Source of the DNA: Bacteroidota bacterium
Lineage (GTDB): Bacteria; Bacteroidota; Bacteroidia; Flavobacteriales_F; PHOS-HE28
Assembly (NCBI GenBank): GCA_963169595.1
Contig: CAUJFM010000145.1
Span: 1-41,553, forward strand
Direction of reading: 5' to 3'
Length of the DNA stretch: 41,553 nucleotides
Shown here: in pieces, positions 1-41,553 of the stretch
Position numbering within the stretch: position 1 is the first letter of the stretch
How the letters are laid out: each line of letters opens with the position of its first letter
Notes under the pieces: model-generated
What the model was told of the DNA's origin: nothing
The model's input: only the letters and a program-made list of their open reading frames with translations
Databases searched by the model: none
Translations under genes and position numbers: made by a program

Positions 1-951
1 GCTCTCCAGCCGGTCGATCTCCGCGTACACTTCGCCCAAGCGGTTGGCATCCGTCGCCCGGAAGTAGCGCCCTCCGGTGATGTCCGCCACCTTGGTCATC
101 ATCTCTTCATCGATCTGCACATCCACGTAGTCGTAGCGGTATTGTCCGTCCGGGTAGATCGCCACCGGGGTGAGGGCCTTGCCACGCGTGCCCACGCCGA
201 TGGTATAGACGCGGATGCCCAGCTGTTCGGCGATCAGCGCGGCGTCCACGGGCTGCACCGTGCCCGCGTTGTTCATGCCGTCGGTGAGCAGGATCACCAC
301 CTTGCTCTTCACGTCGCTCTCGCGCAACCGGTTCAGTGCGGTGGCCAGTCCGAGCCCGACCGCTGTGCCCCCGGTGATGAGGCCGGGCCGCGCGGCCTGG
401 AACAGGTCCTTCAGCACGCGGTGGTCCGTGGTGAGCGGACATTGGGTGTACGCTTCGCCCTCGTAGACCACCAGTCCGATGCGGTCGTTCGATCGCCCGT
501 CGATGAAGGTCTTGGCCACGCGCTTGGCCGCCTCCAACCGGTCGGGCTTCAGGTCCTTGGCCAGCATGCTCACCGATACGTCCATGGCGATCATGATGTC
601 GATGCCTTCATGCTGGACGTCCTGCCAGCTGTCCTTGCTCTGCGGACGCGACATGCCGAGCATCAGCAGGCCCATGCCGGCCATGGCCAGGGCGAAGGGC
701 AGGTGGCGGAACAGGCTCAGCAGGTCCACCGGTCCGTGGATGAAGGCCTTCATGTTGGGCAGCACCACACGCGGCGAGCGGGATGTGGAGCGGAGGATGT
801 ACAGCACTCCCGCGATCGACACGCCACCGAGCCCCCACAGCCAGCGCGGATCGGCCACCTCGTACCGCTGCACCATGGTCCAGGCCACTGCGGCCACGCT
901 GATGCAGGCGGCCGTGCTCCACCCGATGGCCAGGATGCGGTCCCTACCCAT
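1..951 (-). CDS. batA: BatA-like von Willebrand factor type A (vWA) membrane protein; C-terminus runs off the left window edge
   Basis: It is absent from the ORF track because its stop codon is off-window. My reverse translation from the ATG at 951-949 gives MGRDRILAIGW..., with N-terminal TM segments and vWA/MIDAS-type motifs GIDIMIAMDVSVSM, VVILLTDGMNNAG and YTIGVG. The start overlaps the stop of the upstream ORF (ATGGGTAG). It is the last gene of the MoxR-DUF58 operon. Confidence 0.85.
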   Translation of the reverse strand, partial: MGRDRILAIGWSTAACISVAAVAWTMVQRYEVADPRWLWGLGGVSIAGVLYILRSTSRSPRVVLPNMKAFIHGPVDLLSLFRHLPFALAMAGMGLLMLGMSRPQSKDSWQDVQHEGIDIMIAMDVSVSMLAKDLKPDRLEAAKRVAKTFIDGRSNDRIGLVVYEGEAYTQCPLTTDHRVLKDLFQAARPGLITGGTAVGLGLATALNRLRESDVKSKVVILLTDGMNNAGTVQPVDAALIAEQLGIRVYTIGVGTRGKALTPVAIYPDGQYRYDYVDVQIDEEMMTKVADITGGRYFRATDANRLGEVYAEIDRLES

Positions 952-1864
952 GGCTTTCCGTGTTGGTGGGGATGGTGGCCTTGATGAACTCCCTGGCCCC
1001 GGTGAGCATGCGTTCGTTCTCCGTTGCGCTGGGCACCGCCTTGGCGAACTTCACGAGATCGGCGAGCCGGAGCATGTTCGCCAGCTGCTGTTGCAGGTCG
1101 GGGGCGATGGGTGAGGTGCGCAGCTCCAGGAGCAGGTCGTCCGTGGTGCGCTCCAAGGCAGGTACCTTGAACCGCTCCTCGAGGTAGCCCCGCACGATGT
1201 CGGTGATGCGGGAGTGGAAGGCCTTGTGTTCACCCTGCTGCCACAACCGCTGGCCTTCGACCTCATCCAGCTGCTTCAGGAAGCGCTCATGTACAGGTCC
1301 TGTGACCATCGGCACTGTGGCCGGTGCGGACATCGGGCGCCGCCGCCATTTGCGCATGAGCATCACCACGGCCATGAGCACCATTGCACCTGTAGCGAAC
1401 CACAGCCAATGCTTGCGCAACCACCACACCAGATCGAACGGAGGCTCGAACAGCGGGGAGATGTCGCGGATGGTGCCGCCGGGATCCACCTGCACACCGC
1501 GCACATCGATGAGCAGAGGGGCGGTCTCCAACGCGGTGCCGTTCAAGGTGAATTGCATGGGCGGGATGGCCCAGAAGCCCGTATCAAAGCTTGTGACGAG
1601 CAGTCGCTGCACCAATTGTACAGCGCCATCCGTCGCGGTCAGTGTGTCCACCGGCTCTTGGCGCAATAGTTCCACATGCGGGGCCAACGTGTCGCCGAGC
1701 GCGGGCCATTCCACCTCACCGCCGCCATTGGGCAGTGTGATGCCGAGCGAGAGGCCCACGTGCTCACCGATGCGCATGACAAGCGTGTCGGCCTGCAGGA
1801 AGACCTGCTGGGGCCTGGCGGCGCTGGCCAACATGCACAGGAGGAGTGTGAGCACCGGTCTCAT
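944..1864 (-). CDS. hypothetical membrane protein of the MoxR/Bat operon (signal peptide plus one internal TM helix; DUF4381-like C-terminal half)
   Basis: 306-aa ORF with N-terminal signal MRPVLTLLLCMLASAARPQQ and an internal TM helix WLWFATGAMVLMAVVMLM followed by RKWRRR. Its start overlaps the DUF58 stop and its stop overlaps the batA start. The function is inferred from operon position only. Confidence 0.65.
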   Translation of the reverse strand: MRPVLTLLLCMLASAARPQQVFLQADTLVMRIGEHVGLSLGITLPNGGGEVEWPALGDTLAPHVELLRQEPVDTLTATDGAVQLVQRLLVTSFDTGFWAIPPMQFTLNGTALETAPLLIDVRGVQVDPGGTIRDISPLFEPPFDLVWWLRKHWLWFATGAMVLMAVVMLMRKWRRRPMSAPATVPMVTGPVHERFLKQLDEVEGQRLWQQGEHKAFHSRITDIVRGYLEERFKVPALERTTDDLLLELRTSPIAPDLQQQLANMLRLADLVKFAKAVPSATENERMLTGAREFIKATIPTNTESHG

Positions 1865-2748
1865 CGGTGTGCCTCGCGTTGCTTGAAGAGGTACATCAGT
1901 GGACGCACATAGCCGTCGCGCGTGGAGATGGTGGCGTGATCAACGCCCGAGCGGCGCAGGATGTCGCGCGTGCGCTGCTGGTGCTTGAGCGCGGCGGCCC
2001 GGTAGGCGTTGCGCTGGGCGCGGCTGCCGGTGTTCACCCAGCGTGTGGTGCCGGTCTCGGGGTCGATGAACTGGACCAGGCCCATGATGGGCAGTTCGGC
2101 CTCGCGGGCATCATGCGTGCGCAGCACCACCATGTCGTGCTTGCGGTTGGCGATCCGCAACGCATCCGCGTAACCCTCGTCCATCATGTCGCTGATGAGG
2201 AAGGCGATGCTGCGCTTCTTGATGACCAGGTTGAGGTAGCGCAGGGCCTCAGTGATGTTGGTGCCGCGCTGTTCGGGCCTGAACTCGATGAGCTCGCGGA
2301 TGAGGCGCAGGATGTGGCTCCTGCCTTTCTTCGGCGGGATGAACTTCTCCACCCGGTCGCTGAAGAGGATCAGGCCCACCTTGTCGTTGTTGCGGATGGC
2401 GCTGAAGGCGATCGTGGCGCAGACCTCGGTGATCAGTTCGCGTTTCAGTTGGTGTGCGGTGCCGAAATCCTCGGAACCGCTCACATCGGCCATCAGCATC
2501 ACGCTCAGTTCGCGCTCCTCCTCGAACACCTTCACGAAGGGATGCCCGAACCGGGCCGTCACATTCCAGTCGATGGTGCGCACCTCATCACCCGCGGTGT
2601 ATTCGCGCACCTCGCTGAAGGTCATGCCACGGCCCTTGAAGGCGCTGTGGTACTCACCGCTGAAGATATGCTCGCTCAGGCCGCGGGTCTTCAGCTCGAT
2701 GAGACGCACCTTCCGGAGCAGCTCCTTGGTATGTTGGGCGGTATCCAT
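1861..2748 (-). CDS. DUF58 domain protein (vWA-like, MoxR partner)
   Basis: 295-aa ORF with GEYHSAFKGRGMTFSEVREYTAGDEVRTIDWNVTAR and VMLMADVSGS, which is typical of DUF58. It lies directly downstream of the MoxR ATPase gene. Confidence 0.9.
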   Translation of the reverse strand: MDTAQHTKELLRKVRLIELKTRGLSEHIFSGEYHSAFKGRGMTFSEVREYTAGDEVRTIDWNVTARFGHPFVKVFEEERELSVMLMADVSGSEDFGTAHQLKRELITEVCATIAFSAIRNNDKVGLILFSDRVEKFIPPKKGRSHILRLIRELIEFRPEQRGTNITEALRYLNLVIKKRSIAFLISDMMDEGYADALRIANRKHDMVVLRTHDAREAELPIMGLVQFIDPETGTTRWVNTGSRAQRNAYRAAALKHQQRTRDILRRSGVDHATISTRDGYVRPLMYLFKQREAHR

Positions 2749-2759
2749 GGTTCAGGTGG

Positions 2760-2813
2760 CAGGAGCAGGGGCAGGTGCAGGGGCATTTCGGCCTGCTCCT
2801 GCCCCTGCACCTG
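2760..2813. repeat. inverted hexamer array (GCAGGN)x4 / (CCTGCN)x4 forming a 22-bp stem with two mismatches
   Basis: CAGGAGCAGGGGCAGGTGCAGG - ggcatttcgg - CCTGCTCCTGCCCCTGCACCTG, with 20 of 22 positions complementary. It lies in the 70-nt spacer between the moxR stop and the DUF58 start. Confidence 0.85.
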
Positions 2814-2818
2814 ATAGC

Positions 2819-3847
<1,029 letters not shown>

Positions 3848-3979
3848 GGCGGTGTGCCGTTGTGCTCGGCCAAGGGCCGAAGTTGAACACAAAGGTGACG
3901 GGGTGGTTTCGAAGCGTGCAGGACCGCCGCAGTTAAAGAGTGTTAACCATCGGGCCCTTGGCTTGGCCTTCTTCACGGC

Positions 3980-3987
3980 TACCTTCG
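3980..3987 (+). promoter_or_regulatory. Bacteroidota -7 promoter element (TACCTTCG) for the mazG-like gene
   Basis: It is a near match to TAnnTTTG within the extended GGCTACCTTCGGC context, 4 nt upstream of the ATG. Confidence 0.45.
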
Positions 3988-3991
3988 GCAC

Positions 3992-4414
3992 ATGACCACC
4001 AAGCACCTTCCCCTCACCGTTTCCGAGGCCATCGGCCATGTGCGCGCTTTCCATGAGGCCTTCGGTATCCCCAACGCAGAGGCGCCCACCGCATCCATCG
4101 GCGATCGGGACGCGTTGCTCCGCTACAAGCTGATCCGCGAGGAGAACGAGGAGTACCTGGAAGCCGCGTTGAAAGGCGACCTCGTGGAGGTGGCCGATGC
4201 CCTGGGCGACATCCTCTACATCCTCTGCGGCACCCTGCTCAAGCATGGGCTGGAACACAAGATCGACGAGGTGTTCCGCGAGATCCAGCGCAGCAACATG
4301 AGCAAGCTCGGCGCCGATGGAAGGCCCATCTACCGCGAGGATGGCAAGGTGATGAAAGGACCTGCGTACTTCAAGCCGGATATCGCGCGCATCCTGGAGG
4401 GGAGTGAAGGGTGA
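3992..4414 (+). CDS. MazG-like nucleoside triphosphate pyrophosphohydrolase family protein
   Basis: 140-aa ORF with the EENEEYLEA ... EVADALGDILYI acidic helix pair typical of all-alpha NTP pyrophosphohydrolases. A -7 box TACCTTCG lies 4 nt upstream of the ATG. Confidence 0.75.
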   Translation: MTTKHLPLTVSEAIGHVRAFHEAFGIPNAEAPTASIGDRDALLRYKLIREENEEYLEAALKGDLVEVADALGDILYILCGTLLKHGLEHKIDEVFREIQRSNMSKLGADGRPIYREDGKVMKGPAYFKPDIARILEGSEG

Positions 4415-4474
4415 AGGGAGGAAGGAGGAAGGAAAAAGGAGAAAGGAAGAAGGAGAAAGGAAAAAGGAGAAAGA
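4414..4474 (+). repeat. 61-nt uninterrupted polypurine tract with internal 15-nt direct repeat GGAAAAAGGAGAAAG (4431 and 4459)
   Basis: By direct reading there is no pyrimidine between 4414 and 4474. The tract starts on the last base of the mazG-like stop codon and is a near-mirror repeat centred on GGAAGAAGG. Confidence 0.9.
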
Positions 4475-4544
4475 TGAAGCCGGAGTGGGAAATGGATGGG
4501 TAGGAAAGCGGGCCTGCCACAACTGCTGGTGAAAAGTGTCGATC

Positions 4545-4919
4545 ATGGAGAAGAAACCGGAGGATCTGGAGACACGGCTCGAACGGTTCGCCGTTTCCGG
4601 GGTGTTGGTCACCGAGAAGATGCCGTCCACACCGGCCGGACGTTTCTATGCGGACCAGTTGCTCCGGGCCAGTGGTTCTGCGGCGTTGAACTATGCTGAG
4701 AGCCAGGGCGGGGCAACCCATCGGGACTTCACCAACAAGCTCAAGATCGTGTTCAAGGAACTGCGCGAAGCCCATATGGCCCTTCGCATCATTCATAGTG
4801 CTGGGCTTCATTCCGACCTTCCTGGGGTGACCACCGTGCGTCAGGAGGCCGCGGAACTGGTCGCGATCTTCACGGCTGCGGTAAGGACGGCAGAGCAACG
4901 CAGCGCACGCAAGGGCTGA
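4545..4919 (+). CDS. four-helix-bundle protein (23S rRNA intervening-sequence protein / Avd family)
   Basis: The pattern EDLE...FY.DQLLRASGSAALNYAESQGGATHRDF..KL.I..KELRE matches the TIGR02436/PF05635 family. I chose the ATG at 4545 over the GTG at 4536 used by the track. Confidence 0.8.
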   Translation: MEKKPEDLETRLERFAVSGVLVTEKMPSTPAGRFYADQLLRASGSAALNYAESQGGATHRDFTNKLKIVFKELREAHMALRIIHSAGLHSDLPGVTTVRQEAAELVAIFTAAVRTAEQRSARKG

Positions 4920-4934
4920 GATGACCGCGGAACG

Positions 4935-4990
4935 TTCCACCTCTTGACCCTTCAACCTTCCGTCCTCCTCCTTGCTCCTTCCCTGTCACC
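4935..4990 (+). repeat. pyrimidine-rich tract downstream of the four-helix-bundle gene
   Basis: The sequence is TTCCACCTCTTGACCCTTCAACCTTCCGTCCTCCTCCTTGCTCCTTCCCTGTCACC. Its reverse complement shares GAAGGG/GGAAGGAG/AAGGAGGA words with the upstream polypurine tract. Confidence 0.7.
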
Positions 4991-5016
4991 AGGTCATCTT
5001 TCGAGCAACCATCCTC

Positions 5017-5523
5017 ATGCATCTTCCCACACTGCTTCAAAAGGCCCGCACGTCCTCCCTGCAGCGGGGGCTGCTCAACACCATTCTGCCGTGGATGATC
5101 CCCTTCAACCGGCCGCACGGGTTCCGGGTGGTGCCGCTGCCCGAAGGCGGCATCCGGGTGGAGATACCCTACTGGCGCATCAACCGCAACCACATCAAGG
5201 GCGTGCATGCCTGCTGCCTGGCCACGGCCGCCGAGATGTGCAGTGGACTTTCCGTGTTGGAACAGCTCGACCCGCGGAAGTACCGGCTCATCATGCGTGA
5301 GCTCCGCATGCAGTATCACTACCAGGCCAAACAGAAGGCCTGGGCCACCTGCGTGCCGTTGGCCGAGGACATCCGCAGGCAGGTGGTGGAACCGTTGCAA
5401 CAGCAGGAGGCGGTGGACTACACCAGCGTGGTGGAGCTGCACGACAAGGCGGGCAATCACCTCGCCACCGGCACGGTCACCTGGCAGGTGAAGCCCTGGG
5501 GCAAGGTGCGGACCAAGGTGTGA
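5017..5523 (+). CDS. hotdog-fold thioesterase-like protein (DUF4442/PaaI-like)
   Basis: PFNRPHGFRVVPLPEGGIRVEIPYWRINRNHIKGVHACCLATAAEM matches the DUF4442-type hotdog pattern. The start is set at the ATG at 5017 (MHLPTLL). Confidence 0.7.
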   Translation: MHLPTLLQKARTSSLQRGLLNTILPWMIPFNRPHGFRVVPLPEGGIRVEIPYWRINRNHIKGVHACCLATAAEMCSGLSVLEQLDPRKYRLIMRELRMQYHYQAKQKAWATCVPLAEDIRRQVVEPLQQQEAVDYTSVVELHDKAGNHLATGTVTWQVKPWGKVRTKV

Positions 5524-5529
5524 GCAGCC

Positions 5530-6165
5530 CTACTTCCCCCTAATGCGCCTGACCGTGCTGGTCAACAGCATGGCCAGCACCGCGCCGCTGAAGGCCAGTG
5601 CCATGTCCTTCTGGGCATCCCACACATCCCCCTGCGAACCGAGGTAGGCATGCCCTTGGGCGGGGAAGAAGATGTCGGCCACCGCCCACTCGATCAGTTC
5701 ATAGGCCGCGCTGAAGCTCATGGTGATCTCCACCGGCAGCACCCAGCACACCCAGTTCGGCCACTGGAAGTGGTTCCTGAAGTAGTCCCGCATGGGGTAG
5801 GCCAGCAGGAAGCCGAAGCTGAAGTGAACGATGCGGTCGTAGTTGTTGCGTGTGCCGGCCACCAGGTCCTGAAGCCAGTAGCCGAGCGGGTTCTCCGCGT
5901 AGGTGTACATCGCGCCGTAGACGTGGAGCAGGATGTAAACGAACATCAGGCTGTAGCTGAGGTCGCTGAACTTGAACCGCCGATGGCTCCAGGCCACGCC
6001 AACGATGAAGAGGATGGTGAGCGCGTTCTCGGTGATCCAGTTGGCGCGGTCGGTGGTGCCCACGAAGGTCCAGGCCCAGAAGAGCAGGAAGGTGACGGCG
6101 TAGCCCTGCAGCAGGCGGTTGTCGGCAAAGGTTGACCGAAGGGGCGAGGAGGTGGTGGTGAGCAT
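5530..6165 (-). CDS. DUF2238 (YjdF-like) inner membrane protein
   Basis: 211-aa polytopic membrane ORF with RRFKFSDLSYSLMFVYILLHVYGAMYTYAENP, which is typical of DUF2238. Confidence 0.75.
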   Translation of the reverse strand: MLTTTSSPLRSTFADNRLLQGYAVTFLLFWAWTFVGTTDRANWITENALTILFIVGVAWSHRRFKFSDLSYSLMFVYILLHVYGAMYTYAENPLGYWLQDLVAGTRNNYDRIVHFSFGFLLAYPMRDYFRNHFQWPNWVCWVLPVEITMSFSAAYELIEWAVADIFFPAQGHAYLGSQGDVWDAQKDMALAFSGAVLAMLLTSTVRRIRGK

Positions 6166-6183
6166 CGTGGGCAGCCCGTGGGC

Positions 6184-6807
6184 TTATTGGTCCTTGCTGG
6201 AGGTGCGCTGCGCCGCGGGAAGCAGGTAGGTGTAATGCAGACCGGCCACCACGTTCTGGCCGCGCAACACCGTGCTGAACGGAGTGATGCTGGTCTGGTA
6301 GCGCACCTCGAAGCGGCTGCGCGGGCGGTCCCAGCCGAAGCCCAGGCCCATGCTCACCTGCGAACGGTTCGTGGTCCCCTGCAGGGTGTAGCTGCTCTCG
6401 AACAGCACGTTGCCATCCTGCCGCACCACCTGCCGCCCGTTCATCCACCAGCCGGCCATGAGACCACCGGTCAGGAAGAAGCCTCCGGGCACCGTATCGG
6501 TGGAGATCTTGAACATCACGGGCAGTTCGAGGTATCCGAGACGCACGCTGGTGAAGGTGCGCAGTTGGGCGTTCTGCGTCAGGCTGCCCTTGGTGATGTA
6601 CATGGGTTCGATCAGGAAGGAGGCCTGGGCCGTCCAGGGCACTTCGATGCTCCATCCGAGGATGGGACCGGGCTTGGGCAGGCCGCTCCAATTGAACACG
6701 CCGCCGGCCGAGATGGTGGCCAGTGAAAGCCCGACCCGAGGGCCATGCTTCACCTGCGCCGAGGCCGATAGGCTCAGCGCCAGGAAAAGGGTGATGAGGG
6801 TGCGCAT
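6184..6807 (-). CDS. outer-membrane beta-barrel (porin-family / PorT-like) protein
   Basis: It has the signal peptide MRTLITLFLALSLSASAQ, alternating hydrophobic beta-strand patterns and an aromatic C-terminal region. The start is set at the ATG at 6807. Confidence 0.65.
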   Translation of the reverse strand: MRTLITLFLALSLSASAQVKHGPRVGLSLATISAGGVFNWSGLPKPGPILGWSIEVPWTAQASFLIEPMYITKGSLTQNAQLRTFTSVRLGYLELPVMFKISTDTVPGGFFLTGGLMAGWWMNGRQVVRQDGNVLFESSYTLQGTTNRSQVSMGLGFGWDRPRSRFEVRYQTSITPFSTVLRGQNVVAGLHYTYLLPAAQRTSSKDQ

Positions 6808-6861
6808 GGCCCCGAAGATCGGACGGCGGGGCCGAACCACCATCAGCCCGCTCCAACACGG

Positions 6862-7350
6862 TCAGTACCGGTCCTTCAGGGCGGCCATCTTCAGCGCGGC
6901 CACGGCGCAGTCCACGCCCTTGTTGCCATGCCTGCCACCACTGCGGTCGCGGGCCTGCTCCATCGTGTCATCCGTGAGCACGCCGAAGATCACGGGCTTG
7001 CTGAACTTGAGGCTCACGGCCATGATGCCTTGTGTGGTGCCTTGGCACACGAAATCGAAGTGGGGGGTCTCGCCCCGCACCACGCTGCCCAGGCAGATCA
7101 CCCCATCAAGCCCACCCGCTTCCAGCAGGAACTGCGCCCCGCTGGCCAGCTCGAAGCTGCCGGGCACCCATTCCTCCACGATGTCGGCCTCGGTCACGCC
7201 ATGGCGGAGCAAGGTCTCGCGTGCTCCACGCCGCAGGGCATCCGTGATCTCCAGGTTCCATTCGCTGATGACCAGCGCAAAACGACGACCAGCGCCACTG
7301 GGGACGCTGGTCGGGTCGTAGTGCGAAAGGTTGTGCGTGGCGGTCGCCAT
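6862..7350 (-). CDS. ribH: 6,7-dimethyl-8-ribityllumazine synthase
   Basis: 162-aa ORF with FALVISEWN, VPGSFELA, GVICLGSVVRGETPHFDFV and RSGGRHGNKG, which are canonical RibH motifs. Confidence 0.92.
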   Translation of the reverse strand: MATATHNLSHYDPTSVPSGAGRRFALVISEWNLEITDALRRGARETLLRHGVTEADIVEEWVPGSFELASGAQFLLEAGGLDGVICLGSVVRGETPHFDFVCQGTTQGIMAVSLKFSKPVIFGVLTDDTMEQARDRSGGRHGNKGVDCAVAALKMAALKDRY

Positions 7351-7362
7351 GGCACCCAGGGA

Positions 7363-8055
7363 CTATCCACCCATCGCTTCGGCGTGGCCGGCGTACTTCC
7401 GCGCCTGGCCGGCCTCGCTGCTGGTGGGGAACTCCTTGGCGATGCGGTTGAAGGCCTTGGCGGCCTCCTTCCATTGACCGGCCTGCTGATGCAGGATCCC
7501 CGCCTTCATCAGGTACATCGGGGTGGTGAAATCGTTCTTGGCCATGCCCGCCGCTTTCTCGAAGAGCTTCACGGCCTCGTCGTTACGGCCCAGTTCCACC
7601 AGCGCATCGCCCTGGTTGCCCACGGCCATCACGCGCAGCACATCATCACCCAGGTCGGCCTGCTTGTACTCGGCGATCGCCGCTTCGTACTCGCCCTTTT
7701 TCATGTAGATGGTGCCCAGGTAGTAATGGGCCAGGTTGGCGCTCGGGGTGCCGCTGTACTCGTCGGCCACGCTCAGGAAGCCGGGCCACTGGTCATCACC
7801 GTTCATGGCCTTGTCCAACGAGTCGATCTCGAAGTAGTACTCCGCCTTCCACATCAGTTCGCTGGCCTCTGCCGCCCGGGGCTTGGCGTAGCCATACTGA
7901 TAGGCGATCGCACCACCCACCACGGCCACCAGCGCCAGGGCACCGATGGTCAGGTTCTTCTTGTTCTTCTCGAGGAAAAGCTCGGTGCGGGTATACACCT
8001 CGCCAAGGTCCACATCGGGGCCCTGGGAGCTTGTGGGAGTATGCTTCTGGCTCAT
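7363..8055 (-). CDS. membrane-anchored tetratricopeptide-repeat protein (YfgM-like)
   Basis: 230-aa ORF with a single TM helix (LTIGALALVAVVGGAIAY) followed by TPR-like helical repeats. It sits in the ribH-recF intergenic position typical of Bacteroidota. Confidence 0.7.
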   Translation of the reverse strand: MSQKHTPTSSQGPDVDLGEVYTRTELFLEKNKKNLTIGALALVAVVGGAIAYQYGYAKPRAAEASELMWKAEYYFEIDSLDKAMNGDDQWPGFLSVADEYSGTPSANLAHYYLGTIYMKKGEYEAAIAEYKQADLGDDVLRVMAVGNQGDALVELGRNDEAVKLFEKAAGMAKNDFTTPMYLMKAGILHQQAGQWKEAAKAFNRIAKEFPTSSEAGQARKYAGHAEAMGG

Positions 8056-8122
8056 GGTCGCGTTCAGCGAGGCGCAAAAATAGGCTTTTGAGGGACTTGG
8101 CGAAGCCCCGGTCGCCGGAGGC

Positions 8123-8130
8123 TAACTTCG
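8123..8130 (+). promoter_or_regulatory. -7 promoter element (TAACTTCG) for recF
   Basis: It lies in a GGCTAACTTCGCGC context, 11 nt upstream of the ATG at 8142. Confidence 0.45.
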
Positions 8131-8141
8131 CGCTCCCGGCC

Positions 8142-9275
8142 ATGTCCTTCCACCTGTCCCACCTGCACCTGCTGCACTTCCGCAACCACCGGGAGGCTGA
8201 ATTGGAACTGGGGCCCGAGGTGAACTGCTTCGTGGGCCCCAACGGGGTGGGCAAGACCAACCTGTTGGATGCCGTGCATTACCTGGCCCTGGCCAAAAGC
8301 TATTTCGACGCGGTGGACATGCACAACATCCTCGATGGGGAGGAGTACTTCATGGTGCAGGGGGCTGTCCGCACCGACCAGGGCGATGACAACCTGCTGT
8401 GCACGGTGCGCAAGGGACAGCGCAAGGTGTTGAGCCGCAACCGCAAGGAGTACGACCGCCTGGCCGACCATGTGGGCCGCTATCCGGTGGTGATGATCAC
8501 CCCGTACGATGCCCAGTTGGTGCTGGAGGGCAGCGAGGTCCGCCGGCGCTTCCTGGACGGGCTCATTGCGCAGTTCGACAAGGCCTACCTGGAGGCCCTG
8601 ATCCGCTACAACCGGGCCCTGGCCCAGCGCAACACCCTGTTGAAACGGTTCGCGGAACAGGGGGGCGGCGCCCTGCAGATGCTGGAACCGTGGGATATGC
8701 AACTGGTGCAGTACGGCACGGCGGTGCATGAGGCGCGGCGGGCCTTCCTCGCGGACCTGGTCCCCTTGCTCACGGACCACTATGCCGGCATCAGCGGCCA
8801 GCGCGAGGCCGTGGGGCTGGAGTACCGATCGGCCTTGAACGAGACCCCGTTGGAGGCCTTGCTGAACGCTGCCTGGGAACGCGACCGTGCGGCCACCCAC
8901 ACCACGGTGGGGGTGCACAAGGACGATCTGGTCTTCACCATCAACGGGCAGCCGCTGAAGCGCTACGGTTCGCAGGGGCAGCAGAAGACCTTCCTCATCG
9001 CCCTGAAACTGGCCCAGTTCGACCTCACCCGTTCGCGCAGCGGCATCCGGCCCATCCTGCTGCTGGACGACATCTTCGACAAGATCGATCCGCAGCGCAT
9101 GCGGCACCTGCTCAAGCTCCTCAGCGGGCAGCGGTTCGGCCAGGTGCTCATCACCGATACGGATGCTGCGCGGCTGCACACCGCCCTCGATGGCCTGGCC
9201 CTTGATGTGCGCTTCTTCCACCTCGACCACGGACGCCCCATCGCCCTTGAAACGATCGAACGAACAGTCGCTTAA
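8142..9275 (+). CDS. recF: DNA replication and repair protein RecF
   Basis: Trimmed to the ATG at 8142 (MSFHLSHLHLLHFRNH). Walker A is GPNGVGKTNLLDA, the signature region is GSQGQQKTFLIALKLAQ, and Walker B is LLLDDIFDKID. A -7 box lies at 8123-8130. Confidence 0.92.
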   Translation: MSFHLSHLHLLHFRNHREAELELGPEVNCFVGPNGVGKTNLLDAVHYLALAKSYFDAVDMHNILDGEEYFMVQGAVRTDQGDDNLLCTVRKGQRKVLSRNRKEYDRLADHVGRYPVVMITPYDAQLVLEGSEVRRRFLDGLIAQFDKAYLEALIRYNRALAQRNTLLKRFAEQGGGALQMLEPWDMQLVQYGTAVHEARRAFLADLVPLLTDHYAGISGQREAVGLEYRSALNETPLEALLNAAWERDRAATHTTVGVHKDDLVFTINGQPLKRYGSQGQQKTFLIALKLAQFDLTRSRSGIRPILLLDDIFDKIDPQRMRHLLKLLSGQRFGQVLITDTDAARLHTALDGLALDVRFFHLDHGRPIALETIERTVA

Positions 9276-9537
9276 GCAGGCCCTCGATCAGCTCGTGGAC
9301 GGCTTCGGCCTGCGTGAGAAGATGGACGAGCTGGACATCACCACCCAGTGGGACAAGGTGGTGGGGCCCATGGTGGCGCGCCACACCGTGGCTGTGCGCC
9401 TGGTGCGCGGCCGCCTGGTGGTGAAGGTGGATTCAGCACCGCTCCGGCAGGAGCTCATGTACATGCGCGAGGCCTTGAAGGAGGTCCTGAACCACCGGGC
9501 CGGTAGACCTGTGGTACAGGAGATCATGCTGGATTGA
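9247..9537 (+). CDS. DUF721 domain protein (RecF-associated)
   Basis: The conserved DUF721 N-terminus SLKQALDQLVDGFGL and its position downstream of recF support the call. No ATG precedes the conserved region without a 113-nt overlap, so I call the TTG at 9247 (29-nt overlap with recF). The start is uncertain. Confidence 0.65.
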   Translation: MKRSNEQSLKQALDQLVDGFGLREKMDELDITTQWDKVVGPMVARHTVAVRLVRGRLVVKVDSAPLRQELMYMREALKEVLNHRAGRPVVQEIMLD

Positions 9538-9543
9538 GCACGA

Positions 9544-9573
9544 AAAGGGCCGCCCCGAACGGAGCGGCCCCTT
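9544..9573 (-). terminator. hairpin terminator between the convergent DUF721 and ompA-like genes
   Basis: On the minus strand the sequence reads GGGGCCGCTCCGTTCGGGGCGGCCC followed by TTTTCG. It is a GC-rich imperfect stem followed by a T-tract. Confidence 0.55.
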
Positions 9574-9596
9574 CCCTGTGCAGGTCCGGTGGGACC

Positions 9597-10970
9597 TTAT
9601 TGCATGTAGGTCACCTTGAACTCCACCCGGCGGTTCTTGGCACGGCCGGCCGGAGTGCTGTTGTCGGCCACGGGCTCCGTCTGCCCGAAGCCCTCGCTGC
9701 GCAGGCGGTCACCGCCCACTCCTTTCTTCACCAGGTACTCCCGCACGGCGGCCGCCCGGTCCTTGCTCAACTGCAGGTTCTTGTCGGCATTCCCCGTGTT
9801 GTCCGTGTGGCCGTGGATGTCCAGTTCATAGGAGGGGTTCTCCTGCATCACCTTCACCACATCGTTGAGGATGGGGAAGCTGGACGATTTGATCTTGGAA
9901 CTGCCGGTCTCGAACTGGATGCCGGTGAGGGCCTTCTCGAAGAGCTTCTTCGTCTCTTCCTTCAGTTCGGGACAGCCCCGCATGGAGGCCACACCGGCGA
10001 CCTTCGGGCAGCGGTCGTCCGGATCGATGATGCCATCACCGTCCGTATCGGGGCATCCGCTCTGGTTGGCGGGGCCGGCCGCGTCCTTGCAGCGGTCGTC
10101 CTTGTCGGCGATCCCATCACCGTCCGTGTCCGGGCACCCCTTTGTGGATGCCGGGCCGGCCTGGTCGGGGCAGCTGTCCTCCTTGTCCACGATGCCGTCC
10201 TTGTCGCGGTCATCCTCCGGCTTCAGGCGCACTTCCACGCCATCGATGTAGTAGTAGGCGCGCTGCTGGTCCCAGCCTTCCACCGCGTTCTCCTTCTTCA
10301 TGTCGGCCTCGGGGAAGGCGCCGATCACCACGAAGCGCTCCGTTCCGTCCGCCGTGAACACGCCGGTGACCGTGGTCCAGTTCTGGCGGTCGCGGACCAC
10401 CTCCTTGTGCACCACGTCGGGCATCTCCATGATGGGGCCGCAATGGCGCAGGGCCACTTCATTGGGGGCCATATAGGCTCCGATGCCGCTCACCGCACGG
10501 TCGCTGTTCCCGGCCAATTTCACCTGGAACTTCACCACGTACTTCTGCCCAGCCGTGAGGGGGGAGCCCAACGCGATCTGCAGGTATTCGGTGTACGGGT
10601 TCCAATCCGTCATGTCGTGCTTGTTCCACCACATCGGCTCGTTCAGGGCCTTGGGCCAAGTGGGGTGCTGCTCGTCCTTCCAAGCGACGAACCCGGCATA
10701 GGAGACCCCTTCGAACGCCTCGGTTGAGCCTTGGTCGTTCTGCGGGATGCCCACCGTGTTCGAGGCGGCACCTTTGCCGTAGACATCCACGGAGCCGAGG
10801 TTGGCGTTGCTCCAGCCGGTGGCGCGGTCTAGCTGGTCCCATGTGGTCACCGGTTCGGCGAGGGTTTCGAAGCCCCCGTTCTGGACCAGGTTGGGGTGCT
10901 GGTCCTGCGCGGTGACCACAGGGGCCAGGGCCCCTGTGGTCAGCAGCATGAGGAAATGGTTGTACTTCAT
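9597..10970 (-). CDS. OmpA-family outer membrane protein with thrombospondin type-3 (Ca-binding) repeats
   Basis: 457-aa ORF with a signal peptide and repeated D.DGDGI.D..D.CP motifs (DTDGDGIADKDDRC, DTDGDGIIDPDDRCP). The C-terminal OmpA-like domain includes IHGHTDNTGNADKNLQLSKDRAAAV and NRRVEF. Confidence 0.85.
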   Translation of the reverse strand: MKYNHFLMLLTTGALAPVVTAQDQHPNLVQNGGFETLAEPVTTWDQLDRATGWSNANLGSVDVYGKGAASNTVGIPQNDQGSTEAFEGVSYAGFVAWKDEQHPTWPKALNEPMWWNKHDMTDWNPYTEYLQIALGSPLTAGQKYVVKFQVKLAGNSDRAVSGIGAYMAPNEVALRHCGPIMEMPDVVHKEVVRDRQNWTTVTGVFTADGTERFVVIGAFPEADMKKENAVEGWDQQRAYYYIDGVEVRLKPEDDRDKDGIVDKEDSCPDQAGPASTKGCPDTDGDGIADKDDRCKDAAGPANQSGCPDTDGDGIIDPDDRCPKVAGVASMRGCPELKEETKKLFEKALTGIQFETGSSKIKSSSFPILNDVVKVMQENPSYELDIHGHTDNTGNADKNLQLSKDRAAAVREYLVKKGVGGDRLRSEGFGQTEPVADNSTPAGRAKNRRVEFKVTYMQ

Positions 10971-11250
10971 GTACCGTTCGTTTTGGTTTGGTTTGGTGAA
11001 CGTGAACGCTCGATCATGCGGTGCAACACCGATGAAGCACCACTGATCGAACTGAGATCAAGTTCGGAACTGGGTACAAGGTTAGTAAGGAATAGGCGGA
11101 GGAAGCTGATCTTCCTCATGGACGAGCCGGCCTCGTACGCTTTTGGCCGAGATCGCCGCACAGGGTGCGGACCCATCCGAGGGATGGATGCAAAGTGTCG
11201 GACGGGCCCGCGCAGGAGCGTCCCGTCAGATCACCGTGGGCGGTGGATGC

Positions 11251-11670
11251 TCAGAAGCGCTCGCGCCCGCTGAAGAAGAAGTTGCCTTCGATCTCCGCGT
11301 TCTCGTCGCTATCGCTACCGTGGCAGGCGTTCTTGGCCTTGCTCTCCGCGAAACGCTTGCGGATGGTGCCTTCCTCCGCTTGGGCGGGGTCGGTGGCGCC
11401 GATCAGCTTGCGGAAGTCCTCCACGGCGTTGTCCTTCTCCAGGATCGCGGCGATGATGGGACCGCTGGCCATGTAGCCGACCAGCTCACCGTAGAAGGGG
11501 CGCTCCTTGTGCACTTCGTAGAAGATGCCCGCCTCCTCGGCCGAGAGCCGGGTGTACTTCAGGGCGACGATCTTGAAGCCGTTGGAGATGATCATATCGA
11601 TGATCTTGCCAGTGTGCCCGGCGGCCACCGCCTCGGGCTTGATCATCGTAAAGGTCCTGTTTCCTGCCAT
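11251..11670 (-). CDS. ndk: nucleoside-diphosphate kinase
   Basis: Trimmed to the ATG at 11670. The sequence [15 protein letters not shown]...NACHGSDS contains the catalytic His motif, and 139 aa is the canonical length. The -7 box TACTTTTG lies at 11691-11698. Confidence 0.95.
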
Positions 11671-11690
11671 GGGTTGTTGAAAAAGCGGCG

Positions 11691-11698
11691 CAAAAGTA
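11691..11698 (-). promoter_or_regulatory. -7 promoter element (TACTTTTG) for ndk
   Basis: It is an exact TAnnTTTG match on the minus strand, 20 nt upstream of the ndk ATG. Confidence 0.5.
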
Positions 11699-11795
11699 AT
11701 CGGTGGGCGCCAAGCGGATGGGGTCCATGCAACATTCCTTCGTGGAGGCGGCGCGGCATCAACAGCTGTTCCCGTCCCCAACACTGGTTCGAACC

Positions 11796-12689
11796 ATGAA
11801 AAGGACCCTGCGACCAGCTCCCTTGATGCTGGCGTTCCTGCTGGCCGCCTGCGGCGGTGGCGAAGCCCCCAAGGAGCCCGAGAACACGCTGGTGATCGGC
11901 GGCGACGACGCCGGTGCAACGGCCACCAACCTGTACCAGATGCCCACCCCGAACGAACTGTTCGGCCTGGTGCGCGAGCTGGCGGGCGCGGGCCAGAAAC
12001 AGCTGCTGAGCCCGGCCTCCAACGCGGACAAGTATGTGAGCCGCAAGGCCCGGGCCATCAACTTCGGTGTGTACGCCACCGACCTGGTGTACGCCAGCAG
12101 TTTCAAGCTGAACGTGGAGGTGGCGCGCTACTACCTCACTTCCCGCAAGCTGGCCGAGTCCCTGGGCATCACCCAGGCCTTCTCCGATGCCGACTTCGTG
12201 CGGCTGGAGTCGAACCTCACCCGGGGCGATTCCCTGGAGGTGATCAGCAACGCGGCCTACATGCGGGCCTATGAGAAGCTGCAGGAGGAGGAGATGGGCC
12301 CGGTGCTGGTGCAGGTGCTGGCCGGCGGCTGGCTGGAGAGCATGCACCTGGTGATCCATCAGATCCAGGTGCTGGGCAGCAGCGATGCGCTGATGGCCCG
12401 CGTGGCCGAGCAGAAGGTGACCCTGGAGCACCTGATCAGCATGATGGACCCGCTCGCCGATGATGCGGACGTGGCCGCCGTGCGCGCCGAACTGCTGGCC
12501 CTGCGCGAGATCTATGACGCGGTGAACGTGAAGCGTGTTCCGCACGAGGGGCGCTCGGCTTCGGGCCGCATGGTCCTTGGTGATGACATCACCGTGGAGC
12601 TCACCGGCGAGAAGTTCCAGGAGCTCTCCCGGGCCGTGAAGCGCCTGCGCGACCAGTGGACCGCCCCCGAGAACCTTCCCAACGCCTGA
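11796..12689 (+). CDS. hypothetical lipoprotein
   Basis: It has the lipobox [19 protein letters not shown] and is otherwise alpha-helical, with no domain I recognise. The start is set at the ATG at 11796. Confidence 0.6.
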
Positions 12690-12694
12690 TCACC

Positions 12695-13231
12695 ATGCTC
12701 ATGCGCATCCTCAAGCATTCATTGGTCGTGGCCCTGCTGGCCGCACCGTTCGCCGGGCAGGCCCAATACACCTGCGCGGACTACCACAAGTTCAACTGCG
12801 AGCGCTCCACGGACAAGCGCTTCTCCATGAACGGCCAGAGCAAGAGCGCCATGGTCCAGGTGGGAAAGGAGACCGAGCTCAACGTGATCGTGTACCGCGG
12901 CCAGGACTACCGCATCACCGTATGCCACGACCGCAAGGTGCTGGGTGAGGCCCTGGCCATCCGCTTGGTCGAGAAGGTGCGCGTACCGGTGGGACCGGCC
13001 ACGGCCGATTCCACCAAACGCGTGTACGAGGAGGTGGAGAAAGTGCTGTGGGACAACACCGAGCACGACATGGTGCAGGAGGTCGAGTTCTCGTGCACGG
13101 CCACCAAGCGCATCGCCGTGGAGGTGAACGCGCCCGGTGCCACCGACAAGAAGGGCCGCAAGCCCGATGTGGACATCGCCTGTGTCGGCATCCTGATCGA
13201 GCACATGCCCACTCCGGGACTGGGCTTCTGA
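12695..13231 (+). CDS. hypothetical secreted Cys-containing protein
   Basis: It has the signal peptide MLMRILKHSLVVALLAAPFAGQAQ and six Cys residues in the mature part. It begins 5 nt after the previous stop. I recognise no family. Confidence 0.55.
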   Translation: MLMRILKHSLVVALLAAPFAGQAQYTCADYHKFNCERSTDKRFSMNGQSKSAMVQVGKETELNVIVYRGQDYRITVCHDRKVLGEALAIRLVEKVRVPVGPATADSTKRVYEEVEKVLWDNTEHDMVQEVEFSCTATKRIAVEVNAPGATDKKGRKPDVDIACVGILIEHMPTPGLGF

Positions 13232-13255
13232 TCGCGTACGGACGGAACACCACGC

Positions 13256-13287
13256 CATGGGGCGGCTACCTTTGTGGCCGCCCCATG
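13256..13287 (+). promoter_or_regulatory. 11-bp GC-rich hairpin that pairs the nrnA-like start codon and carries a -7 box in its loop
   Basis: The sequence is CATGGGGCGGC-TACCTTTGTG-GCCGCCCCATG. The right arm ends with the ATG at 13285-13287. Confidence 0.6.
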
Positions 13288-14310
13288 TCATTCCCATCCG
13301 CACCTGCCGGCCCCGTAGCACGTCTGTCCGCCCTGCTCGAGGGTCGGTCGCGCCTTGCCATCATCACCCACTACAATCCCGATGGCGATGCCGTGGGCTC
13401 CTCCCTCGGCCTGGCCCACGTGCTTCGAGCGAACGGATTCGCGGTGGATGTGGTGGTGCCCAATGCACCCGCCGCCTTTCTCAACTGGTTGCCCGGCGCT
13501 GCCGATGTGCTCGTCTTCGACCGCGATCGGGAGAAGGCCACCGAGGCCCTGACCAACGCCGGGGTGGTCCTGTGCCTGGACTTCAACCGGCAGGACCGCG
13601 TGGGCAAGGCCGAGGAGGTGCTGCGTAGCGTGCCCGTCAAGGTGCTCATCGACCATCACCAGGACCCGGAGGACTTCGCGGCGGTCGCGTTCTCGGATAC
13701 GAGCGCCTGCGCCACCTGCCAGATGGTGTATGACATCGTGTGCGCCATGGGGCTTGCCCACCTGATCGGCCCTGAGGCCGCCACCTGCCTGTACACGGGT
13801 CTGGTCACCGACTCGGGCTCGTTCCGGTTCCCCAGCACCAAGCCCCATACCATGCGCGTGGCCGCCGACCTGATGGAGCGCGGTGTCAACATCGAGATCG
13901 TCCATGGTGCCATCATGGATGACAACAGCGAGCATCGGCTGCGGCTGCTCGGCTTCACCCTCTCCGAGCGCATGACCGTGCTGCCGGAGCTCGGGACGGC
14001 CATCCTTCAACTGTCGCAGGAAGACCTGAAGCGGTTCAACTTCGCTCCAGGGGACACCGAAGGCTTCGTGAACTATGGCCTGTCGATCCGCGGCATCCGG
14101 TTGGCCGCGTTCTTCATGGAACGGCCGGACGTGGTGAAGGTGAGCCTGCGGTCCAAGGGCGATCTGCCCGTGGACCAGTTCACCCGTGAGCACTTCAATG
14201 GAGGAGGCCATCGCAATGCCGCGGGTGGTCAGAGCGGCGAGGGCCTGAAAGGCACGTTGCAACGCTTCATGGAACTGCTTCCCCGCTTCATCAACGACCA
14301 TCCGGCATGA
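13285..14310 (+). CDS. DHH-family phosphoesterase (NrnA-like bifunctional oligoribonuclease/pAp phosphatase)
   Basis: Trimmed to the ATG at 13285. The sequence has ITHYNPDGDAVGS (DHH motif I/II region), LIDHH, GLVTDSGSFRF and the DHHA1-type GGGHRNAAGG. Confidence 0.85.
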   Translation: MSFPSAPAGPVARLSALLEGRSRLAIITHYNPDGDAVGSSLGLAHVLRANGFAVDVVVPNAPAAFLNWLPGAADVLVFDRDREKATEALTNAGVVLCLDFNRQDRVGKAEEVLRSVPVKVLIDHHQDPEDFAAVAFSDTSACATCQMVYDIVCAMGLAHLIGPEAATCLYTGLVTDSGSFRFPSTKPHTMRVAADLMERGVNIEIVHGAIMDDNSEHRLRLLGFTLSERMTVLPELGTAILQLSQEDLKRFNFAPGDTEGFVNYGLSIRGIRLAAFFMERPDVVKVSLRSKGDLPVDQFTREHFNGGGHRNAAGGQSGEGLKGTLQRFMELLPRFINDHPA

Positions 14311-14840
14311 GGGTGATCGCCGCTCTGCTGCCGTTCCTGCTCATCGCCTGTGAGGGTGGAGATGGCTACGTGCCCGTGCGTGTGCGTGATACGGGGGCTG
14401 CACGACAGGACACGCTGGTCCGCGGTCACCGAGATGCTGTCCGCCTGGAGGACCGCGATATCGACCGGTATGTGGAGCGCATGGGTGCGGCCACGGTGCG
14501 CACCCCGCGTGGCGTGCACATCCAGCTGCTTCGGGATGTGCCTGGCGAACATGGACAGCCGGAGCAGTGGGCGACCATCAACTACCGCATTGAACTGCTC
14601 AACGGCGACACCGCCTACAGCAGCACACCGGGTGAGCCGGAGTCCTTCCTGATCGAGCACGACGATGTGGAGAGCGGACTGCATGAGGCCATTCAGCATC
14701 TCTCGCCCGGTGACAGCGCCCTCTTCATCATTCCGTCCTACCGGGCTCACGGCCTGGTGGGCGATATGGAGAGGATCCCGATGCGCAGTTCCGTAGTGTA
14801 CCACATCGGTCTGGTGAAGCTCAGTGGAGGAAGGCCATGA
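14307..14840 (+). CDS. FKBP-type peptidyl-prolyl isomerase lipoprotein (GldI-like size and architecture)
   Basis: It has the lipobox LLPFLLIAC and a C-terminal FKBP-like segment (NYRIELLNGD...GLHEAIQHLSPGDSALFIIPSYRAHG). There is an ATGA overlap with the upstream gene. Confidence 0.7.
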   Translation: MRVIAALLPFLLIACEGGDGYVPVRVRDTGAARQDTLVRGHRDAVRLEDRDIDRYVERMGAATVRTPRGVHIQLLRDVPGEHGQPEQWATINYRIELLNGDTAYSSTPGEPESFLIEHDDVESGLHEAIQHLSPGDSALFIIPSYRAHGLVGDMERIPMRSSVVYHIGLVKLSGGRP

Positions 14841-15709
14841 GGTCCGCCACGTTCTTCGTCATCGGCCTGCTGCTCGCCTCCTGCGGATCACCCTATGCCG
14901 GTTTCACCGAGCTGGAGAACGATGTGCATGTGCGGCTGCATGTGGTGGGTGATGGCGAGGGCACAGTGAACGATGCGGACAGCGCACGGCTCCGGCTCCG
15001 GATCGCGCCACTGGGTGCCGAGGCCGGATCGCTCTTCAGCACCGAGCGGACTTACGCGGGTGCTGCTTTGCGGAAGGATGGATGGCGACCTGTGCTCGAT
15101 CGACTGCACGTGGGCGACAGCATGAGCGTGATCATGCCCGCACGGCGCGTACCCTGGGAGGCCATCGGTGCTGCAGGCATCGGCGCAATGGAGGATACCG
15201 CCCATGTGCAAATGGAACTGGTGATGCTGGACCTCATCACACCGGAGCGCATGCGTGCCGAGGCCGAGCGGTTGCGGCTCGAGGACCCTGCTGGCTACGA
15301 GCGCAGGCTCATCGGCGCATGGATGCGGCAGGACGACGGCGCCTGGGTGAAGTGGGGGACCAGCGATGTGTACTACCGGATCAAGGGCACGGCCGTGGAC
15401 ACCAACGCAGTGCGGCCGGGCGATCACGTGCACCTTTCCTACACCGGCTTCGATCTGGAGACCGGGCGTGAGTTCGACTCCACCACGCGCAACGGCGCCG
15501 GGTTCAACTGGACCTATGGTGATCCGGACCAGGTGATGAAAGGCCTCGAGGTGGCCGTGCACCTGATGCGCGAAGGACAGCAGGCGGAGTTCATCTTCCC
15601 CTCGCTCTATGCCTTCGGACAGCGCGGCATTCCGGGCATACTTGCTCCCAATGTCCCGGTGCGCTACCAAGTGAAGCTGGACCGCGTGGAACGCGCTGCC
15701 ACGCAGTAG
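14837..15709 (+). CDS. FKBP-type peptidyl-prolyl isomerase lipoprotein
   Basis: It has the lipobox VIGLLLASC and a C-terminal FKBP domain: GDHVHLSYTGFDLETGREFDST...GLEVAVHLMREGQQAEFIFPSLYAFGQRG. There is an ATGA overlap with the previous gene. Confidence 0.8.
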   Translation: MRSATFFVIGLLLASCGSPYAGFTELENDVHVRLHVVGDGEGTVNDADSARLRLRIAPLGAEAGSLFSTERTYAGAALRKDGWRPVLDRLHVGDSMSVIMPARRVPWEAIGAAGIGAMEDTAHVQMELVMLDLITPERMRAEAERLRLEDPAGYERRLIGAWMRQDDGAWVKWGTSDVYYRIKGTAVDTNAVRPGDHVHLSYTGFDLETGREFDSTTRNGAGFNWTYGDPDQVMKGLEVAVHLMREGQQAEFIFPSLYAFGQRGIPGILAPNVPVRYQVKLDRVERAATQ

Positions 15710-15730
15710 CCCTTCCGGTCAGGCCGCGCT

Positions 15731-16462
15731 TCAGCCGTTCGCAGGCCGTCCCAGGATGAACACGGCAGGACGCTTGCCGAGCACCGGTGGATCATGTCGC
15801 CAGCTGGCCACCGTGCGTGTGCGCGTCCACCCACCGGGTTGCATGAGGTCGATGGCGATGGTGAGCGAGGTGGCCGGCGCGCAGGTCCCCAGCAGTTCGG
15901 CCAGGAGCGCATCGTTGCGATACGGCGTCTCGATGAAGAGTTGGGCCGCGCCCGTGCGCATGGCCTCCTGCTCCAGGCGTCGCACGGCCTGTCGGCGTTC
16001 CTGCGGTTTCACGGGCAGGTAGCCGTGGAAGGTGAACTGCTGTCCATTAAGGCCCGAGGCGGCCAGCGCGAGGATCAATGAACTAGGTCCCGGCAAGGGG
16101 ACCACGGGGATGCGCGCCTGATGGGCGGCCTGCACGAGCAGTGCACCGGGATCGGCAATGCCCGGCATGCCTGCTTCACTGATGATGCCCGCATCGCGGC
16201 CGTGCATCAGCTTCAGCAGGGACAAGGCCTCCTGCGCGGTGGTGTCCTTGTCCAATCGATGGATCTCCAGGGTGCGCAGGTCGATTGTGGGCACCATGCG
16301 GCGCAGCAGGTGGCGTGCGCTCTTCTCGTTCTCAGCGTACCACAGCTGGATGCGCGATGCGATGGCGATGTTCTCCGGGGCCAGTTGCTCCGGACCACCA
16401 TGCTCGCCCAGCCACACAGGCATCAGGTAGAGCGTGCCTTCAGCGGGAGCGTTCGAGGTCAT
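15731..16462 (-). CDS. RsmI-like SAM-dependent methyltransferase (tetrapyrrole methylase superfamily)
   Basis: GTLYLMPVWLG, DAGIISEAGMPGIADPG, PGPSSLILALAASG and ETPYRN fit the RsmI/YraL-type fold. The start is set at the ATG at 16462, which gives a 23-nt overlap with the upstream gene, and it is uncertain. Confidence 0.72.
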   Translation of the reverse strand: MTSNAPAEGTLYLMPVWLGEHGGPEQLAPENIAIASRIQLWYAENEKSARHLLRRMVPTIDLRTLEIHRLDKDTTAQEALSLLKLMHGRDAGIISEAGMPGIADPGALLVQAAHQARIPVVPLPGPSSLILALAASGLNGQQFTFHGYLPVKPQERRQAVRRLEQEAMRTGAAQLFIETPYRNDALLAELLGTCAPATSLTIAIDLMQPGGWTRTRTVASWRHDPPVLGKRPAVFILGRPANG

Positions 16463-16904
16463 CCAGCAGTGCGGATAGAGCTTCGGTGAGCATGGCATGC
16501 ACGGCATCGAATCCTTCGTCGCCACCGAAGTAGGGGTCGGGCACCTCGCGCAGCGGGTGATGCGGGGCATGCTCCATCACCAGCCGTGCTTTCGATGCCA
16601 GGTCTGCGTTGGGGGCGAGCGCGTGCATGTTGCGCAGGTTGCTGGCGTCCATCGCCAGGATCACATCGAAGTGGGTGTAGTCCGCCGCCACGAACTGCCG
16701 TGCGCGCAGGTCGCCGATATCCATTCCCTTGCGGCGCATGGCGGCCTGTGCACGCGGGTCCGGTGCCTCGCCCACGTGGTAGTCGCTGGTACCGGCGGAA
16801 TCGGTGATGAGGGTGAGGCCGCGTTCCCGGGCAAGGTGGCGCAGGATGCCTTCGGCCATGGGTGATCGGCAGATGTTGCCGAGGCAGACGGTGAGGATCT
16901 TCAT
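16440..16904 (-). CDS. low-molecular-weight protein-tyrosine phosphatase
   Basis: MKILTVCLGNICRSPMAEG is the canonical CX5R(S/T) P-loop, and the DP-containing segment VPDPYFG lies near the C-terminus. The ORF is 154 aa. Confidence 0.9.
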   Translation of the reverse strand: MKILTVCLGNICRSPMAEGILRHLARERGLTLITDSAGTSDYHVGEAPDPRAQAAMRRKGMDIGDLRARQFVAADYTHFDVILAMDASNLRNMHALAPNADLASKARLVMEHAPHHPLREVPDPYFGGDEGFDAVHAMLTEALSALLDDLERSR

Positions 16905-16929
16905 GGTGCGTCGCGTGGCGAAGGTCGTG

Positions 16930-16960
16930 AAAAGGAAAGGCCTCCCGTTGGGGAGGCCTT
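16930..16960 (-). terminator. intrinsic terminator downstream of dnaA
   Basis: On the minus strand the sequence reads AAGGCCTCCC-caac-GGGAGGCCTT followed by TCCTTTTC. That is a 10-bp GC-rich stem, a 4-nt loop and a T-rich tail, starting 20 nt after the dnaA stop. Confidence 0.8.
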
Positions 16961-16979
16961 CACCATGCGGTGTGTGGGT

Positions 16980-18410
16980 TCAGTGCACGCTCAGCTTCTT
17001 CTCGAGGTCCTCGAGGTAGCCGCGGAACTGCTTGTCCGTCTCGTGCAGGTTGTTCACGGTGCGGCAGGCGTGGAGCACGGTGGCGTGGTCCTTGCCACCG
17101 CAGTGCGCGCCGATGCTGGCCAGCGAGCTCTTCGTCATCTTCTTGGCGAAGTACATCGCGATCTGGCGGGCCTGCACCACCTCACGCTTGCGCGTCTTGC
17201 TCTTGAGCAGCTCGATCGGCAGGTTGAAGTAATCGCACACCACCTTCTGGATGTAGTCGATGCTCACCTCGCGCGCCGTGTTCTTCACGAACTTGTCGAT
17301 CATCTGCTTCGCGAGATCGAGCGTGACGGCCTTCTTGTTCAGCGAGCTCTGGGCGATGAGGCTGATCATCGCACCCTCGAGTTCACGGATGTTCGTGGTG
17401 ATGCTGTAGGCCAGGTATTCGACCACCTCCTTCGGCAGGTCGATGCCCTCGGCATACATCTTCTTCTCCAGGATGGCGATGCGTGTCTCCAGGCCCGGGG
17501 TCTGCAGGTCCGCGCTCAGGCCCCACTTGAAGCGGGAGAGGAGGCGCTGCTCCATGCCGGCCATCTCCACAGGTGCCTTGTCGCTGGTGATCACCAGCTG
17601 CTTGCCGTTCTGGTGCAGGTGGTTGAAGACATGGAAGAACACGTCCTGCGTCTTCTCCTTGCCGGCGAGGAACTGCACATCATCGATGATGAGCACGTCC
17701 ATCATCTGGTAGAACTGCGTGAAGTCGCCGACGGTGTTGTTCTTCACTGCCTCGATGAACTGCTGTGTGAACTTCTCGGCAGGTACGTAGAGGATGGTCT
17801 TGTCCGGGTGGTTGCGCTTGATCTCGATGCCGATGGCATGCGCGAGGTGCGTCTTGCCGAGGCCAACTCCACCATAGATCAGCAGCGGATTGAAGGCGGT
17901 GCCGCCGGGCTTCTGGGCCACGGCATAGCCGGCACTGCGGGCCAATCGGTTGCAGTCCCCTTCGATGAAGTTCTCGAAGGAATAGTTGGGGTTCAGGTGG
18001 CTCTCGACCTTGATCTTGCGCAGGCCGGGGATGATGAACGGGTTCTTGATGGGGCTGTTCGCCACATCGATCGGCAGTGACACCGCAGGGTTCTTGGTCT
18101 CACGCGCATTGCTCGTGGGCACCTTCACCGTGTACGGATTGGCGTTCTGGTAACCGTTCTCCATGATGATGGAGTACTCCAGCCGCCCGTCGGGTCCCAG
18201 CTCCTTGCGGATGATCTTCTTCAGCAGTCCGATGTAATGTTCTTCCAGCCATTCATAGAAGAACTGCGACGGTACCTGGATGGTGAGCACATGGTCCTGC
18301 AGCTTCAAGGCCTTGATCGGCTCGAACCAGGTCTTGAAGCTTTGCTGGCTGACGTTGTCCTTGATCACCTCGAGGCACCGCTCCCAGATCTTCTCGTGGT
18401 CCTTCTTCAT
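16980..18410 (-). CDS. dnaA: chromosomal replication initiator protein DnaA
   Basis: 476-aa ORF with Walker A GGVGLGKTHL, Walker B LIIDDVQF and the C-terminal DNA-binding helix GGKDHATVLHA. Confidence 0.97.
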   Translation of the reverse strand: MKKDHEKIWERCLEVIKDNVSQQSFKTWFEPIKALKLQDHVLTIQVPSQFFYEWLEEHYIGLLKKIIRKELGPDGRLEYSIIMENGYQNANPYTVKVPTSNARETKNPAVSLPIDVANSPIKNPFIIPGLRKIKVESHLNPNYSFENFIEGDCNRLARSAGYAVAQKPGGTAFNPLLIYGGVGLGKTHLAHAIGIEIKRNHPDKTILYVPAEKFTQQFIEAVKNNTVGDFTQFYQMMDVLIIDDVQFLAGKEKTQDVFFHVFNHLHQNGKQLVITSDKAPVEMAGMEQRLLSRFKWGLSADLQTPGLETRIAILEKKMYAEGIDLPKEVVEYLAYSITTNIRELEGAMISLIAQSSLNKKAVTLDLAKQMIDKFVKNTAREVSIDYIQKVVCDYFNLPIELLKSKTRKREVVQARQIAMYFAKKMTKSSLASIGAHCGGKDHATVLHACRTVNNLHETDKQFRGYLEDLEKKLSVH

Positions 18411-18787
18411 GGATGGGTCAGCGAGTTTGTGGGTTGGTGGTCGGTGGTTGGCTCCTTCTTCAGGGTGCCCTCGGAGGTGTCGAGGTGCCCTTCAGAAGGG
18501 AGGCAAATATGGATCGAAGAAAGTGAAAAAAAAACCGGAGGGATACTTGATGGGATGGAAAATTTTACTTGCCCGCGTTCCGTTGCGCATCCCTCTGAAG
18601 TCCTTGCCGGACGCGGCTTTTCGAAGATATGCCGTTGTTGCACAAGGTCTTGTGAGCGCCGTTCGTCACCTTCCGTCAACCTCGTTCGTGAGCACGTCAT
18701 CAACAATGTGAACGTTCGTCCACGGAACGTGACTGAAAGGTACGACAACAAGGGGGTGTTGACAACCTGGGGTGCACCGCCTTCGAT

Positions 18788-18795
18788 TACCTTGG
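18788..18795 (+). promoter_or_regulatory. -7-like element (TACCTTGG) for the thioesterase gene
   Basis: It lies in a GATTACCTTGGC context, 8 nt upstream of the ATG at 18804. Confidence 0.4.
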
Positions 18796-18803
18796 CATGC
18801 ACG

Positions 18804-19211
18804 ATGTTCCAGCACGAGACCACGCTCCGGGTGCGCTATGGGGAGACCGACCAGATGGGCTATGTCTACTATGGCGACTATGCCGAGTACCTGGAGGTGG
18901 GCCGTGTGGAAGCCTTGCGCAGCCTGGGTTTTCCATACCGGCGACTGGAGGAGGAAGGGGTGATGCTGCCGGTGCACGACCTGGCCGTGAAGTACCATCG
19001 GCCCGCGCGCTACGATGACCTGGTCACGGTGCGGGCCACCATCAACGCCCTGCCATCCGTGCGCATCGTGTTCACTTATGAACTGCGCGACGAGCGCGGC
19101 GAGCTGCTCACCGAAGCGTCCACCACCCTGGTGTTCGTGGACCGCGCCACGATGCGTCCGGCCCGCGCGCCGCAGGCCCTGCTCGAGGCCCTTCGTCCCT
19201 ACTTCGCCTGA
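18804..19211 (+). CDS. YbgC/4HBT-type acyl-CoA thioesterase
   Basis: Trimmed to the ATG at 18804. The sequence TLRVRYGETDQMGYVYYGDYAEYLEVGRVEALR is canonical for the 4HBT hotdog family. A -7-like box lies at 18788-18795. Confidence 0.85.
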   Translation: MFQHETTLRVRYGETDQMGYVYYGDYAEYLEVGRVEALRSLGFPYRRLEEEGVMLPVHDLAVKYHRPARYDDLVTVRATINALPSVRIVFTYELRDERGELLTEASTTLVFVDRATMRPARAPQALLEALRPYFA

Positions 19212-19810
19212 TCCTTCACGGCGGCCTCGATGCCTTGCAGCGCCCAGCGCTCCAGGGCTGTGGTGATGCGTCCGCGGGGCAGTTCCACCACCAGGTGGCA
19301 ACGATCACCATACGAGCCGTCCAGCACCAGGCCCTCCATCGCGGCCACATCACTGCGCAGCCGATCGAGCTGGGCGTAGGTGCAGTGGATGGACATCCGG
19401 GTCCGGGCCACTTCCTCGATGATCACCGCCTGCTCCAACGCGGCCTTCGCCGTATCGCCATAGGCCTGCACCAATCCGCCCTTGCCCAGCAGCGTTCCAC
19501 CGAAGTAGCGCACCACGATGACCGCCGTGTAGGTGAGGCCGCGCCCCTGGATGTGGCGCAGGATGGGCTTGCCGGCCGTGCCGGATGGTTCACCATCGTC
19601 CTGCGAACGATGCACCTGACCATCATCGCCGATCACATAGGCCCAGCACCAATGCCGCGCCGTGTGATGCTCCTTCTTCACGCTCAGCAGCCGCTGCTTG
19701 AAGCTCTCCTCATCCCGCACATGGAACGCGATGCCGATGAAGCGGCTCGCCTTCTCACGCAATTGTGCGGTGCCTTCGTGCTGGATGGTGAAGTGGTGGT
19801 CGGCGCTCAT
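19199..19810 (-). CDS. YigZ/IMPACT-family protein
   Basis: Trimmed to the ATG at 19810. The sequence has EKASRFIGIAFHV, ARHWCWAY, DDGEPSGTAGKPIL and VVRYFGGTLLGKGGL, which are IMPACT N-terminal domain motifs. Confidence 0.85.
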   Translation of the reverse strand: MSADHHFTIQHEGTAQLREKASRFIGIAFHVRDEESFKQRLLSVKKEHHTARHWCWAYVIGDDGQVHRSQDDGEPSGTAGKPILRHIQGRGLTYTAVIVVRYFGGTLLGKGGLVQAYGDTAKAALEQAVIIEEVARTRMSIHCTYAQLDRLRSDVAAMEGLVLDGSYGDRCHLVVELPRGRITTALERWALQGIEAAVKDQAK

Positions 19811-20661
19811 GTGCCCGGTGAAAGGATGAGCACCAGGGCGATCAGTGCGCACGTCAGGCCCACCCATTGCACGGCGCGCAGCCGTTCCTTGAACAAGAGC
19901 ATGGAGGCCAGTGTGCCGAAGAAGATCACGCCGATGTTCATCAGGGGGAACACACTGCTCGCCGCAAGGCCACTGCGGGCCAGTGCGCCCACGATGAAGT
20001 AGAGCGAGGCGTAATTGACGAGACCGAGCACCACGCCGGCGATGATCACCCGCGTATCGCACAGCTGTTGTAGTGTGCGCTTCGCCAGCATCCAGCCAAC
20101 GCCGAGCAGTCCGGCGAGCATGAAGATCAGCGTGGGGAACACGGGTTCGGTGGCTGGCGTGAGCAGGGTGCGCTGCGTGGCGTTCAGGGTGATGTCGATG
20201 GCGGCATTGCCCAGGAAGAGCAGGAGCGGCAACAGCCACACGCCGCGCGCACCGGGGGCTCCACTGCTCCATGAGGCCATCACCACGCCCGCCAACGCCA
20301 GCGCGATGCCCATCCATTCCACCGCACTGGGACGTTCACCATGCAGCAGCACGGCGGCCAGGACCGTGAGCACCAGGCTCATCTTGCTGGACACCGAAGT
20401 GACGGCCACGCCCGCGCGTTGTGTGCTGAGGCCGGTGAGGTAGAACAGGGTGATGAAGAGCACGCCCAGCACCATCACCGGAAGGGCGAGCGGGGTGAGG
20501 TCACCCGCCTGCCACGGCGGCGACACCAGGGTCCCGCACAGCGAGGCGGTGAAGTAGTTGATGACGATGGCCGGCAGCAGCGCGATGTTCCGCTTGTCGA
20601 ACACCTTGAAGAGCAGGAAGAGCGCTGCCATGCACAGCGCGGCTGACATTACCAGGGCCAT
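19807..20661 (-). CDS. EamA/DMT-family transporter
   Basis: Polytopic membrane ORF of about 10 TM segments with two EamA-like halves. The start could be the ATG at 20661 or the ATG at 20649 (a TAATG junction with the ribD stop). Confidence 0.78.
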   Translation of the reverse strand: MALVMSAALCMAALFLLFKVFDKRNIALLPAIVINYFTASLCGTLVSPPWQAGDLTPLALPVMVLGVLFITLFYLTGLSTQRAGVAVTSVSSKMSLVLTVLAAVLLHGERPSAVEWMGIALALAGVVMASWSSGAPGARGVWLLPLLLFLGNAAIDITLNATQRTLLTPATEPVFPTLIFMLAGLLGVGWMLAKRTLQQLCDTRVIIAGVVLGLVNYASLYFIVGALARSGLAASSVFPLMNIGVIFFGTLASMLLFKERLRAVQWVGLTCALIALVLILSPGT

Positions 20662-21719
20662 GCGATGGAGGGATGTTGTTCGGGTGTGAAGGGACCTTCG
20701 GCCAGATGGAGCGTGATGCGGTCCGGTCCGCTGGTGACCGTGCATCGTGCAGGGTATGGTGCATCAGGTGCCGGTGTTCCCGCACCGAAGAGCACCTCGC
20801 CTTCGATGATGCGCGCCTCGTCCCACAGACCACGTGCGATGAAGTGCTGAAGCAATTGGGCGCCGCCTTCCACCAGCACCGATCGGATGTTGCGTCGATG
20901 CAGTTCACGCAGGAGGTGGTCCAGTGGGTCGTCCACGAGGCCAAGGATGTATTGCTCCACGGCCAGGGCAGGGCGTGGAGCAGCGGTGAACAGCAGGGTG
21001 GGGGCGGCCTGATCGAACACACGGGAGGCATCGGGCGTGAGCCCATCGCGGTCGATCACCACCCGCAGGGGGTGTCTGCCGGGCATGTGGCGGACAGTGA
21101 GCTGCGGATCGTCGTTCACCACAGTGCGGCTGCCCACCAGGATGGCCTGCTCCTCACTGCGCCAGCGGTGCACGAGCACATCGGTGGCGGGGGAGCTGAT
21201 GCGTTGCACCTGCCGCTCATGGCGTGGACGTTGGTCGAGGAAGCCATCGCGCGAGCGCGCCCACTTGAGCACGATGTATGGCCGCTGCTTCTCCACCGAG
21301 GTCAGGAAGCGGCGGTTCAGCCAGCGGCAGTCCTCCTCGGCTACCCCGACCAATACATCGATACCAGCGGCACGCATGCGCGCGATGCCCTGACCGGCAA
21401 CAGCTGGAAAGGGATCCTGCATGCCCACCACCACCCGCTTCACGCCGCGCGCCACCACCAGGTCAGCGCAGGGTGGGGTGCGCCCGTGATGGGCACAGGG
21501 CTCCAGGTTCACGTACAGCACCGCATCCTCGGGAACGGGTCCCGGCCAGGCGGCCAGGCAGTTCACCTCGGCATGCGGTCCGCCGTGCTGTTGGTGCCAG
21601 CCTTCCGCCAGCACGCGGCCGCCTTGCACCAGCACGGCCCCCACCTGGGGGTTCGGGGCCACGCGACCGGCCCCCAGGGTGGCCAGTTCAAGGCAGCGGT
21701 GCATCCAACGTTCGTGCAT
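20649..21719 (-). CDS. ribD: bifunctional riboflavin biosynthesis protein RibD (deaminase/reductase)
   Basis: Trimmed to the ATG at 21719. The deaminase zinc motifs HAEV and LEPCAHHGRTPPC are present, and the C-terminal reductase domain has VLVEGG. Confidence 0.92.
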   Translation of the reverse strand: MHERWMHRCLELATLGAGRVAPNPQVGAVLVQGGRVLAEGWHQQHGGPHAEVNCLAAWPGPVPEDAVLYVNLEPCAHHGRTPPCADLVVARGVKRVVVGMQDPFPAVAGQGIARMRAAGIDVLVGVAEEDCRWLNRRFLTSVEKQRPYIVLKWARSRDGFLDQRPRHERQVQRISSPATDVLVHRWRSEEQAILVGSRTVVNDDPQLTVRHMPGRHPLRVVIDRDGLTPDASRVFDQAAPTLLFTAAPRPALAVEQYILGLVDDPLDHLLRELHRRNIRSVLVEGGAQLLQHFIARGLWDEARIIEGEVLFGAGTPAPDAPYPARCTVTSGPDRITLHLAEGPFTPEQHPSIAWPW

Positions 21720-21777
21720 GGCGGGGCGCAAAGTTGCACCACGCAGGCGCAGCACGGATCGCCCTGCGGTGCGGGAC

Positions 21778-21785
21778 TACCTTTG
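21778..21785 (+). promoter_or_regulatory. -7 promoter element (TACCTTTG) for prmC
   Basis: It is an exact TAnnTTTG match, 5 nt upstream of the GTG at 21791, in the 71-nt ribD/prmC divergent spacer. Confidence 0.5.
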
Positions 21786-21790
21786 CGGCC

Positions 21791-22644
21791 GTGCGTACCG
21801 CCGATAATCGTGTGGGTTCCGTGCTGGAGCAGTACAAGGTCCAGCTGGCGGACCTCTATTCCCCCGGGGAGGTCATGGCCATCGCACGCACGGTGTTCGC
21901 CGACCAGCTGGGTTGGGATGCGGCCAGGGTCCAGCTGGACCAGCACCTGGCACTGAGCGAATCCGAGCTGCTCAAGGTGTACATGCCCTTGAAACGGCTG
22001 CGGACCGGCGAGCCGCTCCAGTATGTGCTGGGCACGGTGGAGTTCCACGGTATGCGGCTGCATGTCGGGCCTTCGGTCCTCATCCCGCGGCCGGAGACGG
22101 AGGAGCTGGTGGAATTGGTGCTGGCCTCCGGAAAGCAGCGGTTGCGCATCCTGGACATCGGCACCGGGAGCGGGTGCATCGCCTTGGCGCTGAAACGCGC
22201 GTTGCTCACGGCCGAGGTGTTCGGCATGGATGTTTCCGAGGCCGCGCTGGCCGTGGCGCGGAGGAATGCCGCGGAACTGGGGCTGGCGGTGAACTGGATG
22301 CTGGCGGATGTGTTGTTGGAAAGCACCCGGCTGCCACAACAGCTCGATGTGGTGGTGAGCAATCCCCCCTACGTCCCCGTGAAGGACCGTTCCACCATGA
22401 CCACGCAGGTCGTCGACCATGAGCCACACATCGCGCTCTTCGTTCCGGACGAGGACCCGTTGCGCTTCTACCGCACCATTGCCCGCAAGGCCTGGGACGC
22501 GCTGGTGCCCGGTGGTGAGCTGTGGTTCGAAGGGCATCATCACCACGCTCCGGACGCGGTGACCATGCTGGCCGATCTGGGCTACGCGTCACCTCGTGTC
22601 ATGCGCGACCTCAGCGGGGCGCAGCGCTTCATCCACGCCATCCG

Positions 22645-22648
<4 letters not shown>
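21791..22648 (+). CDS. prmC: peptide chain release factor N5-glutamine methyltransferase
   Basis: It has VLIPRPETEELV, the SAM motif DIGTGSGCIAL and the catalytic NPPY. No in-frame ATG precedes the conserved N-terminus, so I call the GTG at 21791, 5 nt after the -7 box TACCTTTG. The GTGs at 21812 and 21821 are alternatives. Confidence 0.82.
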
Positions 22649-25890
<3,242 letters not shown>

Positions 25891-25913
25891 TCCTCATTCA
25901 TCGCGTTCCTCAC

Positions 25914-26807
25914 ATGGACCCTCGTTTCCGCGGCCTCGGTGTCGCCCTCGTCACGCCCTTCCGTTCCAATGGCCAGATCGACTATGCTGGTCTGGAGAAG
26001 CTCATCGACCACCAGATCGCCGGTGGCGTGGACTATGTGGTGAGCATGGGCACCACTGGTGAGAGCGTCACCCTCACCAAGGCCGAGAAGAAGGAGCTCC
26101 TCGCGCAGACCATCGGCTTCGTGCGCAACCGCGTGCCCGTGGTGCTGGGCGTGGGTGGCAACAACACCGCCGAGGTCATCGAGAGCCTCAATGCCTTCGA
26201 CATGGACGGCGTGGACGCCATCCTCAGCGTGAGCCCCTATTACAACAAGCCCACGCAGGAGGGCATCTATCAGCACTACAAGGCGATCGCCCAGGTGGCG
26301 CTGCGGCCCATCATCCTCTACACCGTGCCCGGCCGCACCGGCAGCAACATGACGGCCGAGACCACCCTGCGGCTGGCCCGGGACTTCAAGAACATCATCG
26401 CCATCAAGGAGGCCAGCGCCAACCTGGACCAGATGGGCCGCATCCTCAAGCACAAGCCGAAGGACTTCATGCTCATCAGCGGCGACGATGCGCTCACCCT
26501 GCCCATCATCGCCATGGGCGGTGTTGGTGTGATCAGTGTGGTGGGCAACGCGCTGCCCTGGGAGTTCAGCACCCTGGTGAACGCGGCGCTGAAGGGCGAC
26601 CTCGATACCGCCCGCCGCGAGCATCTGCGCCTCATCGAGGTCATCGACCTGCTCTTCGTGGAAGGCAATCCCGGCGGCATCAAGGAGACGTTGAAGATCC
26701 TCGGCATCTGCGGGAACGCGGTACGTCTGCCGCTGGTGAACGTGAGCGAGGCCACCTCCAGGAAGCTCTACCAGGCCTTGGCGGATGCGGAGGTGGTGAA
26801 GCTGTGA
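25914..26807 (+). CDS. dapA: 4-hydroxy-tetrahydrodipicolinate synthase
   Basis: 297-aa ORF with GVALVTPF, GTTGES, YNKPTQEG and the catalytic-Lys region IIAIKEAS. Confidence 0.95.
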   Translation: MDPRFRGLGVALVTPFRSNGQIDYAGLEKLIDHQIAGGVDYVVSMGTTGESVTLTKAEKKELLAQTIGFVRNRVPVVLGVGGNNTAEVIESLNAFDMDGVDAILSVSPYYNKPTQEGIYQHYKAIAQVALRPIILYTVPGRTGSNMTAETTLRLARDFKNIIAIKEASANLDQMGRILKHKPKDFMLISGDDALTLPIIAMGGVGVISVVGNALPWEFSTLVNAALKGDLDTARREHLRLIEVIDLLFVEGNPGGIKETLKILGICGNAVRLPLVNVSEATSRKLYQALADAEVVKL

Positions 26808-26818
26808 GCCCTCTCATG

Positions 26819-26857
26819 TGGCTGGAAATTCGCCACGCCATGGCGAATTTCCAGCCA
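26819..26857. repeat. perfect palindrome copy A: TGGCTGGAAATTCGCCA-cgcca-TGGCGAATTTCCAGCCA
   Basis: It has 17-bp perfectly complementary arms and a 5-nt loop. It lies 12 nt after the dapA stop and 1 nt before the ATPase stop. No T-tract follows on either strand. Confidence 0.95.
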
Positions 26858-26858
26858 T

Positions 26859-28094
26859 CTACCACTCCCACAAGGCGCTCAACGGCACCGCGTGGATGTC
26901 CTTGTCGAAAGGTGTGATGCCCAGGCCCGGGTGCAGCAGGATGCCGCGCAGCCACTTGTCGCCCGCCACTTCCCGCAGGTGCTTCAGCCCGGCCACATCG
27001 TTGCTGCCAACGGCCATGGCGGCCTTCACCTCGATGCCCACGATGCGGCCCTTGTTGTCCTCCAGCACGATGTCCACCTCACGGCCCGCCTCGGTGCGGA
27101 AGTGGTAGGCCTTCACCCGCGCTTTGCTCCACCCGGCCAGCTTCCGCAGCTCGTTCAGCACGAAGGTCTCCAGCAACGGCCCGAAGGACGGGCTTTGGAG
27201 GATGTCCGCCGGCTTGTCGATGCCCGCCAGATGCGCCGCGAAGCCGCTGTCGGCCAGGTGCAGTTTGGGGGCCTTCACCAGCCGCTTGCCCCGGTGCGCG
27301 TGCCAGGCCTCCACAGGTGTGCTCAGGAAGGTGGCCTCCAGCAGGGCCATGTACCGCCGCATGGTGCTGTGGGGGATGTCCAGCGTCCGTGACAGGTCCG
27401 CCAGGTTCAACAGACCACTGCTCCGCACCGCCAGCGCCTGCAACAGCCGGGGCAGATCGGTGAGCCCGGTGATATTGCTGATATCCCGTACGTCCCGTTG
27501 CAGGATGCTCGTAATGTAGGCGCCGTACCACGCGCCCCTGCGCGCCGGGTCCTTGCGGGTCATCACCTCCGGGTAGCCACCGGCGATCACCCGTGCGGCG
27601 ATCTGCTTGCGCTCCAAGGCCGTGGGGTCCGTCATCTTCGGCCTGGCCGCGAAGACCTGGTCGATGAAGGTGCTCTTCCGGCCCGCCAGTTCATCCTGTG
27701 CGAAGGGGTACAGGGGGAGTATCTCCATCCGTCCGGCCAGGGAGTCGCCCAGCCGGGGCAGCACCAGCACGTTGGCGCTGCCCGTGAGCAGGAACCGCCC
27801 CGGTCTCCGGTCACGGTCCACTGCGGCCTTGATGGCCCGGAAGATGTTGGGCGCGTTCTGCACCTCGTCGATCACCGCCAGCCTGCCCAGCCCCTGGATG
27901 AAGGCGGGCGGGTCGTTCAGCGCGGCCTCCAGGGTGGGGTGGTCATCCAGCGTCACGTAACGGGCGCCCCGCTCCCGCGCGATGGCCTTCACCAGTGTGG
28001 TCTTGCCGGTCTGCCGCGCGCCGTGCAGCAGCACCACGGGGGTGTCCTTCAGCGCGATATCCACGGCATGTCTCAGGTTCCTGGACCGTTCCAT
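26859..28094 (-). CDS. AAA-family ATPase with winged-helix region and C-terminal DUF4143 (PD-(D/E)xK-like) domain
   Basis: Trimmed to the ATG at 28094 (MERSRNL...). Walker A is HGARQTGKTT and Walker B is LAVIDEVQ. The C-terminus has a restriction-endonuclease-like motif, REVDIVLED...IVGIEVK. The -7 box TATCTTCG lies at 28099-28106. Identical palindromes flank the gene. Confidence 0.85.
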   Translation of the reverse strand: MERSRNLRHAVDIALKDTPVVLLHGARQTGKTTLVKAIARERGARYVTLDDHPTLEAALNDPPAFIQGLGRLAVIDEVQNAPNIFRAIKAAVDRDRRPGRFLLTGSANVLVLPRLGDSLAGRMEILPLYPFAQDELAGRKSTFIDQVFAARPKMTDPTALERKQIAARVIAGGYPEVMTRKDPARRGAWYGAYITSILQRDVRDISNITGLTDLPRLLQALAVRSSGLLNLADLSRTLDIPHSTMRRYMALLEATFLSTPVEAWHAHRGKRLVKAPKLHLADSGFAAHLAGIDKPADILQSPSFGPLLETFVLNELRKLAGWSKARVKAYHFRTEAGREVDIVLEDNKGRIVGIEVKAAMAVGSNDVAGLKHLREVAGDKWLRGILLHPGLGITPFDKDIHAVPLSALWEW

Positions 28095-28098
28095 GTTA

Positions 28099-28106
28099 CG
28101 AAGATA
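28099..28106 (-). promoter_or_regulatory. -7-like element (TATCTTCG) for the DUF4143 ATPase gene
   Basis: On the minus strand it reads GCTATCTTCGTAAC-ATG, 4 nt upstream of the ATG at 28094. It lies between palindrome B and the gene. Confidence 0.45.
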
Positions 28107-28136
28107 GCTTTGGACGTATGGATATTGGTCATGAAG

Positions 28137-28175
28137 TGGCTGGAAATTCGCCACATCATGGCGAATTTCCAGCCA
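28137..28175. repeat. perfect palindrome copy B: TGGCTGGAAATTCGCCA-catca-TGGCGAATTTCCAGCCA
   Basis: Its arms are identical (34/34 nt) to copy A and only the loop differs. It shares the upstream flank TCATG..GTGGC. It lies 43 nt upstream of the ATPase start, inside a divergent promoter region. Confidence 0.95.
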
Positions 28176-28227
28176 CGTGTTCCGGGCCTGCTCCTGGAAG
28201 GTGTGTCCGGGAAGCGCCACGGCATGC

Positions 28228-28235
28228 TACCTTGC
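28228..28235 (+). promoter_or_regulatory. -7-like element (TACCTTGC) for the exonuclease gene
   Basis: It lies in a TGCTACCTTGCC context, 10 nt upstream of the ATG at 28246. Confidence 0.4.
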
Positions 28236-28245
28236 CATCATTCCC

Positions 28246-28857
28246 ATGGACTTCCTCGCCCTCGACTTCGAGACCGCCACACCGCAGGCCGACAGCCCCT
28301 GCGAACTGGGCATTGCCGTGGTGCGTGGCGGGGTGGTGCGCGAGGTGCGCAACTGGCTCATCAAGCCGCGGCAATGGCCCTACTTCAGCCCATGGAACGT
28401 GGCCGTGCACGGCATCCGGCCCGATGACGTGGCCTCGTCGCCGCGCTGGGACGACATCTGGGAGGAGGTCGCGGACCTGCTGGACGGCAGCACGGTGGTG
28501 GCGCACAATGCGGCCTTCGACATGACGGTGCTCCGCAGCACGCTCGCCAGCCACGGTCTGCCGCATCCCACCTTCCATTACTTCTGCAGCGTGAGCATGG
28601 CACGCCGGGTGTGGCCTGGTCGCACCTCCTACGGCCTCGGGCCCATGTGCGCCTTCCACGGCATCCCCCTGCGACACCACCGCGCAGGCAACGATGCCGA
28701 GGCCACGGCCGAGCTGGTGCTGCGTGCCACCGCCAACAAGGCAGACAGCGACATCGCCCGATTCCTGCTGGACACCAAGGTCAAGGTCGGGGCGTTCTAT
28801 CCCGGCGGGCACCGCACACCCGGCGGCAAGGTGGTGACCGCGGCCTTCCCGGGTTGA
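28246..28857 (+). CDS. DEDDh 3'-5' exonuclease (DnaQ/epsilon-like, stand-alone)
   Basis: Trimmed to the ATG at 28246. The three exonuclease motifs are Exo I LALDFETA, Exo II VAHNAAFD and Exo III HRAGNDAEA. Confidence 0.85.
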   Translation: MDFLALDFETATPQADSPCELGIAVVRGGVVREVRNWLIKPRQWPYFSPWNVAVHGIRPDDVASSPRWDDIWEEVADLLDGSTVVAHNAAFDMTVLRSTLASHGLPHPTFHYFCSVSMARRVWPGRTSYGLGPMCAFHGIPLRHHRAGNDAEATAELVLRATANKADSDIARFLLDTKVKVGAFYPGGHRTPGGKVVTAAFPG

Positions 28858-28877
28858 CCGATCGCGGCGCGCGGCGG

Positions 28878-29327
28878 TCAGTCCACCTTCACGTACATCT
28901 TCCGGATGCGCATCAGCGGCCCGGGGCAGTGCGTGCCGTGGCAGTTGGCACAGCTCTGCACCAAGGCGTTATACGCCTGCTTGCGGTCCTTCCGCGCGGC
29001 CTTGTACAGCGCATCCATCTTCTGCTGGTAGTCCTTGCTGAAGGTGGGGAAGGTGATCGGGTCTATGTGCATGCCGTCTGTGGGCGTGGCCGACATCAGC
29101 TTCGCGATCTCCTTCGGGTACGGAGGCAGCTTCTTGTCCCCCCGGTTGATCGCGGCCTTCACGCTGTCCGCGTGCGCGGCCATGGTGCGCATCAGCAGGG
29201 CCAGTTCGCTGGGCGGTGCCACTTCCTGCACCACTGCCGCTGCGGGTTCCGCATCGGGCCGTGCGGCGAAGCAACCGGCAAGGGCGATGATGAGCACAAG
29301 AACGGTGAGGTGGGGCCGGGTGGTCAT
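28878..29327 (-). CDS. putative c-type cytochrome lipoprotein
   Basis: It has the lipobox LIIALAGC, a helical body and a single C-terminal heme-binding CXXCH (CANCH), which resembles class II cytochrome c architecture. The -7-like box lies at 29334-29341. Confidence 0.55.
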   Translation of the reverse strand: MTTRPHLTVLVLIIALAGCFAARPDAEPAAAVVQEVAPPSELALLMRTMAAHADSVKAAINRGDKKLPPYPKEIAKLMSATPTDGMHIDPITFPTFSKDYQQKMDALYKAARKDRKQAYNALVQSCANCHGTHCPGPLMRIRKMYVKVD

Positions 29328-29410
29328 GCGATCGAAAGGTAAGAAGCTGCCCTGCGCCTGTCACAATGGCCGTGCCGGACCCGAGGCCCGATCTTTGGTC
29401 CATCCGCCCC

Positions 29411-30181
29411 ATGCAGCCGGTGCACATCCCTGTTCCCCATCCACGCCGCCCCTCGCGCATGGCCCTCACCGCCATCCCGCCGGCGCTGGTGGTGCTCGTG
29501 CTGGGCGCCATCCACATCATCAATGGGGCCTTTGAGCTGGACCTGGCCCGCTACGGACTGCTGCCCCGCACGCTGAAGGGGCTCATCGGGGTGCTCACGG
29601 CCCCGCTGTTGCATGGCGACCTGGAGCACCTGCTCAACAACGCCTTTTCGGGCTTCGTCCTGGGATGGGCGCTGCTCTATTTCTATCCGCGCATCGCCGG
29701 CCGCGTGGTGGCCTATGGCTGGTTGGTCACCGGCGTGCTGGTGTGGCTGGTGGGCCGCCCGGATCACCACATCGGGGCCAGCGGCGTGGTCTACACCATG
29801 GCGGCCTTCCTGTTCACCTCGGGCATCATCCGCAACCAGCGCACCTTGATGGCCCTGGCGCTGCTGGTGGTCTTCCTCTATGGCAGCATGGTCTGGGGCA
29901 TGTTCCCGCTTGTGCCGCGCATCAGCTGGGAGAGCCATCTGTTCGGCGCCATCGTGGGCGTGGTGCTCGCCGTGGCCCATCGCCAGGTCCCGCCCGCCGT
30001 GCAGGACCCGGTCATCGTGCTCGATGATCCCGATGACGAGGATGATCCACAGCCCTTGGAGGGCACGGACCCCGGTGATGAGGTGGATGAGCGCCGACTG
30101 AAGTGGGAGCGGGAGCTGCGAAAAGGATCGCCCCGTCGGGAGGACGGGGCGATGACCACAACGTGGGATGACCTCGGTTGA
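29411..30181 (+). CDS. rhomboid-family intramembrane serine protease
   Basis: It has HLLNN, the catalytic GASG (HIGASGVVY) and a later H in WESHLFGAIVG. The C-terminal tail is acidic. The start is the ATG at 29411 (a -7-like ATCTTTGG lies just upstream), and the ATG at 29459 is also possible. Confidence 0.78.
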   Translation: MQPVHIPVPHPRRPSRMALTAIPPALVVLVLGAIHIINGAFELDLARYGLLPRTLKGLIGVLTAPLLHGDLEHLLNNAFSGFVLGWALLYFYPRIAGRVVAYGWLVTGVLVWLVGRPDHHIGASGVVYTMAAFLFTSGIIRNQRTLMALALLVVFLYGSMVWGMFPLVPRISWESHLFGAIVGVVLAVAHRQVPPAVQDPVIVLDDPDDEDDPQPLEGTDPGDEVDERRLKWERELRKGSPRREDGAMTTTWDDLG

Positions 30182-30184
30182 TCC

Positions 30185-30595
30185 TCACTGCGCCTTCAGC
30201 GCGGCGAGCTCTTTCCCGGCGCCCAGCAGCTTCAGCAGACCGCCTTCCATCTTGTAACCGTCCACCTGGCGAAGCAGCCCGGTGATGGCGTTCTCGGTGG
30301 GCTGGATGCCCTCACAGTACTTCTTGGTGCTGCCGATGTCGGAGAAGCTCAGGGCCGTACCCTCCATCTTGTAGCCGCCCATCAAGCGGTTGCAGCCGCC
30401 GAAGCCCTGCAGTTGGTCCCCGGCCAGTTGCAGCCACGGCAGCTCGGTGCCTTCGGGCAGCTTCAGGGCCTCGCCGGCAATGGATTGGAACACCCACTTC
30501 TTGTCCAGGAGGGACGTCATCTCCCCGGCCTTGTTCTTGCACGTGTTGGCGCTCAGGATCATCAGCAGGGAAAGGGCCAGGGCAAGCTTTTTCAT
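30185..30595 (-). CDS. META-domain (HslJ-like) lipoprotein
   Basis: It has the lipobox ILSANTC, and W.F.SI....L......P.L.L......GFGGCNRLMGGY is typical of the META domain. Confidence 0.75.
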   Translation of the reverse strand: MKKLALALSLLMILSANTCKNKAGEMTSLLDKKWVFQSIAGEALKLPEGTELPWLQLAGDQLQGFGGCNRLMGGYKMEGTALSFSDIGSTKKYCEGIQPTENAITGLLRQVDGYKMEGGLLKLLGAGKELAALKAQ

Positions 30596-30641
30596 GGGGT
30601 TGACGGCTTGGTCAGAGCGTACTGTACCGATCGCGTGCCGA

Positions 30642-31763
30642 TCAGTTGTTCAACATCACCGGCATCACCAGCATCAGGATATCCTCGCCCACCTCACCGG
30701 CCTCACCGGGCAGCAGGATGCCGGCGCGGTTCGGCGCGCTCATCTCCAGCATCACGTGCTCGGTGGAGAGGTTGTTGAGCATGTCCATCAGGAAGCGCGA
30801 GTTGAAGCCGATGGTGATCTCCTCGCCCTCGTAGGCGCAGGTCAGCGACTCCTTCGCCTCGTTGGCGTAGTCCAGGTCCTCCGCGCTGATGGTGAGCTGG
30901 CTGCCGTTGATGTGGAGGCGCACCTGGTGCGTGGTCTTGTTGGAGAAGATGCTCACCCGGCGGATCGAGCTCAGGAAGGTCCCGCGGTCGATCGTCAGCT
31001 TGTTCGGGTTGGTCTTCGGGATCACCGCCTCGTAGTTGGGGTACTTCCCGTCGATCAGCCGGCACACCAGCACGGTGTTGTCGAACTTGAAGGCGGCGTT
31101 GTTCTCGTTGAAGTCCACGGTCACTTCCGAGTTGGAGGCGCCCAGGGTGTTCTTCAGCAGGTTCAGCGGCTTCTTGGGCACGATGAAGGAGGCGGCCTTC
31201 GGGGCCTGAATGTCGGTGCGCTTATAGCGGACCAGCTTGTGGGCGTCGGTGGCCACGAAGCGCACATCCTCCTCGGTGAGCTCGAAGAAGATGCCGCTCA
31301 TCACCGGACGCAGGTCGTCGTTGCCGGTGGCGAAGATGGTCTTGTTGATGGCCGTGGCCAGGGTACCGGCGGGCAGGTTGAAGCTGGTGGCGCCCTCCAG
31401 CACGGGGCTCTTCGGGAACTCGGCCCCGTTGAAGCCGGTCATCTTGTACTTGCCCTGCTCGCTGCTGATCTCCACCCCGTGGTGCTTGCCATCGATGGAG
31501 AAGGTGAGGGGCTGCTCGGGAAAGGCCTTCAGCGTGTCCAGCAGCAGGCGGGCCGGGATGGCCACGCTGCCCTTCTCCTTGGCCTCCACGGCCATGGTGG
31601 CGGTGATGGTGGTCTCCAGGTCGCTGGCGGTCACCGTCAGTTGCTTGCCGTCGATCTCGAACAGGAAGTTGTCGAGGATGGGGAGCGTATTGCTGCTGGC
31701 GAGCACGCCCTGGAGCAGCTGGAGCTGTTTGAGCAGGGCGGTGCTGGATACGATGAATTTCAT
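30642..31763 (-). CDS. dnaN: DNA polymerase III subunit beta (sliding clamp)
   Basis: 373-aa ORF with MKFIVSSTALLKQLQ, LPILDNFLFE, the three-domain clamp length and a C-terminal MPVMLN. Confidence 0.95.
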   Translation of the reverse strand: MKFIVSSTALLKQLQLLQGVLASSNTLPILDNFLFEIDGKQLTVTASDLETTITATMAVEAKEKGSVAIPARLLLDTLKAFPEQPLTFSIDGKHHGVEISSEQGKYKMTGFNGAEFPKSPVLEGATSFNLPAGTLATAINKTIFATGNDDLRPVMSGIFFELTEEDVRFVATDAHKLVRYKRTDIQAPKAASFIVPKKPLNLLKNTLGASNSEVTVDFNENNAAFKFDNTVLVCRLIDGKYPNYEAVIPKTNPNKLTIDRGTFLSSIRRVSIFSNKTTHQVRLHINGSQLTISAEDLDYANEAKESLTCAYEGEEITIGFNSRFLMDMLNNLSTEHVMLEMSAPNRAGILLPGEAGEVGEDILMLVMPVMLNN

Positions 31764-31790
31764 CGGATGGGATGCGTGTTTATGGAGCGG

Positions 31791-31798
31791 CGAAGTTA
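31791..31798 (-). promoter_or_regulatory. -7-like element (TAACTTCG) for dnaN
   Basis: On the minus strand it reads GCTAACTTCGCCGC, 27 nt upstream of the dnaN ATG and just downstream of the DnaA-box cluster. Confidence 0.45.
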
Positions 31799-31827
31799 GC
31801 CGGGCCTCCAGCGGCGCATGCCCCTAG

Positions 31828-31867
31828 TTTTCAACACGGAGCCCCCTTTTTCCACAGTCGTGGATAA
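31828..31867. promoter_or_regulatory. cluster of three DnaA-box-like 9-mers upstream of dnaN
   Basis: The boxes are TTTTCAACA (31828-31836, 7/9 to TTATCCACA), TTTTCCACA (31848-31856, 8/9, fits TTWTNCACA) and the inverted CGTGGATAA (31859-31867, 8/9 to TGTGGATAA). Confidence 0.55.
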
Positions 31868-31878
31868 CCCGTCCGGCC

Positions 31879-32889
31879 CTACGGCATCAAGGCCTCCACA
31901 GGCTGCAGGATGCGGTCGGTATACTGCCGCTGCACCACCACCAGCAGGGTGTCCTGGATCAGGGCCCGCATGCGCAGGTTGTCGTGCAGGGGCTTGGGCT
32001 TGCCGAACTCCGGTTCCTCGCCCACATAGGGCATGTACCAGAACTTGGCCGTGGCCGTGGCGCCATTGCGTTCGGTGGTGCGCAGGATGAAGTTCGGGGC
32101 CGTGGCCAGCAACGAGTCGCGTGAGGCGGGCTTCAGGCTGCGCTCGATGTACTCGTAGTTGAACTCCTGGAAGGGGAGGAAGAGGCCCTTCACGAACACC
32201 GTATCCATCGGCAGGGCGCCGCCGTTGCCGTCCAGCAGGCGCACGCGGCCATCCTCCAATTGCTCCGCGCGGTAGCGGTTGTTCCGGCGTTCCGGCTGCT
32301 CCACCTCCAACGCGGCCAGCTGGTACAGGTCCTTGTAGCGGTACACGGGGTTGTCGCGCCAGATGTCCAGCTCCGTGTGGAACCGGGTGTTGAGGATCCC
32401 CGTGAAGCCGGTCATGCCCACCACGAAGGGCACGCTGCTACGGCCTTTCTCGTTCTCCAGCAGCATGTAGGTGCCGAAGTGGTCCTTGGTGGCGTGGCCC
32501 ACGATCCAGGTCTTCGCCGGCTTGCGGCCGCCCTGGTAGATCTCCACTTTCTTGGCGCCCGCGCCCATGAACTTCAGCACGGTGGCCTCGGCGCTCTTGG
32601 GCACCGGCGTGCGCACTTCCACGCGCTTGAAGGTGCGCAGCAGCACGCCCACCTCGTGCTGGCGGGCCATGAAACGCCCGTTCACCGTCCAGCCCTGCGG
32701 GGTGCGGCGCAGGTCGATGCTCCGGCCTTCCTTGTCCGCAATGAAGATGCGGTCCACCCGCGCGGTGTCCTCCACCACGAAGTCGCTCAGCGGACGGGCC
32801 AGGGTGGTGGGGCGGTTGGTGCGGTAAAGCCAGAACGCGGCGGCGCCAAGCAGCAGCAGCACGATCGTCAGGACGAGGCGTCGGTTCAT
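31879..32889 (-). CDS. DUF4340-like protein (GldG-associated)
   Basis: 336-aa ORF with an N-terminal TM anchor (RRLVLTIVLLLLGAAAFW). It lies immediately downstream of gldG, the position DUF4340 proteins usually occupy. The family call is from memory. Confidence 0.55.
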   Translation of the reverse strand: MNRRLVLTIVLLLLGAAAFWLYRTNRPTTLARPLSDFVVEDTARVDRIFIADKEGRSIDLRRTPQGWTVNGRFMARQHEVGVLLRTFKRVEVRTPVPKSAEATVLKFMGAGAKKVEIYQGGRKPAKTWIVGHATKDHFGTYMLLENEKGRSSVPFVVGMTGFTGILNTRFHTELDIWRDNPVYRYKDLYQLAALEVEQPERRNNRYRAEQLEDGRVRLLDGNGGALPMDTVFVKGLFLPFQEFNYEYIERSLKPASRDSLLATAPNFILRTTERNGATATAKFWYMPYVGEEPEFGKPKPLHDNLRMRALIQDTLLVVVQRQYTDRILQPVEALMP

Positions 32890-32892
32890 GGG

Positions 32893-34650
32893 TCAGGATG
32901 CCTTGGGGGCCGCGGCACGGCGCCGGCGGGCCAGGTTGAAGAGGATGCCGAAGCCAATGCTCAACAGCACAGGCACAGCGATGTTCACCAGCTGCCAGCG
33001 GGTGCGCTCGCTGGCGATGCGCTCGGGATCGAGCTGGCGCAGCAGGATGGTACGCGAACGGATGCTGATCAGGCTCCGGTCATCGAGCAGGTAGTTCATC
33101 GCGTTCATCAGCAACTCGCGGTTGCCGTAGATCTTGGCGTTGGCGTAGCGGTCGAAGCCCAGCATGTAGTACATGCCCTTCTGGGCGTCCACGCGGTTGA
33201 TGATCACATCCCCATCGCTGATCACCAACTGCGCGGTGGGCTTGCCCTGCTCGCGGTAGCCCACGTTGGGGTCCTGCGTGAAGTTGGCTGGCAGGCGGTC
33301 GCGGTAGGCGCTGGTGAAGGGGCCCTCCAGCAGCACGGCCACCGGCAGGTGCGGGGTGCTGCGCTTTTCGAAGCCCATGTCCATCTCCACCACGTTGAGG
33401 CTGATCCGCACCGGGTTGCGCTGGGCGTAGGAGCGGGGCGAAGTGGTGAGCAGGATGGTCTTGCGGATGCTGTCCGTGCCGATGGTGTCCAGCGTGCTGG
33501 CGAAGCGCAGGTGCACGGGGTCGATGTTGCTCACGATGGGGTGCTCGGCCTGCGGGATCAGCACCGGCTCGAAGTACCAGGGGAAGCGCTCCAGTTTGCG
33601 CTGGTTGCCGTAGGGTTGCGTGTAGATCTCGATCGGGGCGCAGCTCTGGTCCAGGATGATGTCCTTGTTCACCCGCGCACCGTAGGCGAACAGCAGCTCG
33701 TCGATGCCCAGTTCCAACGGCGTGGCGATGGAGAACTGGTTCTTGCGCAGGCTGTCCAGGTTGGCGTTCATGGCGTCCACCAGCCACAGCACCTTGCCGC
33801 CGTTCATCACGAACTGGTCGATCACGTAGAGGTCGCGCGCCGCCAGCGTGCTGTCGGGCTTCGCCACCACCAGCGCATCGTAGTCGTTCACGCGGTAGTT
33901 CATGCCCTCCACCTTGCGGCTCAGGGCGTCGATGCGCTCGCCGATGGTCACCTCCTCCACGTCGTACAGCTCCTTCCAAGCGTTCACCATGTCCATCACG
34001 CTCATGCCCGAGGCCTCGCGGTGGCCGGTGAGCATGGCGATGCGCGGACGCCGCATGGAGGTGGCCTGGCGGATGGCGCTGGCCAGCTCGTACTCCAGGT
34101 TGTTGATGGAGCGGTTCACGATATCCGCGTCCGGGGTGCGCAACTGCGTCTTCAGCAATTGCACGGGCACGGTGCGGTCGCGGTAGGTCACCAGCGCACC
34201 GGGGAAGACGATCACCTCGCTGTAGCCGGCCTTCTCGCGCAGGCGGATGCTGCTGTAGGTGAGCCCGGCCTTCTGCAGCTGGTCGTAGAACTCGTTGCGG
34301 GTCTTCTGGTCGGTGCTCTCGCTGGGGTCGATGAAGCTGTACTGGATGTTGTCCCCGGCATGCACGCGCAGCTCGTCCAGCAGGTCGCGGGTGGCCTGCG
34401 ACAGGCGTTCCAGGTCGGCGGGCAGGGCACCGGTCAGGTACACCTTCACGTACACGATGTCCTCCAGGCCCTTGGCCAGCTCCTCGGTGGCCGGTCGCAG
34501 GGTGTAGCGCTTCTCGCTCGTGAGGTCCAGGCGCAGGCGGAAGAAGCTGCCGATGAAGAGCACCAGCAGCACGATGCCGATGCCGAGCACCAGCTCGAAG
34601 AGGTCGCCCTTGCGAGGACTGCCGGAGGAGGGTCTCTTGAGCGTGCTCAT
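32893..34650 (-). CDS. gldG: gliding-motility-associated ABC transporter substrate-binding protein GldG
   Basis: 585-aa ORF with N- and C-terminal TM anchors and a large periplasmic domain. It is translationally adjacent to gldF (1-nt gap), in a gldF-gldG-...-dnaN arrangement. Confidence 0.82.
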   Translation of the reverse strand: MSTLKRPSSGSPRKGDLFELVLGIGIVLLVLFIGSFFRLRLDLTSEKRYTLRPATEELAKGLEDIVYVKVYLTGALPADLERLSQATRDLLDELRVHAGDNIQYSFIDPSESTDQKTRNEFYDQLQKAGLTYSSIRLREKAGYSEVIVFPGALVTYRDRTVPVQLLKTQLRTPDADIVNRSINNLEYELASAIRQATSMRRPRIAMLTGHREASGMSVMDMVNAWKELYDVEEVTIGERIDALSRKVEGMNYRVNDYDALVVAKPDSTLAARDLYVIDQFVMNGGKVLWLVDAMNANLDSLRKNQFSIATPLELGIDELLFAYGARVNKDIILDQSCAPIEIYTQPYGNQRKLERFPWYFEPVLIPQAEHPIVSNIDPVHLRFASTLDTIGTDSIRKTILLTTSPRSYAQRNPVRISLNVVEMDMGFEKRSTPHLPVAVLLEGPFTSAYRDRLPANFTQDPNVGYREQGKPTAQLVISDGDVIINRVDAQKGMYYMLGFDRYANAKIYGNRELLMNAMNYLLDDRSLISIRSRTILLRQLDPERIASERTRWQLVNIAVPVLLSIGFGILFNLARRRRAAAPKAS

Positions 34651-34651
34651 C

Positions 34652-35377
34652 TCACCAGGTGCGGCTTTGCAGCGCGGTGCGCGTGAGCAGCAGGAAGATC
34701 ACGATCACCGCCCCGAAGTAGAGCGCATCACGGAGGTCCAGCACCCCCCGGCTCATGCTCTGGTAGTGCGCCTGGATGCCGATGGACTTGATGGGACCTT
34801 CCAGCGCGCCTACGGCCTGGAAGTCGGCGATCAGGTCGAAGCCGAGGTAGAGGAAGAAGCAGGCGAAGACGGCGATCAGGAAGGCCACGATCTGGCTGTC
34901 GGTGAGCGCCGAGGCGAAGATGCCGATGGCCGTGAAGCTCGCCGCCAGGAAGAAGAGCCCGATGTACGAGCCCACGATGCCGCCGGTGTCCAGGTTGCCC
35001 TTGGGCATGGCCAGCTCGCTCAACGACCACCAGTACACCAGGGTGGGCAGCAGGGCCAGCAGCACCAGCAGCACCGCCGCGATGTACTTGGCCAGCACTA
35101 CCTGTAGTTCGGTCAACGGCTTGGTCAGCAGGAACTCGATGGTGCCCGTGCGCCGTTCCTCGCTGAAGCTGCGCATGGCCACCGCCGGCACCAGGAAGAG
35201 GAAAACCCAGGGCGCGATGAAGAAGAGCGGCGCCAGGTCGGCGTAGCCCTTGTCCAGCAGATTGTCCGGGAACACCCACAGGAAAAGGCCTGTGAGCAGC
35301 AGGAAGACCACGATGACGATGTGGCCGATGAGGGACCCGAGGAAGCCCCGCAGCTCTTTGAGGATCAGTGCCGTCAT
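34652..35377 (-). CDS. gldF: gliding-motility-associated ABC transporter permease GldF
   Basis: Trimmed to the ATG at 35377 (MTALILKELRGFLGSLIG). It is an ABC-2 type permease with about 6 TM segments. The -7-like box TATCTTGG lies at 35392-35399. Confidence 0.82.
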   Translation of the reverse strand: MTALILKELRGFLGSLIGHIVIVVFLLLTGLFLWVFPDNLLDKGYADLAPLFFIAPWVFLFLVPAVAMRSFSEERRTGTIEFLLTKPLTELQVVLAKYIAAVLLVLLALLPTLVYWWSLSELAMPKGNLDTGGIVGSYIGLFFLAASFTAIGIFASALTDSQIVAFLIAVFACFFLYLGFDLIADFQAVGALEGPIKSIGIQAHYQSMSRGVLDLRDALYFGAVIVIFLLLTRTALQSRTW

Positions 35378-35391
35378 ACCGGAAAGGGGCG

Positions 35392-35399
35392 CCAAGATA
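35392..35399 (-). promoter_or_regulatory. -7-like element (TATCTTGG) for gldF
   Basis: On the minus strand it reads GATTATCTTGGCGCC, 14 nt upstream of the gldF ATG. Confidence 0.4.
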
Positions 35400-35470
35400 A
35401 TCCGGCGTTCCCGGCCGCACCGAGCCGTTCCTCGATCCGGTGCTTTTGTTCCATGCTGCCAGCCCCCACC

Positions 35471-35542
35471 ACTCGCCACTCGCTACTCGCCACTCGCCAC
35501 TCGCCAACTCGCCACTCGCCAACTCGCTACTCGCCACTCGCC
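35471..35542. repeat. tandem heptanucleotide array, 10 units of ACTCGCY (two units carry an extra A); 44-nt higher-order period
   Basis: The units are ACTCGCC ACTCGCT ACTCGCC ACTCGCC ACTCGCCA ACTCGCC ACTCGCCA ACTCGCT ACTCGCC ACTCGCC. The array lies between the TPR gene stop (35547) and the gldF promoter/start (35377). Confidence 0.95.
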
Positions 35543-35546
35543 ACGC

Positions 35547-36422
35547 TCAGAACTCGATCACCGTCTTCCGGTCCTTCTTCGGCTTCTTCGGGATCTTGTC
35601 GGCGTCGGTGCTGCAGTAGTTGCGCACGATGAACTGCGCGTCCTTGTCGCCGAGCTCACCGCTCACGCGCCAGTCGGTGCACGCCAGGTCCTTGTCGCCC
35701 AGCTGGTAGTGGCAGTCGGCCCGGTAGTAGTGGGCCTCCTTCAGTTCCTCGCCACCATCGGCGATCACCTCGGTGAAGCGCGCAATGGCCTCGGGGTACC
35801 GCTTCAGTTCGAAGAGCAGCACGGCCGCGCTCATCTTGCCGCCAGCGATGGTGGGGTCGATGGCCAGCGCCGCCTCGATGTCGGCCAGGCCCGCGTCCTC
35901 CTTGAACAGTTCGCCCTTCACCACCCCGCGCAGGAACAGGGCGTTGGCGTGCTGCGGCGCGTTCTCCAGCGCCCGGTCCAGGTCGCGCAAGGCCCCATCG
36001 TTGTTGCGGCCCACGTAGTTGGCGCAGGCCCGGTTGTACCACGCATCGGCATCCTTCGGGTCCAGCTTCAGGGCGCGCTCGGCATCGTTGACAGCCTCCT
36101 TCACCCGGCCTTCGCTCACGTACACCGCCGAGCGGCTCACGTACAGGCGGGGGTCGTCCGGGGTGTACTTCTCGGCCTTGGTGTAGTCCACCAGGGCCCC
36201 GTGCAGGTTCTTCTGACGCTGCTTGATGTCGCCCCGCAGCTTGTAGCCCCCGGCGATGGTCTGGTCCGCGGCGATCGCCGAGTCCGCATAGGCCAGGGCG
36301 ATGGTCAGCTCATTGGCCTGATAGGCGGTGCGCGCCTTCGCCAGGTGGGCGGCAGCGGTGCCCTGTGCCTGGGCAAGCAGGGGAAGTGCGGCAAGGAGAA
36401 GGACGACGTGACGCATCAGCAT
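35547..36422 (-). CDS. tetratricopeptide-repeat protein (secreted)
   Basis: It has the signal peptide MLMRHVVLLLAALPLLAQAQ followed by multiple 34-aa TPR units (A.AYADSAIA, AWYNRACANY, ALFLRGV). The start is the ATG at 36422 or 36416. Confidence 0.75.
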   Translation of the reverse strand: MLMRHVVLLLAALPLLAQAQGTAAAHLAKARTAYQANELTIALAYADSAIAADQTIAGGYKLRGDIKQRQKNLHGALVDYTKAEKYTPDDPRLYVSRSAVYVSEGRVKEAVNDAERALKLDPKDADAWYNRACANYVGRNNDGALRDLDRALENAPQHANALFLRGVVKGELFKEDAGLADIEAALAIDPTIAGGKMSAAVLLFELKRYPEAIARFTEVIADGGEELKEAHYYRADCHYQLGDKDLACTDWRVSGELGDKDAQFIVRNYCSTDADKIPKKPKKDRKTVIEF

Positions 36423-36540
36423 GGGACGAAGATCGGTGAAAGCGGCGTTGAGCGCCAGTGGATCCTTCCTCAAGCGAGGACCGTGCCGGACAGGATGGCT
36501 TCCAACCTCGACGGAACCGGGCGATCGATCGCCGGAACGT

Positions 36541-36834
36541 TCACACCAGATGCTCGCGGTCCACGCTCCACGCCTCGGCCGGGGCCTCGAACAAGGCCTT
36601 CACCACGGGCCACACGTCCGCGAAGACCGCGCTGGTCCGGTAGCGCTCCAGGTCGTCCGGGCCGTCCCAATGGCTGTAGGTGAAGAAGATGCGTGGGTCG
36701 TTCACGTCGTGCAGCAGCTCCAGGTGCAGGCAGCCGGGAAAGCTGCGGATGCGTGGCTTCCACCCCTCGAAAAGCTCCTGGAACCGGGCCACCTCCTCGC
36801 GCCGGAAGGTCATTTTCACGATGCGTACGATCAT
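36541..36834 (-). CDS. antibiotic-biosynthesis-monooxygenase (ABM/Dabb-fold) family protein
   Basis: 97-aa ORF. MIVRIVKMTFR...F...........GCLHLELL.D..DP..FFTYSHW fits the ABM ferredoxin-like pattern. Confidence 0.72.
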   Translation of the reverse strand: MIVRIVKMTFRREEVARFQELFEGWKPRIRSFPGCLHLELLHDVNDPRIFFTYSHWDGPDDLERYRTSAVFADVWPVVKALFEAPAEAWSVDREHLV

Positions 36835-36843
36835 CCTGCTGGG

Positions 36844-37650
36844 CTATCGGCGTTCGGCGAACTCCACGCGCACCGGCGAGCCCTCGCGGGCCCCGAAGAG
36901 CCGCGCCGCGCCGCCGCCATGGCCTTCCGCCCCTTTGTTCACGGCGATCTCCAGCAGACCGTTGCTGCCGAAGAAGGCCACCTTCTCACCATCGGGCACC
37001 TCGCCATAGGTGGTGTGCAGTTGCGTGATCTCGTCCTCCTTGCTCGCGAAGCCGATGCGGAACGGACGCCCGTGGCCCACTTCCTCGAACAGCTTCCGGC
37101 GGATGTTCGTCACCAGGTTGCCGTAGCCGTCCACGTGCACCACCTTGCCCCGGATGGCCGAGGCGTCCACCGCCGGTTGGAAGCCGATCAGCTCCCGCAC
37201 ACGCTCCACCCGCCGGCCGATCACATCGGGCGTGCCGCCCCGTGCCAGGTGGCAGGCCACCTTCACGAACACGTTCTTCACGGGGAAACTGCGGTGGTCG
37301 GCGTCCAGCTTCATCGTCAGCTCGAAGGCCTCCTGGGGCTGGCCCTCGAAGAGCAGCGAAAAGAGACCGTTGTCGGCGCCGATGAAGTAGTGGCCCTCGT
37401 GCCGCACCACCAGGTGCGCGGTGCGGCCATCGGCCTCGGGGTTCACGCCCACGATGTGGATGCTGCCCTTGGGGAACTCCGCCCAGGCATTGCCCAGCGT
37501 GAAGGCCGCGCCCGCATTGTCGAAGGGCTTCACCTGGTGGCTGATGTCCACGATCTGCGCGCCGGGGAATTGCGACAGGATGGCACCCTTCACCGCGGCC
37601 ACGTAGTGGTCCTTCAGCCCCATGTCGGTGGTGAGGGTGATGATGGCCAT
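36844..37650 (-). CDS. SAM hydroxide adenosyltransferase family protein (DUF62)
   Basis: MAIITLTTDMGLKDHYVAAVKGAIL, VDISH, VGVNPE, FIGADNGL and VDGYGNLVTNI are canonical DUF62 motifs. Confidence 0.85.
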   Translation of the reverse strand: MAIITLTTDMGLKDHYVAAVKGAILSQFPGAQIVDISHQVKPFDNAGAAFTLGNAWAEFPKGSIHIVGVNPEADGRTAHLVVRHEGHYFIGADNGLFSLLFEGQPQEAFELTMKLDADHRSFPVKNVFVKVACHLARGGTPDVIGRRVERVRELIGFQPAVDASAIRGKVVHVDGYGNLVTNIRRKLFEEVGHGRPFRIGFASKEDEITQLHTTYGEVPDGEKVAFFGSNGLLEIAVNKGAEGHGGGAARLFGAREGSPVRVEFAERR

Positions 37651-37677
37651 GGCAACGGTGGGAGCGCGGGCAAGGGC

Positions 37678-37685
37678 TACCTTCG
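37678..37685 (+). promoter_or_regulatory. -7 promoter element (TACCTTCG) for phoH-purC
   Basis: It has a GGCTACCTTCGGCGC context almost identical to the mazG-like promoter, 66 nt upstream of the TTG at 37752. Confidence 0.45.
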
Positions 37686-37751
37686 GCGCACAAAACTATC
37701 CGTGCCGGAGGGCGCCTTCCGGAGAATGTTTCAACAACCGCGAGTTTTCCA

Positions 37752-38723
37752 TTGAGCGAGAAGCTGATCACCATCACCGGTGTCGATCCGGTAGCGGTCC
37801 TGGGGGCCAACGACGCCCACCTGCGCCTCATCAAGCCCCTGTTCCCGAAGCTGAACCTCATTGCCCGGGGCGATACGCTCAAGGTCTCCGGGGCCGAGGC
37901 GGACATCGCCCTCTTCGAGGAGCGCTTCAACGAACTGGTGGCCCACGTGGCGCGCTACAACGAACTGCCCCGCAAGGTGCTGGACGACATCATGGGCAGC
38001 GGCGAGGCCCCGCGCAGCGAGTCCGGTGAGGACGCCGACGTGCTGGTCTACGGCAACGCCGGGCTGCGCGTGAAGGCCCGCACCCTCAACCAGCAGAAGC
38101 TGGTGAAGGCGGTGGAGGGCAGCGACATGGTCTTCGCCATCGGACCGGCCGGCACCGGCAAGACCTACACCGCCGTAGCCCTTGCGGTGAAGGCGCTGAA
38201 GGAACGGAAGGTGCGCCGCATCATCCTCACCCGCCCGGCCGTGGAGGCGGGGGAGAACCTCGGCTTCCTGCCCGGCGACCTGCGCGAGAAGCTCGATCCC
38301 TACCTGCAGCCGCTCTACGATGCGCTCAAGGAGATGATCCCCGCCTCGCGCCTGGCCGACCACCTCGACGAGGGCATCATCCAGATCGCGCCGCTCGCCT
38401 TCATGCGTGGCCGCACGCTCGATCACGCCTTCGTGATCCTCGACGAGGCCCAGAACGCCACGCTGCCGCAGCTCAAGATGTTCCTCACCCGCATGGGCCG
38501 CAACGCCAAGTTCGTCATCACCGGCGACGTCACCCAGGTGGACCTGCCCGACCGCCAGCCCAGTGGCCTGATGCCCGCCGTGGCCATGCTCCGCCACATC
38601 GAAGGCATCAACGTCATCGAGCTCGACGAGAAGGACGTCATCCGCCATGAGCTGGTGACCCGCGTGCTCGGCGCGTTCAAGGAACTGGAGCAGAAGACCG
38701 ACAAGAAGGACCGCCCCCAATGA
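37752..38723 (+). CDS. phoH: PhoH-family ATPase
   Basis: It has Walker A GPAGTGKTY, LTRPAVEAGE.LGFLPGD, Walker B FVILDEAQN and ITGDVTQVDLP. The start is a TTG at 37752, because no in-frame ATG is available. Confidence 0.9.
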   Translation: MSEKLITITGVDPVAVLGANDAHLRLIKPLFPKLNLIARGDTLKVSGAEADIALFEERFNELVAHVARYNELPRKVLDDIMGSGEAPRSESGEDADVLVYGNAGLRVKARTLNQQKLVKAVEGSDMVFAIGPAGTGKTYTAVALAVKALKERKVRRIILTRPAVEAGENLGFLPGDLREKLDPYLQPLYDALKEMIPASRLADHLDEGIIQIAPLAFMRGRTLDHAFVILDEAQNATLPQLKMFLTRMGRNAKFVITGDVTQVDLPDRQPSGLMPAVAMLRHIEGINVIELDEKDVIRHELVTRVLGAFKELEQKTDKKDRPQ

Positions 38724-39676
38724 CCACCGCACACCCCGGGACACTGATGCGTTCCGACCTCCAGCACCCGCTCATCACCAACGTCTACCGCGGCAAGGTG
38801 CGCGATGTGTACACCCTGTCCGACGGCCGCATCATCCTGGTGGCCAGCGACCGCATCAGCGCCTTCGATGTGGTGCTGCCGCGCGGCATCCCCCACAAGG
38901 GCCAGGTGCTCAGCCAGCTCAGCTGGCACATGCTCGGCCTTACGCGCCAGGTGGCGCCCAACTGGGCCGAGGCCTCGCCCGACCCCAACGTGGTCATCGG
39001 GGCCGCCTGCAGCACGGTGAAGGTGGAGATGGTGGTGCGCGGCTACCTCGCCGGCCACGCCTGGCGCACCTACCAGGCCGGTGGGCGCACGCTGTGCGGG
39101 GCCGCCCTGCCCGAGGGGATGAAGGAGAACGACCGCTTCCCCACACCCCTCATCACGCCCAGCACCAAGGCCGATGTGGGGCACGATGAGGACATCACCC
39201 CCGACGAGATCCTGGCGCGCGGCCTCTGCACGCCGCAGGAGTGGGACACCATGCAGCGCTACGCCCTGGCGCTCTTCGCCGAGGGCAGCCGCATCGCCGC
39301 CGAGCGCGGCCTGCTGCTGGTGGACACCAAGTACGAGTTCGGACGCACCCCCGATGGCCGCATCCTGCTCATCGACGAGGTGCATACGCCCGACAGTTCC
39401 CGCTACTTCTACGCCGACGGCTATGCCGAACGCCAGGCCAGCGGCGAGCGCCAGAAGCAGCTCAGCAAGGAGTTCGTGCGCGAATGGCTCATCGCCGGCG
39501 GCTTCATGGGCAAGGAGGGCCAGCAGGTGCCCCCCATGGACGATGCCTTCGTGCAGAGCGTCACCGAGCGCTACGTGGAGCTCTACGAGCGCATCACCGG
39601 CCAAGCTTTCCACCCCGCACCCACGGAGGACATCAACGTGCGGATCCAGCAGGCGCTGGAAGCTTACCTCGGCTGA
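38720..39676 (+). CDS. purC: phosphoribosylaminoimidazole-succinocarboxamide synthase (SAICAR synthetase)
   Basis: 318-aa ORF with YRGKVRDVY, DRISAFD, EMVVRGYLAG, PSTKA, LLLVDTKYEFG and DEVHTPDSSR. There is an ATGA overlap with phoH. Confidence 0.95.
   Translation: MTTAHPGTLMRSDLQHPLITNVYRGKVRDVYTLSDGRIILVASDRISAFDVVLPRGIPHKGQVLSQLSWHMLGLTRQVAPNWAEASPDPNVVIGAACSTVKVEMVVRGYLAGHAWRTYQAGGRTLCGAALPEGMKENDRFPTPLITPSTKADVGHDEDITPDEILARGLCTPQEWDTMQRYALALFAEGSRIAAERGLLLVDTKYEFGRTPDGRILLIDEVHTPDSSRYFYADGYAERQASGERQKQLSKEFVREWLIAGGFMGKEGQQVPPMDDAFVQSVTERYVELYERITGQAFHPAPTEDINVRIQQALEAYLG
39566..39622 (+). repeat. direct repeat, left copy (inside intact purC 3' end)
   Basis: This 57-nt segment is 53/57 identical to 40382-40438. 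Confidence 0.9.
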
Positions 39677-39684
39677 GGTGCGCT

Positions 39685-39692
39685 TAACTTTG
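39685..39692 (+). promoter_or_regulatory. -7 promoter element (TAACTTTG) for the DUF4160/DUF2442 module
   Basis: It is an exact TAnnTTTG match, 10 nt upstream of the ATG at 39703 and 8 nt after the purC stop. Confidence 0.5.
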
Positions 39693-39702
39693 AGGCAGGC
39701 GT

Positions 39703-39954
39703 ATGGCACCCAAGGCGATCAAACCGGACATTGAGGGCTATGCGTTCTACTTCTGGAGTGAGGAGGGCGCAGAGCCACCGCATGTGCATGTGAACAAGGG
39801 CGATGGGCATGCCAAATGGTGGCTGCTGCCGGAACCTGTGGAGGTCTATTCCTACGGGTTCAAGAAACAGGAGAGGAAACGGATCCACGAGTTGATCAAC
39901 ACGCACCATGGAACGATCATCAAAGCCTGGAACGCGCACTTCAAGCGCCAGTGA
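39703..39954 (+). CDS. DUF4160 domain protein
   Basis: 83-aa ORF. The sequence F.F.SEEGAEPPHVHV.KGDGHAKWWL is the DUF4160 signature. A perfect -7 box TAACTTTG lies at 39685-39692. G+C is lower than in the neighbours. Confidence 0.8.
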   Translation: MAPKAIKPDIEGYAFYFWSEEGAEPPHVHVNKGDGHAKWWLLPEPVEVYSYGFKKQERKRIHELINTHHGTIIKAWNAHFKRQ

Positions 39955-39988
39955 CCTTCGATCACCGGATCCATTGGACCGCTTGATC

Positions 39989-40303
39989 ATGGAGAAGGGC
40001 TTGCGGATCACGGAGGTGGCGGTGGCCAATCATGCCGTTGTCCTGCGGCTCAACAACGGATCGGTGTTCGCAGAACCATTGGATGGCATCCATGCACTGA
40101 GCGATGCCACTCCCAAGCAATTGCAGCAGTGTGAGGTATTTGCCGGTGGGGTGGGCATCGCCTGGCCCAAGCTCGATGTCCACTTGTCCTTGAAAGGCTT
40201 CCTCACGAACATGGTCCGCAACGAGCTCATCCGGCGCCTGACGGTCGAACCCAAGCCTGGAGCACGTGGCCACGGAAAGGTGCGTCGTGGGGTTGAGGCC
40301 TGA
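39989..40303 (+). CDS. DUF2442 domain protein
   Basis: Trimmed to the ATG at 39989 (MEKGLRITEV...). The pattern L.L.NG......L......L..AT..QL...E....G.GI.WP.LD.DLS fits DUF2442, and it has the usual pairing with DUF4160. Confidence 0.75.
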   Translation: MEKGLRITEVAVANHAVVLRLNNGSVFAEPLDGIHALSDATPKQLQQCEVFAGGVGIAWPKLDVHLSLKGFLTNMVRNELIRRLTVEPKPGARGHGKVRRGVEA

Positions 40304-40356
40304 GCAGGGAATGAACTCCCACCCGGTGCGTTCCGCGCATCGTAGAATGAATACAG

Positions 40357-40490
40357 AAAGGCTTCCTTGGTCCACAGCGCCGAACGCTACGTGGAGCTCT
40401 TTGAGCGCATCACCGGCCAAGCTCTCCACCCCGCACCCCGAGGATAGCAATGCCCGCATGCATCGGGCGGTATCAGAGTACTTGGGGTAG
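40357..40490 (+). pseudogene. decayed duplicate of the purC 3' end (frameshifted remnant)
   Basis: Positions 40382-40438 match purC 39566-39622 at 53 of 57 nt. The tail encodes EDSNARMHRAVSEYLG* against purC EDINVRIQQALEAYLG*. The spacing to the stop differs by 2 nt, so the two halves are out of frame. No upstream purC body is present. Confidence 0.75.
40382..40438 (+). repeat. direct repeat, right copy (inside purC 3' remnant)
   Basis: This 57-nt segment is 53/57 identical to 39566-39622. Confidence 0.9.
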
Positions 40491-40563
40491 GCGGGGCGCG
40501 TGTTCCCTAAATGCGGTGGTCATTCGGTGTTGACCGATGTTGCGCGGCTTTGCGCGTAATGGC

Positions 40564-40694
40564 GGTCAACGGTTACGCATATGGCCAGTGGCGGTTTGCG
40601 GGCTGCATACCTGTCCGCCAGCACAGAAGCTGATGCGGGCTACAAAGCTTCAAATACCCACTTCCCCCGCCATTGGCTATATGCGATGTTAGCG
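40564..40694 (-). repeat. attC-like imperfect palindrome immediately 3' of the lnu-type gene
   Basis: The 19-nt arms CGCATATGGCCAGTGGCGG (40576-40594) and CCGCCATTGGCTATATGCG (40667-40685) pair with 17 Watson-Crick and 2 G-T pairs across a 72-nt spacer. Read on the minus strand, the outer boxes are CGCTAAC (like R'' RYYYAAC) and GTTGACC (like R' GTTRRRY). Each deviates from consensus, so the call is tentative. Confidence 0.4.
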
Positions 40695-40702
40695 GTAGTT
40701 TT

Positions 40703-41473
40703 TTATTCAATTCTTTTTAATATTTCTTTGAGTTTTAGTCCAACATTTAGTTTGTCAAACAGCTTTTCAGATATTTTCAATGAATTTTGAAAGGCTGTAT
40801 TTATGTTTTTAGGGTTTAAATCAGATGTTGTAAGTATAAATTCTGAATACCAATCTTGGTCAATATCTTTTTCCAAACTTTTCGTCGGGCTTTCCCAATG
40901 TTGAGTTTTATTTGTTACTGTTCTGATGAGCCAAAGTAAGTATTTTTGAACAGTCGTCAAGCTTTGGTGGGCGTGGGCAAATTCTTCTCTTTTGATTAAA
41001 TTGTTCGTTGTCAGCAAAACATTCAGTAATGATTGGCTTAGCCACAAAATATTTTCGTCTGTGGTTCTATCAGGGAATTTTACTTTGATTTGATTTAGCG
41101 TTTCCGTTAAAAGTCCGTCTTTGTCAATTAAATTCATTTGGTCAAAATCACTGAACGCAACAATTCCTTCCCACGATTTAATGATTTTTATTTCGTCTGT
41201 TTTTAAAAAATGAAATTCGCCTCTAATCATATTCTCAAAAATAGCGACTTCACTTCCGTATTCATTAATGAAATATAAAGCGACAGGATAAACTTGGTTT
41301 ACCCATTCTTCAGCCGAAAAGTTTTCTTTGGTTTTTAGAAAGATGTAAAATTCGATGTCAGAATATTTGTCGCCTTCATTTTTAGTAAATGAACCGTACA
41401 TAAAAACTGCGGAAACATTTTCGTCTTGTTGAGCTATTGATTTGGTTTTGTTAATCATTTGTAACTGTGTCAT
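40703..41473 (-). CDS. Lnu(B)/Lnu(F)-type lincosamide nucleotidyltransferase family protein
   Basis: 256-aa ORF. MYGSFTKNEGDKYSDIEFYIFL (the nucleotidyltransferase GS...D.E motif), IRGEFHF and the helical C-terminal half (YLLWLIR...QHW) match my recollection of Lnu(B)/Lnu(F)-like proteins. The gene is about 30% G+C in a roughly 65% G+C context. Confidence 0.78.
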   Translation of the reverse strand: MTQLQMINKTKSIAQQDENVSAVFMYGSFTKNEGDKYSDIEFYIFLKTKENFSAEEWVNQVYPVALYFINEYGSEVAIFENMIRGEFHFLKTDEIKIIKSWEGIVAFSDFDQMNLIDKDGLLTETLNQIKVKFPDRTTDENILWLSQSLLNVLLTTNNLIKREEFAHAHQSLTTVQKYLLWLIRTVTNKTQHWESPTKSLEKDIDQDWYSEFILTTSDLNPKNINTAFQNSLKISEKLFDKLNVGLKLKEILKRIE

Positions 41474-41553
41474 TGTTGTAAATTTTAAATTGTTGATAAA
41501 TACAAATCATCATAACTTTTGAGAGTAATGATTTATTTCTGTTTTTATTTTTA

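What the first reader, a model, noticed from the sequence alone, without database searches (positions are those of the whole stretch)
26811..28180. Two identical perfect 39-bp palindromes bracket a single ATPase-nuclease gene between dapA and an exonuclease gene
TGGCTGGAAATTCGCCA-N5-TGGCGAATTTCCAGCCA occurs at 26819-26857 and again at 28137-28175. All 34 arm positions are identical between the two copies. The 5-nt loops differ (cgcca and catca), which is the stem-conserved, loop-free pattern expected of a structure under selection. A short left flank (TCATG..GTGGC) is also shared. The copies enclose exactly one gene with its own -7 promoter box, the AAA/DUF4143 ATPase at 26859-28094. Copy A sits between convergent genes and could pass for a terminator. 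Copy B sits in a divergent promoter region where a terminator makes no sense, and neither copy is followed by a T-tract. Each copy is palindromic, so the pair is at once a direct and an inverted terminal repeat. That geometry is expected if a cassette inserted into, or was mobilised through, a pre-existing hairpin, as with REP/RAYT elements, IS200/IS605 hairpin ends or hairpin-targeting IS110-type insertions. No transposase is present here. A hairpin-delimited ATPase plus PD-(D/E)xK cassette is not an element type I know to be described.
Basis: partly seen in the sequence, partly recalled or inferred. Interest (0 to 1): 0.72.

Follow-up and report, generated by a model that had tools for sequence, protein, structure and literature searches.

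The report
Paired palindromic binding sites flanking ATPase-nuclease gene
The two identical palindromes are real and occur only at this locus; they are most likely DNA sites recognised by the ATPase-nuclease they flank (a common, uncharacterised candidate phage-defence protein), not the ends of a mobile element, although recombination between them has deleted the gene cleanly in some relatives.

Summary
Perfect palindromes lie at 26819-26857 and 28137-28175 with identical arms. They bracket one AAA_14/DUF4143 gene (PADLOC candidate PDC-S01).

The element is not a genome-wide REP. In 185,579 species genomes the pattern hit 15 stretches, and 14 were this same dapA/ATPase/exonuclease locus in Flavobacteriales/Bacteroidota MAGs. 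Across 43 distinct copies, 11 of 19 stem pairs show compensated changes, and the core TTCGCCAC-N3-GTGGCGAA is almost invariant.

Single-palindrome "empty" sites exist (L021, L039). They nest inside gene-bearing clades on a dapA tree, so they are clean deletions between the two direct-repeat copies, not ancestral targets. The gene has stayed next to dapA down to 58% identity. The window holds no recombinase or transposase.

The key new result concerns 17 distant homologues (32-68% identity), most on plasmids. They carry two or three repeat units at a 22-bp period just upstream of the start codon. The motif appears to track the predicted winged-helix recognition helix (a comparison made by eye). 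The window palindrome is two inverted 19-bp units in that same register.

Best reading (confidence 0.55): these are the protein's own operator-type sites, duplicated at both gene ends in this clade. The mobile-cassette reading is only partly supported.

The parts
26819..26857 (.). Palindrome copy A (17+5+17). It starts 1 nt after the ATPase stop codon and 11 nt after the dapA stop codon, between these convergent genes. It consists of two inverted 19-bp RTGG-N11-CCAY units, 22 bp centre to centre.
   Evidence: In 16 of the 20 relatives where both the ATPase 3' end and the palindrome were seen, it starts 1 nt after the ATPase stop. Covariation is shown.
28136..28176 (.). Palindrome copy B (18+5+18). 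It ends 42 nt upstream of the ATPase ATG and lies 70 nt upstream of the divergent exonuclease ATG. It is the predicted operator of the ATPase promoter.
   Evidence: The spacing to the ATG is 41-43 nt in 15 of 18 relatives but variable on the exonuclease side. Equivalent 22-bp-register repeats lie upstream of distant homologues.
26859..28094 (-). AAA+ ATPase / winged helix / PD-(D/E)xK nuclease gene (AAA_14 + DUF4143; PADLOC candidate PDC-S01), 411 aa.
   Evidence: Pfam. PADLOC PDLC04790, E = 1.2e-161. Invariant Walker A, Walker B and D341/E355/K357. AF2 model, pLDDT 86.6. Foldseek matches to 2qen/2fna, RuvB, Hda and Card1.
28099..28106 (-). Predicted Bacteroidota -7 promoter element TATCTTCG, 4 nt before the ATG. 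This implies a leaderless or near-leaderless mRNA that does not contain copy B.
   Evidence: Read from the sequence. It is conserved in L001, L013 and L050 and as TATCTTTA in L048. Promoter assignment rests on the known Bacteroidota consensus TAnnTTTG and is an inference.

Best explanation
Each palindrome is a pair of inverted 19-bp units (RTGG-N11-CCAY, with invariant inner half-sites TTCGCCAC/GTGGCGAA) spaced 22 bp centre to centre. I infer that these units are recognition sites for the winged-helix domain of the AAA+/winged-helix/PD-(D/E)xK protein encoded between them.

Copy B lies immediately upstream of the gene's promoter elements and would act as an autoregulatory operator. This arrangement is shared with distant homologues across several phyla.

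In one Flavobacteriales lineage a second copy (A) abuts the stop codon. It would act as a second binding site (looping or roadblock) and/or as a 3' hairpin that separates the gene from convergent dapA transcription.

Each palindrome reads the same on both strands, so the two copies are also 39-bp direct repeats 1,318 bp apart. Recombination between them explains three things seen in relatives: clean single-palindrome deletions, tandem duplication, and palindrome-separated arrays.

Shown here: the locus specificity, the linkage to the gene, the covariation, the 22-bp register across the family, the fold with a winged helix, and the derived status of the empty sites. Inferred: actual binding by the protein, autoregulation, and the role of copy A.
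For: 1. Locus specificity. A scan of 185,579 species genomes gave 15 stretches; 14 are this dapA/ATPase/exonuclease locus and 1 is a chance hit. The metagenome scan gave 13 stretches, all at this locus.
2. Fixed geometry relative to the ATPase. Copy B is 41-43 nt from the ATG in 15 of 18 loci. Copy A starts 1 nt after the stop codon in 16 of 20 loci. Distances to dapA and the exonuclease vary.
3. Near-invariant core over 43 distinct copies.
4. Family-wide upstream arrays. In 17 homologues at 32-68% identity (mostly plasmid-borne, from Pseudomonadota, Thermus and Cytophagales), self-similarity in the 130 nt before the start peaks only at lag 22. The mean best score is 14.2 of 22 matches, against about 9.2 at every other lag from 8 to 40 and in shuffles (sd 0.38). 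Azotobacter and Pseudomonas plasmid homologues have the same 19+3+19 palindrome type, with 12 of 17 arm positions shared with the window.
5. Protein-motif correlation (by eye, about 20 sequences). The recognition helix HST(L/M)RRY goes with TTCGCCA both in the window, L003 and L017 of this clade (HTTLRRY in L050) and in L049, which sits in an unrelated context. LNHVTTQKY goes with TTTCAWTTGG in both L059 and L061.
6. Structure. The confident AF2 model has an AAA+ domain, a lid, a winged helix and a PD-(D/E)xK domain. The nearest solved folds are archaeal AAA+/winged-helix proteins, RuvB, Hda/DnaA and ORC. Two plasmid homologues are annotated as ArsR/HTH regulators.
7. Repeat-mediated rearrangements. 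L021's flanks are orthologous to the exonuclease-side flank of copy B and the dapA-side flank of copy A. L037 carries an ATPase 3' remnant plus palindrome that is 92.7% identical to the resident copy. Within-genome copies are more alike than between-genome copies (stem distance 5.0 vs 6.5, permutation p = 0.002).
Against: 1. No binding data exist. The protein-motif correlation is small and was judged by eye.
2. Protein contacts alone do not explain the strict compensation at non-conserved stem positions (11 of 19 pairs, 0 of 500 shuffles). Either selection for a hairpin or cruciform, or neutral quasipalindrome template-switch correction, must be added.
3. Perfect palindromes persist where the ATPase is gone. 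L039 has arms identical to the window's. L021 has two further compensated changes that alter the otherwise conserved outer GTGG. This suggests a function independent of the adjacent gene, unless a paralogue exists elsewhere in those genomes.
4. The downstream copy is absent from the six plasmid homologues checked and from L048, so its role is specific to this clade and remains unexplained.
5. The extra OMP and hydrolase genes between palindromes in L025 and L038 are not easily produced by simple unequal exchange.
Confidence: 0.55

Rival explanations
1. The element is a structural hairpin and nothing more. It would act in RNA (or as extruded DNA) as a bidirectional terminator, insulator or 3'-end stabiliser for dapA, the ATPase and, in some lineages, the DUF58 gene. 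The upstream copy would be a duplicated terminator that shields the ATPase promoter from read-through.
For: The hairpins are very stable. Stem covariation is strong. Copy A abuts the stop codons of convergent genes. In the DUF58 lineage the upstream copy starts 1 nt after the stop of the co-oriented DUF58 gene. The palindrome survives loss of the ATPase (L021, L039, L027, L032). Canonical T-tract terminators are not enriched anywhere in the window, so the missing T-tract counts for little.
Against: A purely structural element should not keep an invariant 8+8-nt core across lineages whose other intergenic DNA is unalignable. In the window, copy B lies between divergent promoters and upstream of the predicted -7 boxes, so it is probably not transcribed. 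Distant homologues have direct 22-bp repeats that cannot fold. No comparable hairpin follows any other gene in the window. There is no Rfam match.
Confidence: 0.15
2. The ATPase-nuclease plus its hairpins would be a mobile or self-excising cassette. The hairpins would be recombination sites, used by the encoded PD-(D/E)xK nuclease or by an unlinked recombinase, comparable to attC, pdif or IS200-type ends.
For: Single-hairpin empty sites have exactly the junctions expected. Arrays of palindrome-bounded genes exist: ATPase, then an OMP beta-barrel gene, then an alpha/beta hydrolase gene (L025, L038). Several imperfect copies look like chimeras of two arm types, as if crossover occurred in the centre (L029_up, L025_mid, L038_mid). 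The two copies evolve in concert. Homologues at about 50% identity on plasmids of other phyla show that the gene family moves horizontally.
Against: Every Flavobacteriales copy sits next to dapA, and the ATPase's divergence broadly follows dapA's. The empty sites are derived, with at least four independent losses nested in occupied clades. Other losses are untidy truncations that ignore the palindromes (L027, L032). No integrase or transposase lies in the 41.5-kb window or in the surveyed flanks. attC R/L boxes and extrahelical bases are absent. The locus is about 10 kb from dnaA and shows no GC-skew switch, so it is not dif. Homologues elsewhere have the repeats only upstream. Plain homologous recombination between 39-bp direct repeats explains the clean deletions and the duplication.
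Confidence: 0.12
3. The palindrome is the operator of an unlinked host transcription factor that regulates dapA, the exonuclease or the ATPase. It would not be bound by the ATPase itself.
For: The dyad-symmetric site with an invariant core and 22-bp register is typical of dimeric regulators. The site is retained next to dapA after the ATPase is lost.
Against: The site occurs at one locus only per genome, whereas a regulon would have more. Its spacing is fixed relative to the ATPase, not to dapA or the exonuclease. Analogous arrays accompany homologues in very different hosts, on plasmids, with motifs that appear to track the homologue's own recognition helix.
Confidence: 0.08

Closest known systems
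Iteron arrays and inverted-repeat operators of self-regulated DNA-binding proteins (e.g. plasmid RepA/RepE-type initiators; archaeal Orc1/Cdc6 with ORB elements next to its own gene)
   Same: Repeat units of about 19 bp lie at a 22-bp (two helical turns) period directly next to the gene for a protein with a winged-helix domain. Some lineages use an inverted pair and others use direct repeats. The motif co-varies with the protein.
   Different: The protein here is an AAA+/winged-helix/PD-(D/E)xK nuclease of unknown function, not a replication initiator. The gene is chromosomal and vertically inherited. A second site sits at the 3' end of the gene. The arms are perfectly complementary, with compensated changes.
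Integron gene cassettes bounded by attC sites (including chromosomal arrays with species-specific homogeneous repeats, and CALINs)
   Same: The geometry is site-gene-site, with occasional site-gene-site-gene-site arrays. Clean loss leaves one site. The repeats are homogeneous within a genome and differ between species. The sites are palindromic and could fold.
   Different: There are no R''/L''-L'/R' boxes (RYYYAAC/GTTRRRY) and no extrahelical bases. No IntI, attI or Pc was seen. The cassettes carry their own promoters and lie in mixed orientation. The ATPase has been resident and syntenic for a long time.
REP/REPIN elements with RAYT transposases; IS200/IS605 hairpin ends
   Same: Short, stable palindromes with conserved sequence plus compensated stems, lying in intergenic DNA.
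   Different: There are at most three copies per genome, all at one locus, instead of tens to hundreds. No HUH (Y1) transposase is present. Both ends are identical perfect palindromes.
dif/Xer sites with integrated IMEX elements or pdif modules
   Same: A single-locus site is duplicated on both sides of inserted genes, with arrays of modules.
   Different: The locus is about 10 kb from dnaA, not at the terminus. There is no GC-skew switch. The architecture is 19+3+19 perfect, not 11-6-11 imperfect.
PDC-S01 (PADLOC phage-defence candidate; AAA_14 + DUF4143, COG1373)
   Same: The enclosed gene is a full-length, high-scoring member (E = 1.2e-161). Its Walker motifs and its D...ExK motif are all intact.
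   Different: My literature searches found nothing published on cis-elements for this family. Defence activity is itself untested for most PDCs (PMC12988326).

Membership tests
REP/REPIN (RAYT-associated) | Tens to hundreds of dispersed intergenic copies per genome | tested here: not met
   The genome-contig scan returned one locus per genome, with 1-2 exact pattern matches per genome (up to 3 copies at the locus once degenerate copies are counted). The window has only the two copies, even when 3 mismatches are allowed.
REP/REPIN (RAYT-associated) | Cognate HUH Y1 (RAYT) transposase gene | tested here: not met
   None is present among the Pfam-annotated ORFs of the 41.5-kb window. The rest of the genome could not be searched.
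IS200/IS605 | TnpA (Y1) and/or TnpB encoded between imperfect, non-identical subterminal hairpins | tested here: not met
   The only enclosed gene is AAA_14/DUF4143. The two ends are identical perfect palindromes.
Integron cassette / attC | attC with inverse core RYYYAAC and core GTTRRRY, and extrahelical bases in the folded strand | tested here: not met
   The arms are GTGGCTGGAAATTCGCCAC and its complement. They are perfectly paired and have no core-site motifs.
Integron cassette / attC | Adjacent intI integrase with attI and Pc | tested here: not met
   No tyrosine recombinase is present in the window or in the flanks of L001-L019.
Integron cassette / attC | Arrays of different genes separated by the repeat | tested here: inconclusive
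   Seen in only 2 lineages (L025/L035/L040 and L038), with 1-2 extra genes. ATPase remnants beside the extra genes suggest duplication followed by replacement.
dif / Xer IMEX | Site at the replication terminus (GC-skew switch) | tested here: not met
   dnaA lies at 16980-18410 and dnaN at 30642-31763. GC skew has the same sign on both sides of the locus.
Intrinsic (Rho-independent) terminator | GC-rich hairpin followed by a U-tract, downstream of a gene | tested here: not met
   Neither strand of either copy has a T-tract. Copy B lies between divergent genes. Caveat: canonical terminators are not enriched in this window at all.
Autoregulatory operator / iteron-type array | Repeated units in helical register next to the gene of the binding protein | tested here: met
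   There is a unique lag-22 autocorrelation peak across 17 homologues. The window palindrome is 19+3+19, which gives a 22-bp register.
Autoregulatory operator / iteron-type array | The protein has a sequence-specific DNA-binding domain | tested here: met
   The AF2 model shows a winged helix at about residues 211-275. The nearest solved folds are RuvB, ORC and archaeal AAA+/winged-helix proteins. This is a prediction only.
Autoregulatory operator / iteron-type array | The protein binds the sites and represses or activates its own promoter | not testable with these tools
   Only correlative support exists: the recognition helix appears to track the motif.
PDC-S01 (PADLOC) | Full-length match to the family HMM, with ATPase and PD-(D/E)xK domains | tested here: met
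   PDLC04790, E = 1.2e-161, residues 4-410. The catalytic residues are invariant.
PDC-S01 (PADLOC) | Anti-phage activity | not testable with these tools
   The literature describes experimental validation as pending for most PDCs, and reports none for PDC-S01 (PMC12988326).

The most novel reading that the evidence does not exclude
The AAA+/winged-helix/PD-(D/E)xK protein and its flanking hairpins could form a self-contained recombination module. The protein would bind and cut extruded cruciforms at its own boundaries. It would thereby excise, duplicate or exchange the DNA between palindromes, and occasionally capture other genes (the OMP and hydrolase units in L025 and L038). That would be a new kind of hairpin-bounded cassette system that needs neither a tyrosine, serine or HUH recombinase. 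It would also give a biochemical activity to the very widespread PDC-S01 family.
Probability: 0.08. Interest if true: 0.85.

Novelty: new variant of a known kind. Interest (0 to 1): 0.5.

Why it matters
AAA_14/DUF4143 (PDC-S01, COG1373) is reported as the fourth most common defence candidate across prokaryotes, yet it has no known ligand, target or regulation (PMC12988326; my searches for DUF4143, COG1373 and PDC-S01 found nothing on cis-elements).

This analysis predicts a DNA site for the family: 19-bp units at a 22-bp period whose sequence appears to track the winged-helix recognition helix. That gives experimenters concrete probes for binding, regulation and nuclease assays.

The Flavobacteriales arrangement is also an unusually clean natural example of a gene's own paired sites acting as direct repeats. 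It shows how that geometry makes the gene precisely deletable and duplicable. It also shows how a perfect palindrome can be kept perfect over long divergence, whether by selection or by template-switch correction.

Tried and rejected
- Generic REP: rejected. The pattern occurs at one locus per genome.
- Known RNA family: there is no meaningful Rfam match; the only hits were miRNA-like noise well below the gathering thresholds.
- Canonical intrinsic terminator: no T-tract. This test is weak because such terminators are not enriched anywhere in the window.
- dif/terminus: rejected. dnaA and dnaN are nearby and GC skew does not switch.
- Integron, transposon or recombinase: none was found in the window or in relatives' flanks.
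- Viral association: the full pattern has 0 hits in viral contigs. The 16-nt core has 4 hits, none next to the ATPase, dapA or the exonuclease.
- The (GTGGCGA)n heptamer microsatellite at 35469-35544 looked like a possible array of half-sites. A near-identical strain has a rearranged array, and a 68% relative has a different heptamer at the same place. It is therefore unrelated.
- Exact-sequence look-ups of the window's ATPase and dapA found nothing on record, so within-population polymorphism could not be examined.
- Strand bias of G·T wobbles was checked to separate RNA-level from DNA-level pairing. At the loop-closing pair the counts were 8 against 3. At the outermost pair they were 3 against 6 in the opposite sense. 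There is no consistent bias.
- Sequence search of solved structures gave only generic Walker-A hits.
Full report
OBSERVATION

The window contains TGGCTGGAAATTCGCCA-N5-TGGCGAATTTCCAGCCA at 26819-26857 (copy A) and 28137-28175 (copy B). The arms are identical and the loops are cgcca and catca. Chance expectation for the 17-mer is 0.12 hits even with 3 mismatches allowed, and four arm hits were found. As RNA, the 71-nt stretches around each copy fold at -33.5 to -39.9 kcal/mol, z = -5.4 to -7.7.

Between the copies lies one gene (26859-28094, minus strand) with AAA_14 and DUF4143 domains. dapA (25914-26807) converges on it from the left. An RNase_T/DEDDh exonuclease gene (28246-28857) diverges from it on the right. 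Neither copy is followed by a T-tract. The only weak point is the 'shared left flank', which does not recur in the relatives whose flanks were read.

DISTRIBUTION

I scanned one genome for each of 185,579 species with GGAWWTTCGCCANNNNNTGGCGAAWWTCC. This gave 15 stretches. Fourteen are Flavobacteriales/Bacteroidota MAGs, and tblastn places every one at the same dapA/ATPase/exonuclease locus. The fifteenth (Saccharicrinis) has none of these genes and is probably chance.

The metagenome scan gave 13 stretches, all at this locus. The viral scan gave none. No genome showed a copy anywhere else.

The element is therefore neither a REP nor a general terminator motif. It is specific to one locus and tied to this gene neighbourhood.

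CONSERVATION AND COVARIATION

I collected 43 distinct copies and aligned them without gaps. The inner core TTCGCCA-N5-TGGCGAA is invariant or nearly so. The outer GTGG/CCAC is at least 90% conserved. The positions in between vary.

On the 19-pair stem, 93% of cells are paired. Eleven of 19 pairs show changes on both sides (54 cells), and one pair has four Watson-Crick types. None of 500 shuffles, and no slid register, approaches these values. Dyad symmetry is thus actively maintained.

I checked for strand bias in G·T wobbles, which might have indicated an RNA on one strand. The counts were small and pointed in opposite directions at two positions. Pairing could therefore matter in RNA, in single-stranded DNA or in a cruciform.

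A neutral mechanism is also possible. From established knowledge, quasipalindrome template-switch mutagenesis converts imperfect inverted repeats into perfect ones.

HISTORY OF THE LOCUS

The ATPase lies next to dapA at 98%, 85%, 81%, 70%, 68% and 58% identity. Meanwhile the far side changes: exonuclease plus rhomboid/dnaN, exonuclease plus rplT/infC/thrS, exonuclease plus rimM with restriction-modification genes, or a DUF58 gene. ATPase identity broadly follows dapA identity: the highest and lowest values coincide, although mid-range values scatter. This is long-term vertical inheritance.

Copy B ends 41-43 nt before the ATG in 15 of 18 loci. Copy A starts 1 nt after the stop codon in 16 of 20 loci. 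Distances to dapA and the exonuclease vary from about 10 to more than 300 nt. Both copies therefore belong to the ATPase gene, not to its neighbours.

EMPTY SITES, REMNANTS AND ARRAYS

- L021 has dapA, one perfect palindrome and the exonuclease gene, with no ATPase. Its flanks are orthologous to the exonuclease-side flank of copy B and the dapA-side flank of copy A.
- L039 has the DUF58 gene, one palindrome and dapA. L050-L052 show the same context with the ATPase and palindromes on both sides.
- L027/L043/L045 and L032 keep only a C-terminal ATPase fragment plus the downstream palindrome.
- L037 has an ATPase 3' remnant plus palindrome in front of a full copy. The two are 92.7% identical over 151 nt, which indicates a tandem duplication.
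- L025 has palindrome, ATPase, palindrome, an OMP beta-barrel gene and a third palindrome.
- L038 has the ATPase, 8 nt of a palindrome, a frameshifted OMP gene, an ATPase 3' remnant, a palindrome, an alpha/beta hydrolase gene and a final palindrome.

On a dapA neighbour-joining tree the empty and remnant loci nest inside occupied clades. That implies at least four independent losses. The single-hairpin sites are therefore scars of deletion between the two copies, not ancestral targets.

Within a genome, the two copies are more alike than copies from different genomes (stem distance 5.0 vs 6.5, permutation p = 0.002). This fits occasional exchange between the copies.

WHAT THE PALINDROME IS

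The decisive evidence came from distant homologues. In L050 and L017 the element is a double core with centres 22 bp apart. In L048 it is three 19-bp units at a 22-bp period, two of them direct repeats.

tblastn against plasmids found 289 records with homologues at 30-50% identity. I read 14 of them plus L048-L050. Most have two or three repeat units immediately upstream of the start codon. Three examples:
- Sulfitobacter: CTTTCAATTGGTCGG, three copies.
- Rhizobium: CCGGATTGGNCGAA, three copies.
- Azotobacter and Pseudomonas: a 19+3+19 palindrome, ATGGTGTAATTTCAACCAT-caa-GTGGATGAAATTACACCAT. It shares 12 of 17 arm positions with the window.

A self-similarity scan of the 130 nt upstream in these 17 loci has a single peak at lag 22. 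The mean best score is 14.2 of 22 matches, against about 9.2 at all other lags from 8 to 40 and in shuffles (sd 0.38).

The window palindrome is two inverted 19-bp units (RTGG-N11-CCAY) separated by 3 bp, which is the same 22-bp register. Many homologues use direct repeats that cannot fold. The function shared across the family is therefore recognition of double-stranded DNA, not hairpin formation.

WHO BINDS IT

The AF2 model (pLDDT 86.6, pTM 0.87) shows an AAA+ domain, a lid, a winged helix (about residues 211-275) and a C-terminal PD-(D/E)xK domain. The nearest solved folds are the archaeal AAA+/winged-helix proteins 2qen and 2fna, RuvB, Hda/DnaA and ORC, plus the Card1 nuclease. Walker A, Walker B and D341/E355/K357 are invariant.

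The predicted recognition helix appears to track the upstream motif. HST(L/M)RRY goes with TTCGCCA in the window, L003 and L017 of this clade (HTTLRRY in L050), and also in L049. L049 is a 56% homologue in an unrelated sucCD/pilS context that still has AAATTCGCCAT 27 nt before its ATG. LNHVTTQKY goes with TTTCAWTTGG in both L059 and L061. This comparison covered about 20 sequences and was judged by eye. Two plasmid homologues are annotated as ArsR/HTH regulators.

I therefore infer that the protein binds its own flanking sites. In the window, copy B lies just upstream of the promoter region. The conserved -7-like box TATCTTCG sits 4 nt before the ATG, which implies a leaderless transcript that excludes copy B. 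That placement fits an autoregulatory operator.

WHAT REMAINS UNEXPLAINED

- The role of copy A, which is specific to this clade.
- The strict arm complementarity.
- The persistence of a perfect palindrome where the ATPase has been lost. L039 has arms identical to the window's. L021 has two extra compensated changes in the otherwise conserved outer GTGG.

These points leave room for an added hairpin function, such as a terminator or insulator between convergent genes. Canonical T-tract terminators are not enriched anywhere in this window, so the missing T-tract is weak evidence against that. They also leave room for neutral palindrome correction.

The extra OMP and hydrolase genes between palindromes are the best remaining support for a recombination-site reading.

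COMPARISON WITH KNOWN SYSTEMS

The element fails the defining tests for REP/RAYT, IS200/IS605, integron attC, dif/Xer and canonical intrinsic terminators. For dif specifically, dnaA lies at 16980-18410, about 10 kb away, and GC skew does not switch. Details are in the membership table.

It behaves most like the iteron or inverted-repeat operator arrangement of self-regulated DNA-binding proteins. Here, though, it is attached to an AAA+/nuclease family (PADLOC PDC-S01; E = 1.2e-161). That family is very common, has no experimental validation reported, and has no described cis-element.

VERDICT

Its central claim of mobility is not supported.

The best explanation, at 0.55 confidence, is that these are gene-linked protein-recognition sites duplicated at both ends of the gene, and that the cassette-like deletions and duplications are by-products of that geometry.

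Novelty: a new variant of a known kind.

Interest is moderate (0.5). The value lies in a testable DNA site for a large uncharacterised family and in a neat evolutionary case, not in a new class of element.

Noticed in passing
window 35469-35544: A heptanucleotide microsatellite (GTGGCGA/GTAGCGA/GTTGGCGA on the minus strand, about 10 units) starts right after the stop codon of a TPR gene and lies upstream of an ABC-2 permease gene. Its unit equals the palindrome's half-site. However, a near-identical strain (L068) has a differently arranged array, and a 68% relative (L071) has a different heptamer (GTTGTCC) at the same place. It is a variable heptamer-repeat site unrelated to the palindrome.
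   Followed up: yes
window 16980-18410 (dnaA) and 30642-31763 (dnaN): dnaA and dnaN lie about 10 kb and 3 kb from the palindromes but are separated from each other by about 12 kb. The locus is therefore near the probable replication origin region.
   Followed up: partly
L025 2415-3303 (also L035/L040); L038 3815-5715: Extra genes sit between additional palindrome copies. One is an OMP_b-brl_2 protein with a perfect Bacteroidota -7 box (TATATTTG). In L038 there is also an alpha/beta hydrolase gene on the opposite strand, next to a 40-nt ATPase 3' remnant and an 8-nt palindrome stub.
   Followed up: partly
L030 4178-4512 and L034 1435-1768 (also L041): A low-GC insertion of about 335 bp carries a 106-aa ORF (MSEWGEYLERV...) on dapA's strand. 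It lies between the downstream palindrome and dapA and has no extra palindrome. It looks like recently acquired DNA.
   Followed up: no
L017 444-2267; L019 1179-2381: Two close relatives carry different restriction-modification genes just beyond the exonuclease/rimM genes: an EcoRI-like endonuclease plus a D12 methyltransferase in one, and a C5 DNA methylase in the other. The flank of this locus is therefore a variable, defence-type island.
   Followed up: no
window 39564-39622 and 40380-40438: A 59-nt direct repeat (93% identity). The 3' end of the SAICAR synthase (purC) gene is duplicated about 800 bp downstream, next to a nucleotidyltransferase (LinB-like) gene.
   Followed up: no
window 10005-10193 and 4413-4473: An 81-nt tandem repeat (2.3 copies) lies inside the OmpA-family ORF. 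A GAAAGGA heptamer repeat (8.7 copies) lies in the 5' part of the long MoxR-like ORF.
   Followed up: no
L023 6737-6775; L028 1862-1900; L044 2005-2043; L036 325-363: In these relatives the exonuclease-proximal outer arm of the upstream palindrome has been replaced by unrelated sequence, while the inner core and the ATPase-proximal arm are intact. The breakpoints therefore fall inside the palindrome.
   Followed up: partly

Follow-up and report, generated by a model that had tools for sequence, protein, structure and literature searches.

A putative DhiTA-family toxin-antitoxin cassette at the 3' end of purC in a Bacteroidota bacterium, with an apparently imported gene end and a displaced native one

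Introduction

The movement between genomes of toxin-antitoxin modules that are not carried by plasmids, phages or transposons is largely unexplained, and a locus in a Bacteroidota bacterium bears on this question. The window, by which is meant the whole stretch of DNA that was analysed (41,553 nt, the metagenome-type contig CAUJFM010000145.1), holds an intact purC gene followed by two small genes and then by a second copy of the end of purC. An earlier, sequence-only reading took this arrangement to be the footprint of an element that had entered the 3' end of the gene, brought a replacement end with it and left the old end to decay, and it offered two origins for so small an element, namely mobilisation in trans by an integrase or reduction from something larger. 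The questions raised by the locus are whether an insertion took place, which of the two gene ends is the native one and by what means the cassette entered.

The repeat and the layout of the locus

The product of purC is identified as SAICAR synthetase by Pfam SAICAR_synt (234.5 bits) and NCBIfam PRK12607 (447 bits, cut-off 371), and positions 39546-39676 of the gene are repeated directly at 40365-40490. The features of the locus are as follows.

38720..39676, + strand: purC (SAICAR synthetase), intact, 318 aa, the target gene
39546..39676, + strand: in-gene (left) repeat copy, with a high-identity core at 39564-39622
39623..39676, + strand: replacement purC tail, ending in TEDINVRIQQALEAYLG and the stop codon, departing from the clade majority and very probably imported with the cassette
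39685..39692, + strand: TAACTTTG box, the putative promoter box of the cassette and its left edge, 8 nt 3' of the purC stop
39703..39954, + strand: dhiT-like putative toxin gene (DUF4160, Pfam PF13711), 83 aa
39908..40303, + strand: dhiA-like putative antitoxin gene (DUF2442, Pfam PF10387), start uncertain
40304..40364, + strand: right-hand spacer of the cassette, ending …GAAAGG where the remnant begins
40365..40490, + strand: remnant, very probably the displaced native purC 3' end, 5'-truncated, with 3-nt and 2-nt deletions and its core at 40380-40438
40495..40572, + strand: native downstream flank with an 18-bp hairpin (40529-40570), conserved, marking the right chromosomal side of the insertion

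A repeat search of the window returned a single family of direct repeats, 39564-39622 and 40380-40438 (59 nt, 55/59 or 93% identical, spacing 816 nt), and local alignment stretched the homology to 39546-39683 against 40365-40499, with one gap of 3 nt 5' of the core and another of 2 nt immediately 3' of it. The sequence-only reading had described a 57-nt repeat with 53 of 57 positions identical; this lies inside the 59-nt repeat and the core is real, but the length was understated, the homology extending over about 130 nt. Exactly two occurrences of a 53-nt core pattern were counted in the window, against none in 100 shuffles. Identity along the repeat is uneven: the upstream part stands at 67%, the core at 92% and the tail at 59% (core versus tail, Fisher p = 6e-5, these segment statistics being drawn from stretches of 18-59 nt). 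The 2-nt gap puts the second copy out of frame: read in the frame of the core, it reaches a stop (HPAPRG, stop), and in the shifted frame it reads EDSNARMHRAVSEYLG and ends at a stop of its own. Homology to purC ends at 40365, with no purC body 5' of the remnant. The interval between the copies also answers to its earlier description, having a G+C content of 0.55-0.61 against 0.66-0.73 in purC and containing a promoter box and two small genes only, with an integrase absent.

The flank block 40495-40572 is kept in four related loci (L001, L161, L081 and L084). Its hairpin has a DNA fold of -15.4 kcal/mol (z = -4.8), with compensatory changes at two pairs. A neighbouring lnu(H)-like gene is associated with an inverted repeat at 40566-40696, and the contig ends 1 kb beyond the locus in 30% G+C DNA of foreign appearance.

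The DUF4160/DUF2442 cassette

The insert is about 0.7 kb long. It opens with TAACTTTG, which we take to be a match to the Bacteroidetes sigma-A -7 element TAnnTTTG, and TAnnTTTG is retained in L001, L161, L162, L164, L168, L172 and L174. Homology with cassettes outside purC contexts starts at 39684, and the distance from stop to ATG is 26 nt in the window, L172 and L174 alike. The two genes are probably transcribed from their own promoter, possibly with read-through from purC as well.

The DUF4160 protein matches PF13711 over the whole profile (positions 1-65 of 65, 59.3 bits, cut-off 23) and carries an HVHV motif, and the product of the second gene matches PF10387 (42.7 bits, cut-off 23.9). 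Candidate starts for dhiA are ATG 39908, which overlaps dhiT by 47 nt, and ATG 39989; L001 and L168, which have no start codon at the position of 39989, conserve the peptide DPLDRLI encoded 5' of it. The toxin-first order on one strand, with adjacent or overlapping genes, is the layout of DhiTA, and domains and order together assign the pair to the DhiTA toxin-antitoxin family. The match of the first protein to NCBIfam toxin_DhiT (NF048015) is weak, 23.2 bits against a cut-off of 100, by which the gene is a distant member of the family and not a DhiT equivalog. The module is probably an addiction or defence toxin-antitoxin pair.

DhiTA of Dickeya dadantii 3937 is an experimentally validated type II toxin-antitoxin system with the toxin encoded first, and it was in Dickeya that a toxin was demonstrated for the DUF4160 family (PMC8198452). 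The Dickeya locus and the window have in common a DUF4160 gene followed by a DUF2442 gene, toxin first, in adjacent or overlapping frames; they differ in that the window's pair is distant (23 bits against the 100-bit DhiT cut-off), belongs to a Bacteroidota host and has a toxicity that is predicted from sequence. Flanking gene-end repeats are not among the features reported for the Dickeya locus (PMC8198452).

An empty site and a displaced gene end

The uninterrupted site that the sequence-only reading had proposed to seek among relatives is present in L081, whose PurC is 94% identical. There the purC stop is followed by about 50 nt and then by the conserved block, window positions 40495-40572 corresponding to 6006-6083 of L081, so that the purC tail adjoins the same block that flanks the remnant in the window. 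DUF4160 and DUF2442 are absent from L081.

Which of the two copies is native was decided by polarising their differences by clade and outgroup. All 11 of the 11 differences between the copies in the upstream and core segments are specific to the remnant, and the in-gene copy has the clade-majority state at every differing position up to 39622 (0/77 departures upstream). In its last 54 nt it departs from that majority at 11 positions, which are 11 of the 22 differing sites, and at 6 of these 11 the outgroup state is found. The remnant tail has the clade state at those 11 positions, together with 10 private changes and a 2-nt deletion; the greatest divergence of the remnant lies upstream (6/18 plus a 3-nt gap). 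The in-gene tail has 67-76% identity whether the relative is close or distant, the identity of the purC body to the window's being 94% in L081 and 78% in L003. The two copies are reciprocal mosaics, and the polarised differences imply that the remnant is the displaced native tail and that the in-gene tail was imported. A plain test of the identity of the remnant to orthologues is ambiguous because the remnant has decayed. None of 160 purC loci proved to be the donor of the divergent tail.

With both an empty site and a reciprocal mosaic in evidence, it is very probable that a cassette was inserted with an imported tail and that the native tail was displaced, as the sequence-only reading had it; the lack of an empty site in relatives, which it had named as a finding that would tell against insertion, is contradicted by L081.

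Occupancy in relatives and at other genes

The purC site is occupied in L001, L161, L172 and L173 besides the window, making five genomes with three cassette alleles, and in L084 a thioesterase gene stands where the cassette would be. Between the window and L161 identity is 91.6% for the purC body, 91.5% for phoH and 92.3% for the remnant with the block, against 77.8% for the cassette. Values of pS were 0.63-0.76 for dhiA and 0.23-0.38 for purC and phoH, a contrast that is inflated by the stronger codon bias of the latter two (GC3 of 0.92, against 0.75). L172 and L173 carry at purC a cassette subtype 53%/40% identical to that of the window, the first ~85 nt of which match the window at roughly 90% by manual count. 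By these comparisons the history of the cassette is decoupled from that of its flanks. One ancient, vertically inherited insertion is insufficient as the whole story, because the cassette is far more diverged than its flanks and because a 53%-identical subtype occupies the same site.

The two diverged subtypes at purC have a constant left junction and a nearly equal remnant boundary. The 5' boundary of the remnant falls at the equivalent of 39546 in the window and of ~39586 in L001, L161 and L172, some 40 nt apart, and GGAAAGG stands at the junction of cassette and remnant in the window, L001 and L161. In L001, L161 and L172 both copies of the repeat are of the clade type and 92-95% identical, and, taken alone, these three loci would accord equally well with a true duplication of the target or with a recent gene conversion.

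The same architecture is found at other genes. In L168 a cassette whose toxin is 77% identical to the window's lies between 3' ends of asnS, with a repeat of 76 nt at 93% that runs on for 26 nt more and was assigned to asnS by NCBIfam (positions 376-451 of 451). The order in L174 is an MmeI-family gene, DUF559, a tail copy, DhiTA and a second tail copy, which by its gene order is a tandem tail-cassette array that includes a DUF559 cassette. The spacing of the repeats is ~750-820 nt across the purC, asnS and MmeI insertions, and their length 75-135 nt across targets, with no sequence motif common to different targets. The cassettes at purC, asnS and MmeI point to a recurrent way of moving for selfish modules. 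L162, where a 71% identical cassette lies beside HNH and PLD genes, showed no flanking repeat of at least 16 nt. In L164 a 58% identical cassette is flanked by REP-like arrays adjacent to Y1 transposase genes, with a possible MmeI-tail remnant.

Searches for mobility machinery

The search for an integrase, extended from the interval to the whole 41.5-kb window, bore out the earlier impression that there is none: Pfam returned no integrase, transposase or recombinase among 40 ORFs, and what it did return were core-chromosome genes, for instance dnaA, dnaN, ligA and a recF-like gene (SMC_N/AAA), and also dapA, ribH, phoH and a MoxR/VWA system. No recombinase was found in the flanks of the related loci, and no tRNA or tmRNA that might be the target within the window. 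A free, circular or attP-like form of the element was not found by blastn of 39540-40500 against plasmids and phages, the DhiT protein had no match in viral contigs, and Rfam on 39600-41553 gave chance-level hits only, the repeat and the block being without a match. Integron cassettes carry at their 3' end an attC site, made up of imperfect inverted repeats (RYYYAAC … GTTRRRY); the integron reading of dhiTA was rejected because no inverted repeat or attC-like site is present in 40304-40364, in contrast to the neighbouring lnu(H)-like gene with its inverted repeat at 40566-40696.

Comparison with known systems

Nobusato et al. reportedly described, in 2000, insertion with long target duplication by restriction-modification gene complexes. 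The criteria of Furuta, Abe and Kobayashi (2010) are an insert of less than 20 kb, no mobility genes, direct repeats of more than 30 bp for which a related genome has a single aligning copy, and restriction and modification genes inside (PMC2853133). The window has repeats of ~130 nt, an insert of ~0.7 kb and an empty counterpart in L081; its cargo is DUF4160/DUF2442 and not restriction-modification genes, so the comparison is one of working and not of membership. Common to both are an addiction-type unit without a mobility gene, long direct repeats (30-400 bp) that are single-copy in a relative and sometimes overlap the 3' end of a neighbour, and an unknown mechanism. They differ in that the cargo here is a toxin-antitoxin pair (with a DUF559 endonuclease gene also in L174), that the window's repeats are reciprocal mosaics with an imported tail instead of plain duplicates, that the left copy here always completes a conserved gene, and that diverged alleles re-use the site and tandem arrays exist.

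Islands, ICEs and IMEs that lie in the 3' ends of protein-coding or tRNA genes supply a replacement end, and streptococcal CIMEs are derivatives of such elements without an integrase. The window resembles them in having an attL-like copy in an intact gene end and an attR-like truncated copy, empty sites in relatives and an element that brings a new gene end, and CIMEs likewise lack recombination genes. Thus a completing and a truncated repeat, an empty site and a replacement end were all found; a cognate integrase was not, in the interval, the 40 ORFs of the window or the flanks of related loci. The window's element is set apart by its size (~0.7 kb), with no integrase found or assignable, by the presence of the same cargo at three unrelated genes and by variable repeat boundaries.

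The polymorphic toxin loci rhs and cdiA form arrays of displaced, or 'orphan', C-terminal ends. There as in the window a unit consisting of a gene 3' end and a small gene recombines into a conserved part and the old end is displaced, and repeated events lead to arrays such as that of L174 (MmeI, DUF559, tail, DhiTA, tail). In those loci the swapped end is a toxin domain and is itself the selected cargo, whereas here it is the tail of a housekeeping gene, and what is carried is a two-gene operon, separate from it and with a promoter of its own.

Mode of entry

On balance we favour the account in which an integrase-less DhiTA unit was inserted at the purC end by a single crossover. The incoming DNA would have carried its own copy of about the last 130 nt of purC, the promoter box of the cassette and the two genes. 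A crossover in the conserved core of ~60 nt would have joined the purC body of the host to the imported tail, so that purC stays intact, and the host's own tail would have been left 3' of the cassette, 5'-truncated and decaying beside its native flank; the decay seen in the remnant amounts to two small deletions, a frameshift and 10 private substitutions in the last 54 nt. The event would be a single reciprocal crossover of the Campbell type between the purC end and a small looped-out or circular molecule bearing a purC 3' fragment and dhiTA, and its most likely agent would be the general homologous recombination of the cell and not a dedicated integrase, although this attribution to homologous recombination is tentative and may well prove wrong. 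The direct repeats would then permit loop-out, generating empty sites and circles that re-enter naive relatives, as well as gene conversion between the copies and the swapping of cassette alleles, and a like process at other conserved genes would yield the arrangements at asnS and MmeI as well as the tandem arrays of tails and cassettes. Homologous recombination would explain spread where the target gene is shared, but it does not explain the first capture of the tail of a new gene.

It is unlikely that the element is a cis-mobilisable mini-island akin to a CIME, with the purC copies as attL and attR and a site-specific tyrosine or serine recombinase acting in trans. Direct repeats, an empty site and a reciprocal mosaic about a ~59-nt core are the architecture of an island in a gene 3' end, and the junction motif GGAAAGG and the 26-nt stop-to-ATG distance are each constant across three loci; yet a recombinase is lacking from the 41.5-kb window and from the flanks of related loci, the unrelated targets purC, asnS and MmeI would demand three specificities, the 5' boundary of the remnant varies and the 75-135-nt repeats have no motif common to different targets. 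Three unrelated targets and variable boundaries fit homology-driven recombination better than the suggested mobilisation in trans by an integrase.

A true long target duplication, in which the cassette entered after the purC stop, ~130 nt were duplicated through staggered breaks or template switching and the odd tail was acquired later, is likewise improbable. It would account well for the copies in L161, L172 and L168, which are 92-94% identical over their full length and both of the host type, and for the duplication of different genes at different loci, as is expected of a repeat derived from its target, and it is documented for addiction modules without mobility genes (PMC2853133). However, the window's copies are mosaics and not evenly diverged duplicates, two diverged subtypes with a common left junction and a similar remnant boundary would be unexpected from independent random duplications, and staggered duplications of 75-135 nt are without a known mechanism.

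The other origin put forward in the sequence-only reading, that the cassette is the residue of a larger integrase-bearing island internally deleted down to a toxin-antitoxin pair, is very improbable. Islands often carry toxin-antitoxin pairs as stabilising cargo, and the interval is lower in G+C than the host, but the same two-gene minimum recurs in the five genomes occupied at purC (three alleles) and at asnS and MmeI, parallel deletion to one minimum being itself improbable, and 179 fetched loci and the plasmid, phage and viral collections yielded no larger version. Finally, a truncated purC paralogue, which that reading had named as its other possible undoing, an assembly artefact or a chance match is scarcely credible: the contig is of the metagenome type and ends 1 kb on in 30% G+C DNA, but the remnant lies in the native position of the purC tail beside a conserved flank, the arrangement recurs in four independent assemblies from other samples, none of 100 shuffles gave a match, the window has no second purC body and synteny with the empty site of L081 rules the paralogue out.

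Significance

An empty site, five occupied sites, three alleles, two other genes and one tandem array form a natural series in which integrase-less cassettes enter the 3' ends of conserved genes and bring a spare gene end with them. The series links toxin-antitoxin modules both to the 'long target duplication' puzzle of restriction-modification systems and to C-terminal displacement arrays.

A bolder proposal, and one that is quite doubtful, is that DhiTA cassettes, with those of DUF559, make up a class of tail-carrying cassettes that lack an integrase and move by a dedicated mechanism. As an example, a cassette product such as the DUF4160 toxin might cut conserved gene ends and provoke a one-sided, homing-like repair that copies gene tail and cassette together from an occupied allele, the broken tail of the recipient becoming the remnant. 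If true, this would give toxin-antitoxin modules a new mechanism of mobility and would account for their docking at the 3' ends of essential genes, sites at which loss is hardly tolerated. For annotation, short out-of-frame copies of housekeeping gene ends may be read as the footprints of insertions and as hot spots of strain-level variation.

The purC locus and its repeat

The window represents core chromosome of a high-G+C (about 65%) member of the Flavobacteriales and carries dnaA, dnaN, ligA, a recF-like gene, dapA, ribH, phoH and purC. A repeat search of the purC region detected a single repeat, 39564-39622 against 40380-40438 (59 nt, 93% identical, 816 nt apart), the pattern of which occurs twice in the window and in none of 100 shuffles. 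Local alignment extended the homology to 39546-39683 against 40365-40499, with gaps of 3 nt before this core and 2 nt after it, so the second copy is a 5'-truncated, frameshifted version of the last ~130 nt of purC; it has its own stop codon at 40488-40490. The gene and the features between the copies are:

38720-39676: purC
39685-39692: promoter box TAACTTTG
39703-39954: DUF4160 gene
ending at 40303: DUF2442 gene

The box is a match to the Bacteroidetes -7 promoter element, and G+C is 0.55-0.61 in the interval compared with 0.66-0.73 in purC. The repeat, the 2-nt shift, the box, the two genes and the lower G+C had all been described in the sequence-only reading and were present on re-examination.

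A DUF4160 gene followed by a DUF2442 gene makes this a predicted toxin-antitoxin pair of the DhiTA family. In Dickeya dadantii growth is inhibited by the DUF4160 protein and this is neutralised by the DUF2442 protein, the complex of the two being a promoter repressor (PMC8198452), and a 2025 survey found that most DUF4160 proteins have a DUF2442 protein next in line (PMC12065111). The toxin in the window is a distant relative, scoring 23 bits against the 100-bit NCBIfam cut-off for DhiT.

Empty and occupied sites

Relatives were found by a PurC scan of genome and metagenome collections; all are metagenome contigs, several of them short. Locus L081, whose PurC is 94% identical, lacks the cassette: about 50 nt separate its purC stop from a conserved ~75-nt block (6006-6083), the same block that follows the displaced purC end, or remnant, in the window (40495-40572). 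L081 is thus an uninterrupted site, as called for by the insertion into the purC 3' end proposed in the sequence-only reading, and the remnant therefore occupies the position of the native purC tail. L001 (91%) and L161 (93%) have the order seen in the window, namely purC, DUF4160, DUF2442, remnant and block. L172 and L173 (91%) also have the gene pair after purC, plus a remnant (repeat copies in L172 at 152-234 and 928-1010; 83 nt, 94%), and their cassette is of a different subtype, with proteins only 53% and about 40% identical to those of the window, although the leader and first ~85 nt are close (~90%, manual count). The more distant relatives L082, L083, L002, L003 and L004 have neither cassette nor block. 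The purC insertion is polymorphic among close relatives; it brought in a gene end and displaced the native one.

In the closest purC relative, L084 (PurC 96% identical over the part present), a gene for a 160-aa acyl-CoA thioesterase-like (hotdog) protein (749-1231, minus strand) lies between the purC stop and the block, with no repeat around it and no remnant at purC; since this gene fills the spacer, the occupant of the purC-block interval varies by strain. In L161 the toxin gene has lost its ATG and shows a 1-nt deletion near its start (5768-5800), the called reading frame beginning at an upstream TTG with a different N-terminus, and this toxin may be degenerating.

Which copy is native

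All tails were aligned and each difference between the two copies in the window was polarised against the clade and an outgroup.

Differences between the two purC 3'-end copies of the window
Segment; differing sites; in-gene copy has clade majority; remnant has clade majority
Upstream and core (77 nt); 11; 11; 0
Last 54 nt; 22; 10; 11

The in-gene copy leaves the clade at 11 tail sites and has the outgroup state at 6 of them; the remnant has private changes at the other 10 tail sites. The in-gene tail is 67-76% identical to relatives, close and distant alike, whereas for the body of purC the identity is 93.8% with L081 and 78% with L003. The remnant is most diverged in its upstream 18 nt, where six sites differ and 3 nt are deleted. 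Together the copies form reciprocal mosaics, the in-gene copy consisting of host sequence, core and imported tail, and the remnant of a diverged arm, core and a native, decaying tail. Such a pair is the expected product of one reciprocal crossover in the core, with the chromosome as one partner and, as the other, a molecule bearing a purC 3' fragment next to the cassette. Plain duplication followed by uniform decay is disfavoured for these copies by the contrast in identity between core and tail (Fisher p = 6e-5, on segments of tens of nucleotides). The polarisation thus bears out the earlier proposal that the in-gene end is imported and that the displaced original end is decaying. The two copies are both clade-type in L001, L161 and L172, with 92-95% identity from about 'AACGCATCACC' to the stop, a pattern compatible with within-clade donors or with gene conversion between copies.

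Cassette history and flanks

Nucleotide identity between the window and L161
purC body: 91.6%
phoH: 91.5%
Remnant and block: 92.3%
Cassette: 77.8%

The synonymous difference (pS) is 0.63-0.76 for dhiA and 0.48 for dhiT, compared with 0.23-0.38 for purC and phoH, a contrast affected by the much stronger codon bias of the housekeeping genes. The history of the cassette is decoupled from that of its flanks, and this divergence, together with the second subtype in L172 and L173, indicates that cassettes were gained or swapped at the purC site more than once.

The same architecture at other genes

In L167-L169 a cassette with a toxin 77% identical to that of the window lies between two copies of the asnS 3' end (312-387 and 1131-1206 in L168; 93% identical, the repeat running 26 nt further), the fragment corresponding to positions 376-451 of the 451 in the asparagine-tRNA ligase model. 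The upstream asnS copy of L168 is partial too, with only the last 76 codons present behind the end of a different gene; this points to an array. In L174-L177 an MmeI-family restriction-modification gene has the second cassette subtype at its end, in the order:

2150-2273: MmeI tail copy 0, the end of MmeI
between copies 0 and 1: DUF559 endonuclease gene
2848-2974: MmeI tail copy 1, between the DUF559 gene and DhiTA
3641-3757: MmeI tail copy 2, after DhiTA

Copies 0 and 1 share 90% identity, copies 0 and 2 share 80%. A distance of exactly 26 nt separates the tail's stop codon from the toxin ATG in the window, L172 and L174, with the -7 box 8 nt past the stop. The design is common to three unrelated genes, and the purC site has been re-used by diverged cassettes.

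No flanking repeat was detectable around the cassette relative in L162. That in L164 is flanked on both sides by 119-nt arrays of REP-like palindromic units (CGGGACGCCTGTGCGAC and its complement) beside two Y1 (RAYT-like) transposase genes (units and genes at 5757-5904, 6780-6929, 6921-8173 and 10716-12249), and a nearby leucyl-tRNA synthetase gene has an inserted DUF559 domain.

Neighbouring features

The block (40495-40572) is non-coding and conserved, has no Rfam match and marks the boundary past which synteny is lost. It contains an 18-bp hairpin (40529-40570; DNA fold -15.4 kcal/mol, z = -4.8) with compensatory changes at two pairs across five genomes, and could be a purC terminator or a recombination site. 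The purC start region AATGACCACCGCA (38719-38731), when reverse-complemented, gives exactly the start of the block, TGCGGTGGTCATT (40511-40523); the 12th base co-varies in L001 (…CCGCC / GGCGG…), the match is also found in L161, and about 10 nt only are complementary in L081. This may reflect pairing of the 3'UTR with the start codon, or chance.

Across 40566-41553 G+C drops from about 0.6 to 0.30, the change lying at about 40690, and the gene there is:

40703-41473, minus strand: Lnu(H)-like lincosamide nucleotidyltransferase gene (496 bits in NCBIfam, where the cut-off is 540)

At the nucleotide level it is 81% identical to the lnu(H) of Empedobacter plasmids. The sequence immediately 3' of the gene (40566-40696) is built like an integron attC, with a long imperfect inverted repeat between GGTCAAC and GTTAGCG; it shares 73% identity with the sequence that immediately follows blaVEB-1/5 on the 3' side in IncC and other plasmids, the site of that cassette's attC. 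The whole looks like an integron-type resistance cassette at the contig end, chimeric assembly being a possible alternative. AttC-like sites also begin at the block end in L081 (6075-6205, ending GTTAGCG) and L084 (1420-1515, ending GTTAGGT; DNA fold z = -4.8), followed by different, lower-G+C genes, and what lies just to the right of the block could be the far end of a strain-variable cassette array in the chromosome.

Elsewhere in the window, a 40-nt perfect palindrome (GTGGCTGGAAATTCGCCAC…GTGGCGAATTTCCAGCCA type) is present twice (26818-26857 and 28136-28175; 95%), bracketing an AAA_14/DUF4143 ATPase gene (26859-28220, minus strand). The ATPase gene, which is placed between dapA and an RNase T-like exonuclease gene, may be another small inserted unit. 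dnaA (16980-18410, minus strand) is followed by a G+C dip to 0.57 at 18001-19000 (within 16980-19300), and the replication origin probably lies in the window or next to it.

Mechanism and related systems

The cassette would have entered through one crossover with a small DNA, circular or looped out, that carried gene tail and cassette. General homologous recombination is favoured over a dedicated integrase because a separate site-specific enzyme would be needed for each of the three targets, the boundaries of the repeats are variable and the targets have no motif in common. The direct repeats would then permit loop-out, re-entry into naive relatives, gene conversion and cassette swapping, a life cycle like that proposed by Furuta and colleagues for restriction-modification units (PMC2853133).

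A rival explanation is that a recombinase acting in trans moves the cassette as a CIME-like element, that is, an integrase-less, cis-mobilisable one. The integrase search suggested by the sequence-only reading was confined to the window, and no recombinase was found within these 40 kb. Decay of a larger island is a second rival, and a true long target duplication is a third. Among known systems, the locus works like islands that enter gene 3' ends and bring a replacement end, but falls outside that class in having no integrase in the window. It also works like the 'insertion with long target duplication' described for restriction-modification genes (PMC2853133), but falls outside that class as defined, the cargo not being restriction-modification genes and the repeats being mosaic. 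An integron cassette reading of DhiTA was rejected, there being no attC.

A third known system that works in a like manner is the C-terminal displacement arrays of rhs and cdi loci. The locus offers a concrete, testable series for how chromosomal toxin-antitoxin modules move.
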